Below, in pieces: positions 1 through 64,000 of a stretch of 64,000 nucleotides of DNA. The first letter of the stretch is position 1. Every line of letters starts with the position of its first letter. The stretch spans positions 1 to 64,000 of the IMG/VR virus record IMGVR_UViG_3300021962_000076. The stretch is one strand, 5' to 3'. A program made the position numbers and the translations under genes. The stretch comes from an uncultured virus (IMG/VR IMGVR_UViG_3300021962_000076) (lineage: Duplodnaviria > Heunggongvirae > Uroviricota > Caudoviricetes). A model generated the notes under the pieces. That model saw only the letters and a list, made by a program, of their open reading frames with translations. It did no database searches and was not told the origin of the DNA.

Positions 1-2
1 CT

Positions 3-593
3 GTTAAACCATCTGGAACTTCATCACTTGTATTAGGAACTTCATCAGGTATTCACGCTTGGCACAATGACTATTATTTAAGAAGAATTAGAGTTGGAAA
101 GAATGAAGCAATCTATTCTTACTTAGTGGCAAACCACCCAGAATTAGTTGAAGATGAATACTTTAGACCTCACGATACTGCGGTAATTACAATACCTCAG
201 AAAGCACCAGAAGGGTCAATTTTGAGGTATGAGTCAGTATTCCAAATGCTTGAAAGGGTTAAAAAAGTGTCACAAGAATGGGTTAAATCAGGACATAGAA
301 CAGGGCAAAATACACACAATGTGTCAGCAACAATCTCAATTAAACAAGATGAGTGGGACTTAGTTGGTGATTGGATGTGGAAAAATAGAAAATTCTATAA
401 TGGATTATCAGTACTACCATATTCAGACCACACATATACTCAAGCCCCATTTGAGGACTGTGATTCTGAAACATTTGACAAGTTATTATCAACTCTAAAA
501 AATGTTGATTTAAAAAAGATTGTTGAATTACAAGATAATACTAATTTAAGTGGAGAATTGGCTTGTGCAAACGGATCTTGCGAGATAATTTAA
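3..593 (+). CDS. nrdJ: Class II (adenosylcobalamin-dependent) ribonucleotide reductase, C-terminal part; the 5' end lies outside the window
   Basis: The frame is open from base 3 and reads VKPSGTSSLVLGTSSGIHAWH (KPSGT motif). It also contains HNVSATI and a C-terminal redox Cys pair, LACANGSCEII. Confidence 0.9.
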   Translation, partial: VKPSGTSSLVLGTSSGIHAWHNDYYLRRIRVGKNEAIYSYLVANHPELVEDEYFRPHDTAVITIPQKAPEGSILRYESVFQMLERVKKVSQEWVKSGHRTGQNTHNVSATISIKQDEWDLVGDWMWKNRKFYNGLSVLPYSDHTYTQAPFEDCDSETFDKLLSTLKNVDLKKIVELQDNTNLSGELACANGSCEII

Positions 594-599
594 GATTAG

Positions 600-637
600 A
601 AAAGTAAGGAATTTATTAAAAGTTCCTTACTTTTTTT
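600..637 (+). terminator. Intrinsic terminator after nrdJ
   Basis: Stem aaaagtaaggaa / ttccttactttt followed by a T-run. Confidence 0.75.
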
Positions 638-680
638 ATTTCACAATATATTTATATGTAATAACAAATACTTGTGAAAT

Positions 681-1292
681 ATGAAAAAAATTGAAATGAT
701 TGGTAAAGTTTTTGGAAAACTTAAAGTGGTTGAAGAACTAAAAAGAAATAAAAATGGTCATATAAGATATGGTTGTGAATGTGAATGTGGTAATATAACA
801 GAAGTTTTTGGGACACACCTACGTAGTGGTAGCATAATTTCTTGTGGTTGTAAAAATAGAATCAATAAAGAAGGCGGTATTAATGGTGATTTATGGTATA
901 ACATAACTAATCATAAAACCTCTAAAAGAGCGAACAGAAGAAATTTAGATTTTAATTTAACCAAAGAATATATTTATGAATTATTTAAAAAACAAAGTGG
1001 TAAGTGTAATTTATCCGGAATTAATATCACATTACCAATTAGTTGGAATGATAAATCATATACCGCATCATTAGATAGAATAGATAGTAAAAATGGTTAT
1101 GTTATTGGGAATGTACAATGGGTTCATAAACACATAAATGTAATGAAAAATATTTTCAGTCAAGATATGTTTATTTTTCTATGTAATCAAGTAACAAAAA
1201 ATAACAAATTAGTTGATTTTGATATTAAAAAAATTGATGAATTTAAATGGGGTTTAAACACAAAATATTATGAAAGTAACTTGGGGAAATAA
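681..1292 (+). CDS. Free-standing HNH-type homing endonuclease
   Basis: N-terminal GKVFGKLKV..CECECG..SCGC module; C-terminal SLDRIDSKNGYVIGNVQWVHKHINVMKN is HNH-like. It lies next to an RNR gene, a common homing site. Confidence 0.8.
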   Translation: MKKIEMIGKVFGKLKVVEELKRNKNGHIRYGCECECGNITEVFGTHLRSGSIISCGCKNRINKEGGINGDLWYNITNHKTSKRANRRNLDFNLTKEYIYELFKKQSGKCNLSGINITLPISWNDKSYTASLDRIDSKNGYVIGNVQWVHKHINVMKNIFSQDMFIFLCNQVTKNNKLVDFDIKKIDEFKWGLNTKYYESNLGK

Positions 1293-1350
1293 TGTAACAT
1301 TAACATATCAAGTATTGTTAGCGTTCTATAACTTAAGAAAACAAAACTAA
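1270..1350 (+). CDS. Putative 26-aa micro-ORF (MKVTWGNNVTLTYQVLLAFYNLRKQN), not in the ORF track
   Basis: ATG at 1270 and TAA at 1348-1350; it ends one base before the next ATG at 1352. Confidence 0.45.
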   Translation: MKVTWGNNVTLTYQVLLAFYNLRKQN

Positions 1351-1351
1351 A

Positions 1352-1582
1352 ATGACAGTTAACGCATCAAAAGATTGGGTACAACAATTATATGTTCAGG
1401 AGATTAATAAAAAGTCTCCTGAACCTGATTTTTATAAAGATAAATTTGGTAATATAGTTATGACTGAATCTTTTCATATTAAAAGAGGTAAATGTTGTGG
1501 ATCACAATGCCGTCACTGCCCCTACGAACCACTATATGAAAAAGGTAATACAAACTTAAAAGAATCATCGAGAAATCGGTGA
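1352..1582 (+). CDS. Small Cys-rich protein (DUF5522-like)
   Basis: RGKCCGSQCRHCPY motif. Confidence 0.7.
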   Translation: MTVNASKDWVQQLYVQEINKKSPEPDFYKDKFGNIVMTESFHIKRGKCCGSQCRHCPYEPLYEKGNTNLKESSRNR

Positions 1583-1589
1583 TTTTTTT
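1563..1589 (+). terminator. Intrinsic terminator with a GAAA loop
   Basis: aatcatcga-gaaa-tcggtgatt followed by a T-run. Confidence 0.65.
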
Positions 1590-1626
1590 ATTTATATAAA
1601 ATTATTACTAAGTATATTTATATAAT

Positions 1627-2088
1627 ATGGCAAATGGAATAACATATGGAATAACGTTTCCTTTTTCACAATCAACAATTGGTAGATTCTTAGGCGTTAC
1701 AGAAACATCTGATGATGAAATAAGGAGTAACATAATACACCTATTATTAACTAGAAAAGGATCAAGATATTTTTTACCTGATTTTGGTACTAGACTATAT
1801 GAATTTATTTTTGAACCATTAGATGGGCCAACATTCTCTGATATTGACGCAGAAATTAGACAAAGTATTGGTCAATATCTTCCTGGAGTTAGAGTTACAA
1901 ATATTGAAATAACTGATGCTAGTAATGATTTTGACAATAAAGGTGCCACATATATTAATTCAGAGGGTCAAAGAGAATATGTAATTCCTGGTTTAGCACA
2001 AAAAGAATATACAGCAAAAGTTAAAATCGATTATAAAATAACAAATTCAGCATTAGAGTCTAGTGATTTTGTTATAATTAATATTTAA
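1627..2088 (+). CDS. Baseplate wedge subunit, T4 gp25 / GPW-like
   Basis: IRSNIIHLLLTRKGSRYFLPDFGTRLYEFIFEP signature. Confidence 0.9.
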   Translation: MANGITYGITFPFSQSTIGRFLGVTETSDDEIRSNIIHLLLTRKGSRYFLPDFGTRLYEFIFEPLDGPTFSDIDAEIRQSIGQYLPGVRVTNIEITDASNDFDNKGATYINSEGQREYVIPGLAQKEYTAKVKIDYKITNSALESSDFVIINI

Positions 2089-2093
2089 TATAT

Positions 2094-3932
2094 ATGGCAG
2101 ATAAAAAGATATCATATACTACTAGAGACTTTGAATCGGTAAGAACAGAGTTAATTAACTTTACAAGACAGTATTATCCAGATTTAATACAGAATTTTAA
2201 TGATGCTGGTATATTCTCTGTTTTTTTAGATTTAAATGCCGCGGTAACCGACAATTTAAATTTTCATATTGATAGAAGTCTACAAGAAACAGTTCTACAA
2301 TTTGCACAACAAAGATCTTCAATATATAATATAGCAAGAACATATGGATTAAAAATTCCTGGACAAAGACCATCAGTTGCCCTAGTTGACTTTTCAATCA
2401 CAGTACCAGCTTTTGGTGATAAGGAAGACTTAAGATATTGTGGTATTTTAAGAAGAGGAGCCCAAGTTCTTGGGTCAGGTCAAATTTTTGAGACAGTATA
2501 TGACATTGATTTTTCATCAGCAATTAACGCTGAAGGGTTTCCAAATAGACTAAAAATTCCAAATTTTGATACTAGTGGAAGGTTATTAAATTATACAATA
2601 ACAAAAAGAGAAGTTGTCGTTAATGGAATTACAAAAGTGTTTAAAAGAGTTATAACACCAAACGATGTTAGACCATTCTTAGAGTTATTTTTACCAGAAA
2701 AGAATGTATTAGGAATTACAAGTGTTTTAGTTAAGGAAGGTACGCAATACACTACAATCCCACCAACACAAGAATTTTTAGGTTTAAATAATAGATGGTA
2801 CGAAGTAAGAGCATTAGCTGAAGATAGAGTGTTTGTTGAAGACCCAACAAAAGTATCAGACAATCCAGGTATTAAAGTTGGTAAGTATATTACAACAAGT
2901 AATAAATTTATAAGTGAATACACAAATGAAGGGTTTTTAAAGATGACTTTTGGTGGTGGAAATATATCTGCTGAAGAACAAATTAGGGATTTTGCAAGAA
3001 CTGGATACGATTTAAATATATCAAAATACTCAAACAATTTAGCACTTGGTAGTGCACTAAAACCAAACACAACATTATTCATACAATATAGAACTGGTGG
3101 TGGTGCTACTAGTAATTTAGGTGTTAATGTTATAAATCAAATTGGAACCGTAACATTCGCTGTTAATGGACCACAAGAAACAACAAATAGAACTGTAATA
3201 AATTCATTAAGATGTAACAATTTAACTGCCGCAGTTGGTGGTGCTAATAGACCAACAATAGAAGAAGTTAGAAATATGGTATCATTTAACTTTGCAGCAC
3301 AAAATAGAGCCGTAACAGTTAATGATTATGAATCTATTATTAGAAATATGCCATCACAATTTGGAGCACCAGCAAAAGTAACAATAACAGAGGAAAATAA
3401 TAAAATAAAAATAAAACTACTATCTTATGATGAAGATGGTAAGTTAACTGAAATATCATCAAACACATTAAAACAAAATATTGCAAATTACCTATCAAAC
3501 TATAGAATGATAAATGATTATATCTCAGTTGAAAGTGCGAATGTAATTGATTTAGGTGTCACAGTTGATGTTGTCCTAGATGCCACACAAAACCAAGGAG
3601 CTTTAGTCACAAAGATTGTTGATATTGTGACACAATATTTCTCACCAAGTAATAGACAAATGGGTGAAAATGTTTACGTATCAGAAATACGTAAGAATAT
3701 ACAAAACGAAGATGGTGTAATTAGTGTGTCTGATATTTTGTTCTTTAATAAAGTAGGAGGTCAGTATTCATCATCTCAAACGTCACAAAAATATTCAGAT
3801 CCTGAGACAAAACAAATCCAACTTATAGCCGACACAATATTTGCGGAACCAACCCAAACGTACCAAGTAAGATTCCCAAATAAAGACATTAACGTTAGAG
3901 TTCTTAATTTTAAAGGAATCAATTTCTCTTGA
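2094..3932 (+). CDS. Baseplate wedge protein, T4 gp6 / baseplate J-like
   Basis: YTTRDFESVRTEL N-terminus, AQQRSSIYNIARTYG and AQNRAVTVNDY motifs; it follows gp25. Confidence 0.85.
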   Translation: MADKKISYTTRDFESVRTELINFTRQYYPDLIQNFNDAGIFSVFLDLNAAVTDNLNFHIDRSLQETVLQFAQQRSSIYNIARTYGLKIPGQRPSVALVDFSITVPAFGDKEDLRYCGILRRGAQVLGSGQIFETVYDIDFSSAINAEGFPNRLKIPNFDTSGRLLNYTITKREVVVNGITKVFKRVITPNDVRPFLELFLPEKNVLGITSVLVKEGTQYTTIPPTQEFLGLNNRWYEVRALAEDRVFVEDPTKVSDNPGIKVGKYITTSNKFISEYTNEGFLKMTFGGGNISAEEQIRDFARTGYDLNISKYSNNLALGSALKPNTTLFIQYRTGGGATSNLGVNVINQIGTVTFAVNGPQETTNRTVINSLRCNNLTAAVGGANRPTIEEVRNMVSFNFAAQNRAVTVNDYESIIRNMPSQFGAPAKVTITEENNKIKIKLLSYDEDGKLTEISSNTLKQNIANYLSNYRMINDYISVESANVIDLGVTVDVVLDATQNQGALVTKIVDIVTQYFSPSNRQMGENVYVSEIRKNIQNEDGVISVSDILFFNKVGGQYSSSQTSQKYSDPETKQIQLIADTIFAEPTQTYQVRFPNKDINVRVLNFKGINFS

Positions 3933-4005
3933 TGATTTATTTTTTTTAGAAAAAGATTATTTTTTGAAAATAGGAAATAAACTATTTATCAAGAAATAGA
4001 AATCA

Positions 4006-7000
4006 ATGCCAAAATCGCAAAGAATATCAACAAACATAGGTGTAGACAAATCATTACGAGTACAGTTAGATCAAGACTTTGAAACACTAAATATATTATC
4101 GCTTAAAATACTAAAAAGTGACATATATAGTAGACAATGTTCTGACTATGGGGTTGTTGTTGGTAGAGTATCAGTTAATGGTGGATTTGGATTACCAAAC
4201 GCCAAAGTATCTATTTTTATACCATTATCAGAAGAAGACAGCAATAATGAAGTTATAAAACAAATTTATCCATACGAGTCATTATCTGATTTTGACGATA
4301 ATGGTTATCGATATAATCTATTATCTAAAAATCCATCATATGATGGTCACGTTGTTACCGGGACATTTCCAGATAGAGAAGAAGTTCTAACAGATCAGAC
4401 ATATATTGAGTTATATGACAAATATTATAAGTTTACAACTAGAACAAACGATAGTGGGGATTATATGATATTTGGTGTACCAACTGGTAGCCAAACCGTT
4501 TTTATGGACGTTGATTTATCTGATATTGGGTGTTTTTCATTATCACCACAAGACTTAATCCAATCAGGACAAGCCACCGAATCACAAGTAAATGGGTCTA
4601 AGTTTAAATCATCAACAAATCTAAGTGAATTACCACAAATAAAAACAATAAATAAAATTATTGAGGTATCTCCACTATGGGGTGAACCTGAAATATGTGA
4701 GTTAGGAATTACTAGAACTGATTTTGATTTAACAGCTGAAGCAAACATTAGTATAAACCCAACAGCTGTTTTTATGGGTTCAATTATATCAACAACAGAA
4801 GATGACGCCTTAAAAACTAATTGTAAACCTAAAAATAATACTGGTAATTTATGTGAATTGGTTTCAGGTCCTGGACAAATATTAACGATAAGACAAACAA
4901 TAGATATTGATAATGAAGGAAGACCAATACTTGAACAATTTGATTTAGGTAATAATGGAAAAGTTATTGATGGAGATGGTTCCTATTTGGTTAATTTACC
5001 AATGAATTTAGATTACATCTACACCAATGAATTTGGTGAACAAGCAATATCTAATGACCCAAAAGTAGGTATACCAACTAAAGCAAAATATAGATTTAAA
5101 TTTAAATGGGAAAATGAAGGTGGATTACAAAATGATTTTTTAAGAGCAAATTACCTTGTACCAAACATTAAAGAGTATGGTTGGACTAGTTCATCATATA
5201 GTACAGATCCATTAAAAACAGGTCTAGAACAAACAATAGAATTTATAACACCAGTTGGAAATACCTCAACAACGGTTACTTTTACACAAGATGGTGGATT
5301 AGTTTTTGACGAAACAATAAATACATCATCATATAGTGTGACAATAAATGGACAACCTTATTTTGGTGATACGCAGGTTATTAGTGTTTTGGCTGGGGAC
5401 GTTGTTGAAATAACACCAGTATTTATAGACCCAAGTACACCATCCACTGTTAATTATACAAATTATAATCAAGAATATTTTGAATTATTAAAATCATATT
5501 CATTTAGTCTAGATTGGGATGATTACGTAAATCAACAGGAAGCCATCAACTGTGAAGATACTTTTTATGAGTTTAATTATAACAAGGTATATACAACAGC
5601 TATGTTTATTGATAGATATAAAAATGGTATTGGTAGAGGTCGACATTTAGGTATTAAAGAAATTGATAATCGAAGTTGTAAATCAGATGTTAATACATTT
5701 CCAGTAAATGATGTCATTAGAAATTTTGACTTTTTATTTTTTGCCTTTAACCTACTACTCAACATATTAACACCAATATTTGTTGTTGTTTTATTTGTAG
5801 CACATTTAATTGCTTTAATGTGGCCAATTTTAAAATGGATATTAATAGCATTAGGTCTATATTTTACAGTACAAGCTGTATTTGAAGTTATTGACATTGC
5901 TAGTCAAATAGCTAATATTGGAAACGAAATTGCTGGTTTATTTAGTTTTGGTATTGGAGCAGTATTTAATTTAACAAATTTATTACAGGCTATATTATTG
6001 TCACTAACTCTTCTAGCTTTAATAACTAAAGCAATTTTTATTATTGGTATATCTCTTGGATTTTTAACCTTAGCAATATTTGCAGCACTTAAAGTCAAAG
6101 GATTTCCAAGAATTGGCCTTCCAATGATAACTTATCCAGATTGCTCAACTTGTGATTGTAATTGCGGTGAAGCTGAATTGGGTGATGATTTTGATAGTTC
6201 ATCTGTTGAGTCATACGCAAACCAACAAGGAAGTCAAAATATAAATTTAGGTGGTGATTTACCATCTGGAATACCAGTAATGACTGCAACACAAAATTCG
6301 ATTTTTGCACCAATAAATAAACTTAATAGCTACATAGTAGAACACCCAAATTTAGATCAACCTTTAAATGATGATAATGAACCTTTAAGATGTTATGGTA
6401 ATTTTTGGTTTCAAGGGAGCGGTAATGACTGTTTTGGGGGAATTGGAGGACTAGATAGAGGAGCTCCAGAATATCAATATCGTTCATTCACAAATCAATC
6501 AGCAAATCAAACATTAGATGGTAGTGTTGGTGTTCCAGCAGGACTTGGGTTTCTTAGATTAGCTGCAGGTAGTGAGTCATTAGATGAGTCTAATATCCAA
6601 TATGGTATTCCAAGTAAATATTTATTACACGCACCACAACCATTTTTATTTGCGACATATAGAAGTGGGAATAATAGTGATTCACTAAGATATTTAGCAC
6701 AACCAGCAACTGAAGCTTACTCACAAAAACTAAATGAGTTTAATTATAGACAAAAATATTTTGATGTTGTTAATAGAATTAAAGTCACATTTAATGAACC
6801 AGATAATAATGGTTTGTCACATTACGATCAACCACTAGTTATTTTAGCAAGACCGGGAATGCTACAAACTTTAGGTATTGGACAGTTATTCACTTTCCAA
6901 GACCCTAATTTATCTAATTGTAATGTAAATATAACAGGAGCAACATTTGATGGTGACACAAATCAGTTTGGAACAAATGGTGTAACAGGAACAACACAAA

Positions 7001-9777
7001 CAGGTCCCGTAATTCCAATAAGTGTAAATTATGCTAATACACCAACAACAAACGCAACAGTACAATATAGCTTAATTAATACTGGAGATGCCGAAACTTA
7101 TTTACAGTATCCAATAGATCTCGAGTATTTCCAAGTTATAACAGGGTTTACATATAACGAGTTTATAAATAACCCAAATACACAGTCCCCTTTTACTTCA
7201 GACAAGTTCCCAAACAAGTACTTAAACCATAGAACTTTATATTTTTATACTAATCCTAATGGAATCACTGATAGTGGTAGTATATCTCCAAATTCAGTAT
7301 CATCACTAAATGGTAATAGTAGTTTAACATTTAAAGGTTTTGGTGTTGAGACATATTTAGATCCTAACGACAACCCAAACTCAACAACCATAACAAATAT
7401 GGTTGATTATGAAAACTTTGAAGTTATTATAATAACAAGAGGCGTTGACCCGCACTCACCAAAACAAAGAAATAGATATGATTTATCGGTTATTTTTGGA
7501 GAAACATCTGAAAATGGGTCAGTTGTTGTTGAAGGAGACTATTATTTAAATGTACCAATACAAGGTACTGGTGTTGGCCCAAAACCAAAAACACATAATA
7601 CATCTAATAACTTAGGTAATAATAAACTATATTTCGAACCTTATAATTTTAGATTAGGAGAAACAAATGGTGGTATAAATGAGTTTTCACAATTTACATC
7701 TACACTACCATATTATTATTCAAATATTGACGAAGTAGACTATACACCATGGGTTAACGTACTTCCAACAACAAACCAGATAGGAGTTAATACTAATGGA
7801 ACAATATCATCAACAAATAGAAATCTAGTTTTACCAAATACACCATTATTACCAACTAGTGGTGTATTTAATAATACACATACTGCAAACTATTATTACG
7901 CTGGAGGATCTTTTACTTCATCACAAATAAATAACGGAACAGCCGTTATGTACGCTAATTTAGGTAGTAGTGATGGTAAAAAAAGTGATACCTGGAATTA
8001 TGATTGGGCTAGCCCAACATTTAGGAGATATGCAGTATACTCTCCCGCATACTATAGATACCCATTTTATCAAAGTAACCCAGTACAATTTAGTGTGGAC
8101 CAATCAGTTGGTGGAGCGCAATATCTTGTAATGAGAAGTGATAGGATACCAACATCAACATCTGTCGAAGAAGGACAACCATTCCCAGGATCAGACTTAA
8201 ATTACACAAGTTATGGTTTACACCAAAACAATAATTTCCAGGTATATTCTGTAGGTAACGCAGCCGCACCAATAAATACTTTTGCACCAGATATAAACCA
8301 AGGACAGGGAGTTTATGATGAAACTGAGTTTGTACAATCATTAACATCAACACTAAGTTGTGAAAATATGGTTTCAGTACAATGTTATGAGTCTAGTAAT
8401 GGAACTGGGATAACAGTAAATCCAGATTGTGAAATAACTAGTGATATTGTTAAACAAGGTTGTTATTGTTTATTAAATGGAAAAGAGCTAGATAATCCAT
8501 TTATTAAAAAACTATATTTAATAGATGGTTTATATGCTAGAGATGCTAGACTATTAGTTGAATGGAAAACAAGATTTTTATTAACCTTTGCGGCTTGTAG
8601 AGGAGTATTTGGACAAACATTTCAGAATAATTGGTTAAATGGTGCGTTATATATGTTTACATTTAATAAAACATCAAGATATAAAATAGACCAACCAACT
8701 GAGCCAACATATAAGTATTGTAGAGACACAATTGTCTTTAATCAAATAACAAATAGTTTCTTTTATAGATCTTCACCATGGAATGGTAATAATTTTATTG
8801 GTGTTGAGTCACCTCCAAACCAAAACATACCACAAACACTTGTAAACAATTACCCAGGTTATGGGTATAATGAAAAAAGAATTCAGTTCCCAACAACAGT
8901 AATGGACCTTGGACCTAGAGAGAAGTTTATATCTGAAATATGTTCTAGTGATAAATTTAATGGATATTTAGTTGATCAAGTTAGAAGTACTTCGTATCAA
9001 GACAATTCAGATGTGCTCCAAATGGGCTTTATATCTAGAATATTAAACGTTGGATTCTGGAATCAATTATTACCTATTGGAAATCCTGGTGGTGGTTCAG
9101 CAGAAGGTAAAGGAATCATTCAGTTTTTTAATAGTAATAGAAAGGGAGATAGAATAGATGGTGATATTGCACAAGCGCTATCGATAAATTCAGAATGGAG
9201 AGTTAAACCATACTTAAGCGAAAACTATAGAGATGTTGATTTATTTATTGGTGAAAGTACATCTCCAGCAAGACCATTATTTGGAATATTCTTCTCATCT
9301 CAAACCGAGGATTATATATATAGAAGAAAATTAAGTCCAGGTATTGAGTATTTTAGTTTAGATTGTGGGGGCGTTTACACTAATTTTGGATACACAACAG
9401 ATCAAGTTGTACCACACTACAAATGGAAATTAGCACCTCAAAACGACCAAACTAACTTTATTTTTGGAACTGAAAATAATAATTGGGATACAAACTATAG
9501 TAGTGGAGGGTTTTATACTAATGAGTATCAAAACTTAAATTTTGACAATATACAAGAGTATTTTACAACAGGTGCGGATTTAAATCCAGGATTTATAACA
9601 AACTTTGACATAGATGGCGACCCAGTCCCACAAAATAATAGCATACCACAAATAACACATGGATTACCGGGTGAAAGTATTTTAGTTGGTGCACCATTTT
9701 ATTTTTATTTTGGATTAAACAATGGAAATACAGCAATAGATAAATTTATTAAATTTTATATAGAAACAACAAGCTAA
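4006..9777 (+). CDS. Very large putative virion/baseplate protein (1923 aa) with a central multi-helix hydrophobic segment
   Basis: Long ORF in the baseplate operon. The N-terminus (GRVSVNGGFGLPNAKVSIF...TNDSGDYMIFGVPTG) looks like a prealbumin/carboxypeptidase-regulatory fold. Hydrophobic block at about 5731-6090. Confidence 0.6.
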   Translation: MPKSQRISTNIGVDKSLRVQLDQDFETLNILSLKILKSDIYSRQCSDYGVVVGRVSVNGGFGLPNAKVSIFIPLSEEDSNNEVIKQIYPYESLSDFDDNGYRYNLLSKNPSYDGHVVTGTFPDREEVLTDQTYIELYDKYYKFTTRTNDSGDYMIFGVPTGSQTVFMDVDLSDIGCFSLSPQDLIQSGQATESQVNGSKFKSSTNLSELPQIKTINKIIEVSPLWGEPEICELGITRTDFDLTAEANISINPTAVFMGSIISTTEDDALKTNCKPKNNTGNLCELVSGPGQILTIRQTIDIDNEGRPILEQFDLGNNGKVIDGDGSYLVNLPMNLDYIYTNEFGEQAISNDPKVGIPTKAKYRFKFKWENEGGLQNDFLRANYLVPNIKEYGWTSSSYSTDPLKTGLEQTIEFITPVGNTSTTVTFTQDGGLVFDETINTSSYSVTINGQPYFGDTQVISVLAGDVVEITPVFIDPSTPSTVNYTNYNQEYFELLKSYSFSLDWDDYVNQQEAINCEDTFYEFNYNKVYTTAMFIDRYKNGIGRGRHLGIKEIDNRSCKSDVNTFPVNDVIRNFDFLFFAFNLLLNILTPIFVVVLFVAHLIALMWPILKWILIALGLYFTVQAVFEVIDIASQIANIGNEIAGLFSFGIGAVFNLTNLLQAILLSLTLLALITKAIFIIGISLGFLTLAIFAALKVKGFPRIGLPMITYPDCSTCDCNCGEAELGDDFDSSSVESYANQQGSQNINLGGDLPSGIPVMTATQNSIFAPINKLNSYIVEHPNLDQPLNDDNEPLRCYGNFWFQGSGNDCFGGIGGLDRGAPEYQYRSFTNQSANQTLDGSVGVPAGLGFLRLAAGSESLDESNIQYGIPSKYLLHAPQPFLFATYRSGNNSDSLRYLAQPATEAYSQKLNEFNYRQKYFDVVNRIKVTFNEPDNNGLSHYDQPLVILARPGMLQTLGIGQLFTFQDPNLSNCNVNITGATFDGDTNQFGTNGVTGTTQTGPVIPISVNYANTPTTNATVQYSLINTGDAETYLQYPIDLEYFQVITGFTYNEFINNPNTQSPFTSDKFPNKYLNHRTLYFYTNPNGITDSGSISPNSVSSLNGNSSLTFKGFGVETYLDPNDNPNSTTITNMVDYENFEVIIITRGVDPHSPKQRNRYDLSVIFGETSENGSVVVEGDYYLNVPIQGTGVGPKPKTHNTSNNLGNNKLYFEPYNFRLGETNGGINEFSQFTSTLPYYYSNIDEVDYTPWVNVLPTTNQIGVNTNGTISSTNRNLVLPNTPLLPTSGVFNNTHTANYYYAGGSFTSSQINNGTAVMYANLGSSDGKKSDTWNYDWASPTFRRYAVYSPAYYRYPFYQSNPVQFSVDQSVGGAQYLVMRSDRIPTSTSVEEGQPFPGSDLNYTSYGLHQNNNFQVYSVGNAAAPINTFAPDINQGQGVYDETEFVQSLTSTLSCENMVSVQCYESSNGTGITVNPDCEITSDIVKQGCYCLLNGKELDNPFIKKLYLIDGLYARDARLLVEWKTRFLLTFAACRGVFGQTFQNNWLNGALYMFTFNKTSRYKIDQPTEPTYKYCRDTIVFNQITNSFFYRSSPWNGNNFIGVESPPNQNIPQTLVNNYPGYGYNEKRIQFPTTVMDLGPREKFISEICSSDKFNGYLVDQVRSTSYQDNSDVLQMGFISRILNVGFWNQLLPIGNPGGGSAEGKGIIQFFNSNRKGDRIDGDIAQALSINSEWRVKPYLSENYRDVDLFIGESTSPARPLFGIFFSSQTEDYIYRRKLSPGIEYFSLDCGGVYTNFGYTTDQVVPHYKWKLAPQNDQTNFIFGTENNNWDTNYSSGGFYTNEYQNLNFDNIQEYFTTGADLNPGFITNFDIDGDPVPQNNSIPQITHGLPGESILVGAPFYFYFGLNNGNTAIDKFIKFYIETTS

Positions 9778-9778
9778 T

Positions 9779-11545
9779 ATGGTAGTTAATGAGGATAGTA
9801 AAATAGTGTTGGGTAAAAAAAGATTTCAGAACTCATTTAATGTTACTGAATCTGAAAAGGTAACACTTTCACAAACTGCAAAAGAATTTGTGGAGTACGA
9901 TAGAGCTATTGACGTTAGTTTACCACAGATTTTTGATGATGAAAGACAACAATCTACAGTTTTTAGGCCAACAACAAAATACTCATTCATATTTAAAAAC
10001 CAATATTCTGGATCAACTAATTACCAACCATACATTGATTATTTATATTACGTAAATTTAGATTCTATTGCTATACAAACAGCATGTAATCAAAATACAA
10101 ATAATACTTGGTATGGTTATCCACAATATACTGAATTTGACCTTATAAGAAATGATAATGATAAGATTGGATACACAACAGGTGGATTAGGTAATGAACA
10201 CCAACAATTTTTAAACAAAAGCGCTACAACGTATAATTGGACTCACTATGCTAGTTACGCATATAGCAATAATCCAAACAAACAATTAACCGCAAATGAC
10301 ACACAAACATTAACAACGTGGAACTGGACCGCCGGCGATGGTATCCCATTTATTATTACCTCAAACGCAGATAGCAATATTGAATTTAGATGTCCAATGA
10401 AGCATGGATTAAAAGAAGGCGAACACGTTGAGTTATCAATAGATTATAATGGTGAAAATATTTTTACAATAGAATTTTTAGGAAATGGTGGTGATGGTAG
10501 TGAGTATTATTATTTTAATATATATAATATTGGTTACTTAGGAAATACATTTGATGTTGGAACTATTGGTACATTTAAAAGAGTTTTAGATGTTGATAAT
10601 TTAACCGAGACAACATCAAAATACTATGTTAGACAACACAAAATATTAACAAATGTTGAGGATTGTGTTTTAACAAGAACTGCTTTTGATAATAATATTT
10701 TTAGTTTAAAGACACAATACGAAAAACCAATTTATGGTGGAACCCCACTAGCCCTAGTTACCCCAACAACACTTCCTAGAACATCAATTCTTGAAGGTAG
10801 TCAAAACTATACATTGTCCTTTAATAAGGATATTGACTTATCTACTTTAATTGATAATCAAAAAAGACCAGTAACAGAGTTATTTTTTACAACAATATGG
10901 AAAGGGTATTGGGGATGGACAAACAAACTAAAACAAGGCCATGAGTTTAATACACCACTATTCTTCCAAATACCAAGTACTTGGTGGGATCAGAATAACC
11001 CACAATCAAATACAAATATACTAACACAACAATACTCATCAAATCAGTTACCAGCAGAAGGACCATTTACATATATGTCAAATTTAAACGAAGGTGATAT
11101 TATTGATGGTGATTATTGTGAGTGGAATGATTTTGAACAAAGTGAAAGAGTAATATCAAGGTATGTTAATAAAATAACATTTAATCAAAACTATTTTGTT
11201 CAAAATTTAGGAGCGCTACCAGATAATACATTTGGATATTATTATTATCCACACAACCCAATAACAATACAAGTTTATTCTAGTTATATAGAAGAATCAG
11301 ATTCTAGTATTGATTTAGAGGGTATGCCAGACTATGCGTTTTACTCAAATGCCTCAAATAGTTTTAGATGGAGAGATATATACCCTTTTGGTTTTATAGA
11401 TAATGATGGATTAGGTGTTGATTATCCATTTACAAATGGTAAACATTATCCATATACTAATACAATTTTTAGAGTATTTCCAGAAGGAATTGGACTACCA
11501 AATATAAACGAAATTGCAGACCCAACAATAGATGAGTGTGAATAA
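9779..11545 (+). CDS. Putative structural protein (baseplate/tail module)
   Basis: 588-aa ORF tightly packed within the structural operon. Confidence 0.55.
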   Translation: MVVNEDSKIVLGKKRFQNSFNVTESEKVTLSQTAKEFVEYDRAIDVSLPQIFDDERQQSTVFRPTTKYSFIFKNQYSGSTNYQPYIDYLYYVNLDSIAIQTACNQNTNNTWYGYPQYTEFDLIRNDNDKIGYTTGGLGNEHQQFLNKSATTYNWTHYASYAYSNNPNKQLTANDTQTLTTWNWTAGDGIPFIITSNADSNIEFRCPMKHGLKEGEHVELSIDYNGENIFTIEFLGNGGDGSEYYYFNIYNIGYLGNTFDVGTIGTFKRVLDVDNLTETTSKYYVRQHKILTNVEDCVLTRTAFDNNIFSLKTQYEKPIYGGTPLALVTPTTLPRTSILEGSQNYTLSFNKDIDLSTLIDNQKRPVTELFFTTIWKGYWGWTNKLKQGHEFNTPLFFQIPSTWWDQNNPQSNTNILTQQYSSNQLPAEGPFTYMSNLNEGDIIDGDYCEWNDFEQSERVISRYVNKITFNQNYFVQNLGALPDNTFGYYYYPHNPITIQVYSSYIEESDSSIDLEGMPDYAFYSNASNSFRWRDIYPFGFIDNDGLGVDYPFTNGKHYPYTNTIFRVFPEGIGLPNINEIADPTIDECE

Positions 11546-12344
11546 GTATAAAATAACATTACCAAGTATTAATAAACAATTGGACATCCCAATTGAGATT
11601 AAATGGGATTTTACAGAACGAGATCAAGCAATTGATTCATACCAAGGTACTATAGTTGAGGATGTTATTGGTAAACCAATTGATTTTGAATTATCTAGAT
11701 TCCCACATAAAGAGTACTATTCAGACTCTTTAAATCAACTTATAACCAAAATAAATTACGAATTTTACTTTTTTAATACTGGGCAGACAATATCCAATCA
11801 AGCATCCTGGGTGAATACTTATACAGTATTAGGCTTCTCAAATAAAGATATTTATTCATATATAAAACCATTCACCAAATCTTTCTTTAAGTTAGATTTT
11901 TATGATACTAAAAATGAACTATCACAAAAAAATTATTTTACAATAATACTACCAGTACAACAGGGATATTTTGAAACTGTGGATATTAGTAATTACTTAA
12001 CAAACGTAGAAATACGAAAACCTAAATTTGGTTTAGATTATGTTGGTGATAAAGAAGGATTTTTTATTTATTGGTTAAGAAAAAAAGACTATATAGATCT
12101 TAGTGAATTTTATATGAGTGCTAAGTTTTTTAATGCAAGAACTGGACAGTTTATCACAATGATGAATAAATCACAAGCAACACTTGGAGGTAATTATAAT
12201 ACATTTAATGGTGAGGATTATCTATATTATAAAGTTAATATAGATTATAATGATATATCATATATTGTTAGTGATACACAAAATATGACTAGAGTTGGTG
12301 ACGACATAAACCCAATACAATGGTATCAATACGTTAATCCATAA
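11532..12344 (+). CDS. Putative structural protein
   Basis: 270-aa ORF overlapping both neighbours. Confidence 0.5.
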   Translation: MSVNKYKITLPSINKQLDIPIEIKWDFTERDQAIDSYQGTIVEDVIGKPIDFELSRFPHKEYYSDSLNQLITKINYEFYFFNTGQTISNQASWVNTYTVLGFSNKDIYSYIKPFTKSFFKLDFYDTKNELSQKNYFTIILPVQQGYFETVDISNYLTNVEIRKPKFGLDYVGDKEGFFIYWLRKKDYIDLSEFYMSAKFFNARTGQFITMMNKSQATLGGNYNTFNGEDYLYYKVNIDYNDISYIVSDTQNMTRVGDDINPIQWYQYVNP

Positions 12345-13516
12345 TGCAAGAACAAAGATATTATTTTAGGATTTCACCAGAAAATATAAAAGGAGATATT
12401 ATTAATGTACCATATACTGGAGAAACAGATATTTCGGTTTTAATTGATCCATGTTGTCCAATAACTGCAACAACTATAAATACGTTAACAGGTACAACTG
12501 GTGTTTATGTACCAATGCCATCAATATTAAGTGGAGGGACACATGGTGAATCATTATTAACTTGTCTTACATTACCATTATTATTTACCGAAAACACAAA
12601 TGATTTGGGGTATTATACGCCATTTGATGGTGCAATTTATCAAAAAGATTTGGTAAATAACTTTGTGACATCAGCGACAACCTCATCACCATACGAGGTT
12701 ATTTTTTATAACACATCACAAACTAATTTTAAGAAATTTTTATCAATAAATACCTTTGTTGTTGATTGGGGAGACAATTCACCAGAAACGACAATAACAA
12801 GTTATACTCCAGTAACACATACCTATCCAATTGCAAACACAAATTACACAATAACTATGAAAAGTTATTCACCATGGGGTGTGTCAACAGTAAAAAAGGA
12901 AGTGATTGTACCATTTACTGGAACAACAATACCAAACCCAAATGGAACTGCATATTTTACTTCAGCGGGTTGTTATTGGAGTGGTACGCCAATAAGTTAT
13001 GACTACTTATTTACTGGTGATTCAAATACAAATATTTCAGATTATAATTCAAGCGGATATACAACAACACCATTCCTTATAACTGGATATACTAAAAGCT
13101 CATTAAGTGATTTAGCACAATATGGACCAAAATATAATTTATTTGGCGGGAAATACAAATTAAATGTACCAGTGACTGGAACATCAGGTGATTATGGAAT
13201 TGTATATGGTCCAGATCCATCTAATACATATACCGCATATACAATAAATGATATTTTGTATTGGGATATAAACGATGGTACTACAATATATTTTTTAACA
13301 TCAGATGGTATTGTTGATAGTAATTACACATTATCCGCATTAACCAAAAATGAGGCATTACTAAACGTTATTGACGAACCACAAATACAGTCAAATCTTT
13401 TTGTTGAGAGAGGTAAGATTTCTGGTTTAGAGGCAATACAAAGACTAGGAGAAGTCGATAATTTAGGAGATATTACTAAATATGGTTATGGATACTTTAA
13501 TGTCAAAAAATATTAA
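12344..13516 (+). CDS. Putative structural protein with a PKD/Ig-like domain
   Basis: VVDWGDNS..THTY is a PKD-like motif; Thr/Gly-rich. Confidence 0.55.
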   Translation: MQEQRYYFRISPENIKGDIINVPYTGETDISVLIDPCCPITATTINTLTGTTGVYVPMPSILSGGTHGESLLTCLTLPLLFTENTNDLGYYTPFDGAIYQKDLVNNFVTSATTSSPYEVIFYNTSQTNFKKFLSINTFVVDWGDNSPETTITSYTPVTHTYPIANTNYTITMKSYSPWGVSTVKKEVIVPFTGTTIPNPNGTAYFTSAGCYWSGTPISYDYLFTGDSNTNISDYNSSGYTTTPFLITGYTKSSLSDLAQYGPKYNLFGGKYKLNVPVTGTSGDYGIVYGPDPSNTYTAYTINDILYWDINDGTTIYFLTSDGIVDSNYTLSALTKNEALLNVIDEPQIQSNLFVERGKISGLEAIQRLGEVDNLGDITKYGYGYFNVKKY

Positions 13517-13561
13517 ATATACTATTTATAAAAATAGATAAACTTAAATAATTAACTAGAC

Positions 13562-14470
13562 GTGGCAACAGGAACTTATGGAACTATTAGACCAGCAGAT
13601 GTTAGCCCAGATGATGTTGAAATCATATTAAATTACACACCATCTAGGGATGACACACAAAATTTTTTATTAACAAAACTAAACTCAAAAGAAGTTTTGA
13701 AACCATATTTTCATAATTCTAATACTGGTGGAAATGCTAATGTTGAAATTTTAGGTGGTCTATACAATTTAAAACTACCAGCTGATGTTTTTAATAGATT
13801 GGGAATATACACCCTATACATTAGACCAGCTGAAATTAGAACTAAAATAACTGATTGTGGCGTTTTATCAGCACTCCCAAATGTAAATGGGATTGTGATT
13901 GATATAAATGGAGTACCACCACAATTTAGAAATAAATTTGTAAATCAAGGACTAATTGGTTTTAGAGTTGAGTACTTAAATGATAATGGAACTAAAATAC
14001 CTAATTTCTTTAGGTTAATAACATCTTCTTTTTATTGTGAACCAGTATATCAAAACCTAACAAATACGTCACAAAAAGTTATTAGATACCGGTATGTTGA
14101 AAATGCAACAAATCTAATATTTTGTACACTATCACCATCAACATCGCCAACCAACAAACCAAGTGCGATACCATTCATTGGACAACCAAACCAAAATATA
14201 ATAATAACAAATACATTCTTTAATCCAATAACAACAGAGGTTGAGATTGTTGAACATGACGTATCAACATTAGCAATTGCTCTATATGGTAATCAAACCA
14301 AATCAATGGATGATGGGATTTACACAATTTACGATAACCAAAATAATATATATAAACAATACAATCTATTTGAAATTCGAGATCAATTTAACAATCTATT
14401 ATACGAAGTTAGACAAGATCGAGGAACAAATATTGATTTTAGTAAAGCATTTAATAACATAGTCGGATAA
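13562..14470 (+). CDS. Putative structural protein
   Basis: 302-aa ORF with a GTG start, preceded by TATTTATA and coupled to the next gene. Confidence 0.55.
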   Translation: MATGTYGTIRPADVSPDDVEIILNYTPSRDDTQNFLLTKLNSKEVLKPYFHNSNTGGNANVEILGGLYNLKLPADVFNRLGIYTLYIRPAEIRTKITDCGVLSALPNVNGIVIDINGVPPQFRNKFVNQGLIGFRVEYLNDNGTKIPNFFRLITSSFYCEPVYQNLTNTSQKVIRYRYVENATNLIFCTLSPSTSPTNKPSAIPFIGQPNQNIIITNTFFNPITTEVEIVEHDVSTLAIALYGNQTKSMDDGIYTIYDNQNNIYKQYNLFEIRDQFNNLLYEVRQDRGTNIDFSKAFNNIVG

Positions 14471-17466
14471 TGGCAAATAAATTTACTTGTCCACCACAAG
14501 CCTCAGGTCAGGGGTCGTTTTCAGACAATCTAGTTGGATTCCAACTAGTTGATGGAGGGGGTTTTACACAAGGTAATTTTGAATTTACAACAGCTATTAG
14601 CGAAAAGCAGGATAGAAATTTTATTATTGGAACATTTTCAGACCCAATATCATTGGATAGTATGAATGTTACCAACATTGAGGAGTCTAGATTTCTAGTT
14701 GCAAAAAATTTCCAAATATACCCAAATTATGATTTAACAAATGTTACAAACTTTACACAATATGGGTCATTATCACTTAGGTTTTCAAACTCAATAACTA
14801 GAATTATAAATTATTTTCCTGCGGCATTAGACGTACAAAAAATTAGATCTAATTTTAGTGTTGGTAATACAGCCGAAAATATAACCTATGACCCAATAGA
14901 TAATGAGACAAAAATTGATATACCATTATTATCTATAAAAAACCCATTAGGGATTGATTATTCAGCAAACGCGGAAAATAATGTAAATGCCTTAGAAATC
15001 ACAGTATCAAATCTAAGGAATTTTAAAAATAATTTCCAAAAGTATGCGGTATATATTGACGAAGAACCATTTTCAATAAATGACATTGTACCAACAACAT
15101 TAGATAGTACTCATTTAAGATTATACATCAATGGTAATCCATTCCCAAACCAAACAACATCAGAAAAGAATTTCCTAATAAGACCAAATGATATGTATGT
15201 CAACAAAGTCTTTAATGATAATTTTGATGGTGTTGAAAATTTCTTATTAAATAGAAATATTACACCAAAATACATGGCATATTTTAATGTCCCTAAATTA
15301 CAAGAAGATGGTAATTATATTTTTACTTACGACTCTGCGGCATTTCCATTAGATGGTAATTGGAATTTAGATATTAGAACAAATGCTTTTAATCAATACC
15401 TAGATAAATTAAATAATTTTGCAATTAATTTTGATGAATATAAAACAAACTTAATATCTAGATTTTTAACAACCGCATCATTAAAAGAATTCGATACCGC
15501 GGATAAAAAAGTTGAGAAGATGTTACAGATATATGGTAGAAGTTTTGACAACACCAAAACTTTTATTGATGCACTTAGCATGATGAATTCTGTAAATTAT
15601 AATGTTAAAAACGATATACCATCTCAGTTACTAACCAATTTAGCACAAACACTAGGTTGGAAAACAAATATATCGCCAATAACAGAAGATGAATTACTTA
15701 ATTCTTTATTTAAATCAGAAGATAATACATTTACTGGCGTCTCACAAGGTAAAACACCAGATGAATTAAATTACCAGTACTATAGAAATCTAATTTTAAA
15801 TTCAGCATTTCTATTTAAATCTAAAGGTACTAGAAAATCAATTGAAATTTTATTAAGACTTATTGGCGCTCCAGATTTTTTAGTTGATTTTAATGAATAT
15901 ATCTACATAGCAGACCAAAAAATTAATATATCAGAGTTTAACACAAAATACGCCCAAATATCGGGAGGAACCTACGTTAGTCAAACACCAGTGTTAGACC
16001 CAACAGATACCTTCTCAATTATGGGAGTGCAATATACTGGAACCACGTATCAAACAACAACAACAGATATTAGTGTGACCAACATAGACTACCCAATTGA
16101 TAGCTTTGGATGTCCTAGTATGCCAGTTGAGAGTGAATCATATTTCTTCCAAATAGGTGGGGGTTGGTTTGAATCAACACCACAACATAGAATGCCAGAA
16201 CAAGTTGATTTAACAACAAGTGTTTTTACTGGATCAAATCCAAATTATCAAACAACGTTAAAACCATTCAATTATGGTGATGAATATCTAGAAAGATATA
16301 GAAATTTCCCATTTATGGATATGGGCTTTAGATTGAGAAGGGTTATTGATAACAAAAAAAGCTGGACTGATAAAGAAATTAATTTAAGAAATTCATCAGA
16401 TGGGAACTTTAATGCGTATTATAATATTGGAGAAGAGTGTTTAGCAATTAACGTTAAAAATGTTGATATTATGCTAAACCCAAGTTTCGGTCTATTATAT
16501 GATGTTTATACAATGTCAAGAACGTACAACTACCCAATACCAAATGAAGGGCTTCAATACGTCAAACCAACATACTGTAATCCAGACCCTATTAATAATT
16601 ACCCAAGAAGGGGTGGTATTGATTGGACTGAAATAATACCAAAACCAAAAGAAAAAACCTTCTTTGAGTTTGCACAGACTTTTTGGAGAAATATGATAAA
16701 TGTTAGAAATAGACAATTTATCACAGACGGAAAAACTGGAGGATACCCAACATTACAATCAATTTATTGGAAATATTTAGAATCAGATCAAGCGATTAAT
16801 ATACCAAATGATAATTTTACATATCGTACTATGATTGATTATGTAAATAAATTAGGCGACTATTGGGTTAGATTAATTGAACAAATGGTTCCAGCAACAA
16901 CGATATGGAACACTGGTGTTAGGTTAGAAAACTCAATATTTCATAGACAAAAATTTGTATGGAGAAGACAATTTGGTTGTAAGATTATACCAATACCTTG
17001 CAAACCTTGTGAATTAACAACACAATTATTTGCTTACGATTGTACATTACAAGAAATTACACATTGGTTATACCCATGGAATTATAATCCAAATATCGTA
17101 TCATTTGGTACTATATTAACTGAAACATTAAACACGTATTTAAGTAATCTTGGAATTACATTAAATCAATGTATTTTAAATACCCTAAACTCACAATGGT
17201 ATGTTGAAATTAAATTAAATGGAAATATTATAGCTCTTGAACAATTTGCGGAAACAAATGGATATGTACAGACACCAACAAATCAAGAGTGGGTTGATGG
17301 TGTAGCTAACGCCCTACAAACATTAGAAACTAGTGGTATTTATTATGCAATTGACTTAGATAACGAAACAATTATTATATATAATAATAACTGTGTACCA
17401 TACCAATATGACGATGAATTTGAAATCAACGTTGGGATAAACTTTAATATATTATGTAATCAATAA
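14470..17466 (+). CDS. Putative baseplate wedge protein (P2 gpI / T4 gp7-like segment)
   Basis: LLTNLAQTLGW...LFKSKGTRKSIEILLRLIG resembles the KGT motif of the phage tail protein I family. Confidence 0.55.
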   Translation: MANKFTCPPQASGQGSFSDNLVGFQLVDGGGFTQGNFEFTTAISEKQDRNFIIGTFSDPISLDSMNVTNIEESRFLVAKNFQIYPNYDLTNVTNFTQYGSLSLRFSNSITRIINYFPAALDVQKIRSNFSVGNTAENITYDPIDNETKIDIPLLSIKNPLGIDYSANAENNVNALEITVSNLRNFKNNFQKYAVYIDEEPFSINDIVPTTLDSTHLRLYINGNPFPNQTTSEKNFLIRPNDMYVNKVFNDNFDGVENFLLNRNITPKYMAYFNVPKLQEDGNYIFTYDSAAFPLDGNWNLDIRTNAFNQYLDKLNNFAINFDEYKTNLISRFLTTASLKEFDTADKKVEKMLQIYGRSFDNTKTFIDALSMMNSVNYNVKNDIPSQLLTNLAQTLGWKTNISPITEDELLNSLFKSEDNTFTGVSQGKTPDELNYQYYRNLILNSAFLFKSKGTRKSIEILLRLIGAPDFLVDFNEYIYIADQKINISEFNTKYAQISGGTYVSQTPVLDPTDTFSIMGVQYTGTTYQTTTTDISVTNIDYPIDSFGCPSMPVESESYFFQIGGGWFESTPQHRMPEQVDLTTSVFTGSNPNYQTTLKPFNYGDEYLERYRNFPFMDMGFRLRRVIDNKKSWTDKEINLRNSSDGNFNAYYNIGEECLAINVKNVDIMLNPSFGLLYDVYTMSRTYNYPIPNEGLQYVKPTYCNPDPINNYPRRGGIDWTEIIPKPKEKTFFEFAQTFWRNMINVRNRQFITDGKTGGYPTLQSIYWKYLESDQAINIPNDNFTYRTMIDYVNKLGDYWVRLIEQMVPATTIWNTGVRLENSIFHRQKFVWRRQFGCKIIPIPCKPCELTTQLFAYDCTLQEITHWLYPWNYNPNIVSFGTILTETLNTYLSNLGITLNQCILNTLNSQWYVEIKLNGNIIALEQFAETNGYVQTPTNQEWVDGVANALQTLETSGIYYAIDLDNETIIIYNNNCVPYQYDDEFEINVGINFNILCNQ

Positions 17467-19697
17467 TGTCATTTCCTTTAGAAATATTAAATTTATCAAT
17501 AACTGGTGATTGTTCATTAGTTAGTGGCGGGTCAATTAACCTTTTATTTACTGGTGGGACAGCACCATTGGCGGTTTATGAAGCACCAATAACAACTGGA
17601 TTATTACCCACTTCAGGTTATACATCATTTGATTACACCCTTTATCAAGCTAGTGGATTACCACCCGGTGAATATTTTTTAACTATAGCAGATTCTTCAG
17701 CCTCAATCCCCGATATTGTTATACCATTCAATATTTCATCTGGAAGTACAGTACTAATAGATGCTGAAAATACAACTTGTGGTTTTAATAATGGATCAAT
17801 AACCGCATCAACTAGCAGTAATTTTGGACAAGTAACACTTAGTTTATATAATTCATTAGACAATTTAGTTGAAACACAAATAGCACCATACCCAACTTCA
17901 ACAGCATATTTTACAAATTTATCTGCTGATACATATTATGTTATTGGTGATGATGGTGGTGGCTGCACAGGACAAAGTGCTTCAGTTGTAATATTACCAT
18001 CAACAAGCTTTAATTATGGTGCTTATATTGTAAATGACTCAAGTTGTGTATCAACTGAAGGACAAGGAAAGATAATAATAACAGGTCTTACAACACCAAC
18101 AAGTGCGTATACAATAAATTGGATTAGTGATGTTAATGGTCAAACAGGAACAACAGTAACAGGATTAACACAAGGACTATATACTGTAGAAATAACAAAT
18201 CCTATTGGTTGTACCAATCAACAAGCATTTTTTGTTGACTTAGTACCATTAGTTGGAATTGGCTCTTTAATTGTAACCCAACCCCCAAGCTGTTTTACAA
18301 GTGATGGTGAAGTAACTGTTGTTGTTACTGGTGGTACGGCTCCATATTTTTATGTTGGGTCAAATGGGGATACATTTGTTAATTTTAGCACATCACAAAC
18401 ATTTACGAATTTACCAGGAGGTTTATTTACTGTGACAGTCACAGACGCTGGACTTTGTAGTGCTTCACAATCGGTACTATTAAATACACCAAATAGTTTT
18501 GGTGGAATTACAATACAAACAACAAACTCAACTTGTAGTAACAATAATGGTCAAGTCTCGATTAGTTTAGGATTTGCAGCACCAGGGTCTTATAATTATA
18601 GTATATCTGGTATTAGCGGATCACTATTTTTTCAAGAAAATGGGGTGGGGACACAAACGACATTCCCAAACCTAACATCAGATGATTATATAATAACAAT
18701 TGACAATGGTAGTGGATGTATTTTTACCGGAACAACAACCATTAGTAATTTAGATAAATTTACAATAGGGACTACAATTAGTGGAACTACTTGTGGTAGC
18801 AATAATGGAGAATTATTAGTTAGCTTATCTTCTGGTACAACAGGTAGTATCGCAACAACACCAGTGTTATATAACTTACAAGGACCATTACCTTCACTAT
18901 CAAATACAACACAACCTATTGGGTATTTCCCAAATTTACAAGAAGGGACATACCAATTAACAGTGACAGACTATAGTGGTTGTTCACAAATTGAAACAGT
19001 TTTTATTGACCCATCTAGCGCTGTTGATTTTATTTTAGTTGGTACAAACCCATTTACTGGTTATGATGGTGAAATTACGACTTTAATTACAAATGGGGTC
19101 CCACCATTTACATTAGTTTGGTCTGGAGATGTTATGGGGCAAACAGGCACAACAATAACTGGTTTAACATCAGGAACATACGAACTAACAGTTATAGATA
19201 GTGAAGGATGTTATAGAACTAGATCAATAACATTAAATGGTACTATATTAGTTGGTGGATATGAATCATACGTTGTATCAACAGAAACTTTTTCAGACAC
19301 AGATTCAGTTAGTAAACGAGGTATACTACAAATGTATAACGAAGGATTTTCTGATTTAACTAGTGGTGATACAAATTGTATTGTAACTGGTGCAACATTT
19401 ACATTAGATGTTATAGTTGGGTCTGAGTCGAAACAAAACTTATTTTATACATCGACAGGTTTAACAGACTATCCATCTGATTATTTGTGGAGTGAAGCAA
19501 TTAAAGAAACTTTAAATGAATTTGTTGGTATTGGAGAAGTTATTATAGATTTTAATACAAATAGTATTAAAATAACAAATGATTGTGATGAAATTAAAAA
19601 AGATTGTAAAAGGGAGACATATAATCTATTAAACGATGAGAAAATCATAATAAATTTAATTATTGATTATGACATTGCTTGTGTAGAATGTGCTTAA
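17466..19697 (+). CDS. SprB-repeat virion/adhesin protein
   Basis: Repeated GGTAPY / GLxxGxYxVTVTDxxGC units typical of Bacteroidota SprB repeats. Confidence 0.75.
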   Translation: MSFPLEILNLSITGDCSLVSGGSINLLFTGGTAPLAVYEAPITTGLLPTSGYTSFDYTLYQASGLPPGEYFLTIADSSASIPDIVIPFNISSGSTVLIDAENTTCGFNNGSITASTSSNFGQVTLSLYNSLDNLVETQIAPYPTSTAYFTNLSADTYYVIGDDGGGCTGQSASVVILPSTSFNYGAYIVNDSSCVSTEGQGKIIITGLTTPTSAYTINWISDVNGQTGTTVTGLTQGLYTVEITNPIGCTNQQAFFVDLVPLVGIGSLIVTQPPSCFTSDGEVTVVVTGGTAPYFYVGSNGDTFVNFSTSQTFTNLPGGLFTVTVTDAGLCSASQSVLLNTPNSFGGITIQTTNSTCSNNNGQVSISLGFAAPGSYNYSISGISGSLFFQENGVGTQTTFPNLTSDDYIITIDNGSGCIFTGTTTISNLDKFTIGTTISGTTCGSNNGELLVSLSSGTTGSIATTPVLYNLQGPLPSLSNTTQPIGYFPNLQEGTYQLTVTDYSGCSQIETVFIDPSSAVDFILVGTNPFTGYDGEITTLITNGVPPFTLVWSGDVMGQTGTTITGLTSGTYELTVIDSEGCYRTRSITLNGTILVGGYESYVVSTETFSDTDSVSKRGILQMYNEGFSDLTSGDTNCIVTGATFTLDVIVGSESKQNLFYTSTGLTDYPSDYLWSEAIKETLNEFVGIGEVIIDFNTNSIKITNDCDEIKKDCKRETYNLLNDEKIIINLIIDYDIACVECA

Positions 19698-19706
19698 TAT
19701 ATTTTT

Positions 19707-20003
19707 ATGAGTGAAATAACAATAAATACCATTTCAGGACTAACACCACCATATAGTGTTTATGTGTGTAATGTTTATGGCGTTTATTGTGAATTTATAG
19801 GAGTTACAACAACAACACCAACAACAATAGTATTACCACCAGCTTTTGATTCAGCACCAATTGTGGGGATTAAAATAATTGATAGTACTGGTTGCGAGAG
19901 ATTTAAACTAGTTGAATGTCTTGATTTATCACTAGACGAAAAAGAATTCCAAAATGGAGACACATTTTATTTTATGGATTATGAAATATATCAATTCCAA
20001 TAA
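19707..20003 (+). CDS. Small Cys-containing Ig-like structural protein; paralog of 28650..28871
   Basis: Shared pattern IxISGxTP.VYVC....C....IID...CE. Confidence 0.55.
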   Translation: MSEITINTISGLTPPYSVYVCNVYGVYCEFIGVTTTTPTTIVLPPAFDSAPIVGIKIIDSTGCERFKLVECLDLSLDEKEFQNGDTFYFMDYEIYQFQ

Positions 20004-20033
20004 CTTAGATTATTGTATTTATAATTAAAAAAG

Positions 20034-20972
20034 ATGGCGTTATTAACAGATAGAACTTTAGCAACAGGCGTAACATTACAAGATTTAATACACATTGTAA
20101 TTCCAACAGATATTTCACAAAATCCAGCTGGATCATCATATAAAGCAACAATACAACAAATTGGGGACGCATTAAGTGGAAGTAGTTATTGGACTTCAGG
20201 GTCAACTGGGAATTATTCAGTTAAAACAATTAATGACAGTGGATTAGATGCTATAGGTGAATATTCAGTAGCAAGTGGTTATTTAACAACGGCAAGTGGT
20301 GATTATTCTTATGCGGAAGGAGTCGAAACAATAGCGTCAGCACCAATTTCGCATGCCGAGGGATATCAAACAATAGCTAGTGGCACAGCGTCTCATGCTG
20401 AGGGTGTGTTAACGATTGCCAGTGGTCAAACAGCCCACTCTGAGGGTTATAATACAATTGCTGGTGGTGTAGCAGCCCACTCTGAGGGTGGTTATAATCT
20501 AGCTTCTGGTGACTTTTCGCATGCTGAGGGTCATGAAACAAAAGCTTCTGGTTATTCTTCACATACTGAGGGTGATAATACTAGTGCTTCTGGTGATTAT
20601 TCTCACGCTGAAGGTAGATATACATATGCTAATGGTATGACATCACATGCTGAGGGTTCTGGTACCACTGCTAATGGTGCGGCAACACATTCTGGTGGGT
20701 TTAATACTAGCGCATTGGGGGACTATTCCTTTATACATTCAAATAATTCAATAGTAACTGGTGATAGAAGTGTTGTTTTGGGTGGTCAGGGTATAACTGG
20801 TACAACAAGTGATACTGTTTATGTTCCAGATTTTGTAATTAAAAAAACCGCATCTGTACCAACTAGCTCTGCTGATGCTGTTGGTGAAAATGGTTCCATT
20901 ACTTGGGATAATACTTATTTTTATTGGAAGGCAAATGGGCAATGGCTTAGAGTTTCTGGGTCAACATTTTAA
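20034..20972 (+). CDS. Fibre/adhesin with YadA-head-like 14-aa repeats
   Basis: Tandem ASGxxSHAEGxxTx repeats; C-terminal GSITWDNTYFYW cap typical of phage fibres. Confidence 0.75.
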   Translation: MALLTDRTLATGVTLQDLIHIVIPTDISQNPAGSSYKATIQQIGDALSGSSYWTSGSTGNYSVKTINDSGLDAIGEYSVASGYLTTASGDYSYAEGVETIASAPISHAEGYQTIASGTASHAEGVLTIASGQTAHSEGYNTIAGGVAAHSEGGYNLASGDFSHAEGHETKASGYSSHTEGDNTSASGDYSHAEGRYTYANGMTSHAEGSGTTANGAATHSGGFNTSALGDYSFIHSNNSIVTGDRSVVLGGQGITGTTSDTVYVPDFVIKKTASVPTSSADAVGENGSITWDNTYFYWKANGQWLRVSGSTF

Positions 20973-21120
20973 TAATATATTAAAAATTTAACTAATCACA
21001 AAATAAAGATTTACACTTTTTCTAAAATCAAACTATCTATATTTATTTGGTATTTTTAACAAAAAAAATGTATTCATTATTTTAACATTTAAATTATATT
21101 TAAAAATATAATATTAAAGA

Positions 21121-22095
21121 ATGAATAATTTAGTTTTTGTTACAGCACAACCAGACGTACCTTATTTTCATTGGCAAATAAAATTATATACACATAATTT
21201 TATTGAAAAAGGAATTGACCCAAAAAATATACACGTCATTTTAGCCATGGTCCATGGCGCTACAACACAATCAGAAGGTGCTAAAGAATTATTAAACCAA
21301 GGATATAACGTTCATTTTTATAAAGACGATAGAGATAAAAAGTCATATATCCCAAGTATAAAACCATACCTAGTTTCAAAATGGTTAGAAGAATATCCAG
21401 AATTTGGTAAAGTATTCTTTTTACATGATGCGGACATTATATTTAACAAATTACCAGATTTTGATAAATTATTAAGTGATGATATAAGTTATTTATCAGA
21501 TACAATTGGTTATATTGGATATAATTATATTATGGATTGTTGTGATCGATATGAAAAACAACACCCAGAATCAGAAAAAGGACAATTAATACAAGAAATG
21601 GCCAATGTTGTCGGACTAGATGTTGAGACAATTAAAAATAATCAAGAAAATTCTGGTGGAGGCCAGTATATTATAAAAAATACAGATTATAAACTTTGGG
21701 ATAAGATATACAAAGATTGTACACCATTATATAATCAAATGTTAGATTACCAAAGAAGATTCCCAATAAATCCTGGTCAAATACAATTTTGGACGGCAGA
21801 AATGTGGTCAGTACTTTGGAATTTATGGTTAGTTGGTAATGAAACCAAAATAACAAAAGAGTTAGATTTTTCTTGGGCAACAGACGATATAAAAAGGTAT
21901 GAAGAAATGCCAATACTTCATATGGCAGGTGTAACAGATAATTTAAAAGATGTTAAATTTTATAAGGGGGATTATATTAATAAAGACCCAATCAAATCAT
22001 TAATAAATAACCCAAACCATTTTGATTATATTGATAAAAATAGTTCTACAATAAAATATATCGAATTAATGAAATCTTTTATAAAAAATAAATAA
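21121..22095 (+). CDS. GT-A fold glycosyltransferase resembling HPAT / peptidyl-serine alpha-galactosyltransferase (GT95/GT96-like)
   Basis: PYFHWQ, YIPSIKPYLVSKWL, LHDADIIF (DxD) and WTAEMW occur in the same order as the family motifs YFDWQ, YPAINKP..WL, LDADM and WISEMY. Confidence 0.7.
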   Translation: MNNLVFVTAQPDVPYFHWQIKLYTHNFIEKGIDPKNIHVILAMVHGATTQSEGAKELLNQGYNVHFYKDDRDKKSYIPSIKPYLVSKWLEEYPEFGKVFFLHDADIIFNKLPDFDKLLSDDISYLSDTIGYIGYNYIMDCCDRYEKQHPESEKGQLIQEMANVVGLDVETIKNNQENSGGGQYIIKNTDYKLWDKIYKDCTPLYNQMLDYQRRFPINPGQIQFWTAEMWSVLWNLWLVGNETKITKELDFSWATDDIKRYEEMPILHMAGVTDNLKDVKFYKGDYINKDPIKSLINNPNHFDYIDKNSSTIKYIELMKSFIKNK

Positions 22096-22119
22096 ATGAT
22101 TATTTATATATAAAACAAT

Positions 22120-24390
22120 ATGGCAGGGTGCGATCAATGTAGGCAAACTATTTTAGTAAATACAGGTGTAACGGTTAGTGTTGCAACATTAATTGATTGT
22201 AGTGGTAATACAACATCTTTTAGTTTAGCACCAACATCTGGATTCACAACATACGAACCATATATTACCGATTTTTGTAGTGGAACCACAATTAGCGGTG
22301 ATACACTATATATCGATAATGATTATCCACTAACACATTGGTACTCCTTTAGTTCTTGTTGTAATAACGAAGAGTTTATCGTCTACTCAAGTTCAAAACT
22401 AATCCAAACAGGAGAGACAATAAATATAATTGATTCTAAATCATATAATGGAAATGTATATACCGGATGTTATACCTGTACAAATACTGATAAAATTGGT
22501 TCTAACGAACCTATTTTAGATAGATTAATATATTTTGAACCACAAGGAAGTCCTATTGAAGGCATTATTATCTATAAACTAGGCTGCGTAAGTTGTCTTG
22601 AAGTAAATCCATGTCCTACAATATGTTATAAATTATATTCTTGTGACAATCTATATGATCCATTTTATAGTAAAAACGAAGGACTATCTGGTTTTGTGAA
22701 TAATTATGTTTCTTTAACAACTAGTGGTATAACTAATGGATGTTTTTATGTTACAGGAGTTGAAAGTTGCGACAATTATGAAGATGTTACAATAAATTAT
22801 GATATAATGTGTGAGTGCACATGTAGTTGCTACACTTATACAATACCTGAGAATTCTAAACCAATAATAATAACTTATATTGATTGCAATGATAACGAAA
22901 TATCTAATTATGTTAATACAGGCGCCACAACAAGTATTTGTTCAAAGATAACTCCTTTATTTTATAATGAAGTAAATCGAATTATAATCCCAATTAAAAA
23001 TAATGGTCCATGTATTAATGGAGAATGTCAAAAACAACCAATAACAATAAAACCAAGAAATGAGTGTGATGTTATAACTATTTTCCCTATGGGAGTTAGT
23101 TGCTTAGTAACAAACCCATCATCAGTAAATTCATTTGATGGTTATACATACTTACAAATAACAGGAGGAACACCACCATATACAGTAATGTGGGAGAATG
23201 GAAGTTATGGACAATCTTTAAGTGATTTAAACATAGGTGAATATAGTGCGACAGTTACAGATTTTTATGGTGATTTTATAATTAACACAACTTGCGTATT
23301 AACAGCTACAACAACTACTAGCACAACAACCACAACAACAACAATACCAGTAATTTATGGACCATTATGTCTATCATATAATGAAAGTGTACATTATAAT
23401 ACCACAACAACACAAGTCCAATTTGAACCATCTATCAACATTAACAATCAACCAAGTTGGACTGGTACAACAGACTATTTACTATATTGGAACGAAAATC
23501 AATGGATTATAACTGGAAGTACAATTAATGGGGATTTAGTAAATAATAATCCAATAACACCACCATTAGTTGGTTGGCAATTCCTAGGTAATCCATATTA
23601 TGTTGCGGATACATTATTATTATATTCAGGTTTATGCACTAGTGGTGAAGCAATAATTTTAAATCAAATTGCAAATACAAATGTTGACTGTAATAATTTA
23701 GGATCAATTGCAATAACACCAAATGGAGGTACACAACCATATTTATACTCAATTAATGGAGGAATAAACTACTATAACACACCAATATTTAATAATTTAC
23801 AACCAGGCACATATTTCATTAAAACTAAAGATTCTTTAGATAATGAATCACAAATAACAGAGGTATTAGTTGAAAATATACCAACACAACAATATACATT
23901 ATCATTAAATGTTGATCAAAACACAAATACATTTACAATAACACCAGATAGTAGTTTACCACCATATCAAACTATATCATTTAATTTTGGACATATTAGT
24001 ACCTTCATTGGAGTATCAACAATAAATCCAGGGCAATCATATGACAATATAGTAAGTTTTGGTGCTTTAGGAACTATGACATATGTTGGACAAAATAATT
24101 CAACAGATACTATAATTTGTGGTGGATATGTTACTCCTAGACAAATACAACAAACAACATATACAAAAGCACTAACAATAAATGGTGGTGAGACAATAAC
24201 TGGATCATTTACTGATTTACTAAACTATGGGATTTGGACACCAACCGAATGTAGATATATAGATGGTCAGTACACATTATTCATTGAAAGTGCTAATTGT
24301 GGCGACTGTTGTATTGTAAAAATTATAAATCCACCATTAACACAAAATCTTGGAGGAGGTAATTTTGTGTTACCACCAAAATTACCATAA
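22120..24390 (+). CDS. Cys-rich virion protein with SprB-like repeats and a poly-Thr linker
   Basis: Many Cys residues; ITGGTPPY and GGTQPYLYS units; TATTTTSTTTTTTT tract. Confidence 0.65.
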   Translation: MAGCDQCRQTILVNTGVTVSVATLIDCSGNTTSFSLAPTSGFTTYEPYITDFCSGTTISGDTLYIDNDYPLTHWYSFSSCCNNEEFIVYSSSKLIQTGETINIIDSKSYNGNVYTGCYTCTNTDKIGSNEPILDRLIYFEPQGSPIEGIIIYKLGCVSCLEVNPCPTICYKLYSCDNLYDPFYSKNEGLSGFVNNYVSLTTSGITNGCFYVTGVESCDNYEDVTINYDIMCECTCSCYTYTIPENSKPIIITYIDCNDNEISNYVNTGATTSICSKITPLFYNEVNRIIIPIKNNGPCINGECQKQPITIKPRNECDVITIFPMGVSCLVTNPSSVNSFDGYTYLQITGGTPPYTVMWENGSYGQSLSDLNIGEYSATVTDFYGDFIINTTCVLTATTTTSTTTTTTTIPVIYGPLCLSYNESVHYNTTTTQVQFEPSININNQPSWTGTTDYLLYWNENQWIITGSTINGDLVNNNPITPPLVGWQFLGNPYYVADTLLLYSGLCTSGEAIILNQIANTNVDCNNLGSIAITPNGGTQPYLYSINGGINYYNTPIFNNLQPGTYFIKTKDSLDNESQITEVLVENIPTQQYTLSLNVDQNTNTFTITPDSSLPPYQTISFNFGHISTFIGVSTINPGQSYDNIVSFGALGTMTYVGQNNSTDTIICGGYVTPRQIQQTTYTKALTINGGETITGSFTDLLNYGIWTPTECRYIDGQYTLFIESANCGDCCIVKIINPPLTQNLGGGNFVLPPKLP

Positions 24391-24417
24391 AATATCATTA
24401 CTTAGTATTTATTAGAA

Positions 24418-26895
24418 ATGGCATATATAATAAAAAATACATCGGGATTAGTAAACACTAGAGTTACAGACATTGGACGCCAAAAATTATCACAAGGTAA
24501 CTTTAAAATTTCATATTTTCAGATTGGAGATAGTGAAATTTCATATGATAAAATTCCACAAAATTATAACCAATCAAATAGCTTTGTATTAGAGCCGCAA
24601 TTTAATTCACAAAATGCCGCAGGTGTTCCACAATCAAATAGACAATATGTAAAATATCCATATTTAGTTGATGAAGCACAAACCAATATATATGGAATTC
24701 CATATATGGATTCACTAATTGAATCTGTATTTAATAGAGCACCACTTAGAGGATTTTTTACTGGGGACACAACACAAGGTATAATAAATTGGGACTTATT
24801 GACTAATGACAAATATGTTGTTAGTGCAAATTATATTGTAAATACTGCAACCCTAAATGGGTCTAATCAAATTGAAATTATATATTCAGGAACTAATACT
24901 AGTAATTTACAAACACCACAAATTGGTGATATAATTACAATATACTATGATGGTAAAGCCAAAAATAACGTTGAGTGTTTTAATTTGCCAACACCAACAC
25001 CAACACCAAGTATTAGTTCATCACCAACAACCGCAACTACAACAACTACAACAACAATAGTTGATTGTGCTTCACCAACACCTACACCTACACCAAGTAA
25101 GACACCTTGTTTAACACCAACACCAAGTCCACAATGTCCATTACCACCATACCCAGATTGTTTTATGGGTATGAATAGTTGTACTATAATGTTAACATAT
25201 AGAATTATTGATGTTTGTAAAAATACGTTAACATTAGATAGACCAACACCAGATTATAGATTTTTCCCAAGCGATTGTTATTCTAGAGTAATTATTTACC
25301 CATCGAATATGACACAAATATACGATAGCATAACCCCAGAGCCACATTGGAACGATCAGGTAATTGATTTTGAATCAATTTGTGATACTGACCAATTTGA
25401 TGTTAAAATATGGAATATGAATATACCTTGGACTGAAAATCCAGCAGGGATAATTGAAACACAATATGAAGGATACCAAAATTCATTATCTATTGACTAT
25501 ATTGGGTCTAAAGAATATTTTGGATATAACTCAAGTGAGGGACAAACAGATACTAGTGCAACTTTTTATTATAATTCATTAGGTGATATTGTAACAACAA
25601 AACCAGAAGACCAAAAAGCAATTGCGATTATACATTATACAAATCAAACAATAGATTTCTTTTATGGTGAAAAATTTGCATTAGAACCATATAACCCATC
25701 GAATCCTAGTGATACAACAGGACAAGCAAGAAACTTTAAACTACATATTCCTTGGTTAATGTGGCATAAAAACCCTAATTGTTGTAATGGTCAAACGTTT
25801 TGGGTTGACCCACCAGGATTTGATGACAAAGACTTATTTAAACCATATTATATTAAATCCACAAGGAATGAAACTATGAACCAACCAGGTATTAGGTATT
25901 ATCATTTGTGGGACACAAACAAAAATAACGATGGGCTACCAAATAGAATTGGTAAAGTATTTCCAGATAGTAAATTAGTTATTATTGATGATGATGAGAT
26001 TATTGCTGCAATGTCATATAAAGCAAATAGAAACTGGACATTACCAGCACCACAATTATCACTATTAACACCAAATACATGTGACACAACAACATCACAA
26101 TTTGGTATTTTAACAGGTAGTAATCAAACTATGTATGTAACATATAGATTAACAAATAAATTTGGATTTACAAATTCGTTACATTGTAATTATTATGTTA
26201 AAATACAAGGTAACAATAATGAATGTAATCCAGATACAACTAAAAATGTTGCTATTAGATTTGGCGAAGAGTTTGGATGTTTAATACAACCAGGATATTC
26301 ACCAGTTACAACTACTACAACATATTATCCAGTTACAACAACAAGTACTACATACCCATGTTATGGATGTGAACTACCAGATGGGTATTTTGGTGACGAA
26401 TTCCAAGTCCTAGCACAAATTGTTGCAACAGGAGAAAGACCGGACCCGACAAAGTGGAAAATAATTGATTTTACAAGTCAAATTAGTAACAATTTTATAA
26501 ATGGGTACATAACACAAGAATCAATTGTTAATAGTACCTTTGTTATAACAAATGAGAATTATCAAGCAGCACCTTATTATAATTTAAATGATTATATACC
26601 ATTAACACCATTAAATACAACAACTAAAAAATTAAATTTTGGCGATGAGTTTTATTTTTATGGTGCAATAGAAACAGACATACAAGCAACAATATATGAA
26701 ATGAAATACAAAATAAACCTAAGTTCAAACGAGTTTCAAGTATCAACAAACCCATCTTGGACATTGGGGACTCCATCATATATAACAGAAATTGCTCTAC
26801 TTGATGATAATAAAGATATTTTGGTTATGTCTAAATTACAATCACCTACATTAAGACAAGGTATACAGCAGTATGTGGTTAAGATAGATTTCTAA
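24418..26895 (+). CDS. Tail-fibre attachment / baseplate protein (DUF3751-like ends) with Pro/Thr-rich inserts
   Basis: N-terminal VTDIGRQKLSQG..YFQIGD and C-terminal YITEIALLDDNKDILVMSKL; internal PTPTPTPS and TTTTT tracts. Confidence 0.55.
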   Translation: MAYIIKNTSGLVNTRVTDIGRQKLSQGNFKISYFQIGDSEISYDKIPQNYNQSNSFVLEPQFNSQNAAGVPQSNRQYVKYPYLVDEAQTNIYGIPYMDSLIESVFNRAPLRGFFTGDTTQGIINWDLLTNDKYVVSANYIVNTATLNGSNQIEIIYSGTNTSNLQTPQIGDIITIYYDGKAKNNVECFNLPTPTPTPSISSSPTTATTTTTTTIVDCASPTPTPTPSKTPCLTPTPSPQCPLPPYPDCFMGMNSCTIMLTYRIIDVCKNTLTLDRPTPDYRFFPSDCYSRVIIYPSNMTQIYDSITPEPHWNDQVIDFESICDTDQFDVKIWNMNIPWTENPAGIIETQYEGYQNSLSIDYIGSKEYFGYNSSEGQTDTSATFYYNSLGDIVTTKPEDQKAIAIIHYTNQTIDFFYGEKFALEPYNPSNPSDTTGQARNFKLHIPWLMWHKNPNCCNGQTFWVDPPGFDDKDLFKPYYIKSTRNETMNQPGIRYYHLWDTNKNNDGLPNRIGKVFPDSKLVIIDDDEIIAAMSYKANRNWTLPAPQLSLLTPNTCDTTTSQFGILTGSNQTMYVTYRLTNKFGFTNSLHCNYYVKIQGNNNECNPDTTKNVAIRFGEEFGCLIQPGYSPVTTTTTYYPVTTTSTTYPCYGCELPDGYFGDEFQVLAQIVATGERPDPTKWKIIDFTSQISNNFINGYITQESIVNSTFVITNENYQAAPYYNLNDYIPLTPLNTTTKKLNFGDEFYFYGAIETDIQATIYEMKYKINLSSNEFQVSTNPSWTLGTPSYITEIALLDDNKDILVMSKLQSPTLRQGIQQYVVKIDF

Positions 26896-26946
26896 AAAAC
26901 ATTTAGTTTTAAATAAAATCAATTACTTTCTAATAAAACATAGTAT

Positions 26947-27555
26947 ATGGCAAAAGATATTAAAAACACACCAAAGGTTTTAGGATTAGACATATCAACA
27001 AAAACAATAGGGTGGGCATTATTTGACGTAAAAAGTCAAGAGTTACTAGAATTAACACACATCTCACCTAGGCCAAAAATGGATAAAAATAATGATGATA
27101 AATTAAAAGAGTTATTACTTAAGTCTGAAATTTTTGCACAAAAACTAATGGAATATAAAAATTTAGGTATATTAAAAGTGATAATTGAAGAACCATTATT
27201 AAACTCAAACAACATATACACAATACAAACACTATTAAGATTTAATAGCTTTATTTTTAAAGAAATTTATAATATTTTAGGAATTGTACCACAATTTATA
27301 TCAACATATAACGCAAGAAAATTTGCCTGGCCAGAACTAGTAAAAGAAAACGAAAAGGGTAAACACGTATTATTTGGCGGCCTACCAAAGGATATTGATA
27401 AAAAAATGTTAGTATGGGAAAAAGTAGCAAAAAAAGAACCACAAATTATATGGTCATACACAAAAAATAATACACTTAGAAAAGAAAATTTTGATCAAAC
27501 AGACGCGTATACTTGCGTCTTAGGCTATATGAAATCAAATGAAATTTGGAAATAA
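26947..27555 (+). CDS. ruvC: RuvC-like Holliday junction resolvase
   Basis: VLGLDISTKTIGWA, VIIEEP and DQTDAY acidic catalytic motifs. Confidence 0.75.
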   Translation: MAKDIKNTPKVLGLDISTKTIGWALFDVKSQELLELTHISPRPKMDKNNDDKLKELLLKSEIFAQKLMEYKNLGILKVIIEEPLLNSNNIYTIQTLLRFNSFIFKEIYNILGIVPQFISTYNARKFAWPELVKENEKGKHVLFGGLPKDIDKKMLVWEKVAKKEPQIIWSYTKNNTLRKENFDQTDAYTCVLGYMKSNEIWK

Positions 27556-28650
27556 TTAATTACATAAATTACCAGTAACATCAATTTCCAGTAATGGCCC
27601 ACCTGGGAAACTAGTTTGCACTGGTGTAGTCGCTGAACAAAGAATTATTGTGTCTCCTTTATTAATAACCCCAGATATATTACCAGTACAATCAGAGAAT
27701 TCAAAACTAATTCCAATTTGGTTACCATTGTATATATGATACTCATTTAAAATACAAGGAGCTTCAGTTGTGGTAGTTGTTGTTGTCGAAGTTGAAGTCG
27801 AAGTTGTTGTTGTTTGAGGAGGTGGACACTCTAAACAAGCACCATCTTTCTCTAAACCAATCTCATACAAAACCTTAATATTGTCTATACCACTTATATT
27901 ATCGGCTAAACCAAGGAATGTAGCACATGTCGTATATGAATTAGTTAACGTATTAATCTGAATCTTGTAAACGACCCCCTGATTAATTATGGTATTTTCA
28001 GCAATTAAATTTAAGACCTCTGATGTATAATACTCAAAACCATTAAAACAATCCTTAAACACTTTTGTATTACCACATCTCATATACTCATCAAATATGT
28101 TAAATGTGACAATACCATCGAAAATACATTTACGATTAATTGTTGTTGTTGTAGTTGTTGTTGGAACAAATGTTGTAGTAGTTGTTGTATATGTTATAGC
28201 AGAATAACTAATAGAAACACCGCTACATAAATCTGGAGGTATTGTAGTTGTTGTAGTTGTTGTAGTTGTTGCAGATGTTGTCGTGGTAGTTGTTGGAACA
28301 ATACAATCAAAGATTGCGTCAAAATCAAAGACATCACAAGGTGAAGTTGTTGTAGTTGTAGTTGTAGGACAAGCACCAGAGGAGCTAGCAACAAGGGATA
28401 TACCGTCCCAAAAGTCAGGACATACCGAGAAACTATTTAAAGGACCAAATTGATCACAAGTCCCGCCCAATGAACTTGATAAACACCATAGATTTTCAGT
28501 TACCCCAGTGCTAAAATAAATAAAATAAGATGATGTTATACCAGTATAGTAATTGTATCCATTGTATGTACCACCAGAAAGGAATACATCATCATATACG
28601 TATCCAGTATTAAATATACAAACAGTACTTCCAGTACAAGTAAAAGACAT
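27556..28650 (-). CDS. Cys-rich, mucin-like Thr-rich putative virion protein
   Basis: Four or more poly-Thr tracts between Cys-rich modules. The ATG at 28650 overlaps the upstream stop (TGATG). Confidence 0.65.
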   Translation of the reverse strand: MSFTCTGSTVCIFNTGYVYDDVFLSGGTYNGYNYYTGITSSYFIYFSTGVTENLWCLSSSLGGTCDQFGPLNSFSVCPDFWDGISLVASSSGACPTTTTTTTSPCDVFDFDAIFDCIVPTTTTTTSATTTTTTTTTIPPDLCSGVSISYSAITYTTTTTTFVPTTTTTTTINRKCIFDGIVTFNIFDEYMRCGNTKVFKDCFNGFEYYTSEVLNLIAENTIINQGVVYKIQINTLTNSYTTCATFLGLADNISGIDNIKVLYEIGLEKDGACLECPPPQTTTTSTSTSTTTTTTTEAPCILNEYHIYNGNQIGISFEFSDCTGNISGVINKGDTIILCSATTPVQTSFPGGPLLEIDVTGNLCN

Positions 28651-28871
28651 CAAACATTAATTATTTCATTTATTTCACAACTATTATCATCAATAACTCT
28701 TAGTGTAAAATTTCCAGAGTTAGTCAGTAATGTAGGAACTTCAAAAGTGTAGGGAAAGTCACCAGGTGTTATTGTATTTACATAAATACAAGTTGTATAT
28801 CCAGTATCACAAACATAAACATTAAATGGTGTTTGGCCTGAAATATCGTTAATAATAACATCTGTTGGCAT
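28650..28871 (-). CDS. Small Ig-like protein; paralog of 19707..20003
   Basis: IINDISGQTPFNVYVC...RVIDDNSCE; a TATTTAT motif lies upstream on the minus strand. Confidence 0.6.
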   Translation of the reverse strand: MPTDVIINDISGQTPFNVYVCDTGYTTCIYVNTITPGDFPYTFEVPTLLTNSGNFTLRVIDDNSCEINEIINV

Positions 28872-28947
28872 TATCTATCTTTTTATGATAAATATAGAAA
28901 ACTAAAAAAACTTGTATAGTTGATAATATAAAATATTATTATTAATC

Positions 28948-28979
28948 TTTGGTTTTTTAAAAAAAAATACATATATTTG
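28948..28979 (+). promoter_or_regulatory. Bacteroidota-type housekeeping promoter (-33 TTTG / -7 TAnnTTTG)
   Basis: tttg at 28948, 20-nt spacer, tatatttg at 28972; upstream of 29018. Confidence 0.65.
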
Positions 28980-29017
28980 TCCTATAATTTTAAAATTGAA
29001 TAAATAACTGATAATAT

Positions 29018-29539
29018 ATGTTTGATGTAAAGGATTATTTTAATAAAAATAGAAGAGATCACTATTGGAAACCAAATAAAGAAAAATATAAAAGATTCTT
29101 TAGGAGAAAATTAATGGAATTAAAAATTGCAATTGATTTAAAAACATTAGAATCTGATTTAAAGTTAGACACTTATAGATCCCTAGGTTATATGGGAATT
29201 GGAACACAAAGTGGATTAAGTCTTGGAATAAAAACGGAAGATGTGATAAAAACTAAGAAAAAATTGGCTGATCATGTAATTGGTACAGTCCAAATTGGTA
29301 CGTTTATACATAGCGAGTGTGAAAAATATAATTGGGATTATGATTATATGGTCGACACATGGTTATATGATAATCTTTGGATTTGGGCTACAATTTTTGT
29401 ATCTAAAAATGAACATAAAAACGAAAACATTAGAATTAACGCAGATACTATCGAAGATAAAAGATTCTTAAGACACTATTTAAATGTTTCCGATTTTTAC
29501 GAATCAAAATTAAATGGTAAAAAATTAATATTTGATTAA
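29018..29539 (+). CDS. Hypothetical protein
   Basis: 173-aa ORF downstream of the promoter. Confidence 0.6.
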   Translation: MFDVKDYFNKNRRDHYWKPNKEKYKRFFRRKLMELKIAIDLKTLESDLKLDTYRSLGYMGIGTQSGLSLGIKTEDVIKTKKKLADHVIGTVQIGTFIHSECEKYNWDYDYMVDTWLYDNLWIWATIFVSKNEHKNENIRINADTIEDKRFLRHYLNVSDFYESKLNGKKLIFD

Positions 29540-29566
29540 TTAAAATATTTCATATAATATGTCTTA

Positions 29567-30469
29567 ATGGAAGAAGAAGAGGCAATAGTTGAACTATTAG
29601 AAGAAATACTAGGAGATTATGGACTACATTACTCAAATAAAGGACAGATATCCTTTAATTGTCCAGTTTGTGATGAAGGTAGAGGAAAACATAATTTAGA
29701 AATCAACTATATTTCAAACGTATATAAATGCTGGAGTTGTGGTGAAATAGAAGGAACACATGGTAGTTTAGGTAAACTATTTGATAAGTTTGGAACTAAA
29801 AAACAAAAAAAGTTATTTAATATTCTAAAACCAGATCAAGTAGAAACAAAAAAACAAAAAAAGAAACCAAAGTTAGTTATTCCGGAAAGCTATACCAAAT
29901 TTAAAGACTCTAGCCCTATATACCCAGTTAGAAGACAGGCGTATAACTACCTTAAAAGTCGTGGAATAACTGATGAAATAATTGAAAAATTTGACATTGG
30001 TTTTTGTGACAAAGGAAGTCATATTGGAAGAATTATAGTCCCTTCTTACAATAAAAAGGGTGAGTTAAATTATTATGTTGGTAGAAGTTGGGACATAAAA
30101 AGTAAGGCCAAATATAGAAATCCTGAAGCAGAAAAAGATCAAATAATTTTTTGGGAAAACCTAATTGATTGGAACAAAGATATATACCTTGTTGAAGGGG
30201 CTTTTGATGGGATGTTTTTAGATAACCCAGTTGTGATGCTTGGAAAACATATGTCAGAACTTCTTTTTGAAACAATATATAATAATGCAAAAGGAAATGT
30301 TATAATTTGTTTAGATGGTGATGCCTGGAGTAACGCTGTTAAATTATATCATGAACTTAATGGGGGCGAATTATGGGGTAGAGTTAAAATCGTAAAATTA
30401 CCAAAAGATCAGGATGTTTGTGACCTTAAAGGACAAATAGATGATTATTATTTTGAAATAAAGGACTAA
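29567..30469 (+). CDS. DNA primase (zinc finger plus TOPRIM)
   Basis: CPVC..H..YKCWSC zinc finger, YLKSRGI, LVEGAFD and CLDGDA motifs. Confidence 0.85.
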   Translation: MEEEEAIVELLEEILGDYGLHYSNKGQISFNCPVCDEGRGKHNLEINYISNVYKCWSCGEIEGTHGSLGKLFDKFGTKKQKKLFNILKPDQVETKKQKKKPKLVIPESYTKFKDSSPIYPVRRQAYNYLKSRGITDEIIEKFDIGFCDKGSHIGRIIVPSYNKKGELNYYVGRSWDIKSKAKYRNPEAEKDQIIFWENLIDWNKDIYLVEGAFDGMFLDNPVVMLGKHMSELLFETIYNNAKGNVIICLDGDAWSNAVKLYHELNGGELWGRVKIVKLPKDQDVCDLKGQIDDYYFEIKD

Positions 30470-30747
30470 TGGATATAAATTTAGAAGCAAACAAATTTTT
30501 ATTTGAACTCAAAGTGGGGGAAGGGTATAATGACATTGTAGTAATAAAAAGAACCAAAAAAAGAATATACTTTTCAAACAATATCATAGTTCATATAAAA
30601 AAACTTGAGAATGGGTTATTATATCTTGACTCAAAATTAAACAATAAAAAGTACCCAATAATCAACCAAGTATTAAGAGATATTGAAGGTTGGTTGGTTT
30701 ATAAAAAACTTACAGAAAATTATGGATTTAAAAAAAGTAGCAAATGA
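30469..30747 (+). CDS. Hypothetical protein
   Basis: 92-aa ORF coupled to the primase stop. Confidence 0.55.
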   Translation: MDINLEANKFLFELKVGEGYNDIVVIKRTKKRIYFSNNIIVHIKKLENGLLYLDSKLNNKKYPIINQVLRDIEGWLVYKKLTENYGFKKSSK

Positions 30748-31588
30748 ATTGCGTCAAATTTTAGATAGAAAACGGGAAAATTTCCGATTATCCTTTGAGG
30801 AGGATACACACAAATACACAATGTTAGACGTTGATGGGGAGTTAAAATCGGACTTCCCATCAGTATCTAAAGTAATGAAATTATTTTATGATGAATTTCC
30901 CGCAGATAAAAAAGCTTTTGAAATGGCGGGAGGAGACCCAGATGAAACTGAAAGAATTTTAGCAGAATGGGCCGAAAAAGGAAGGATATCTACAAGCACA
31001 GGATCTAGAGTTCATTATTTTTTGGAAGAACATACCTTACAAGAATTTGATATTGATAAAGAAGTTAGACAACCAATTTTTGATTGTGATGCAGAACAAG
31101 TTGTTATTAGTGACACAATGATAACCGCTGGTAAAAGATATATTGATTTACTTAAGGAAAGGGGTTGTGTTTTACTAGATACTGAAATTGTTTTAGGTCA
31201 TCCAGAATTAGGATATACCGGACAACCTGATAAAGTTTGGGTTGTTGAAAGTGTTAATGGTGAACCAGGTCTACTAATCACAGACTGGAAAACAAATAAG
31301 GAAAAAAACTTTATAGTACAAAGATATATAAAACCAATGAGACCACCATTTGAGAACCTACCAAACAATGCCCTAGGTCACTATAAAACACAACTTCCAT
31401 TATATGGTAAGTTATTACTCAAAATGTTAGAAGGTACAAAATATGAAAATATACCATTACTAGGTTGTATCATTGTTAGGTTAACAGAAGATAGAGAATA
31501 TGTCGAATATAGAGTTGATAAATCCACAATAAATACTATACTTAATATGGATATTAAACCAATGTTGAAAAAAATAAAAAATAAATAA
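30722..31588 (+). CDS. PD-(D/E)XK (Cas4/RecB-like) exonuclease
   Basis: F.E..HKY, PSVS, GSRVH, GQPDK, TDWKT and QLPLY motifs. The ATG at 30722 is preferred over the TTG at 30683. Confidence 0.75.
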   Translation: MDLKKVANELRQILDRKRENFRLSFEEDTHKYTMLDVDGELKSDFPSVSKVMKLFYDEFPADKKAFEMAGGDPDETERILAEWAEKGRISTSTGSRVHYFLEEHTLQEFDIDKEVRQPIFDCDAEQVVISDTMITAGKRYIDLLKERGCVLLDTEIVLGHPELGYTGQPDKVWVVESVNGEPGLLITDWKTNKEKNFIVQRYIKPMRPPFENLPNNALGHYKTQLPLYGKLLLKMLEGTKYENIPLLGCIIVRLTEDREYVEYRVDKSTINTILNMDIKPMLKKIKNK

Positions 31589-31595
31589 TAATAAA

Positions 31596-31718
31596 ATGAG
31601 TGATAGACCAAAATGCGGATGTGGAAACACACAAAACCCAGAAGGTTATTGTGATGGATCACATTTAAAATTAGTAAAAGAAGAAACAAATAAAGAAAAA
31701 GAAGAAAAAAAAGATTAA
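31596..31718 (+). CDS. 40-aa CDGSH iron-sulfur (2Fe-2S) domain microprotein, not in the ORF track
   Basis: MSDRPKCGCGNTQNPEGYCDGSHLKLVKEETNKEKEEKKD; it fills the gap between neighbouring genes. Confidence 0.8.
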   Translation: MSDRPKCGCGNTQNPEGYCDGSHLKLVKEETNKEKEEKKD

Positions 31719-31721
31719 GTT

Positions 31722-31937
31722 ATGGAAGACATTATTAAACCAAGAATTGATTTAAAACAACAAGAAACTATAAAATGTGAAAAGTGTGAGTCAAAATTCT
31801 TTAAAGAAGTCACAATGCTTAAAAAGGTACCAAAATTATTAACAGGATCCCAAGAAGATACACTAGTACCATTCCCAACTTATATGTGCAATGAGTGTGG
31901 ACACGTAAATAAAGATTTTGAACTTTTTATTGATTAA
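31722..31937 (+). CDS. Small zinc-ribbon protein
   Basis: CEKC...CNECGH. Confidence 0.7.
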   Translation: MEDIIKPRIDLKQQETIKCEKCESKFFKEVTMLKKVPKLLTGSQEDTLVPFPTYMCNECGHVNKDFELFID

Positions 31938-31939
31938 AA

Positions 31940-32086
31940 ATGGAAGTTGGAAAAATGACAATAAGTGAAGCCTATAAACATTTACAACCAATTGCTAATG
32001 CATATGGTTTAAGGTTAAATAGAGTTAAAGATTTTAGATTTGCAAGACTAGTTTTAGTAAACCTCTATAATAGGGAACTAATATGA
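31940..32086 (+). CDS. Hypothetical 48-aa protein, not in the ORF track
   Basis: MEVGKMTISEAYKHLQ...YNRELI; tightly packed, with an ATGA overlap to the next ORF. Confidence 0.55.
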   Translation: MEVGKMTISEAYKHLQPIANAYGLRLNRVKDFRFARLVLVNLYNRELI

Positions 32087-32187
32087 AAAAAATATTAAAT
32101 TATATAAAAAAATGGTGGAAAAGACATATAGTTGATGTTTGTCCACCACACTTAGAGGACGATGAATTTTCCAATAAGTACAGATAA
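32083..32187 (+). CDS. Hypothetical 34-aa protein, not in the ORF track
   Basis: MKKILNYIKKWWKRHIVDVCPPHLEDDEFSNKYR; ATGA overlap with the upstream ORF. Confidence 0.45.
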   Translation: MKKILNYIKKWWKRHIVDVCPPHLEDDEFSNKYR

Positions 32188-33011
32188 TAATAAACAAATT
32201 AAAAATTAAAAAATGGGAAATTTTATTTATTCTAGGGTGACTATTGAACCTTCAGAAGCGATGGACAAAATTTGTGGTATGATTGAAAATATGCCAAAAT
32301 CCGAGTATGGAAAAGAAACAACAACAGTTGTTAAAACATTTTATACCGAAGAAGAATTAAAAAAACCATATAATAATGGTGAGGCAGAATATCCAATAAC
32401 AGATACTGGGGTAAATCACGGATGGTTATATGATAACGTTGGTACTAAATGGATTAGTGTTGGTGTTGACGATGATATTAGAATTGAGTCACCAAGTTAC
32501 ATACCTGATGGATTTCTTATTAAATTATATAGTCTATGTATAAATGAGTTTGAAAATGTTAGTGTGACCTGTAAATGGTACGATGAAACAGAAACTCAAT
32601 GTGGTACCGCTTTAGTTTGGAATGGTATTTACACTGAAGACGAGGAAACTTTAGAAGGTGAGAATATTTCTGATCCTATTTATGAGGTTATAGGTGAAGA
32701 AGATATTGACGAGATTAAAGAATGGGTTTTAAGTCAAATTAATGATAACTCATATACTAAACCAGAAGAAGTTGAGTCTATGAATGAAGAGGAACTTCGT
32801 TATCTATTTGAAGATTGGAAAAATCAGGGTAAATGGGACCACATTACTGATCGTCAACAATCTATGTATTATTCTTGTGAAGAAGCAATTGAAACTGAAG
32901 ATTTCGAGTTCCCAATATCAAAAGTTAAAAAAATCGCAAATATGAAATATGAAATGGTAACAGATTGTTATCCTTTTTAATAAACAAATTAAAAATTAAA
33001 AAAATGGGAAA
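32188..33011 (+). repeat. 33/34-bp direct repeat pair flanking ORF 32213..32980
   Basis: taataaacaaattaaaaattaaaaaa(a)tgggaaa at 32188-32220 and 32978-33011; the copies differ by one A. Confidence 0.8.
32213..32980 (+). CDS. Acidic hypothetical protein
   Basis: 255-aa Asp/Glu-rich ORF. Confidence 0.65.
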   Translation: MGNFIYSRVTIEPSEAMDKICGMIENMPKSEYGKETTTVVKTFYTEEELKKPYNNGEAEYPITDTGVNHGWLYDNVGTKWISVGVDDDIRIESPSYIPDGFLIKLYSLCINEFENVSVTCKWYDETETQCGTALVWNGIYTEDEETLEGENISDPIYEVIGEEDIDEIKEWVLSQINDNSYTKPEEVESMNEEELRYLFEDWKNQGKWDHITDRQQSMYYSCEEAIETEDFEFPISKVKKIANMKYEMVTDCYPF

Positions 33012-33204
33012 AAAACTAATATGGTTTGAGTCTTACACTGTAATCAATAAGTACTCAGCAGAATTAACGGATGAACAAGCTAAACTATTTGAAGAAGATC
33101 AAGATAGATTTTACGATGAAGTTGATTATATGGAAAACCAAGACTTAGAATGGGATAAAATTAAAAACGAAGAAATGTACGATTTTACTATTGAGGAGGA
33201 TTAA
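33004..33204 (+). CDS. Small acidic hypothetical protein
   Basis: The ATG at 33004 lies inside the second repeat copy and is preferred over the TTG at 32965. Confidence 0.6.
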   Translation: MGKKLIWFESYTVINKYSAELTDEQAKLFEEDQDRFYDEVDYMENQDLEWDKIKNEEMYDFTIEED

Positions 33205-33206
33205 TT

Positions 33207-33503
33207 ATGTTTGAAGTTATTGGTTATATCACAGTATTCGCAATTTTAGCTGGATTAATCATCCTACAATATTCTTTAATGTCTTTAGGTTTATATAAGA
33301 AAAACTTAAATAATATTGAAAACGCAATTGGGTGGATACCACTACTACCATTTATATTAATGATTGTTGTTGGATTTTCATATATCTTAATATCTATTTT
33401 TAGACAATTAAAAATGTGGTTTGAAATTAATTGGGGTTGGATTTTTATTAAAAGAAAAAAAAGATCAGTTTGGGCCGAGTACATAAGAAAAAAATATAAA
33501 TAA
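33207..33503 (+). CDS. Membrane protein (2 TM)
   Basis: Two hydrophobic helices and a basic tail. Confidence 0.55.
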   Translation: MFEVIGYITVFAILAGLIILQYSLMSLGLYKKNLNNIENAIGWIPLLPFILMIVVGFSYILISIFRQLKMWFEINWGWIFIKRKKRSVWAEYIRKKYK

Positions 33504-33504
33504 A

Positions 33505-33723
33505 ATGTTAAGTTATAAAGAATTTTATATTTGGTTAGAAGGATATCTATATGGAAAGTTGGAAAACAAAAATATAGATATCACACCTATTGTGGAAAAA
33601 ATGGGACAAGTAAAGGAAGATAAAGTGGTAAACACCCAAAGACCAATGAATATTCCAATGCCTATAAACCCATTTAAGTTTGAAGATGATGATTTAGGAA
33701 AACCACCAAAAATAGTAATGTAA
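33505..33723 (+). CDS. Hypothetical protein
   Basis: 72-aa ORF with an FYIWLEGY N-terminus; coupled to the next gene. Confidence 0.6.
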   Translation: MLSYKEFYIWLEGYLYGKLENKNIDITPIVEKMGQVKEDKVVNTQRPMNIPMPINPFKFEDDDLGKPPKIVM

Positions 33724-34502
33724 TGATTAAAACCTTAGTTCACTTTTCAGATTTACATATTAGACTATTCAAAGATCACGACCTTTATAGGTCAATTATG
33801 GATAATGCAATTACTCAATGGAAAGAGATTAAACCAGACCGTATTGTGTTTACAGGTGATTTAGTGCACTCAAAAAACCAAATGACACCAGAGTTAATCG
33901 AAATTGTTTCATGGTTATTAGTTGAATGTTCAAAAATAACAAAAACAATAGTAATACCAGGAAACCACGATGCTGTAATAAATAACTTAGATAGATTAGA
34001 CGCACTAACACCAATAATTAATTCTTTAGATAATAACAATATTGTCTATTACAAAGATAGAGGGGTATATGAAGACGAAAATATAAGTTGGTGTGTATAT
34101 TCACAATTCCAAGCTAATATTCCACCAGACTTAAATGTCGCAACCGGGATTAAAATTGGTTTATTTCATGGGCCAATACAAGGAATGAAAACAGATCTTG
34201 GTTATGACTTTGGTGATCACGCTTATGATATTGAGAAGTTTGATGGGTTAGATGTTGTTCTTTGTGGTGACATACATAAAAGACAAGAGTTTAATATAAA
34301 AAATGGAAAAGGTTATATGATTGGATCAACAATACAACAAAATATTGGAGAAGCTATTGAAAGACATGGATATGGTATATACGATGTTGAAACAAAAGAA
34401 TATAATTATGTTGATTTGTTTAATCCTAAACCATTTTTAAAATTTGAAATCAAATCTTTTGATGACATAATAAATGGTACTGAAAAACTTAAAAACATTT
34501 AA
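33723..34502 (+). CDS. sbcD: SbcD/Mre11 (T4 gp47-like) metallophosphoesterase nuclease domain
   Basis: HFSDLH, TGDLVH, PGNHD, FHG and GDIH motifs. Confidence 0.85.
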   Translation: MIKTLVHFSDLHIRLFKDHDLYRSIMDNAITQWKEIKPDRIVFTGDLVHSKNQMTPELIEIVSWLLVECSKITKTIVIPGNHDAVINNLDRLDALTPIINSLDNNNIVYYKDRGVYEDENISWCVYSQFQANIPPDLNVATGIKIGLFHGPIQGMKTDLGYDFGDHAYDIEKFDGLDVVLCGDIHKRQEFNIKNGKGYMIGSTIQQNIGEAIERHGYGIYDVETKEYNYVDLFNPKPFLKFEIKSFDDIINGTEKLKNI

Positions 34503-35164
34503 TGGAATTACCTAAAGATTTAAAAGACAAAATTTGGAATTATTGTCGTTTAAATGATATTACTGATTTGAATGATTTTATGATTAAAACACTTAAAAAA
34601 GGTTTTGATATCGAAGTCTATGGACTTTTAGGTGAAACTAATAATGATGGTGAAAACTTGGTTGAAAAGGAGATAATAGTTGAAAAACGAGTGGAAATCC
34701 CGGTCGAAGTAATCAAAGAAGTTGAAAAAGTGGTAGAAGTTATCAAAGAGATACCAGTTGATAGGGTGGTTGAAAAAGAAATTTATATCACAGATGACAA
34801 CCAAATAAATGAACTAGTTGGAAAGGTCAGTAATCTAGAGGAAAATATTTTCCAGTTAAATCAAGAAATTGAATCGGAACGTAAAATTTTTTCCACTAAG
34901 GTAGAAGAGATGGAAATTTTTTTCCAAAAAGAAATGTCTAAAAAGAATGAAGAATTAGACGAACTTAGACAAAGTTTAGACATTAAGTTAGACGATAACA
35001 AAGAAAAAATGCTACAGGATACACTACAAAAACTAAGAAAAGAACTATTAGATAAGAATAAAAAAATAGAAGAATTACAAAACATAAACAAAGATTTACA
35101 ATTATTAAACACACAGAAAAAAGGGTTTTATATGCGTGGATCAAATTTAAATGATACATTATGA
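34502..35164 (+). CDS. Coiled-coil protein with V/I-E/K-P repeats
   Basis: VEKRVEIPVEVIKEVEKVVEVIKEIPVDRVVEKE followed by a heptad-rich region. Confidence 0.6.
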   Translation: MELPKDLKDKIWNYCRLNDITDLNDFMIKTLKKGFDIEVYGLLGETNNDGENLVEKEIIVEKRVEIPVEVIKEVEKVVEVIKEIPVDRVVEKEIYITDDNQINELVGKVSNLEENIFQLNQEIESERKIFSTKVEEMEIFFQKEMSKKNEELDELRQSLDIKLDDNKEKMLQDTLQKLRKELLDKNKKIEELQNINKDLQLLNTQKKGFYMRGSNLNDTL

Positions 35165-35511
35165 CACAATTATTAATTTTTATTTTAGCCGCCTATGGGA
35201 TGACAACTATACTAGTATATGGGTCAATATTTAATAACCTTAGAGAATCTATACATAGATGGGGTAATAGTGACTATATGGCTTTTAATGGTCTTGGTAA
35301 ATTCCTATCAGGTCTTATTTCTTGTGTGTTATGCACCTCAGCATGGGTTGGATTCTTTTTTTCTTTAACAATGTTTTCACCAATACATCATTTTATTGGA
35401 CTTAATGAATGTTTTTCAGTATTCTTTGATGGAATGCTATCAGCAGGTTCCGTATGGGCAATAAATGGAATAATTGAATGGTTTGAAGAAAATAGACCAA
35501 GTAGTAATTAA
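35161..35511 (+). CDS. Membrane protein (DUF1360-like)
   Basis: Hydrophobic helices with LISCVLCTSAWVG. Confidence 0.6.
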   Translation: MTQLLIFILAAYGMTTILVYGSIFNNLRESIHRWGNSDYMAFNGLGKFLSGLISCVLCTSAWVGFFFSLTMFSPIHHFIGLNECFSVFFDGMLSAGSVWAINGIIEWFEENRPSSN

Positions 35512-35530
35512 TTAACAAAAATAAATAAAA

Positions 35531-35935
35531 ATGGGAAAAAAAGCAAAAGAACATAGAAAAAAAGTCGCTAAAAGAAATCAAAGAATTTCACAACAAAGGT
35601 ATTCAGCACAAAACGCATTAACAAAAATGATGGAGCAAATGGCAAAAATGCAAGATAGTGAAAATTTAAACGTTAATGCTGGAGGTAAAGAGGTACCATT
35701 TGAATTTGTTGCAGAACCTGAATCTTCTGGAATAAAAGGATTTGAACTTAGCGATGAACCAGTAGTTAAACACGATGGAATGACATATAATCCAGAAAAT
35801 CCAATTGAAACACTAAAAGTAGATGAGGTTGAACCAGAATTTGATAGTGCTGGATTTAGTATTGAAGATAGAGAGATTGATATTGACATTGATATGCCAG
35901 GTGAGTTTGTTAAAGTTAAAGATAGTAATGACTAA
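35531..35935 (+). CDS. Hypothetical protein
   Basis: Basic N-terminus and acidic C-terminus. Confidence 0.6.
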   Translation: MGKKAKEHRKKVAKRNQRISQQRYSAQNALTKMMEQMAKMQDSENLNVNAGGKEVPFEFVAEPESSGIKGFELSDEPVVKHDGMTYNPENPIETLKVDEVEPEFDSAGFSIEDREIDIDIDMPGEFVKVKDSND

Positions 35936-35943
35936 TAGTTCTT

Positions 35944-38316
35944 ATGGATTTATTCAATCCACCAAAACCATTCAATTACAAGATTATGATAAAAGATTTG
36001 GACTTTTCAAAATTTGATAACCCAACAATACAAGTTGTATGGGAAGACCAACAAGAAAATTTCACACAAGATAAGATTAAAAGTGTTAAACACTACTTTC
36101 AAAAAAAGTATAACACTACTAACGTTAACATACTAACAAAGGTTAAAAACGTTGATCAAGAAACTGAACAAACAATAGATGTTTCATTAAATGTAACTGA
36201 CACTAACTATCAAACCAATTTACTTAAATCACATTTAAAAAATGTTGGTAATGAAGAATATCTAGAAAAAGTATTAGAGTTAAATCAAATTGTTGAGAAC
36301 AAAATGCAAGAAAACAATGTTGATACCACACAATTTAAAAAGTGGTATATTAGAAACATTGAGTTTTCTAACTTTTTATCTTATGGTGAAAATCAAAGAT
36401 TAGATTTTGACAAAATAGATGGTCTAATTGTTGTTGAATCAAACCCACCAAACTTTGGCGGTAAAACAGTTTTAACTGTCGACTTACTAATGTTTTTATT
36501 TTTTAATGAAACAACAAAGACATCAAAAGCCGAAGAAGTTTTTAATAGGTTTAGTAATAGAGATGAAGTTAATGTTAAAGGTGAAATTACTATTGATGGT
36601 GAGGACTATATCATAATTAGAAAAATTGAAAGAAAGAAGACTAAAAAAGGTGATTGGAATGTAAAAACAGAATTAGACTTCTTTAAAAAACTATCCGATG
36701 GTAGTCTACAAAACTTTACAGGAGAACAAAGACGAGAAACTGAAGCCTTTATTAAGAACTCAATTGGTACAAAAGAAGACTTCTTAATGACAATTCTAAC
36801 GACAGCCACAAATCTAGAAGAATTATTAGAATCAAAACCAACAGCTAGAGGACAGATCTTATCTAGATTTATGGGATTAGAGTTTTTAAAAACTAAAGAA
36901 GAAACCGGAAAAGAAATATATTCAGAATTTAATAAATCAAAACTATCAAATTTATATAATTCAGAAGAATTAAAAAATGGAATTGAAGACTATAAAAACG
37001 ACATCATAGATTATGAAACAATAATCAAAGAATGCGAAGACGACTTACTTGAGATTGAAAATAATATCAAAAAAGGTAAATCGTATAGGGATGAAATGTT
37101 GAGTAAAAAACATATGGATATTGACAATGAAATATTAACATTAAATCCTGAAAAAACAAAAGAAAAAATCATAGAGTTAAATGGTGAAAAAGAAACCATT
37201 GTTACCAAACTAAAAGATTTAAACGTAATTGAACCATCCAAGTATTATCACGAAGATAAACACGATGAGGTTAAAGAGGAATATAGTACATTAAACAAAG
37301 AACTAATTCAACTAGAAACAAAGATTGAGGACATTGAAAACCTAAAGTCATCAGTTGAAGGTGGAATTAAATGTGAACATTGCGGAATTGAGCTTATGAA
37401 CGCAGCAATTACAAATGCAAAAATTGCCGAACTTGATGGTTTTATCCTTCATAAAGGTAAGATAATTAAGTTAATGAGTGATTTATCCAACAAAGAACAA
37501 ATATTTGTTAAGTTAAAAAAGGAGTTTGATGAGTATGAAAAAAATAAACTCATTAAAGAAAAGTACGACTTGAGTATTGAAGGATATAATCTTAAAATTG
37601 AAAATCTAGAAACAAAATTAAAGAGATGGAACGAAATCCAGGATAAGGTCGTTACAAATAAAAAGATTGACGAAATGTTAATCAAAGCCGACTTAAGATT
37701 AGATGAATTAGACTCTTTAAAAACGACTAACAACACAAAGATTGCGACTAACAAAAAGAATATTGAAAATACACACGAAAAAATTAAAAACAACGAAAAT
37801 CTTATAACAAAGATTAAAGATGAGGATGATAAAGATAGAATATATAAAATATATCTAGAACTTTATGGTAAGAATGGTATTTCTAAAACTATAATGAAAA
37901 CTATGATGCCATTAATTAATTCAGAACTACAAAGATTAATGGAGGATAGTTCATATTTTAAACTCGAAATAAGAATTAGTGAAAAAAATGAGGTTGAGTT
38001 TATTATGATTGATAATGGTACTGGTATTGAAAAATTAATGATATCAGGATCTGGTTATGAAAAAACAATTGCATCACTAGCACTAAGAGCTGTATTAAGT
38101 AAAGTATGTTCACTACCAAAGCCAAACGTTGTTGTTTTTGATGAGGTTTTTGGTAAAATCTCAAATGAGAACTTAGAAATGGTCGCAGAGTTTTTTATTA
38201 AGATTAAAGAATACTTTGACAAAATATTTATAATAACACACAATCCAATTGTTAATCAATGGGCTGACTATGTTGTTAAGATTACTAAAGAAAATAATAT
38301 ATCAAAAATTGTATAA
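35944..38316 (+). CDS. sbcC: SbcC/Rad50 (T4 gp46-like) ATPase with an N-terminal extension
   Basis: IEFSNFLSYG, Walker A-like FGGKT, zinc hook CEHC, signature-like SGYEK, Walker B VVFDEVFG, IITH. Confidence 0.88.
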   Translation: MDLFNPPKPFNYKIMIKDLDFSKFDNPTIQVVWEDQQENFTQDKIKSVKHYFQKKYNTTNVNILTKVKNVDQETEQTIDVSLNVTDTNYQTNLLKSHLKNVGNEEYLEKVLELNQIVENKMQENNVDTTQFKKWYIRNIEFSNFLSYGENQRLDFDKIDGLIVVESNPPNFGGKTVLTVDLLMFLFFNETTKTSKAEEVFNRFSNRDEVNVKGEITIDGEDYIIIRKIERKKTKKGDWNVKTELDFFKKLSDGSLQNFTGEQRRETEAFIKNSIGTKEDFLMTILTTATNLEELLESKPTARGQILSRFMGLEFLKTKEETGKEIYSEFNKSKLSNLYNSEELKNGIEDYKNDIIDYETIIKECEDDLLEIENNIKKGKSYRDEMLSKKHMDIDNEILTLNPEKTKEKIIELNGEKETIVTKLKDLNVIEPSKYYHEDKHDEVKEEYSTLNKELIQLETKIEDIENLKSSVEGGIKCEHCGIELMNAAITNAKIAELDGFILHKGKIIKLMSDLSNKEQIFVKLKKEFDEYEKNKLIKEKYDLSIEGYNLKIENLETKLKRWNEIQDKVVTNKKIDEMLIKADLRLDELDSLKTTNNTKIATNKKNIENTHEKIKNNENLITKIKDEDDKDRIYKIYLELYGKNGISKTIMKTMMPLINSELQRLMEDSSYFKLEIRISEKNEVEFIMIDNGTGIEKLMISGSGYEKTIASLALRAVLSKVCSLPKPNVVVFDEVFGKISNENLEMVAEFFIKIKEYFDKIFIITHNPIVNQWADYVVKITKENNISKIV

Positions 38317-38366
38317 TAATTTTTTTTTAAGAAAGATTATTTTATATATTTGTAAAAAATAAATCT

Positions 38367-38894
38367 ATGAAATACTTACTTTTTATTTACCCATGTGATA
38401 ATACTTGGGACAAAGACGAACACAACAAGATTGTCGCAACAGAGATATCAACAGTGATTGAATCAGTTGAGGTTAAATTCATTTTTGGTGAAAACCATTC
38501 AATATTTCATTTTAATAGTGGACTATCATATTCTGAATTGGAAATTTTTGTTGAGCTATTAAAAGATGATGTCCCAGAATTTATGTACTTTATCGTTGAA
38601 GATGCAAAAAATGTTGCGTCAAATATGGATAAAAATCATTTAACTTATTTAATGGATTTAGAGGTCAAGCCAAAAAAGAAGAATAGAATTAAAGATATAT
38701 TTAAAAATAATCAAGACATCTTTAGTTTTTATAATTTAACTAAAATAATAAACAATGATCAGTATAATTTCTTAAAAGAGGAGACCTGTGATTTGACTAT
38801 TGATGAAATTTTAGATAAAATTATAGAACAAGGTATTGACTCTTTGACAAAACTAGAAAAATTGAAATTAGATGAATATTCAAAAGAACAATAA
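38367..38894 (+). CDS. Hypothetical protein
   Basis: 175 aa with a C-terminal TIDEILDKI..G..SLT motif; tatatttg at 38345 upstream. Confidence 0.6.
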   Translation: MKYLLFIYPCDNTWDKDEHNKIVATEISTVIESVEVKFIFGENHSIFHFNSGLSYSELEIFVELLKDDVPEFMYFIVEDAKNVASNMDKNHLTYLMDLEVKPKKKNRIKDIFKNNQDIFSFYNLTKIINNDQYNFLKEETCDLTIDEILDKIIEQGIDSLTKLEKLKLDEYSKEQ

Positions 38895-38895
38895 T

Positions 38896-39696
38896 ATGAA
38901 GGAAAAAAATAGTGGAGCACCAATAAACCAAGAAGAGATTTACCATTACCTAAAAGATATTAGGGGTATTAAGGTTATGACACCTGAAAGAGAAAAGGAG
39001 TTGGCAACTATTATGAAATCAGCTGACACAAGTCAGAGAGAACGTGATAGGATTGAAAGAGAATTACTTGAGGGTAATTTAAGGTTTGTAATTACTGTTG
39101 CAAAAAAATATCAAAACCAAGGTTTAGATCTTTCTGATTTAATTGCAGAAGGTAATTTAGGACTTATGAAGGCAATCAAAAACTTTGATTGGAGTAAAGA
39201 CCTAAGATTTATTTCTTATGCTGTTTGGTGGGTTAAACAGTCAATTCTACAATCATTAAATGATAACTCTAGAACAATTAGACTTCCAGTTAATGTAATC
39301 CAAGATTTACATAAAGCAAAAAAAGAAGTCGAGCAAAGTGGTAATAAATTAGATGATAGATTTGCTGAACTACCATCGATTATTAATCTAGATATGAACA
39401 TTAACGATGAGGGTGACACCCTAATTGATATCATTAGAAACAATGAAGCTGAATCACCCGATGCTGCATTTGATACTAAAGATATTTTAAAAACTAAATT
39501 AATTTCACTTTTAGATAATTTAGATAATAGAGAAAAATCAATTGTTGGTGATTACTTTGGTCTAACAGGAACACCAAGAACTTTGGAAGATATTGGCTCT
39601 GACTTTAATTTAACAAAGGAAAGGGTTAGACAAATAAAAGAAAAAGCATTAAGACGATTACGTAATGAATCATCTGAATTATTTGATTATTTATAG
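38896..39696 (+). CDS. RNA polymerase sigma-70 factor, Bacteroidota primary-sigma-like (no region 1.1)
   Basis: NLRFVITVAKKYQNQGL..DLIAEGNLGL, FISYAVWWVKQSILQ, RTIRLP and region 4.2 LTKERVRQIKEKAL. Confidence 0.92.
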   Translation: MKEKNSGAPINQEEIYHYLKDIRGIKVMTPEREKELATIMKSADTSQRERDRIERELLEGNLRFVITVAKKYQNQGLDLSDLIAEGNLGLMKAIKNFDWSKDLRFISYAVWWVKQSILQSLNDNSRTIRLPVNVIQDLHKAKKEVEQSGNKLDDRFAELPSIINLDMNINDEGDTLIDIIRNNEAESPDAAFDTKDILKTKLISLLDNLDNREKSIVGDYFGLTGTPRTLEDIGSDFNLTKERVRQIKEKALRRLRNESSELFDYL

Positions 39697-39699
39697 TAT

Positions 39700-40551
39700 A
39701 TGAATGTATTAAGTTTATTTGACGGAATTAGCTGTGGACAGATAGCACTAGAAAGGTGTGGTATTGATTATGAAAATTACTTTGCATCAGAAATTGATAA
39801 GTATGCAATCCAAATCACACAAAAGAATTATCCTAACACAACCCAACTAGGGGATATTACAAACCTAAAGACAAGTGATTTACCAAAGATAGATATTGTT
39901 TTTGGTGGATCTCCTTGTCAATCATTTAGTAATCTAGGTAATGGAAAAGGATTTGATGGTAAGAGTGGTTTATTTTGGGAATATGTTAGAGTTTTAAACG
40001 AACTAAAAGAAACAAATCCAGATATTTTATTTCTTTTAGAAAATGTTAAAATGAAAAAAGAGTGGCAAGATATTATATCAGAAGCTTTAGGTGTTAAACC
40101 AATTGAGATTAATAGTAGATTAGTTTCAGCACAAAATAGGCCAAGACTATATTGGACCAATATCCCAAACATAACACAACCAAAAAATAAAAAACTAAAA
40201 CTAAAAGATGTTTTAGAAAAAAATGTCGATAACAAGTTTTATTTATCTGAAGCTGCAGTTAATAGAATTACCGCAAGCAAATTTGGTAGAGAGTTCGCAA
40301 CTATTGATACAGAAAAAACTAGAACTCTCACAGCGGGATATTATAAGATTCCCTCGGATGGTGCGTACTTTAGTGAAGGCGAAAGAAAAAGAAAGTATAC
40401 CCCAAAAGAGTTTGAAAGATTACAAACACTACCAGAGGATTATACAAAAGATTTAAGTAACTCACAGAGATACAAAACAATTGGAAATGGATGGACTGTT
40501 GATGTGATTTCTCATATATTTTCACATATCCCTGTGAAAGTAATAGTATAA
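39700..40551 (+). CDS. C5 cytosine DNA methyltransferase 1
   Basis: VLSLFDG, GGSPCQ, LENV, QNRPRLYW and GNGW motifs. Confidence 0.93.
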   Translation: MNVLSLFDGISCGQIALERCGIDYENYFASEIDKYAIQITQKNYPNTTQLGDITNLKTSDLPKIDIVFGGSPCQSFSNLGNGKGFDGKSGLFWEYVRVLNELKETNPDILFLLENVKMKKEWQDIISEALGVKPIEINSRLVSAQNRPRLYWTNIPNITQPKNKKLKLKDVLEKNVDNKFYLSEAAVNRITASKFGREFATIDTEKTRTLTAGYYKIPSDGAYFSEGERKRKYTPKEFERLQTLPEDYTKDLSNSQRYKTIGNGWTVDVISHIFSHIPVKVIV

Positions 40552-40556
40552 AAATT

Positions 40557-41441
40557 ATGAATGTATTAAGTTTATTTGATGGAATTAGTTGTGGTAGATT
40601 AGCCCTTGATAGAGCTAATATAAAGTACGATAGATACTATTCTAGTGAGATAGACAAGAAAGCCATTGAGGTTGCTATGTGTAACTATCCAGACACAATA
40701 CAAATTGGGGATATAAAAAAAATCAATACGTCATTTGCACCAAAAATAGATTTAATCATTGGCGGCTCCCCTTGTCAATCATTTAGTAGATCAGGAGATG
40801 GAACCGGGTTTAAAGGTAAGAGTGGATTATTTTGGGAGTACGTAAGAGTTTTAAAAGGACTAAACCCAAAGTATTTTTTACTAGAAAATGTTGTAATGAA
40901 AAAAGAGTGGGAGGATATTATAACTGAAGCTATTGGTGTTGAACCATTTATGATTGATAGTAAATTCTTTTCTGCACAAAAAAGACAAAGATTATATTGG
41001 ACCAATATCCCATTCGATAAAAATATTGTTGATAGAAACATCAATATATTAGACATATTAGAACCAAATGGCGATGAGAAAATAATAAATGATCACCCAG
41101 TTGTAATTAGTGAAACTAATAATATTTTTAAAATTAGAAACGCAACAAAATTAGGTTACCTTGAAGCCATTAATGGTGATTGCGTTAATCTAGAAGTCCC
41201 AAATAGTAAGACAAGAAGAGGTAGGGTAAGCAATGGAAAAACAAATACATTAAACACCGCTTGTAATTATGGAGTTGTTGTTAATGATAATATTAGAGAA
41301 TTAAACATAACAGAATACGAGAGATTACAAACATTACCTGATGGTTTCACAGAAGGCCCATCAATTAGGGAAAGAAAAAAAATGATTGGTAATGGTTGGA
41401 CAGTTGATGTAATTTCTCATATATTTAAAGGTATAAAATAA
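40557..41441 (+). CDS. C5 cytosine DNA methyltransferase 2
   Basis: Same catalytic motifs; different target-recognition region containing TRRGRV. Confidence 0.93.
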   Translation: MNVLSLFDGISCGRLALDRANIKYDRYYSSEIDKKAIEVAMCNYPDTIQIGDIKKINTSFAPKIDLIIGGSPCQSFSRSGDGTGFKGKSGLFWEYVRVLKGLNPKYFLLENVVMKKEWEDIITEAIGVEPFMIDSKFFSAQKRQRLYWTNIPFDKNIVDRNINILDILEPNGDEKIINDHPVVISETNNIFKIRNATKLGYLEAINGDCVNLEVPNSKTRRGRVSNGKTNTLNTACNYGVVVNDNIRELNITEYERLQTLPDGFTEGPSIRERKKMIGNGWTVDVISHIFKGIK

Positions 41442-41446
41442 AAACT

Positions 41447-42322
41447 ATGAACGTATTAAGCTTATTTGATGGAATGTCGTGTGGACAAATCGCACTAGAA
41501 AGGATTGGAATTAAAGTTGAAAACTATTATGCTAGCGAAATAAAAAAACATGCAATCCAGGTAACACAAAAAAACTACCCAAACACAATACAAGTTGGTG
41601 ATGTTACAAAACTAAAAGGTAGTGATTTACCAAAAATTGATTTACTAATTGGTGGATCACCATGTCAAGACTTTAGTAGGGCCAATAAAACAAAAAAAGG
41701 TCTTGATGGAGATAAGAGTGGACTATTTTGGGAATATGTTAGACTAGTAAAAGAAACAAAACCAACCTATTTTCTTTTGGAAAATGTTAAAATGAAAAAA
41801 GAGTGGCAAGATATTATTTCAGAAGAGCTTGGTGTACAACCAGTTAAAATTAATTCATCTTTAGTTACTGGAATGTTAAGAGAACGTTTTTATTGGACTA
41901 ATATACCATTCGATACCAATATTAAAGATAAAGGAATTAAATTAGCCGATATTATTGATGATGGATATGTTGATCGAGAAAAGGGTTATTGTCTACTCGA
42001 AAGTTATTCTAGACCATTAAAAACACCAGCTAAAATCGCTAGAAGATATTTCCTATACGGATTTTGGCAAGTTGTATTCAAAGATGAAGAAACCTATAAT
42101 AGACTAAAAGAAGATTATAACTTAGCTCAAGAAGGTGATGTTAGATATATGACACACGAAGAAATGGAAAGAGCACAAAGTGTACCACCTGGATACACAT
42201 CAGATTTAACAAGAAATGAATCAGCATGCCTTTTAGGTGACGGATGGACAGTCGATGTTATAGCACATATATTCCAAGGACTAAAAGTTGAAAAAAATAT
42301 CGAAAAAGTTATTGTAGATTAA
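41447..42322 (+). CDS. C5 cytosine DNA methyltransferase 3
   Basis: Same catalytic motifs (GDGW variant); a third distinct target-recognition region. Confidence 0.92.
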   Translation: MNVLSLFDGMSCGQIALERIGIKVENYYASEIKKHAIQVTQKNYPNTIQVGDVTKLKGSDLPKIDLLIGGSPCQDFSRANKTKKGLDGDKSGLFWEYVRLVKETKPTYFLLENVKMKKEWQDIISEELGVQPVKINSSLVTGMLRERFYWTNIPFDTNIKDKGIKLADIIDDGYVDREKGYCLLESYSRPLKTPAKIARRYFLYGFWQVVFKDEETYNRLKEDYNLAQEGDVRYMTHEEMERAQSVPPGYTSDLTRNESACLLGDGWTVDVIAHIFQGLKVEKNIEKVIVD

Positions 42323-42340
42323 AAATTATTCCTATCTTTG
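42311..42340 (+). promoter_or_regulatory. Bacteroidota-type promoter (weaker match)
   Basis: attg, 18-nt spacer, tatctttg; upstream of 42370. Confidence 0.5.
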
Positions 42341-42369
42341 TTTAAGATAATTAATTAAAGAATATTAAA

Positions 42370-42663
42370 ATGAGCGTAACCTACTTCAACCGACACGAAA
42401 ATATGGATTCAGAAACTCGATTTATGATTCTCGATGTAATCAAAGAACTTTGCTATAAATGTGAAACAACAAACACCGCAAGAATCGAAAATTGGTTATA
42501 TGGTACATTCGATGGATATGATTATTCTGAAGTTGCAATTAAATCTAAAGAACTTACTGAACTCACTCACGAAAACGTGGACCTTGCCTGTAAAGTAACC
42601 GACATCTTTGCTATCATTGAAAAATATCCTAGAACGGCAGAACCTAACAATAATCAATTTTAA
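42370..42663 (+). CDS. Hypothetical early protein
   Basis: 97-aa ORF after a host-type promoter. Confidence 0.6.
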   Translation: MSVTYFNRHENMDSETRFMILDVIKELCYKCETTNTARIENWLYGTFDGYDYSEVAIKSKELTELTHENVDLACKVTDIFAIIEKYPRTAEPNNNQF

Positions 42664-42914
42664 ACATTTAAACCAAAACAAAGATGACTAAGAAGATGAC
42701 AGCAGTTGAACGGTTAGAAGATGAGATTAATAAAGTTTTATTACATCTACCAATTGAAAGAGATGAAGTAAAAATTCTTATTCAACAAGCCAAACAGATG
42801 GAGAAAGAGCAGATGAAAGATTGCTATTGGTACGGTGATTATGACGGACGTAATGGCTCAGATAGAAACTTTGAACAATACTACAACGAAACATTTAAAC
42901 CAAAACAAAGATGA
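42662..42914 (+). repeat. 26-bp perfect direct repeat pair flanking ORF 42684..42914
   Basis: aaacatttaaaccaaaacaaagatga at 42662-42687 and 42889-42914. Confidence 0.85.
42684..42914 (+). CDS. Small phage protein of the TAVExL...QAKxMEKEQ...EQYYNETF type
   Basis: The motif pattern is recognisable from small Bacteroidota phage ORFs. Confidence 0.65.
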   Translation: MTKKMTAVERLEDEINKVLLHLPIERDEVKILIQQAKQMEKEQMKDCYWYGDYDGRNGSDRNFEQYYNETFKPKQR

Positions 42915-43126
42915 GTAAAGAAGAAGAAATTAAAAAAATATTACTTGAGTCTGGATTTGAAGATAAAGACATAATGTTTGGTACAACAAATTTTGGAACT
43001 GGTGACAAATATTTAAGGGTTGGTTATTGGAGACCATTATCATATGAATTAGTAGAAAAACTAAACTTATATGAAGATCGGTATTACGATGAAGATTGTG
43101 GTTATAAATACTCTTATGAATATTAA
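42911..43126 (+). CDS. Hypothetical protein
   Basis: 71 aa with an ATGA overlap; followed by a terminator. Confidence 0.6.
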   Translation: MSKEEEIKKILLESGFEDKDIMFGTTNFGTGDKYLRVGYWRPLSYELVEKLNLYEDRYYDEDCGYKYSYEY

Positions 43127-43133
43127 TTAACCT

Positions 43134-43163
43134 AAAACCATACAATTATCTGTATGGTTTTTT
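43134..43163 (+). terminator. Intrinsic terminator
   Basis: aaaaccataca-attatc-tgtatggtttt followed by Ts. Confidence 0.75.
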
Positions 43164-43202
43164 ATTTTTTAATAAAAATAATATTTATATAAAAAAGAAA
43201 GT

Positions 43203-43535
43203 ATGAAAAAATTTATTGATTTAGTTAAAAAATATAAAGTTTACATTTTAACTATACTATTACTATTTTACTTTTTTAGATCATGTTCTAAATCTACTGA
43301 AATTAAAAAATTAACAAGAGAAGTTAATAATAATGATTTAGTTGTTGACAGCCTAAAAAATGAAATAAAACTAAGACAACAAAAAATCGATAGTGTACCT
43401 GAAATAATTAGAATTGAAAAAATTAATATTCATCTTGAATATGATGAGTGGATTTCTTCTAAGGATAGAGGACAACAATTAATGGAATTACATTCTATTG
43501 TTAAAAATAACGTTAAAAACTTACAAAAAAAATAA
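43203..43535 (+). CDS. N-terminally anchored coiled-coil membrane protein
   Basis: TM segment VYILTILLLFYFF followed by a coiled coil. Confidence 0.55.
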   Translation: MKKFIDLVKKYKVYILTILLLFYFFRSCSKSTEIKKLTREVNNNDLVVDSLKNEIKLRQQKIDSVPEIIRIEKINIHLEYDEWISSKDRGQQLMELHSIVKNNVKNLQKK

Positions 43536-43539
43536 TATT

Positions 43540-43707
43540 ATGATTAATTGGGTAAATTCCTGGAAAAGTGGTAATAAAAAAAATAAATATAGTCTAACAT
43601 TTAGATTAGGCACATTAACAGTATTTGAATTTAAATTTTGTCCCTGCAATAATGAAAGTTGTAGTAAGTTTAGATTTATGATATTTAATTTAGGTTTTGA
43701 ATTATGA
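43540..43707 (+). CDS. Small hypothetical protein
   Basis: ATG at 43540 (MINWVNSWK...); ATGA overlap with the next gene. Confidence 0.5.
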   Translation: MINWVNSWKSGNKKNKYSLTFRLGTLTVFEFKFCPCNNESCSKFRFMIFNLGFEL

Positions 43708-44369
43708 AACAAATTTGGAGCTGGATAAAAAATAACCCCATTAGATCCATGTTCCTACTACCAATACTATTGGTTGCAGGAATCTCGATATCACACGTTG
43801 TATCTTGGTATGATATGGCAAACCCAATAAGTTGGGCAATATACCTATCAATAGCAATTGAGGTTGGTGCAATAACAGCACTAGTCGCAGCAACAAATAG
43901 AGTAAAAGGTGGTATATGGTTTATGTTTGGGATAGTTACATTTATTCAGATGCTTGGGAATATATTTTACTCATATAAAGAAATTGATCCTAATGGTGAT
44001 TTATTTAAATCCTGGGTAGAATTAACAGGACCAGTATGGGAAGCTATGGGAACAGAATTAACTGACACTATAGGAATGAAAAGATGGTTAGCATTTTTAG
44101 AAGGAGGATTATTACCTATCATATCATTAACATCATTACACTTTTTTGTTAAATATGAAGAGCCTAGCGAAAAAACCGCTAAGGTAGAAACCGAGGATGA
44201 GGAGGAGAGTAAAGCCAAGAGGGTTAAAGCCCCAACTCCCACCCCGGTTTTATCTGACGAAGAGTATTTTGATGAACTACCAATAACAAAAACTGAAGAA
44301 CTAGAAGAAAGGATTGAAAAAAAGAATAAAAGGTTAGTCTACACAAAAAATAATGGAGATAATCAATAA
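43704..44369 (+). CDS. Multi-pass membrane protein (possible holin-like)
   Basis: About 4 TM helices and a charged tail; directly upstream of the amidase. Confidence 0.5.
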   Translation: MKQIWSWIKNNPIRSMFLLPILLVAGISISHVVSWYDMANPISWAIYLSIAIEVGAITALVAATNRVKGGIWFMFGIVTFIQMLGNIFYSYKEIDPNGDLFKSWVELTGPVWEAMGTELTDTIGMKRWLAFLEGGLLPIISLTSLHFFVKYEEPSEKTAKVETEDEEESKAKRVKAPTPTPVLSDEEYFDELPITKTEELEERIEKKNKRLVYTKNNGDNQ

Positions 44370-44946
44370 AATAATAGAGTCAAATAAGACATCAACAAAT
44401 ATTAAAAAACAGATTGTACTCACTCACACATCAATTAATGTTAAGTCTTACTTAAAATCCTTAAAATTAAGACATTTTGGTAACTATGATAAAATACCAA
44501 ATTATGTAATAACAAAAGAAGGTTACATTTTAAATACATTAGAAGATAATCAATACAGTAATTTACTAAGCCAAAAACTGATAAATTCTAAATCAATTAC
44601 AATATCATTAGAGAATTTAGGATGGTTAGAAAAAGAACCATTAAAAAATTACCACATTAACTGGATTGGTGATATTTATAAAGAAAAAGTTTTTGAAAAG
44701 AAATGGAGAGAAAAGTTTTTTTGGGATCCATATACTGAAAAACAAATTGATAGTTTAGTTTTTTTATGTAAAAAATTATGTAAAAACTATAAAATAGATT
44801 TAAAAAGTATTGGACATAACACTAAAATAAAAGGAACAGAATCTTTTAATGGAATTATATGTAGATCTAATTTTGATGAAACAAAAACAGATTTAAGTCC
44901 AGCATTTGATTTTGAATTATTTGAAAAAAAATTAACAAATGAGTAA
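44353..44946 (+). CDS. N-acetylmuramoyl-L-alanine amidase-like (Amidase_2) endolysin candidate
   Basis: IVLTHT, NYVITKEG, SITISLENLG, YTEKQIDSL, IGHN and DLSPAFDF motifs. Confidence 0.7.
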   Translation: MEIINKIIESNKTSTNIKKQIVLTHTSINVKSYLKSLKLRHFGNYDKIPNYVITKEGYILNTLEDNQYSNLLSQKLINSKSITISLENLGWLEKEPLKNYHINWIGDIYKEKVFEKKWREKFFWDPYTEKQIDSLVFLCKKLCKNYKIDLKSIGHNTKIKGTESFNGIICRSNFDETKTDLSPAFDFELFEKKLTNE

Positions 44947-45568
44947 TTACGAAGAAATTAAAAAATTATTAAAAGCATCTAAAAGTATGCTATCAAATAG
45001 TAAAACAATAAACGAAAATAGAGTTATTGGTAGTAAGTATGGTATTATTTTAGAACAACCATTAGATGTTGAGGAGCCAAATAATATAACTAAAAAAGAT
45101 AATCCGTATGATAGTATTGAAAACGAAATTAAAAAAGATGAATACGAAACCGCGGACTCTAAAAATACTGAAAAAGACATAAAAAAAGATAAGAAAAAAG
45201 GTTATAGAATTTCTGGTGGTTTATTTTATATACATGGTAAAACAAATAAGGATTTACAATTAACAACAGATGATAAAACCGCCTTCCAAGAAAGTATGGA
45301 TGAGTTTGTAAATGAAGTAGCAGAAATTGTCGATTTTAATAAGTTAAATCTATATCCAAATAATGTAGAGTGGTCTGGAAAAATAACAGAGTACGACATT
45401 GAATTCTTTTTTTCTATTGGTGAAAATAATGGTGTTTATATTAATGGAACAATGATGAAAGTTGACGATGAATTCTTAGATATGATGAATAAGTTAAAAA
45501 CTTATTATGAAAAATTTAAGACTAAATGGTCTAAAATTATTGCATCAAGAAAAAAAACTAAAGAATAA
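44939..45568 (+). CDS. Hypothetical protein (possible head-associated)
   Basis: 209 aa with INE/ILE motifs near the N-terminus. Confidence 0.55.
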   Translation: MSNYEEIKKLLKASKSMLSNSKTINENRVIGSKYGIILEQPLDVEEPNNITKKDNPYDSIENEIKKDEYETADSKNTEKDIKKDKKKGYRISGGLFYIHGKTNKDLQLTTDDKTAFQESMDEFVNEVAEIVDFNKLNLYPNNVEWSGKITEYDIEFFFSIGENNGVYINGTMMKVDDEFLDMMNKLKTYYEKFKTKWSKIIASRKKTKE

Positions 45569-45921
45569 TGAAAACCTTTTTTTTAAAATATATTAAAGAA
45601 ATTTTATTAGTTGTATTAACACTACTTATTGTTTTTTTATTATATCTAATTTTTAAACCAACTAATGATAAGTCAGAATTATTACAGTATAAATTAGAAC
45701 AATTAGACAACTCAATAAATAGTTTAAAATTAGACCAAAAAAGACTAACAGACTCAATAGTATCATATAAAAATGATATAAACAAAATTGATGGTAAGCT
45801 TGAAGTAATTAAAAATAAGAAATCAACTGTTAATAACTTTTATAGTGAAAAGAATGGTGAGATTGAAAACTCAACCAATAAACAATTAGATAGCTTATTT
45901 AGAAAAAGATATAATTATTAA
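45568..45921 (+). CDS. TM plus coiled-coil protein (spanin-like candidate)
   Basis: N-terminal TM helix then coiled coil; near the amidase. Confidence 0.5.
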   Translation: MKTFFLKYIKEILLVVLTLLIVFLLYLIFKPTNDKSELLQYKLEQLDNSINSLKLDQKRLTDSIVSYKNDINKIDGKLEVIKNKKSTVNNFYSEKNGEIENSTNKQLDSLFRKRYNY

Positions 45922-45922
45922 T

Positions 45923-46339
45923 ATGAAAGGAATTCTAATAATATTATTTTGTTTTTTTACTGGAAATGTATTTACCCAGGATACAAGTAAAACCATAATT
46001 AAAGTTGACGACATTTGTATACCAAATAATATTGCAAAGGAGATTTTAAAAGACTTAAATGACTTAGATAGACTTAAAGAGATTGAGAAATTAAACAATG
46101 AGGAAATCCAAACTCTAGAAGAAAAAATAAAAAAACAAGAGTTAATTATTTTAGCTCTAGAAGAGAAGAACAAGAATAGTGAGTTAATTATTAGTAAAAC
46201 TGAAGAAAAAGTTACATTAATTGACGAAGATAATAAAGAGCTAAGAAAACAAAATAAAAAACTTAGAATAAAAAATACAGTAATTGAGATTTTTACTGGT
46301 GTCGCTATTGGCACAATGATCATACTACAAATTTTTTAA
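45923..46339 (+). CDS. Signal peptide, coiled coil and C-terminal TM protein (spanin-like candidate)
   Basis: MKGILIILFCFFTGNVFT|Q signal-like sequence; hydrophobic C-terminus. Confidence 0.5.
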   Translation: MKGILIILFCFFTGNVFTQDTSKTIIKVDDICIPNNIAKEILKDLNDLDRLKEIEKLNNEEIQTLEEKIKKQELIILALEEKNKNSELIISKTEEKVTLIDEDNKELRKQNKKLRIKNTVIEIFTGVAIGTMIILQIF

Positions 46340-46341
46340 AT

Positions 46342-46590
46342 ATGGCATTAACAAATACAGATAAAAAAGAAATTGAAGCCATAACTCGTAGGGAGATACG
46401 AGACTTTTTTAATTCAAATACTGCAAAACAGTTTGAAGATAAATTGGTTGATAGAATAAAAAAAGAAATGGGTAGAAATGGTAAATTAAACGATGATATT
46501 AAAGATTTAATTATAAAATCGTTTAGAGAATTTTATACAATAATGTACCAGCAAAGGAGTTTCTGGGAGTCAAAATTTAAAGGACTATGA
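46342..46590 (+). CDS. Hypothetical protein
   Basis: 82-aa ORF packed in the operon. Confidence 0.6.
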   Translation: MALTNTDKKEIEAITRREIRDFFNSNTAKQFEDKLVDRIKKEMGRNGKLNDDIKDLIIKSFREFYTIMYQQRSFWESKFKGL

Positions 46591-47309
46591 CTATTCTTGA
46601 AAACTTTAAAGACGCACTAAATAAAGCATTTTTTGAAGCTGGTGTACTAGGTATTGACGCGGCGAATGCTAAAAAAGATTTTTTAGGTGAAGAAAGTGAT
46701 TTTGACTCATTAAATTTTTTAACATATCTAAATGATGTGGACGACATCTTTAAAGTTTTAAAACTTGTAAAGAATAAAAAATTATCAAATAATAAAATTA
46801 AAGATGAAATTAGAAAACTTTTAAAAGATCCAGAAGATTTAAATAAGTTTTTAAAATCAGTATTAAATGTTTATAAAACAAATAAAGAAAAACCAAAAAA
46901 AGAAGAAAATAAAGAGGCAACAGGCACCGGAGCAAGTTCTGGATCTTTTGAACCTCTTTTTGGTGGTGATATGTCTAAAGATGATATAAAAAAAACTGAA
47001 ACTAAGGAAGCCACGGGATCAGCATCATCCGGACAATACTCAACGAATAAAATTTGGGCCAAATCAACAAGTAAGAAAGACTGGAGAGGAAGAGCTAAAA
47101 CACAAATTCCTGGTGGAAAATTTGTCCAGGTTAAAAAAAAATGTAAAAAATTCCCTTATTGTAATCAAGGAGATATTAATGCGGTTAATATTTTTGAGAA
47201 TCAAACACTAATGACTGTTATTGAAACCACAGCTAGAAAGTATGGAATAACAAAAAATAAAGTTATTGATATTATTATTAATGAAATTAAGATAAATACT
47301 AAAAACTAA
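46587..47309 (+). CDS. Hypothetical protein with duplicated KEATG..SSG motif
   Basis: KEATGTGASSGSF and KEATGSASSGQY; CKKFPYC. Confidence 0.6.
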   Translation: MTILENFKDALNKAFFEAGVLGIDAANAKKDFLGEESDFDSLNFLTYLNDVDDIFKVLKLVKNKKLSNNKIKDEIRKLLKDPEDLNKFLKSVLNVYKTNKEKPKKEENKEATGTGASSGSFEPLFGGDMSKDDIKKTETKEATGSASSGQYSTNKIWAKSTSKKDWRGRAKTQIPGGKFVQVKKKCKKFPYCNQGDINAVNIFENQTLMTVIETTARKYGITKNKVIDIIINEIKINTKN

Positions 47310-47331
47310 ATATTTATAATAAAAAATTATT

Positions 47332-48558
47332 ATGAAAGATATTGAAAATTATATAAGAGGTATTAAAAATAGACTAATCAATGAAACTATCGACTCTAAG
47401 GTTGATGAGATTCTAGAAAAATTAAATAGTGATGAATTTGATTATGTTGCCGAGGGAAATCTTTGTGAGTGTGGAGGATCTATTTATGAAAACGAATGTA
47501 TTGAGTGTGGTAAAATGTATGAAGACGATTGTATGGAGTGTGGTGGTAAAAAATTAGACATTCTAGAATTAGAAGACCCAAGTTGGTTTGAAGAAACTGA
47601 CGACATAATACGAAGTAATCGTTTTAGTAAAGACAAATACGATAAATGGAATCTTAAAGGTAAAAAACATCACAATAAAAAACGTCAAAAATATGATGAT
47701 AAAGATGAAGATGAAATCTTATTTGATTTAGAAATAGACGAAGATGATATGGGAGAAGGAAACGCTTTTGGATATAAATTAAAAAAAGCTAGAGAGGATG
47801 GTGATGATGAGTTTGAACTTGGTGGAAGAAAGATTCGTGTTACAAACGAGTCTATACTATATAGTCTTTCAGATGAGAAAGGTAGTGAATTATTTACCGA
47901 GGATGAAGTCATTGATTTGATAGAGAGTATTGTTAATGAAGAAAATGTAAAATCTAACATTAAAAAAGGTGTTACACCAGTTGGTTTAGCAACATATGAA
48001 AAAGCACACAAAGGGTCTAAAAAGGAAAATGATGAGTATTTAAATTCTGTTGTAAAAAAACTAAAAGATTATTTAAAAGATGGGTCAAAAGGTGACTTTG
48101 AAATGGACCCAAAGAAATTCCCAAAGGGTAATGGCGAGTTAGAAAAAATGAAAACTAAAAAATACACAATGTCAGATGATGGTAAAGAATTTTTAGACGA
48201 TTTTATGCACCCAGGAATGGAAGACCTTGTACCTGACGAGATTCAATACGATGAAGATTGGGTTGATGATTTAATTGGCGGTGCTTCTAGAACTGGAAAT
48301 AATTCAGAGTGGGCAAATGGTGAAGAAACAGATTTAGGCGAAAAACTAAATAAAAAGAGAAAAACTAAAAAATTCCATAACGCAAAAATGATGGCCTATA
48401 GAAAATCACCACAACCAGTTACAGATGGTACCGGTGAAAATAGTGGAAGTGGTGTGAATATTAAAGTTGAAAACACAAACGAGAAACAAAAACAAAAACT
48501 AAATGAAGAATTTAGTAGAATTCAACAACTAATGGGATATACAAAAAAGACACAATAA
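47332..48558 (+). CDS. Acidic putative head/scaffold-associated protein
   Basis: Repeated CxECG units, several (L/I/V)xE motifs, C-terminal LNEEFSRIQQLMGY; TATTTATA upstream. Confidence 0.55.
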   Translation: MKDIENYIRGIKNRLINETIDSKVDEILEKLNSDEFDYVAEGNLCECGGSIYENECIECGKMYEDDCMECGGKKLDILELEDPSWFEETDDIIRSNRFSKDKYDKWNLKGKKHHNKKRQKYDDKDEDEILFDLEIDEDDMGEGNAFGYKLKKAREDGDDEFELGGRKIRVTNESILYSLSDEKGSELFTEDEVIDLIESIVNEENVKSNIKKGVTPVGLATYEKAHKGSKKENDEYLNSVVKKLKDYLKDGSKGDFEMDPKKFPKGNGELEKMKTKKYTMSDDGKEFLDDFMHPGMEDLVPDEIQYDEDWVDDLIGGASRTGNNSEWANGEETDLGEKLNKKRKTKKFHNAKMMAYRKSPQPVTDGTGENSGSGVNIKVENTNEKQKQKLNEEFSRIQQLMGYTKKTQ

Positions 48559-48608
48559 TTTACTTAAAATAAATCTTATATTATTATTCTCCATAGATAG
48601 ATATATTT

Positions 48609-49097
48609 ATGGAGAATAATTTTTTTAACTACATTACAAACCCATTAAGTAAAGATGAGGTTGATGTTTGGTTTAAATCTAATAATATTATTTTTGAAAA
48701 ACTAGAATTATATTTTGATTTTTCATATAGTTTATATAGTATAATATATAATACGTATCTTGGTGAATCAGAGATAAATCAAAAACAAAGTGTTATTATG
48801 TCAGATAATGACAATATTAACCATTTTAATTGGTGTTGGAAAAAAAACATAGAAAATTTTAAAAAAGAAAATATTTCATTTAATAAAGAAGGATCACACT
48901 ATCTATATTTTAAAGATTTTTTTAATGAAATTTTTTATAGTCCAGAAAAAAAAGAGTTTAAAGAAACTATTGATAAATTTTTACTAGACATATTTAGTTT
49001 AGACACTAACTTTAGTAAATCAGACTTGGATTTATTATTAACAATTTATAAATCTTTGGACTTAAATATGACGTATATATCTTTACATAAAAATTAA
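48609..49097 (+). CDS. Hypothetical protein
   Basis: 162-aa ORF. Confidence 0.6.
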   Translation: MENNFFNYITNPLSKDEVDVWFKSNNIIFEKLELYFDFSYSLYSIIYNTYLGESEINQKQSVIMSDNDNINHFNWCWKKNIENFKKENISFNKEGSHYLYFKDFFNEIFYSPEKKEFKETIDKFLLDIFSLDTNFSKSDLDLLLTIYKSLDLNMTYISLHKN

Positions 49098-49137
49098 TTT
49101 TTTTATTATATAACAAATAAACAATAAATTTTATAAT

Positions 49138-49308
49138 ATGAAAACTTTAGAAGAAATTAAAAATATGGTAGACACACTAACTGTCGATGTTACTAAATTT
49201 TATGGTGGTAATAATTCCGCTGGGACTAGAGCTAGAAAAGACGCACAGGAATTAACTAAACTACTAAAACAACTTAGATCTGAAATCCTAGATGAGAGAA
49301 AGAAATAA
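49138..49308 (+). CDS. Histone H1-like (Hc1-family, Bacteroidota-type) small DNA-binding protein, not in the ORF track
   Basis: 56 aa: MKTLEEIKNMVDTLTVDVTKFYGGNNSAGTRARKDAQELTKLLKQLRSEILDERKK, with the GNxxAGTRARK signature. Confidence 0.8.
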   Translation: MKTLEEIKNMVDTLTVDVTKFYGGNNSAGTRARKDAQELTKLLKQLRSEILDERKK

Positions 49309-49493
49309 TGGTAGATATTAAAAATATATTTTTATTTGTTTTTATATTCACTTTATTAGTGTGTATTAGGAATATTGTAATATTGTTTATATCGATATTT
49401 AAAACACCACCAAAACAAGTTAAATATACTAATAAAGAAATTATATATATAGGACTTAGTATTTCATATATAATAACCTACTTACTAAATTAA
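49308..49493 (+). CDS. Small 2-TM membrane protein
   Basis: Two hydrophobic helices; TAATG overlap. Confidence 0.5.
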   Translation: MVDIKNIFLFVFIFTLLVCIRNIVILFISIFKTPPKQVKYTNKEIIYIGLSISYIITYLLN

Positions 49494-49498
49494 TAATT

Positions 49499-49927
49499 AT
49501 GACATTTTACGAAGAAATTGAACTAGTATATCCATACTTAGTTTCTATTAGAAAACTAAAAGAATATCTTAGTTTTGATATCGAATTCCCTGAGAAGTGG
49601 AGAATACCAAAAAAATATATAAATGAGGATAAGTTTGTTAAACAGGAAAAACAAAATCCAGGTAAAAACCTAGTTTCTTTTGTATCGGAGTTAAAAGAAG
49701 ATGAGTTAAATTTAACTGTTGAGAACATAAAAAAGATTATAAATTTTAACAAAGAGATAGAACAGAAAGAAGCGCTATTTTCAAACAAAGTAGAGGAATT
49801 AAAAAAGATATTTGAATTGCAAGATATTGGTAGTTTAAAGACTCTAAAGTTTGAAATAAACGAATTTAATTTACAACTTGAAAATGATGAACAAGTCGGA
49901 GAACCAGATGAACTTACTAAAGAGTGA
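49499..49927 (+). CDS. Hypothetical protein
   Basis: 142-aa ORF. Confidence 0.6.
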   Translation: MTFYEEIELVYPYLVSIRKLKEYLSFDIEFPEKWRIPKKYINEDKFVKQEKQNPGKNLVSFVSELKEDELNLTVENIKKIINFNKEIEQKEALFSNKVEELKKIFELQDIGSLKTLKFEINEFNLQLENDEQVGEPDELTKE

Positions 49928-50072
49928 ATTCAAAAAGGACCAAGAAGATTTAGAACGAGAAAAAAACGAGTTAATAGACAAAATAAAAAAATATAAAAAA
50001 GAGGATATCTTACCTAAAAAGGTTAAAATAAGTTTATGGGAGAGAATAAAAATGATTTTAATACCAAATTAA
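49884..50072 (+). CDS. Small hypothetical protein
   Basis: ATG at 49884 or 49887; coiled coil and SLWERIK tail. Confidence 0.45.
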   Translation: MMNKSENQMNLLKSEFKKDQEDLEREKNELIDKIKKYKKEDILPKKVKISLWERIKMILIPN

Positions 50073-50365
50073 TTGATTTAGCAGAAATCGTTGATAAGAC
50101 ACAAAATGTATTTCCAAATAGTAAATCTGTAATTCTCTATGAAATGAGTCAAAATGAGTTCAATTATGTTAAATCAAACTTTCAGAATGTTAAAGTCGAT
50201 CAGACGCAGATTTCAATAGAAATCTCAAATACAGAAATTGTTTTTATATTAGAAAACTCATATAAAATAGAAAATAAAGTAGAAGAGTTAGTTGTTGAAA
50301 AACCTAAACAAAAAAAAAGTAGATTTTTTAAAAGATGGTTTAAAAAATTTAATTTAATTTTTTAA
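50036..50365 (+). CDS. Hypothetical protein
   Basis: 109-aa ORF. Confidence 0.5.
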   Translation: MGENKNDFNTKLIDLAEIVDKTQNVFPNSKSVILYEMSQNEFNYVKSNFQNVKVDQTQISIEISNTEIVFILENSYKIENKVEELVVEKPKQKKSRFFKRWFKKFNLIF

Positions 50366-50999
50366 ATTTTGTTGATTTACGATATAGACTACTTTTTGAA
50401 AATCCATTCTTACTTAACAAATCATATAGGTATTTTTTTTGGTCACTACTAGAGTCCTTAACTATGATACTATCAATACGACCATTGGATATCATATAGT
50501 TTTCTAAAACATCTAAAAATCTATCACAATCAAATTCTGTTTTTAGTGAAAAAATATTAAAATTATTTTCGTTTTGAACTATCACCTTATTGTTTAATTT
50601 TGATATTAGTTTTACACTTCCTTTAGGTAGGTATAGCCTATTAAATTGGGTGATTGTTATTTTTTTATTTTTTTGTAAATCATATATTAACTCCTCAACT
50701 GAATAACTATTAATTTTTATGATGTTGTAATCCGGACTATCCAGTTGAATCCTATTTTGACGACCAAACTCATCTTTAGCAAAATAAGTATAATTTTTAT
50801 TAACTCTAACTGACTCCAATAAACCAAGTTCGAAACTACACAATTCACCATTCTCAACCATCTTACCAAAAATAGGACTATTATTTATTTTATCATCAAA
50901 AAAAGTTGTAGCCCTATCTTTAGTTATAAATTTCTTTATTATTTTTTTCTTTTCTTTATTCTTAAATAGAACAATTATATAGTTATATTTTGATTCCAT
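50349..50999 (-). CDS. Hypothetical protein
   Basis: 216-aa minus-strand ORF, divergent from dnaJ. Confidence 0.6.
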   Translation of the reverse strand: MESKYNYIIVLFKNKEKKKIIKKFITKDRATTFFDDKINNSPIFGKMVENGELCSFELGLLESVRVNKNYTYFAKDEFGRQNRIQLDSPDYNIIKINSYSVEELIYDLQKNKKITITQFNRLYLPKGSVKLISKLNNKVIVQNENNFNIFSLKTEFDCDRFLDVLENYMISNGRIDSIIVKDSSSDQKKYLYDLLSKNGFSKSSLYRKSTKFKKLN

Positions 51000-51042
51000 A
51001 AATTAAAGTATAATTTAGTATTCGTTTAAATAAATATTCCAT

Positions 51043-51966
51043 ATGAATCAGGACAACTATTATAAAATATTAGACGTTGAAGAAAACGCCACACAAGATG
51101 AAATAAAAAAGGCTTATAGAAAACTAGCTAGAGAAACACATCCTGATAAAGGTGGTGATGAGGAGTTATTTAAGAAAATTTCATTAGCTTATGACACAAT
51201 TGGAGATGAAAACAAAAGAAAAGAATACGACATACAACAAAAAAACCCATTTGGTGGTGGTAACTTTAATGATATTTTTAGTAGTTTTTTTGGGGGTAGT
51301 TTTAACAATAGATCCGAACCAGTAAGGCACACAACAACAATTAATTTAAGTATTGGAGCAATAGAAGCATATAACGCAGGTAAAAAAACCATAAATTACA
51401 AAAGAAAAAAAATGTGTGACACCTGCAGTGGTGGTGGTGGTGATAAAAAAACGTGTAATATATGTAATGGGCAAGGACAAATTAGAAGACAAATAAATAT
51501 GGGCGGTTTTGCGCAAATAATCGCAACAGAATGTCCAACGTGTTATGGGTCTGGACAAATAATATATAACCCATGTTTCGTTTGTAATGGTAATGGAAAT
51601 AATGATGAAATTAAAAGTATTGATGTTAATTTACCAAACGACATTGATGAAGGTCAATTTTTAAGATTAAAAGGTTTGGGCGATTTTAAAAATGGTAATT
51701 ATGGCGACTTACTTGTTAGAATTAACATTACCAAAGAAAATGATTTTAGTAAATTTGGTGCTAATTTAGTATATGATTTATATCTAGATTTAGAAAAAAT
51801 AAATAAAGAAACATTTACTATCCCACACCCAAGTGGAGATCTAACGATTAAATTCCCAAAGTTAATAGATACATCAAAACCATTAAGAGTTAAAGGTAAG
51901 GGATTTAAAAATCAAACAACCGGGGATCTAATTATTAATCAATATTTAAAGTATTATAGAGATTAA
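51043..51966 (+). CDS. dnaJ: DnaJ (Hsp40) co-chaperone with J domain, zinc finger and C-terminal domain
   Basis: YYKIL..IKKAYRKLA..HPDK, four CxxCxGxG-like repeats and GDLLVRI. Confidence 0.93.
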   Translation: MNQDNYYKILDVEENATQDEIKKAYRKLARETHPDKGGDEELFKKISLAYDTIGDENKRKEYDIQQKNPFGGGNFNDIFSSFFGGSFNNRSEPVRHTTTINLSIGAIEAYNAGKKTINYKRKKMCDTCSGGGGDKKTCNICNGQGQIRRQINMGGFAQIIATECPTCYGSGQIIYNPCFVCNGNGNNDEIKSIDVNLPNDIDEGQFLRLKGLGDFKNGNYGDLLVRINITKENDFSKFGANLVYDLYLDLEKINKETFTIPHPSGDLTIKFPKLIDTSKPLRVKGKGFKNQTTGDLIINQYLKYYRD

Positions 51967-52112
51967 AAGTAAAACATGATGTCTTTTATTAGACTAATCA
52001 AACCATATATTGATAAAAACAAAAATATTACGCCAGTTATAAAAACAAAATTTTTAGTCTTAACAATACCTCTAGTTGTCCCACATGTTTTACATCTTTT
52101 ATTATTTTCCAT
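51963..52112 (-). CDS. 49-aa CxxC plus TM microprotein, not in the ORF track
   Basis: MENNKRCKTCGTTRGIVKTKNFVFITGVIFLFLSIYGLISLIKDIMFYF. Confidence 0.5.
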   Translation of the reverse strand: MENNKRCKTCGTTRGIVKTKNFVFITGVIFLFLSIYGLISLIKDIMFYF

Positions 52113-52193
52113 ATATAAAAATATATAAGTTCTTATTTTTTTTTAAACTATATTTTTTATTAATATATAATATTTATTATAAAAACATAATTT

Positions 52194-54128
52194 ATGGAAT
52201 TAATTGGACTTTTATCTAAAGTTGTTAAAGAAAATATAACAACTAAAAAAATATTATTAGAATATCCTGAATCTACTATTAAAAAACTTGTAGATAAGTT
52301 TATCGAACAAACTAATGATACTGAGGAAGAGATTAGGAAAACTATTGCGGATTTTGAAAGATTTAAAGCAGCATTTAATAATGAGGATAAGGATATTTTT
52401 AGACATACATATGATAAAGTTAAAGAATTAGTTAAAGATAAAAGTGAAAAACAAAAAAGTAAGAAGAATCTAGAAGATTTAGTACAAGACTATATCACAA
52501 AATATAAAGGAGCGGATTTACAGTTAGTAAAACTTAATATTAAAAAATTCTTTGAACTTAAAACACATTTAAAAAACGTAAAAGAATTTAAAAAAGAAGT
52601 TACAAGTTATAACCCATCAGAGTTAAATTCATTAGTTAATAAATACTTTACAAAATTTAACGAAGATGGATTAAATCCTTTTGTTGTTGCGATGTTTGAA
52701 AAATTCAAGAAAGAAAATCCAGATGACGACCCACTAACAATTATATTACCTAGGGTTAAAAGATTTATTAACCATTTTGAATTAATACCACTTAACGCCA
52801 AATTAAGTGCTTTTATGACATTTGATGAGTTTGAACATATAGTTGATGGGTACACACCAATGGAAGAAAGTGAATATGATGTGCCTGAAATTGATACAAG
52901 CGATGTTGATATTGCGTATGAAGATGATAACGTATTAATTTTTGCACCAGATCAAAAACATAAGTGTATTAACATTAGAAAAAAACACGCACCAGATAGA
53001 AGATGGTGTACATCATGGGAGGGTTCATCAAACTATTATTACAATTACAGACTTAATCAAAATTTAACACTATATTACATTATAAATAAAACTTTACCAT
53101 CATCTGATTTAAATTATGCATCCGTAATATTAGTTGATAGATATGGTGATATGAGACTAGCCGATGGTTCTAACTCTGGAAGATTTGCAGGATCAACAGT
53201 TATTCCATGGAGTGAGATACTTTCTAAAATTCCGGTATTAAAAGGTAAAGAAGGTTATCTAAAAGCAAAACCATTTAGCGATAGTGACCAGGAAAAAATG
53301 CAAAGATACAAAAGCTATAATCTAAAAACCACAGACCCAATCCAAGAACTTGGAGGGGAAGAGGAAGTTGAATTATGGATTGAATTGCGAGGACCTGATT
53401 TTAGACATATTAACAATGGTGGTGAAATTTTTGGTAATTTACCAGAAGAAATGCAAAAGAAATATATTGGATTAGGAAATGAGTTATCTGCTGAGATGGT
53501 TAGAGCTTTAACACCAAGCGCAAGAACATATTATATATCTAAAAGGAAAGAAAAAATATTACAAAAGTCATTAAGTGAATTAAATGAAAATGATATGGAA
53601 GTAATCATGAGTAGAGAGATGAGACCATATTATAAAAGTTTGAAAACTAAGTTTGAAAAAGACATCTCACAATCATTCAAACCGGACTTTGTACAAATAG
53701 CATATCCTAATGACCCAAATGCTAAATTTGCAAGAATGTTTGGATTAGACTTACTATTTGATTTATTACCAGAAGATGTTGAATTTCTACAGATAGAGAA
53801 TAAATCAAAAGATGATATAATTTTAACTATACCACCAACAATTGGTAAATTCACACAAATGGGGACACTTGTTTGTGAAAATATAATCAAAGAATTACCA
53901 AGTGAGGTTGGAAACTGTACTAGTTTAGCATTTTTAAATTTGACAAATAACAAGCAATTAACTACTCTTCCAGAGTCGATAGTAAAGTTAACTTGTCTTG
54001 ACTTTTTATCAGTTATGGGTTCTAGTATTGATATTGAAAAACTACCAAAAGAAATATTTAAATACTTTGATCCATCTGATGTGTTTTGGGATATAAATTT
54101 CCCATCTGAGATGAGAGGAAATTGTTAA
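52194..54128 (+). CDS. Large protein with a central WC-motif domain and C-terminal leucine-rich repeats
   Basis: RWCTSW..YY..LYYI, then LPSEVGNCTSLAFLNL..LTTLPESIVKLTCLDFL LRRs. Confidence 0.65.
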   Translation: MELIGLLSKVVKENITTKKILLEYPESTIKKLVDKFIEQTNDTEEEIRKTIADFERFKAAFNNEDKDIFRHTYDKVKELVKDKSEKQKSKKNLEDLVQDYITKYKGADLQLVKLNIKKFFELKTHLKNVKEFKKEVTSYNPSELNSLVNKYFTKFNEDGLNPFVVAMFEKFKKENPDDDPLTIILPRVKRFINHFELIPLNAKLSAFMTFDEFEHIVDGYTPMEESEYDVPEIDTSDVDIAYEDDNVLIFAPDQKHKCINIRKKHAPDRRWCTSWEGSSNYYYNYRLNQNLTLYYIINKTLPSSDLNYASVILVDRYGDMRLADGSNSGRFAGSTVIPWSEILSKIPVLKGKEGYLKAKPFSDSDQEKMQRYKSYNLKTTDPIQELGGEEEVELWIELRGPDFRHINNGGEIFGNLPEEMQKKYIGLGNELSAEMVRALTPSARTYYISKRKEKILQKSLSELNENDMEVIMSREMRPYYKSLKTKFEKDISQSFKPDFVQIAYPNDPNAKFARMFGLDLLFDLLPEDVEFLQIENKSKDDIILTIPPTIGKFTQMGTLVCENIIKELPSEVGNCTSLAFLNLTNNKQLTTLPESIVKLTCLDFLSVMGSSIDIEKLPKEIFKYFDPSDVFWDINFPSEMRGNC

Positions 54129-54147
54129 ATTAAAAAAAAATAAAATT

Positions 54148-54435
54148 ATGGGGGATTTAGAGGTTGATATTTATATGAGTAATCTAATTCATTTTTTTGA
54201 AAATAATGAAAATGATTTAATTACATTAATTGGTGAAATACAAAAAGAAAAATTTTATAATTACTTAAGGGATGAATGCGAAAATAATCTAAGGTTAGGT
54301 AAAGATGTTTCACTAACTAGAGAACAAATTATTGAAATAGTTTTAAAACTTAAATTAGGAGATATAAAATCCACAAAAACTAGCTTAAATAATATTATTA
54401 TGAAAACAAAGTTTGGTGATATTATTTTAAATTAA
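54148..54435 (+). CDS. Hypothetical protein
   Basis: 95-aa ORF. Confidence 0.6.
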   Translation: MGDLEVDIYMSNLIHFFENNENDLITLIGEIQKEKFYNYLRDECENNLRLGKDVSLTREQIIEIVLKLKLGDIKSTKTSLNNIIMKTKFGDIILN

Positions 54436-54447
54436 TTTACATAAATG

Positions 54448-54478
54448 TTTGGTAATTAAAAAAAAATTACTATATTTG
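54448..54478 (+). promoter_or_regulatory. Bacteroidota-type promoter
   Basis: tttg, 19-nt spacer, tatatttg; upstream of 54503. Confidence 0.7.
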
Positions 54479-54502
54479 TAATGTAAATAAAATTTAAAAG
54501 AT

Positions 54503-55258
54503 ATGATTTATACACCAGAATTAATTAAAGAATTAGCACCATCAGTTTTTTCTACAACACCATCACAAAAGATGACAAACAAATATACCTTTGTTCCAAC
54601 GGACCAGGTATTGGAATTTTTTAATCGAGAAGGATGGGAGGTATCGTCCGTTAAACAAACAGGAAAAGGATTTCATTCTTTACACGAAATTAAGTTTAGA
54701 AACAATGAACTACCTAAAGTTGGTGACACATTAGTTGAGGCTATAGTTAGAAACTCACACAATGGTGCAACAGCATTTTCTATGTCAGCAGGACTACATA
54801 GGCTAGTTTGTTCTAATGGTCTAACAGTACCAACAGCGGTAGCAGAAAAGTTCTCAATGAGACACAACCACTTCCAGCTTGACGATGTTAAGGAATTAGC
54901 CGAAAAGTTCTCAAAGAAATTACCAATGATTCAGAATTCAGTTGGTAGAATGATGGCTCGTGAAATGTCAGACGATGATAAGATTGACTTTATTCGTAAA
55001 TCAGCTAAGATTAGATTTAACTTGGAAAAGACATTTAACGATCTTGAAATCTTAGACTTACTAACACCAAATAGAGTTGAGGATGAAGGAAATGACTTGT
55101 GGAGTGTTTTTAATGTAGTACAAGAGAAGTTTATTCGTGGTGGAGCAAAAGTCTCAAATAATCGAGGAAAATCCACAAAGATGAGAAAAGTTGATAGTAT
55201 TTTAACACAGAATAAAATTAACACACAACTCTGGGAGTTGGCAGAAACAATGGTTTAA
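54503..55258 (+). CDS. DUF932/DUF945 family protein
   Basis: APSVF..Y.FVPT, NSHNG..F...AGLHRLVCSNGL and LWSVFNVVQE motifs. Confidence 0.85.
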   Translation: MIYTPELIKELAPSVFSTTPSQKMTNKYTFVPTDQVLEFFNREGWEVSSVKQTGKGFHSLHEIKFRNNELPKVGDTLVEAIVRNSHNGATAFSMSAGLHRLVCSNGLTVPTAVAEKFSMRHNHFQLDDVKELAEKFSKKLPMIQNSVGRMMAREMSDDDKIDFIRKSAKIRFNLEKTFNDLEILDLLTPNRVEDEGNDLWSVFNVVQEKFIRGGAKVSNNRGKSTKMRKVDSILTQNKINTQLWELAETMV

Positions 55259-55259
55259 T

Positions 55260-55607
55260 ATGGATGAGGTAACCCTTTTTAGAATTGAAGAAAAATTTCT
55301 TAAATCTCTTTTTGAAACAAAAGGGGTTACCTACTCCAAAAACAAATTGATGACAACAATAAATCTAACACCTGAAATACTTTTAGAAAAAGATTATATT
55401 TTAGAGTATTGTGATATTGCAACATACCAGGAAGGATTTTCATATTTAGAAGCAATTTTTAGGAATAAATCTGATTTTTATATATATTTATCAAAAAGAA
55501 ATACAGAAAGTATTAATTATGATATTAAAATTTACTTTGAACCAAAAGATTTTACTGAGGTTAAGTTTTTTATAAAAAAATTATTAAAATTAAATCAATG
55601 GAAATAA
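55260..55607 (+). CDS. Hypothetical protein
   Basis: 115-aa ORF. Confidence 0.55.
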   Translation: MDEVTLFRIEEKFLKSLFETKGVTYSKNKLMTTINLTPEILLEKDYILEYCDIATYQEGFSYLEAIFRNKSDFYIYLSKRNTESINYDIKIYFEPKDFTEVKFFIKKLLKLNQWK

Positions 55608-55912
55608 ATAGTACAGAGCTACAACAACAAATTAATAGTGGTGAAAAAATTATAGTTGAATTTTGGGCACCATGGTGTGGTCCATGTCGTATGATGAAAC
55701 CAGGATTTGAGAAAGTCGCTAGAGAAAACACCTCTAATGTTAAGATGTATACAATGAACATAGACGAGAATAGAGAGGCCGCGGTAGGCCTAGGGATTAG
55801 AAGTATACCAACAATAAAGATTTTTAATTCTGGTGAAACTATAGAGACAAAAGTTGGTGTGTTATCTGAACAACAAATAAATGGAATGTTAAAAGAATTG
55901 ATTAATGGATAA
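55598..55912 (+). CDS. trxA: Thioredoxin
   Basis: FWAPWCGPCR and IRSIPT motifs. Confidence 0.93.
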   Translation: MEINSTELQQQINSGEKIIVEFWAPWCGPCRMMKPGFEKVARENTSNVKMYTMNIDENREAAVGLGIRSIPTIKIFNSGETIETKVGVLSEQQINGMLKELING

Positions 55913-56192
55913 GGTTGCTGTTTTATTCACAATGGATGGTTGTCCTTTTTGTGTTGATTTAAAAAATATGTTAAATGAGGCTGGTATTGAGTACTATGAT
56001 AGAGATATTCATAAATATGAAGATGAATACAACCTTTTTGTTGAAATAACTGAAAATGAATATGTTCCGGCCTTTATGTTGATTGAAGCCCCAGAGACAG
56101 AAGCCCCAATCACAAATTTATTTGCACCAGATCGAGACTTCCAGGATATAAATGAAGGGTTTGATATTATAAAATCATTCTTAGTTGATTAA
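55905..56192 (+). CDS. Glutaredoxin-like protein
   Basis: GCPFC and YVPAF motifs. Confidence 0.85.
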   Translation: MDKVAVLFTMDGCPFCVDLKNMLNEAGIEYYDRDIHKYEDEYNLFVEITENEYVPAFMLIEAPETEAPITNLFAPDRDFQDINEGFDIIKSFLVD

Positions 56193-56193
56193 C

Positions 56194-56220
56194 AAAAAAC
56201 CCCCTTAATTGGGGGTTTTT
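56194..56220. terminator. Bidirectional intrinsic terminator
   Basis: aaaaaaccccc-ttaatt-gggggttttt between convergent genes. Confidence 0.85.
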
Positions 56221-56223
56221 AAT

Positions 56224-56919
56224 TTAAACTAGTACTACGTGTTCTAACATATCTTGTTTTAGATATGGTTTTTCTCTATCAGGTGATAATATATCTTGTA
56301 ATAAGTCATATTCATCAAGTCTACTATTAAACTCTTCTAAATCAAAGGAAAACACATCAAGAATTAATGATTTAATTTTATGTTTATTAATTTTTGAATT
56401 GGATACAATTTTAATTTTTAAATCACCATCCTCATCTTCATTTTTTGTAAAGAAAAAATCTAAAGATTTAACACCAAGTAGACTATACATATGATTAAAA
56501 ATATAGTGTGAGTAATAAACCATAGACCTACCACAATTTAAACTATAACCATATGGAAATTCAGATGATGTAGATAACTCAAAAACCGGTTCATCTTCCT
56601 CAATAAAGACATCCTTATTTACATTTACCCAACCTTTCTCAATATTATTTAATTCAACCTCGTATTTTATTAAATCTATTGTATTTATACGATCAATACC
56701 AACATCTTTTAATTCTTTATCAAACCAATTAGTAAAATCTGTTTTTATTTTTTCTAGGTCTAGTAAAGTATTTGATGTTGTAAGACCATGAATAACCATA
56801 AATGATTCACAATCTGTAACCTGGATAATTGAGTTTTCTTTTTTATCTATTCTTGAAAGAATAAAATCGGCAAATAAATTAACAATGCCTCTTCTTGAAT
56901 TTTTATTAATTTTTCTCAT
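56224..56919 (-). CDS. Hypothetical protein with weak resemblance to S-adenosylmethionine synthetase (degenerate)
   Basis: The segments NLFADFIL, MVIHGLTTS..LDLEKI, FPYGYS..M.YYSHYI and LILDVFSF align by eye with MetK elements; the catalytic motifs are absent. Confidence 0.4.
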   Translation of the reverse strand: MRKINKNSRRGIVNLFADFILSRIDKKENSIIQVTDCESFMVIHGLTTSNTLLDLEKIKTDFTNWFDKELKDVGIDRINTIDLIKYEVELNNIEKGWVNVNKDVFIEEDEPVFELSTSSEFPYGYSLNCGRSMVYYSHYIFNHMYSLLGVKSLDFFFTKNEDEDGDLKIKIVSNSKINKHKIKSLILDVFSFDLEEFNSRLDEYDLLQDILSPDREKPYLKQDMLEHVVLV

Positions 56920-56968
56920 ATTCTATTTTTTTATAATGAATATGATTTTTATTTCAATAACTAAATAG

Positions 56969-57976
56969 TTATTCTACGTAATCAAAAAATCGCTCATTGA
57001 TTTCTTGATTAACTTTTCTAAAATCTGGATATCCTAATTTTCTAAACTTAAACTCATCTATAATACCAAACCTTTGTAAACTATTTATAAAATAAAGGTA
57101 ATCGGTATAATCTGTGATACTTTCATCTGTTGACGTATCAAAAAACATTTTTAATGTGGTACCAAAAAGTTTAATTTTTATTTTAGCCATATCACCTTCC
57201 CATCTAATATTAGGATCAAAGTATTCACTAATAGAATCTAAAACAATATCTGTCATTTCTTCATTCCAAGCCTCATTATATGAAAGTGAATATAAGTTTT
57301 CTAAGTCCCTTTGCAATTCACCAAAATAATTCATCATAATAACCTCATTAAAAAGGTCATCTTCATTATTCATAATAGCATTTATATTTTCGTGAAAACT
57401 AAAAACACCATCTTCATTTACATAATCAAGTAAAGCACTCCAAAAACCATCAGAATCTATTATATCACTCTCTGATAATGTAATACCTTTAGTTTTTTCT
57501 AAAATAACTTTAGTTAGATATTTTTTATTTTCATTATTTAATACACTAATAACATCATCATATAAATCATTAGTTTCAACATAAAAAGGTTCATACCAGT
57601 CCTGACCAAATAAATCTGAAATAAAATCCATATTAGGACCAATAAATAAATCACGAATATCAGATAGGTATTTTAAATTTAGGTAGTAGTCATCACCTTC
57701 TTTTGTAATGTAATTACTAGCATACTGACTAAAATAGCGAACAAAGAAATCAGGACCAAACTCTTTTAAATATAAATTACATATTTTACCAAAATCCCAA
57801 AGTTCAGCCTCCTCCATTCCATAATATATTTTATATAAATTAACATCTTTTAGTCTATTTTTTTTATAGACATACCCAAATATAAAATTTTTCATACCAC
57901 CAAAAATAGTATGTAACTTTTCTAAAACATCCGGGTCATTAGTGTTAATCCCATGTATAAAATAATCAATATTCAT
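56969..57976 (-). CDS. Acidic hypothetical protein; paralog of 57976..59091
   Basis: Shares the DxYxDVIxxLNxxN, L..L...YN.A and YPDxRxVxxxIN motifs. Confidence 0.65.
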   Translation of the reverse strand: MNIDYFIHGINTNDPDVLEKLHTIFGGMKNFIFGYVYKKNRLKDVNLYKIYYGMEEAELWDFGKICNLYLKEFGPDFFVRYFSQYASNYITKEGDDYYLNLKYLSDIRDLFIGPNMDFISDLFGQDWYEPFYVETNDLYDDVISVLNNENKKYLTKVILEKTKGITLSESDIIDSDGFWSALLDYVNEDGVFSFHENINAIMNNEDDLFNEVIMMNYFGELQRDLENLYSLSYNEAWNEEMTDIVLDSISEYFDPNIRWEGDMAKIKIKLFGTTLKMFFDTSTDESITDYTDYLYFINSLQRFGIIDEFKFRKLGYPDFRKVNQEINERFFDYVE

Positions 57977-59091
57977 TATATATAATCACCAAAATAATCA
58001 TTTATGTATTTGTCAACTAATCGATAGTCAGGATAATCAGGTATTCTAAAACTAATTTCATCAAGTACACCATCGTAAAACAAGAATCCCATCATTTCAG
58101 TATAAGAGCCTTGATATTCTAAAGTATTATAACGTATATTCTCTTCTAGATATGATTTTACATTAGAATAAAAATCACGTATTTTAATTTTTGGATAATA
58201 TCTAACCTTACCACTTGTTTGTTTAATTTCTTCCCAATCAAACTTACCAACAAAATATTCCTGTAAACCATCCATTACAAGTTCGTAACACTCACTCTCA
58301 TAAGCATTATTATATGCATTATTATGAATAGAATGTAATTCAGATTTCAAATCATCTAAATCACCATTAAGAAGTTCGTCCATAGCTGATTCATCACCAA
58401 TTAAATTCATAACATTACTATTTGTTATTTGAAAGGTATTTTTAGTTCCTTGTTCTTCTGAAAATTCATGAAATAAATCATCGTTATAGTCATCTAAATT
58501 TAAATCTCTATTACCAATTTCATTAAGAATATATTTTGCAAGTCTAGCTTCATTAGCACTATTTAATTCATCAATAACATCTCTATAAACATCATCTGTT
58601 GTGTCCCACCACCGTTCAAAGAAGTCGTCTTCAGCTAAGACAGCCTTTGCTAAATCCCTAGGACTTGTTTCCCTACTATAACTCTCAAAAAAAAATGATA
58701 AATCATCTCTACCATTAAGACTAAGATAATAACCGTCTTTTTCTACAATAACATCACTATTTAAAATAGTACTAGCAATAAAATCTAAAGTATCACTTTC
58801 ATTATTATTTAAAGACCAAAGTAAAAATCTATTTTTTACCTCATCATCCTCTAAACTATTATAATCACTAACACCACTAATAAAACCATTATCACCTAGA
58901 AAATTTATAAGCTCAGGGTCCCTCTCCCATTCATCTGTTGGAATATAACCAATATCAACATCTTCCTGCAGGTTATATTTTGCAACAATTTTTAAGAAAT
59001 TACGTGTGGTGTTAAAGACCTGTAATATTTTTTCATATTCAGATTCCCTACCATCGTGAAATAACTCTAAAAATCTATCAAGTTTTGTCAT
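57976..59091 (-). CDS. Acidic hypothetical protein; paralog of 56969..57976
   Basis: Same shared motifs; TATTTATA lies just upstream on the minus strand. Confidence 0.65.
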   Translation of the reverse strand: MTKLDRFLELFHDGRESEYEKILQVFNTTRNFLKIVAKYNLQEDVDIGYIPTDEWERDPELINFLGDNGFISGVSDYNSLEDDEVKNRFLLWSLNNNESDTLDFIASTILNSDVIVEKDGYYLSLNGRDDLSFFFESYSRETSPRDLAKAVLAEDDFFERWWDTTDDVYRDVIDELNSANEARLAKYILNEIGNRDLNLDDYNDDLFHEFSEEQGTKNTFQITNSNVMNLIGDESAMDELLNGDLDDLKSELHSIHNNAYNNAYESECYELVMDGLQEYFVGKFDWEEIKQTSGKVRYYPKIKIRDFYSNVKSYLEENIRYNTLEYQGSYTEMMGFLFYDGVLDEISFRIPDYPDYRLVDKYINDYFGDYI

Positions 59092-59108
59092 ATTCTATAA
59101 ATACAAAA

Positions 59109-59131
59109 AGGTGGGAAAAAATAACCCACCT
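59109..59131 (-). terminator. Probable intrinsic terminator (minus strand)
   Basis: aggtggg...cccacct stem with an A-run on its left, downstream of the micro-ORF 59158..59307. Confidence 0.55.
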
Positions 59132-59157
59132 ATATGTATTCTTTAGTTAAATGAAAT

Positions 59158-59307
59158 TTATTTACTATAATACTTTTGAATAATTTTTTTAACAGATTCC
59201 TGAACACTTTGTGTTTGAGTATTAGTACTACTAGTAGTATTTGAGGATTTAATTTGTTGTTGTGTAGTGTTATTATTGTTTCCCTTATTTTTGCAACCAC
59301 ATCCCAT
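59158..59307 (-). CDS. 49-aa microprotein MGCGCK..., not in the ORF track
   Basis: MGCGCKNKGNNNNTTQQQIKSSNTTSSTNTQTQSVQESVKKIIQKYYSK; it has its own TATTTATA motif and terminator. Confidence 0.65.
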   Translation of the reverse strand: MGCGCKNKGNNNNTTQQQIKSSNTTSSTNTQTQSVQESVKKIIQKYYSK

Positions 59308-59389
59308 AACAATTGTTTTTATTAAGTTTATTTAATTATAAATATTATGATATATTCATATTTGTAAAGTTTAAGGTATTTATTGTTGT

Positions 59390-60691
59390 ATGAAAACAAA
59401 ACTTTTAAATGTTTTATCAAGGATCATTAAAGAAGAAGTTGAAGATGTAAGAATTTCAGCTGAAGATTATATGAAACTCTTAAAAAGAGTAAATTATGCC
59501 GCTCAAGCAATTCCAAAACTACCACAGTTTAAAGGAAAACACCTTGTTGTTGTTGGTGATGTTACTCTTAGAGACAATGATAAAATAATAGATTTAGGAC
59601 CAATTACAATTGATGGTGATTTAGATGTCTCACGAACAAATATAAAATCATTAGACCACACAAAAGTAACAGGGTATAGCCGCTATTGGCAAACACCATA
59701 TGAAAAAGTTGTGTATAGTAGAAGACAAGCTGCCAAAATGGAGGAGCAAAAAGAAAAAAGAAGAGATGGTGAGTGGGATATGAATAGTAATTTAGATGAA
59801 GAAGGAATAAGAGCAAATTTAGTATTCCAATTTGCAGTTGATGAAGGTCATATTGAAGAATTAGATGATGAAGAAAAAGAAAGAGTCCAAGAGATAAAAA
59901 AAGAAATAAAAAGACTAGAAGAAGATGAAGATGAAATCCAGGAAACTCAAGATGAAATTGACGAATTAGAAGATGAATTAAGCGACCTTTTAAGTGGTAA
60001 ATTTGATGTATATTATTTATATCCTAGTGGTCGTTTTTATGCTATGGATGAATTTGAACTACTAGAAGATGGATCTAGATATGCAATTGGAACAGAAGAT
60101 GAAGCCGAAGAGTCAATGAGAGATTATTACCAAGAATGGGTTGATTACCCTGAAAATTATTTAGATAACAATTTCCTATCATATTATATCGATGAAGAAG
60201 CCGTTGTAGATGATGCAAGATATGCTATTGAAGACTGGGTTCGAGAATCACCAGAAGATTATGGTGTTGAAAGAATAGAATTATCATCATCCCAAGAAGA
60301 AGAAATAGAAAGATTAGAAAATCAAATTAGTGAATTAGAAGAAAAGTTAGAAGAGCTAGAAGACGAAGATGAAATCCAGGAAACTCAAGATGAAATTGAC
60401 CAACTTGAAAGTGAAATACAAGATATTAAAGATTTTCCAGAAGGTGATTATAGTGAAGATGATATAGAACAAGCAATAGAAGACTACCTAAACGACAACG
60501 TAAGATATGATCCAGCTGATTGGTTAAGAGAGATGGGAAGGGATATTACTGATTATATTGATAAAGATGATTTACTAGACGCATTAGTTCGTGATGGTGA
60601 TTACGGAGACACTCTAAATTCATATGATGGAACATATGAAAGTGTTAGATATGGTAATGATTATTACATTATTATGAGAATAGACGCATAA
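59390..60691 (+). CDS. Highly acidic coiled-coil protein with short LRR-like repeats
   Basis: VGDVTLR..IDGDLDVSRTNIKSL repeats; very D/E-rich; internal 36-nt duplication. Confidence 0.65.
   Translation: MKTKLLNVLSRIIKEEVEDVRISAEDYMKLLKRVNYAAQAIPKLPQFKGKHLVVVGDVTLRDNDKIIDLGPITIDGDLDVSRTNIKSLDHTKVTGYSRYWQTPYEKVVYSRRQAAKMEEQKEKRRDGEWDMNSNLDEEGIRANLVFQFAVDEGHIEELDDEEKERVQEIKKEIKRLEEDEDEIQETQDEIDELEDELSDLLSGKFDVYYLYPSGRFYAMDEFELLEDGSRYAIGTEDEAEESMRDYYQEWVDYPENYLDNNFLSYYIDEEAVVDDARYAIEDWVRESPEDYGVERIELSSSQEEEIERLENQISELEEKLEELEDEDEIQETQDEIDQLESEIQDIKDFPEGDYSEDDIEQAIEDYLNDNVRYDPADWLREMGRDITDYIDKDDLLDALVRDGDYGDTLNSYDGTYESVRYGNDYYIIMRIDA
59927..60400 (+). repeat. Exact 36-nt intragenic direct repeat (EDEIQETQDEID)
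   Basis: gaagatgaaatccaggaaactcaagatgaaattgac at 59927-59962 and 60365-60400. Confidence 0.85.
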
Positions 60692-60733
60692 ATAATATTT
60701 ACAGATTATATTATATGGTTATTTTTAAATTAA

Positions 60734-61507
60734 ATGAGAAAAAAGAAAAAGATAGAATTTTTAATGGACACAGATTGGATGTTCGAAAAACCCATAGACC
60801 GGGAACACAAAGAATATAAACTACTATCTTATTTTCAAAAAATGGGCGAAAGACTCGACAATATGGAGTTATACCCAGGATTCATAGAACTTTCATTACA
60901 CTTAGCAAATGCACAAACATTACTTAAGGATAAAAAAATGTTATATACTGATAAGAGGTTTAAAACACCTGATGATGAATTATTAGTAAAAGACCTTAAG
61001 TTAAAAGAACTACCACATATGTCAAATGAAGAATATTTTGAGTTTGTCAAAATATTAGGATATTCATTACCAAGACTTATGGAATATTTTAGTATTGCTA
61101 AATCAGTATGGGAATTAGTATTTGATAGTGTACATTTAATTGTAAAAAAGAATAAAAAAAATATAACATCAATAGATGGTTTTTTTTATTTTAAAGACAA
61201 AAAGGAAAATAAAATTTATTTATGGGAATATACAGAAAAACCAGCAACAAGAGGTGCAAATGAAAATAAAATAATAACAAAACTTATTTATTGTGATGAA
61301 ATAAATAAATCAACAGTCCCAAAAATAATAAGTGAGAATGTAACTAGAGAGGATAAATCAAAACTACCAGTAATTGAGATGGTAAGTAGAGGTGAATTCC
61401 CAATTGAAGAAACATTACTACCACTTTTTAAAAGAAAGTTATTATCTTATCTATATCAAAAAAGATTAATTAAGGAAAATGAAGAAGTCGAAAATAAAGA
61501 AAGCTAA
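60734..61507 (+). CDS. Hypothetical protein
   Basis: 257 aa with WMFEKPIDREHKEYKLLSY and FPIEETLLP motifs. Confidence 0.6.
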   Translation: MRKKKKIEFLMDTDWMFEKPIDREHKEYKLLSYFQKMGERLDNMELYPGFIELSLHLANAQTLLKDKKMLYTDKRFKTPDDELLVKDLKLKELPHMSNEEYFEFVKILGYSLPRLMEYFSIAKSVWELVFDSVHLIVKKNKKNITSIDGFFYFKDKKENKIYLWEYTEKPATRGANENKIITKLIYCDEINKSTVPKIISENVTREDKSKLPVIEMVSRGEFPIEETLLPLFKRKLLSYLYQKRLIKENEEVENKES

Positions 61508-61718
61508 AGAACAAGTCGACCACCCAAAACATTATGGTGGTGAAGACAATACATATGAAGCAATAAAAGTAATTGACGCCTGGGATTTAAACTTTTCTTT
61601 GGGTAATACAGTAAAGTATATATCAAGAGCTGGTAAAAAAGATAAAGAAAAAGAAATCGAAGATTTAGAAAAAGCTTTATGGTATTTAGAGCACCATATT
61701 AATAAATTAAAAGATTAA
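61479..61718 (+). CDS. DUF3310 family protein
   Basis: VDHPKHY..EAI..F.LGN.VKYI.RAGKK..EDL.KA.WYL. Confidence 0.85.
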   Translation: MKKSKIKKAKEQVDHPKHYGGEDNTYEAIKVIDAWDLNFSLGNTVKYISRAGKKDKEKEIEDLEKALWYLEHHINKLKD

Positions 61719-62065
61719 TCTGTTATAAAAACAGAGTCACCTTCTTTTATGTCATATTTTTCACAATCACCACCATTTATTTCTAAAATCAAATCAGCAA
61801 CACCACTATATCTAGGACAGTTATCTTCTCTACATGGAGGGCAATTACTATGAATTTTATTAATTTTTAAATCTTTTATGAAAATAATATCTAAAGACGT
61901 TATGCAGTTTTTCATCCAAAAAGAATGGGAACTAATTTCATTAAAAACGAATAACATACCATTAAAATCATCGTTAAATTTTTTATACATCATACCATTT
62001 TCAATATCCTGTCTAGTAATAACTGGTATGACTTTAAGTAGATTATCATTTATAATTAACTCCAT
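61715..62065 (-). CDS. DUF192 family protein
   Basis: GMLFVF..FWMKNC..LDIIFI..LEINGG. Confidence 0.85.
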   Translation of the reverse strand: MELIINDNLLKVIPVITRQDIENGMMYKKFNDDFNGMLFVFNEISSHSFWMKNCITSLDIIFIKDLKINKIHSNCPPCREDNCPRYSGVADLILEINGGDCEKYDIKEGDSVFITD

Positions 62066-62078
62066 ATTTATAAATATG
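62063..62078. promoter_or_regulatory. Perfect 16-bp palindrome carrying TATTTATA on both strands (candidate bidirectional promoter)
   Basis: catatttataaatatg between the divergent DUF192 and NUDIX genes. Confidence 0.5.
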
Positions 62079-62083
62079 TAATT

Positions 62084-62497
62084 ATGGATAAATTTAAAAG
62101 ATATTCAGGTGTAATTTTAAAAGTTGATGATGACATTTTACTATGTAAAAGATCACCAAAAGAATCAATGGCAAATGAATGGTCAATACCATCTGGTGGT
62201 ATTGAATCAAACGAAACACCAATTAACGCGGCTCATAGAGAGTTTAAAGAAGAAACAAATATTTCATTACCAGATAATTTAAATTTAGTTGGATTAATAA
62301 ATAAGTATAAAAAAGACGGCACTACAAAAAAAGGTATTTTGTATGTATTTTTATCTAAATGTGATAAAAAATATAAACCAAATTTAGTTAAGGCTAAAGA
62401 TGGTCATGAACATACTAGTTGTAAGTATTTTACTAAAAAAACATTACCAATTAGTGAAAATAATAAAGATTTAATTAAAATTATTAAATTTTTATAA
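62084..62497 (+). CDS. NUDIX hydrolase
   Basis: Nudix box GGIESNETPINAAHREFKEET. Confidence 0.9.
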   Translation: MDKFKRYSGVILKVDDDILLCKRSPKESMANEWSIPSGGIESNETPINAAHREFKEETNISLPDNLNLVGLINKYKKDGTTKKGILYVFLSKCDKKYKPNLVKAKDGHEHTSCKYFTKKTLPISENNKDLIKIIKFL

Positions 62498-62592
62498 AAA
62501 AAATTGATTTTTTATAAAAAACATATATTTATATGTTACATAAAAAACTAAATCAACCTTCTTCTTATCAATAAAAAATGGTTTAGAATATT

Positions 62593-62630
62593 AAAACCCA
62601 TAAAACTTTAAATTTTTTATGGGTTTTTTT
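62593..62630 (+). terminator. Intrinsic terminator
   Basis: aaaacccataaaa...ttttatgggtttt followed by Ts. Confidence 0.7.
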
Positions 62631-62658
62631 GTTTATTTTAAAAATTTACTTATATTTG
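62628..62658 (+). promoter_or_regulatory. Bacteroidota-type promoter
   Basis: tttg, 19-nt spacer, tatatttg; 4 nt before the ATG at 62663. Confidence 0.6.
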
Positions 62659-62662
62659 TAAT

Positions 62663-62935
62663 ATGAAAGTAGGATATAATATTAAGGTAATAAACGAAAA
62701 GTTTGGTGAATTGGTAAACGAAACGTTTATGAATGAAATTCAGTTTAAACTTTTTTTAAAAATGATACACGCAAGTATTGAATTAAAACAAAATTTAACT
62801 TTTTTTAATGGAGATACTTTTTTTGTTAATATACCAGCTAGTACTCTAAAAGATTCTATTGTTGTTACAAACACAAAAGAATTGTCTATGACTGAACAGG
62901 TTAGAAGTAAAATTGAAGCATTAGTAACTAAATAA
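62663..62935 (+). CDS. Hypothetical protein
   Basis: 90-aa ORF. Confidence 0.6.
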   Translation: MKVGYNIKVINEKFGELVNETFMNEIQFKLFLKMIHASIELKQNLTFFNGDTFFVNIPASTLKDSIVVTNTKELSMTEQVRSKIEALVTK

Positions 62936-62937
62936 TT

Positions 62938-63378
62938 ATGAAAAATTTATATATAGCATTTTTAATCTTTTTTTCATTAATATCTTGTGAAAAAGAGCCA
63001 ATTGGACCACCAAATCCACCAGAACCAATAATAAGTGACACATTAGAAATTGACTCTACCTATAATTTAACTGGACAAATTTGGGTTATATCACAATATA
63101 GGGTTGGCCAATTTGGTGAAATTTTTCCATTAAACGATACTATAACGTTCCTAGATTTAAATACGTATACATATAATGGTTTTGAATCGTCATATTCGTT
63201 TTATCCAACGGCATCAGCTTATAATTTAACATTAAATTATACACCATTTGGTAATCTTAGCGGTACCATATATCAGGGCAACTTAAATCTTGGTGTTATG
63301 AATGGTTTAAAGTTTACTGACATTACAATTGGATCTAGTAATCAAACTGAGTATTATTTTTGGATGACAAGACAGTAA
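62938..63378 (+). CDS. Lipoprotein (possibly lipocalin-like beta-barrel)
   Basis: MKNLYIAFLIFFSLIS|CEKE lipobox; L.G..W motif. Confidence 0.65.
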   Translation: MKNLYIAFLIFFSLISCEKEPIGPPNPPEPIISDTLEIDSTYNLTGQIWVISQYRVGQFGEIFPLNDTITFLDLNTYTYNGFESSYSFYPTASAYNLTLNYTPFGNLSGTIYQGNLNLGVMNGLKFTDITIGSSNQTEYYFWMTRQ

Positions 63379-63443
63379 ATTAATAAACTAATTTTTCCTT
63401 GTTTAGAAAAACAAGGTGGTGGAGTCGGAATATATATTCCATT

Positions 63444-63479
63444 AAAAAATAAAGGAGGGTTATACCTCCTTTATTTTTT
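63444..63479. terminator. Bidirectional terminator hairpin (15-bp stem)
   Basis: aaaaaataaaggagg-gttata-cctcctttatttttt between convergent genes. Confidence 0.75.
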
Positions 63480-63999
63480 CTAACTCAATCTTAAGATTTT
63501 TTTTAGCCTTATGTAACTGTGATTTAGATGTGCCAATGTTAATACCTAATTTATCAGCAATTTCATCGTGCTGTAAATCATCAAAGTAATATAAATTAAA
63601 AATCTCTTGTTGTTTTTTTGGTAATTCTAAAATAGCATTTTTTATATCACTATCATCATATAGTCCCATATATCTATCATCATATTCATCTTCTTCACTA
63701 TCATATCTATCAAAATCAAAATCTGAAACCTTATTACCTTTTTGTTTTCTAATTGTATCTATTGTGTTGTTTCTAACAATCATAGCAAGCCACGCACCAA
63801 TTTTATCTGGGTTATCACTAAATTTTTCTAAATTATTAAAAGCTTTTATAAAACCATCTTGACAAAAATCCTTAGCCTTTTCCCTATCACCATCAGCGTA
63901 CTTTAAACAAACATTATTATATATTGGATTAAACCAATTACGATATGCTAAATCAAAATCTATATTTTCATTTAGTTTATTATATAATTTAGCCTCATT
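63460..63999 (-). CDS. ECF-type sigma factor; 5' end outside the window
   Basis: The frame stays open to the window edge: AKDFCQDGFIKAFNNLEKF..GAWLAMIVRNNTIDTIRK (region 2) and LPKKQQEIFNL..EIADKLGINIGTSKSQLHKAK (region 4). Confidence 0.88.
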   Translation of the reverse strand, partial: NEAKLYNKLNENIDFDLAYRNWFNPIYNNVCLKYADGDREKAKDFCQDGFIKAFNNLEKFSDNPDKIGAWLAMIVRNNTIDTIRKQKGNKVSDFDFDRYDSEEDEYDDRYMGLYDDSDIKNAILELPKKQQEIFNLYYFDDLQHDEIADKLGINIGTSKSQLHKAKKNLKIELEKIKEV

Positions 64000-64000
64000 T

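Follow-up and report, generated by a model that had tools for sequence, protein, structure and literature searches.

A phage glycosyltransferase family that comes and goes with poly-threonine runs probably glycosylates virion proteins

Among tailed phages, mycobacteriophages have been shown to glycosylate their virions (Che8 gp108-110, Corndog gp38 and Myrna; Freeman et al. 2023, via PMC12619734, PMC11256854 and PMC12363180), and the accessible parts of these three sources place the reported glycans on capsid and tail tube subunits, at their C-termini. A second point of comparison comes from plants where, in the portions of the sources available to us, HPAT1-3 (GT95, PF23452) and SGT1/SERGT1 (GT96) are described as initiating peptide O-glycosyltransferases that act on repetitive hydroxy-amino-acid tracts (PMC8012813, PMC7933510). 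HPAT is a Golgi enzyme with a type II membrane anchor (PMC8012813), and SGT1/SERGT1 is a type I membrane protein that galactosylates Ser in Ser-Hyp3-5 (PMC7933510). Phage glycosyltransferases (GTs) that act on DNA and on host serotype are described in the available part of PMC12619734, which also presents a jumbo-phage clade with four unnamed GT orthogroups. In the literature within our reach, which left out most subscription papers, we found no description of this family, PHROG 4417, or of Thr-tailed virion proteins.

The enzyme gene lies on the plus strand at 21121..22095 of the window, the whole 64,000-nucleotide stretch of an uncultured virus that was analysed, and its 324-aa product matches phrog_4417 (E 3.8e-70). 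GT-A glycosyltransferases have a single Rossmann-like domain with a DxD motif and a C-terminal His, and all three are seen in the window protein when its AF2 model (pLDDT 97.6) is read together with an alignment of 115 homologs. The product is predicted to be soluble and to have the fold of a GT-A glycosyltransferase, its DxD being invariant; the catalytic fold of the model begins at residue 6 and no TM segment was found in the protein (maximum 19-residue hydropathy 0.78). The DxD corresponds to HDAD (21424..21435, plus strand), where D103 and D105, predicted to bind metal and nucleotide-sugar, are both Asp in 115/115 aligned homologs. H267 in ILHMAG (21913..21930, plus strand; His in 114/115) we take to be the third metal ligand of GT-A enzymes, and WTAEMW (21790..21807, plus strand) is presumably an xED-like acceptor-side motif; its position 227 is acidic in 100/115 homologs (D 64, E 36, G 14), and it aligns at the profile level to WESDM of bacterial Pfam-HPAT proteins. 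The motif order read by the initial annotation is present in the translation (YFHWQ at residue 15, SIKP at 79, WL at 88, HDAD at 102 and WTAEMW at 224), and its description as characteristic of the plant HPAT and SERGT enzymes holds only through Pfam-HPAT-positive bacterial proteins.

The phage enzyme has its fold in common with GT8-like enzymes, namely glycogenin (Z 15.0, rmsd 3.6, 228 aa), the Skp1 alpha-galactosyltransferase (Z 14.2, rmsd 3.3, 208 aa), the catalytic domain of UGGT (Z 13.8, rmsd 4.1, 242 aa) and the LPS/LOS enzyme LgtC (Z 13.5, rmsd 3.8, 233 aa), as well as with the PBCV-1 capsid glycosyltransferase 2p6w (Z 11.3, rmsd 3.5, 188 aa). Sequence identity to the GT8-like and PBCV-1 matches is 7-11%, the window protein has no Pfam GT8 match and the family profile has no PDB sequence match. 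An enzyme with a protein rather than an LPS or DNA target had been anticipated, and the top matches are indeed protein/peptide-glycan GTs of the GT8-like group, but the LPS/LOS enzymes WbbM (Z 13.6) and LgtC lie within about 1.5 Z of the top and fold alone, therefore, does not settle the substrate class; a GT-A fold shared with glycogenin-type enzymes leaves donor and acceptor unfixed. We consider it very unlikely that, instead of acting as a glycosyltransferase, the protein binds Thr tracts, transfers something other than a sugar (such as a phospho-alcohol from a CDP donor), or serves as an assembly factor or virion component. GT-A folds do include nucleotidyl- and phosphotransferases, and the gene is always found among morphogenesis genes, but such transferases come lower in the fold-match list (Z 9-10) than the true glycosyltransferases that are the best matches (Z 13-15), and the conserved DxD, His and acidic W-x-x-[DE]-M align with Pfam-HPAT proteins.

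The proposal that this is an HPAT/SERGT1-like transferase survives as a distant relationship at the profile level and not as membership of GT95 or GT96. The window protein matches no Pfam family at E<=0.01 and no NCBIfam model, and none of the 115 aligned family members reaches the curated cut-off of Pfam HPAT PF23452 (23.9 bits), the one noted coming in at E 0.046; 3 of 87 scanned proteins matched by the GT-family HMM do pass it. When the family profile was compared by hhalign with 49 bacterial relatives of HPAT-positive proteins, the match was 94.5% (E 7.7e-8, 261 columns), and 14 of 15 scanned relatives from this set pass PF23452. By pairwise BLASTP, one bacterial intermediate gives a weak match (24% over 97 aa, pair E 2e-6), and among ESM Atlas neighbours the best such cluster has HPAT on 10% of its members, which we treat as a lead. 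The comparison ran via bacterial Pfam-HPAT proteins, and on this basis sequence profiles identify the enzyme as a distant homolog of the Pfam HPAT family through bacterial intermediates. Membership of HPAT/GT95 or SERGT/GT96 was rejected on the Pfam cut-off and the lack of a membrane anchor. Plant HPAT carries a Golgi type II anchor whereas the phage GT is soluble and has none, and SERGT1 is a membrane protein with a Ser-Hyp3-5 acceptor whereas the phage has no TM segment in its enzyme and Thr runs without Ser-Pro3-5. There is no GT95 or GT96 entry among the structural matches listed, their presence in the structure libraries being uncertain. A search of the whole record with PF23452 and PF23741 gave no match, and shows little as the control genomes gave none either.

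Bacterial homologs bear on the class of substrate. A C39-type exporter, HlyD, LanC-like or radical-SAM/SPASM neighbour was found at 27/28 hand-picked Bacteroidota loci, and PqqD is present in six of the relatives scanned on the HPAT side; residence in such RiPP-type clusters points to peptide substrates. There was no long poly-Thr ORF at 27/28 Bacteroidota chromosomal loci, so long tracts are not always needed by the family. All six RiPP precursors near the GT begin Thr-rich, but 4 of these 6 were in the query and TT also occurs in 3/12 precursors distant from it, with one further match outside these counts, making Thr-rich cores weak evidence for a link. Lactobacilli, streptococci and Bacteroidota have protein O-glycosylation systems of their own, and it could be argued that a host enzyme puts the first sugar on the tracts and that the phage GT does no more than lengthen or cap the glycan, the more so as chain-extending GT8-like enzymes (Skp1 GalT, LgtC, GlyE, LARGE1) are among the top fold matches. 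We regard this as unlikely. By sequence, its closest kin are Pfam HPAT (GT95) and the related GT96, which the available part of PMC8012813 describes as initiating enzymes; the same pairing of GT and Thr tail is met again across the very different hosts Clostridium, Staphylococcus, Lactococcus and Chryseobacterium; and in some homologs the GT domain is itself fused to domains of typical extending type (GT2/GT7/GT6/GT25/GT60).

In the window, the structural block opens with gp25-like and baseplate-J/gp6-like wedge genes (1627..3932, plus strand; Pfam and PHROG), given here for context only. Closer to the enzyme, also on the plus strand, are a fibre/adhesin-like 743-aa SprB-repeat protein (17466..19697; PF13573 over cut-off, and a weak match, E 9.4e-7, to the virion structural protein family phrog_26672), a conserved 98-aa neighbour with TTTTPTT (19707..20003) and, directly upstream of the GT, a fibre-like 312-aa YadA-head-repeat protein without a Thr tract (20034..20972; Pfam and PHROG). 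The SprB-repeat protein has no run of at least five Thr in this phage, and such a run is present in 7/62 of its homologs at GT-positive loci. Three other proteins are the candidate acceptors. The first is a Cys/Thr-rich protein of 756 aa (22120..24390, plus strand) with a weak SprB-like repeat (25.9 bits, below the cut-off of 28) and the tract TTTTSTTTTTTT at 23308-23343. The second is a conserved, unannotated protein of 825 aa (24418..26895, plus strand) with candidate sites T7 at 25036-25056 and T5 at 26308-26322, and with PT repeats at 24991-25011, 25072-25098 and 25114-25131; searches with it returned low-complexity sequence matches and no phage match, and its model (pLDDT 47) had no Foldseek match at E<=0.001. 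The third is a Cys/Thr-rich protein of 365 aa on the minus strand (27556..28653), in which Thr makes up 20% of the residues and forms six runs between 27766 and 28365; upstream of it, a 73-aa ORF (28650..28871, minus strand) resembles the product of 19707-20003 by eye only. These positions agree with the tracts first reported near 23300-23350, 24990-25130, 26305-26350 and 27770-28370.

A run of at least five Thr occurs in 3 of the 57 reading-frame segments of at least 150 aa in the 74.65 kb record; all three lie within 22114-28656, adjoining the GT, and this clustering exceeds chance. The tracts are encoded by mixed ACA/ACT/ACC codons, which marks them as protein-level tracts and rules out a DNA microsatellite origin. 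Gene context (gp25, baseplate-J, SprB and YadA-head repeats) favors the claim that the enzyme sits inside a tail/fibre module, but the three proteins with tracts all lack a structural annotation. Baseplate and fibres are proposed as the glycosylated parts from gene position; in cultured phages the tracts are carried most clearly by the major capsid, tail tube, connector and small decoration proteins.

Within the clade of this phage, runs of at least five Thr were found in 68/69 GT-positive loci versus 0/8 syntenic GT-negative loci. By protein, the counts were 67/69 versus 0/8 for homologs of the 825-aa protein, 27/69 versus 0/8 for the 756-aa protein and 37/64 versus 0/5 for the 365-aa protein. 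There were two independent losses of the GT, and each lost every run of at least five Thr and kept the PT repeats, which are present in all 8 GT-negative loci. Absence of the GT was judged within flanks of 8-10 kb except in five whole GT-negative records from this clade, one of them complete at 257 kb. The initial annotation had counted the PTPTPTPS repeats among the GT-linked tracts, and here it does not hold; PT repeats were rejected as acceptors, having been kept after both losses, and in the 825-aa protein they are best seen as independent of the GT. Since only the Thr runs track the enzyme, the likely acceptor is poly-Thr rather than PTPT. Retention of the PT repeats in all 8 loci also argues against Pro/Hyp as acceptor. 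The plant enzymes differ in this respect, as they use Hyp, or Ser in Ser-Hyp repeats, whereas the predicted phage acceptor is the Thr run and Pro-containing repeats do not track the GT in the phage clade. HPAT enzymes take hydroxyproline made by a prolyl 4-hydroxylase as acceptor and UDP-arabinofuranose as donor. Pfam scanning found no hydroxylase among 52 window ORFs of a record that is about 25% complete.

The same association extends to cultured phages and prophages. The GT family is present in 77 GenBank phage records, and all 12 that were opened have Thr tracts; in 11 of them the tract belongs to the gene immediately preceding the GT or is read in a shifted frame at the end of that gene. 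GT-positive cultured phages include bIL285, 1706, PLE3/iLp84 and VPE25. Thr tracts were also found at 29/30 hand-picked Firmicutes-type GTDB prophage loci. Controls came from capsid and tail-tube searches with tail-trimmed queries, and in these C-terminal poly-Thr was found in 57/58 GT-positive versus 1/121 GT-negative loci. Scored as GT with tail, GT without tail, tail without GT and neither, the counts were 16/1/0/40 for phi13-type tail tubes, 2/0/0/58 for HK97 capsids and 39/0/1/22 for TP901-type tail tubes. A second, separate virion gene was tailed in 17/17 GT-positive versus 1/40 GT-negative loci, and in another set in 37/39 versus 0/23. The expectation that the GT would co-occur with Thr-tract genes is thus strongly borne out, GT-negative controls included. 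From these 240 control loci, 61 had been dropped as GT-negative with short flanks, 3 of which were tailed. The exceptions are L334 and L170, tailed without a GT in the locus, and L136, which has the GT and no qualifying tract.

Control trees required 10 and 5 changes of the GT versus 9 and 4 of the tail, and indicate that the two have been gained or lost together, repeatedly and independently. In an independent-pairs test no single tree was significant (p 0.125, 0.25 and 0.5); pooling 7-9 same-direction independent pairs across trees gave p 0.016-0.004. Of the explanations considered, we hold least probable the one in which GT and tail have no functional link and hitchhike as one recombining cassette. 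It is true that the GT usually adjoins a tailed gene, that phage genomes are mosaic and that there are few independent pairs per tree, but the tails sit on two to four non-adjacent genes per genome and on non-homologous proteins in both sipho- and myoviruses, and the position of the GT varies (after a capsid, tail tube or decoration gene) while the tails remain. Highly improbable, too, is a GT whose target is phage DNA or a polymer of the host surface (LPS, teichoic acid), with the tracts being unmodified flexible linkers. Phage GTs with such targets are known from the work cited above, WbbM and LgtC are among the fold matches, and the PT repeats that persist without the GT suggest that some tracts here are plain linkers. 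This explanation, however, does not account for tails on several separate virion genes that appear and vanish with the GT, nor for the RiPP-type clusters and PqqD fusions of the bacterial relatives, and the GT is found in structural modules, in the window away from three C5-methyltransferase genes (39700-42322; Pfam).

Because the family comes and goes with Thr runs on particle proteins in many unrelated phages, phages that carry it probably sugar-coat their own particles. In this they would resemble the mycobacteriophages; both systems have a phage-encoded GT, and the glycan sites reported at capsid and tail tube C-termini in the accessible parts of those sources are the places where Firmicutes phages with this GT, known here from genes alone, have Thr tails. 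The systems differ in that the capsid and tail tube of Che8 end in Ser with no Thr run, and in that the mycobacteriophage has three GTs at the genome end whereas here one GT is embedded in the structural operon. Che8 gp108-110 score below 0 bits against the PHROG 4417-family HMM (-0.6 to -3.1), and the 78 records that tblastn gave for the family at E<=10 include no mycobacteriophage; judged by sequence, the window GT is unrelated to the Che8 enzymes.

We favor the view, which we think probable, that poly-Thr tags on virion proteins are O-glycosylated by an enzyme that the phage itself encodes. This soluble, metal-dependent GT-A enzyme would be made in the cytoplasm of the infected cell, would draw on a host nucleotide-sugar and would attach the sugar straight to the hydroxyl groups of Thr, with catalysis, the Thr acceptor and the initiating role all being predictions. 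The Thr runs would serve as built-in acceptor tags on surface-exposed virion proteins: in this phage the internal linker tracts of three fibre-module proteins, whose location in the virion is presumed, and in Firmicutes phages the C-terminal tails of capsid, tail tube, connector or decoration proteins. The outcome would be a glycosylated, mucin-like brush on the particle, which may shield it from proteases, antibodies or host sensing, stiffen linkers, aid adhesion as the initial annotation proposed, or provide a non-specific surface interaction in place of Ig-like domains.

A wider reading, which is possible but which we hold tentatively and rather doubt in full, is of a portable cytoplasmic tag-and-glycosylate system built on one soluble initiating Thr-O-glycosyltransferase, a prokaryotic sister of plant GT95/GT96, for which a short run of Thr would suffice as tag. 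Phages from two or more phyla would coat capsids, tails and fibres with it, exchangeably with Ig-like surface domains and in some cases tuning tag length by frameshifting, and Bacteroidota, with a fused extending GT, would make an undescribed class of O-glycosylated ribosomal peptides. TP901-type tail tubes fit such an exchange, with Big_2 found at the C-terminus of 9/23 GT-negative versus 0/39 GT-positive ones. If our favored view of poly-Thr glycosylation is true, an unrelated enzyme family extends virion glycosylation beyond mycobacteriophages. It would then reach the phages that infect Lactococcus, Lactobacillus, Enterococcus, Staphylococcus and Clostridium in dairy, gut and skin settings, as well as jumbo phages that form a large clade, with phages studied for therapy included. 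A Thr-run sequence tag would predict glycosylation from the genome alone, and structural and mechanistic studies would gain a relative of the plant HPAT/SERGT enzymes that is soluble and needs no membrane. The enzyme might also serve as a simple means of site-directed O-glycosylation in bacteria.

The favored view would also say what PHROG 4417, for long a hypothetical family, does. Its members are annotated as unknown or hypothetical in every phage record opened, and in some records as 'prophage pi2 protein 34'. Named members include bIL285 Orf45, LP65 Orf49 and phiFL1A gp51; bIL285 is carried by a laboratory lysogen, L. lactis IL1403.

Within the phage's own clade, poly-Thr tracks the predicted glycosyltransferase (GT) encoded at 21121-22095 (+), and PT linkers do not. 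When loci were retrieved through the GT, a Thr or PT tract was present in 79/80, the sole miss being a locus that ends 0.5 kb past the GT. Retrieval through the downstream 825-aa neighbour (24418-26895, +) gave 80 loci: 69 with the GT, eight without it and with synteny intact, and three cut short. Runs of at least five Thr were found in 68 of the 69 GT+ loci (the miss, L481, is an incomplete locus) versus none of the eight GT- loci, all of which keep four-fold PT repeats. It is for this reason that we tie poly-Thr to the enzyme and set aside the PT repeats, which the initial annotation had counted among the GT-linked tracts. For the 825-aa gene by itself the counts were 67/69 and 0/8. The eight GT- loci represent two independent GT losses on well-supported branches, and five whole GT- records (one complete, at 257 kb) contain no GT homolog elsewhere.

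The co-occurrence of GT and Thr tracts proposed for related phages was borne out in control loci found in IMG/VR with alignments of capsid and tail-tube proteins whose C-terminal Thr tails had been removed. We scored 240 loci for a GT within 8 kb flanks and for TTTT in the last 35 residues, excluding 61 GT- loci with short flanks, of which 3 were tailed; the GT+ rows include some prophages used to build the queries. Counts of GT+tail+, GT+tail-, GT-tail+ and GT-tail- were 16, 1, 0 and 40 for the phi13-type tail tube, 2, 0, 0 and 58 for the HK97 capsid, and 39, 0, 1 and 22 for the TP901-type tail tube; summed, a tail occurs in 57/58 GT+ versus 1/121 GT- loci. Fisher tests gave p values of 5e-12, 2e-3 and 3e-6 in the same order, with >95% identical rows removed and relatedness ignored. 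Two control trees require 10 and 5 changes for the GT and 9 and 4 for the tail, with 4 and 3 independent pairs on well-supported branches and 0 in the opposite direction; neither tree is significant alone. Pooled by us, three trees supply between 7 and 9 informative pairs, every one pointing the same way (p 0.016 to 0.004). GT and tails might merely hitchhike together, and the two do lie close to one another. A second virion gene is tailed, however, in 17/17 GT+ versus 1/40 GT- loci of the first set and in 37/39 versus 0/23 of the TP901-type set, so that simple linkage to the adjacent gene is not a sufficient explanation, and we consider hitchhiking very improbable.

Three loci depart from the pattern. 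In L246 the GT lies instead 3' of a Thr-tailed fn3 decoration gene; in L170 a tail is retained on the connector only; and L334 has lost the GT and kept the tail-tube tail, and its capsid (L334:5429-6544) ends in a Big_2 domain. An Ig-like Big_2 domain also ends 9/23 GT- TP901-type tail tubes (L358, L359, L367-L370, L372, L381 and L385), in place of the Thr tail, versus 0/39 GT+ ones, which suggests that Thr tail and Big_2 domain are two alternative surface decorations.

A tblastn search of 50,697 phage records found full-length GT homologs in 77, at 24-38% identity among the matches listed. Their hosts are mostly Lactobacillus, Enterococcus, Staphylococcus, Lactococcus and Clostridium, with one Chryseobacterium phage, and no Mycobacterium phage is among the 77. 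In all 12 of the records inspected, genes of the structural region carry Thr tracts; in 11 of them the tract belongs to the gene immediately 5' of the GT or is encoded out of frame where that gene ends. The carriers are capsid and tail tube in phiFL1A, iLp84 and 1706, the tail tube in phiCTP1 and bIL285, and small decoration genes in Bacchae and iLp84. LP65 has the most divergent enzyme (24% identity, DTD motif); within gp51, gp50 and gp49 (L492:4064-6107) the genes 5' of the GT carry TTTETQTQTQ repeats rather than pure Thr runs, and the annotation of one lists its product as a structural protein identified by MS. Divergence of enzyme and tag may have gone hand in hand. GTDB loci with the GT have a tract in 41/80 cases, and those hand-sorted as Firmicutes prophages in 29/30. 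In SA2 (L088:5661-5924), TPWB06 (L493:5714-5920) and nattely/VPE25 (L086/L494, ~5725-5880), tail-tube genes close with a Thr run and CCC TAA, while their +1 frame encodes a longer run; capsid genes close with GCA AAG TAA, and here the Thr run lies in the -1 frame. This looks like programmed frameshifting that would add or lengthen the tag on some subunits.

The GT itself has no match in Pfam or NCBIfam and belongs to PHROG 4417, whose function is not annotated; its family is large, with 1275 proteins among 1760 candidates and, in a separate count, 840 clusters at 50% identity. An AlphaFold model from a 115-sequence alignment (pLDDT 97.6, pTM 0.94) predicts a GT-A fold, with glycogenin as closest match (Z 15.0, rmsd 3.6, 228 aa), followed by Skp1 galactosyltransferase (Z 14.2), UGGT (13.8), WbbM (13.6) and LgtC (13.5), all at 7-11% sequence identity. 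Both D103 and D105 are conserved in every aligned sequence and H267 in 114/115, and an acidic residue occupies position 227 in 100/115. With these residues conserved, a non-sugar or non-catalytic role is improbable. From the fold, the conserved residues and the genetic coupling we infer that the enzyme probably glycosylates Thr runs of virion proteins. The sequence contains no membrane anchor. The enzyme would be expressed together with late genes, take its donor from the host's NDP-sugars and act in the cytoplasm, modifying the runs prior to or during assembly; catalysis, acceptor, an initiating role and a virion location in this phage are all parts of that reading. Somewhat less improbable than a non-catalytic role, and still unlikely, is that the GT extends a host-initiated glycan. 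Longer homologs join the GT domain to GT2, GT7C, GT6, GT25, GT60-type, O-fucosyltransferase or radical-SAM domains. Bacillaceae-type prophage GTs (L117, L124, L129, L150 and L162) have an additional basic C-terminal domain of 55-65 aa, similar by eye to a small stand-alone gene 3' of the L170 capsid gene.

The proposed kinship to plant hydroxyproline arabinosyltransferases (HPAT; PF23452, GT95) and SERGT1 (GT96) is real but remote, appearing as a profile-profile match through bacterial HPAT proteins, with which the comparison was made. Membership of GT95 or GT96 does not hold, on score and on topology, judged against the properties given in PMC8012813 and PMC7933510. The family HMM also matches, at E 6e-7 to 7e-6, three proteins of actinobacterial MAG loci whose Pfam HPAT scores of 26.5-29.1 bits exceed the cut-off of 23.9. 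Relatives of these gave 83 matches, most with PF23452, and of 15 rescanned, 14 were above the cut-off and 6 had a PqqD domain. GT-family and HPAT-side profiles matched at 94.5% (E 7.7e-8, 261 columns), aligning WQ, DxD, W-x-x-DM, I-x-H and K-x-x-Y motifs; ESM Atlas neighbours also point to HPAT, as a lead. Some of the bacterial proteins above the cut-off (P0343-P0353; L132/L133/L163, ~5200-6100, -) are fused to PqqD, a peptide-recognition element, and in the three MAG loci (L132/L133/L163) the HPAT-positive gene lies ~4 kb from a long GT-GT60-type fusion.

Bacteroidota chromosomal homologs, by virtue of their RiPP-type neighbours, support a peptide acceptor for the family along a line independent of phages. 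Only 1 of 28 hand-picked loci has a long tract, and within 10 kb lie a peptidase-containing ABC exporter (20/28), HlyD (15/28), LanC-like (21/28) or radical-SAM/SPASM genes (6/28), at least one of them in 27/28. Double-glycine precursor peptides occur in the vicinity, and the cores of several contain TT or TTT, a possible Thr bias for which the within-genome control was small and partly circular. Fusion to a GT7-like domain is frequent (L091:1349-14107, L105, L104, L097, L121, L166 and others), and these clusters, with C39-type exporter, HlyD, LanC-like and radical SAM/SPASM genes, are candidates for an undescribed glyco-RiPP class. Modification of DNA or envelope, to which a glycosyltransferase fold could also lend itself, sits poorly with the peptide-associated neighbourhoods, and we give it little credence.

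The feature is real and would resemble in its working the virion glycosylation of mycobacteriophages, whose own GTs, according to PMC12619734, PMC11256854, PMC12363180 and PMC12582341, glycosylate the C-termini of capsid and tail tube. It differs in its predicted enzyme family and in having a recognisable candidate acceptor tag: Che8 gp108-110 do not match the GT-family HMM, and the Che8 capsid and tail tube lack a Thr tail. The literature listings searched, which took in few subscription papers, showed no account of the GT family or of Thr-tailed virion proteins.

In the window, the ORF, its five motifs (YFHWQ, SIKP, WL, HDAD and WTAEMW) and four tract regions all lie where first reported. 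At least five consecutive Thr occur in 3 of the record's 57 long reading-frame segments, all flanking the GT on its downstream side; codons within the tracts are mixed. The label 'tail/fibre module' is drawn from the neighbours at 17466 (SprB repeats, weak virion-protein PHROG match) and 20034 (YadA-head repeats), but the three tract proteins (22120-24390, +; 24418-26895, +; 27556-28653, -) have no structural annotation. Large genes on one strand, few of them annotated, extend from the gp25-like (1627-2088) and baseplate-J-like (2094-3932) wedge genes to 26895, beyond which lie RuvC-like, primase, exonuclease and SbcCD genes. The record is linear, 74.65 kb (the window being its first 64 kb) and ~25% complete (CheckV), at 25-33% GC; contigs carrying close relatives reach ~290 kb.

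Elsewhere the window encodes a Sigma-70 factor (38872-39696, +), three tandem C5 cytosine methyltransferases (39700-42322, +), an Amidase_2 protein (44353-44946, +) and DnaJ (51043-51966, +). Three very acidic unannotated ORFs (335, 371 and 433 aa, on both strands) at 56969-60691 are mutually similar by eye and match no Pfam family above cut-off. A second, ECF-like sigma domain, seen by eye, occupies 63460-63999 (-) and extends to 64473 in the record. Beyond the window, at 72237-74648, lie a glutamine-synthetase-like ORF (by eye) and a Thr/Gly/Cys-rich ORF with a signal peptide, interrupted by the record end.
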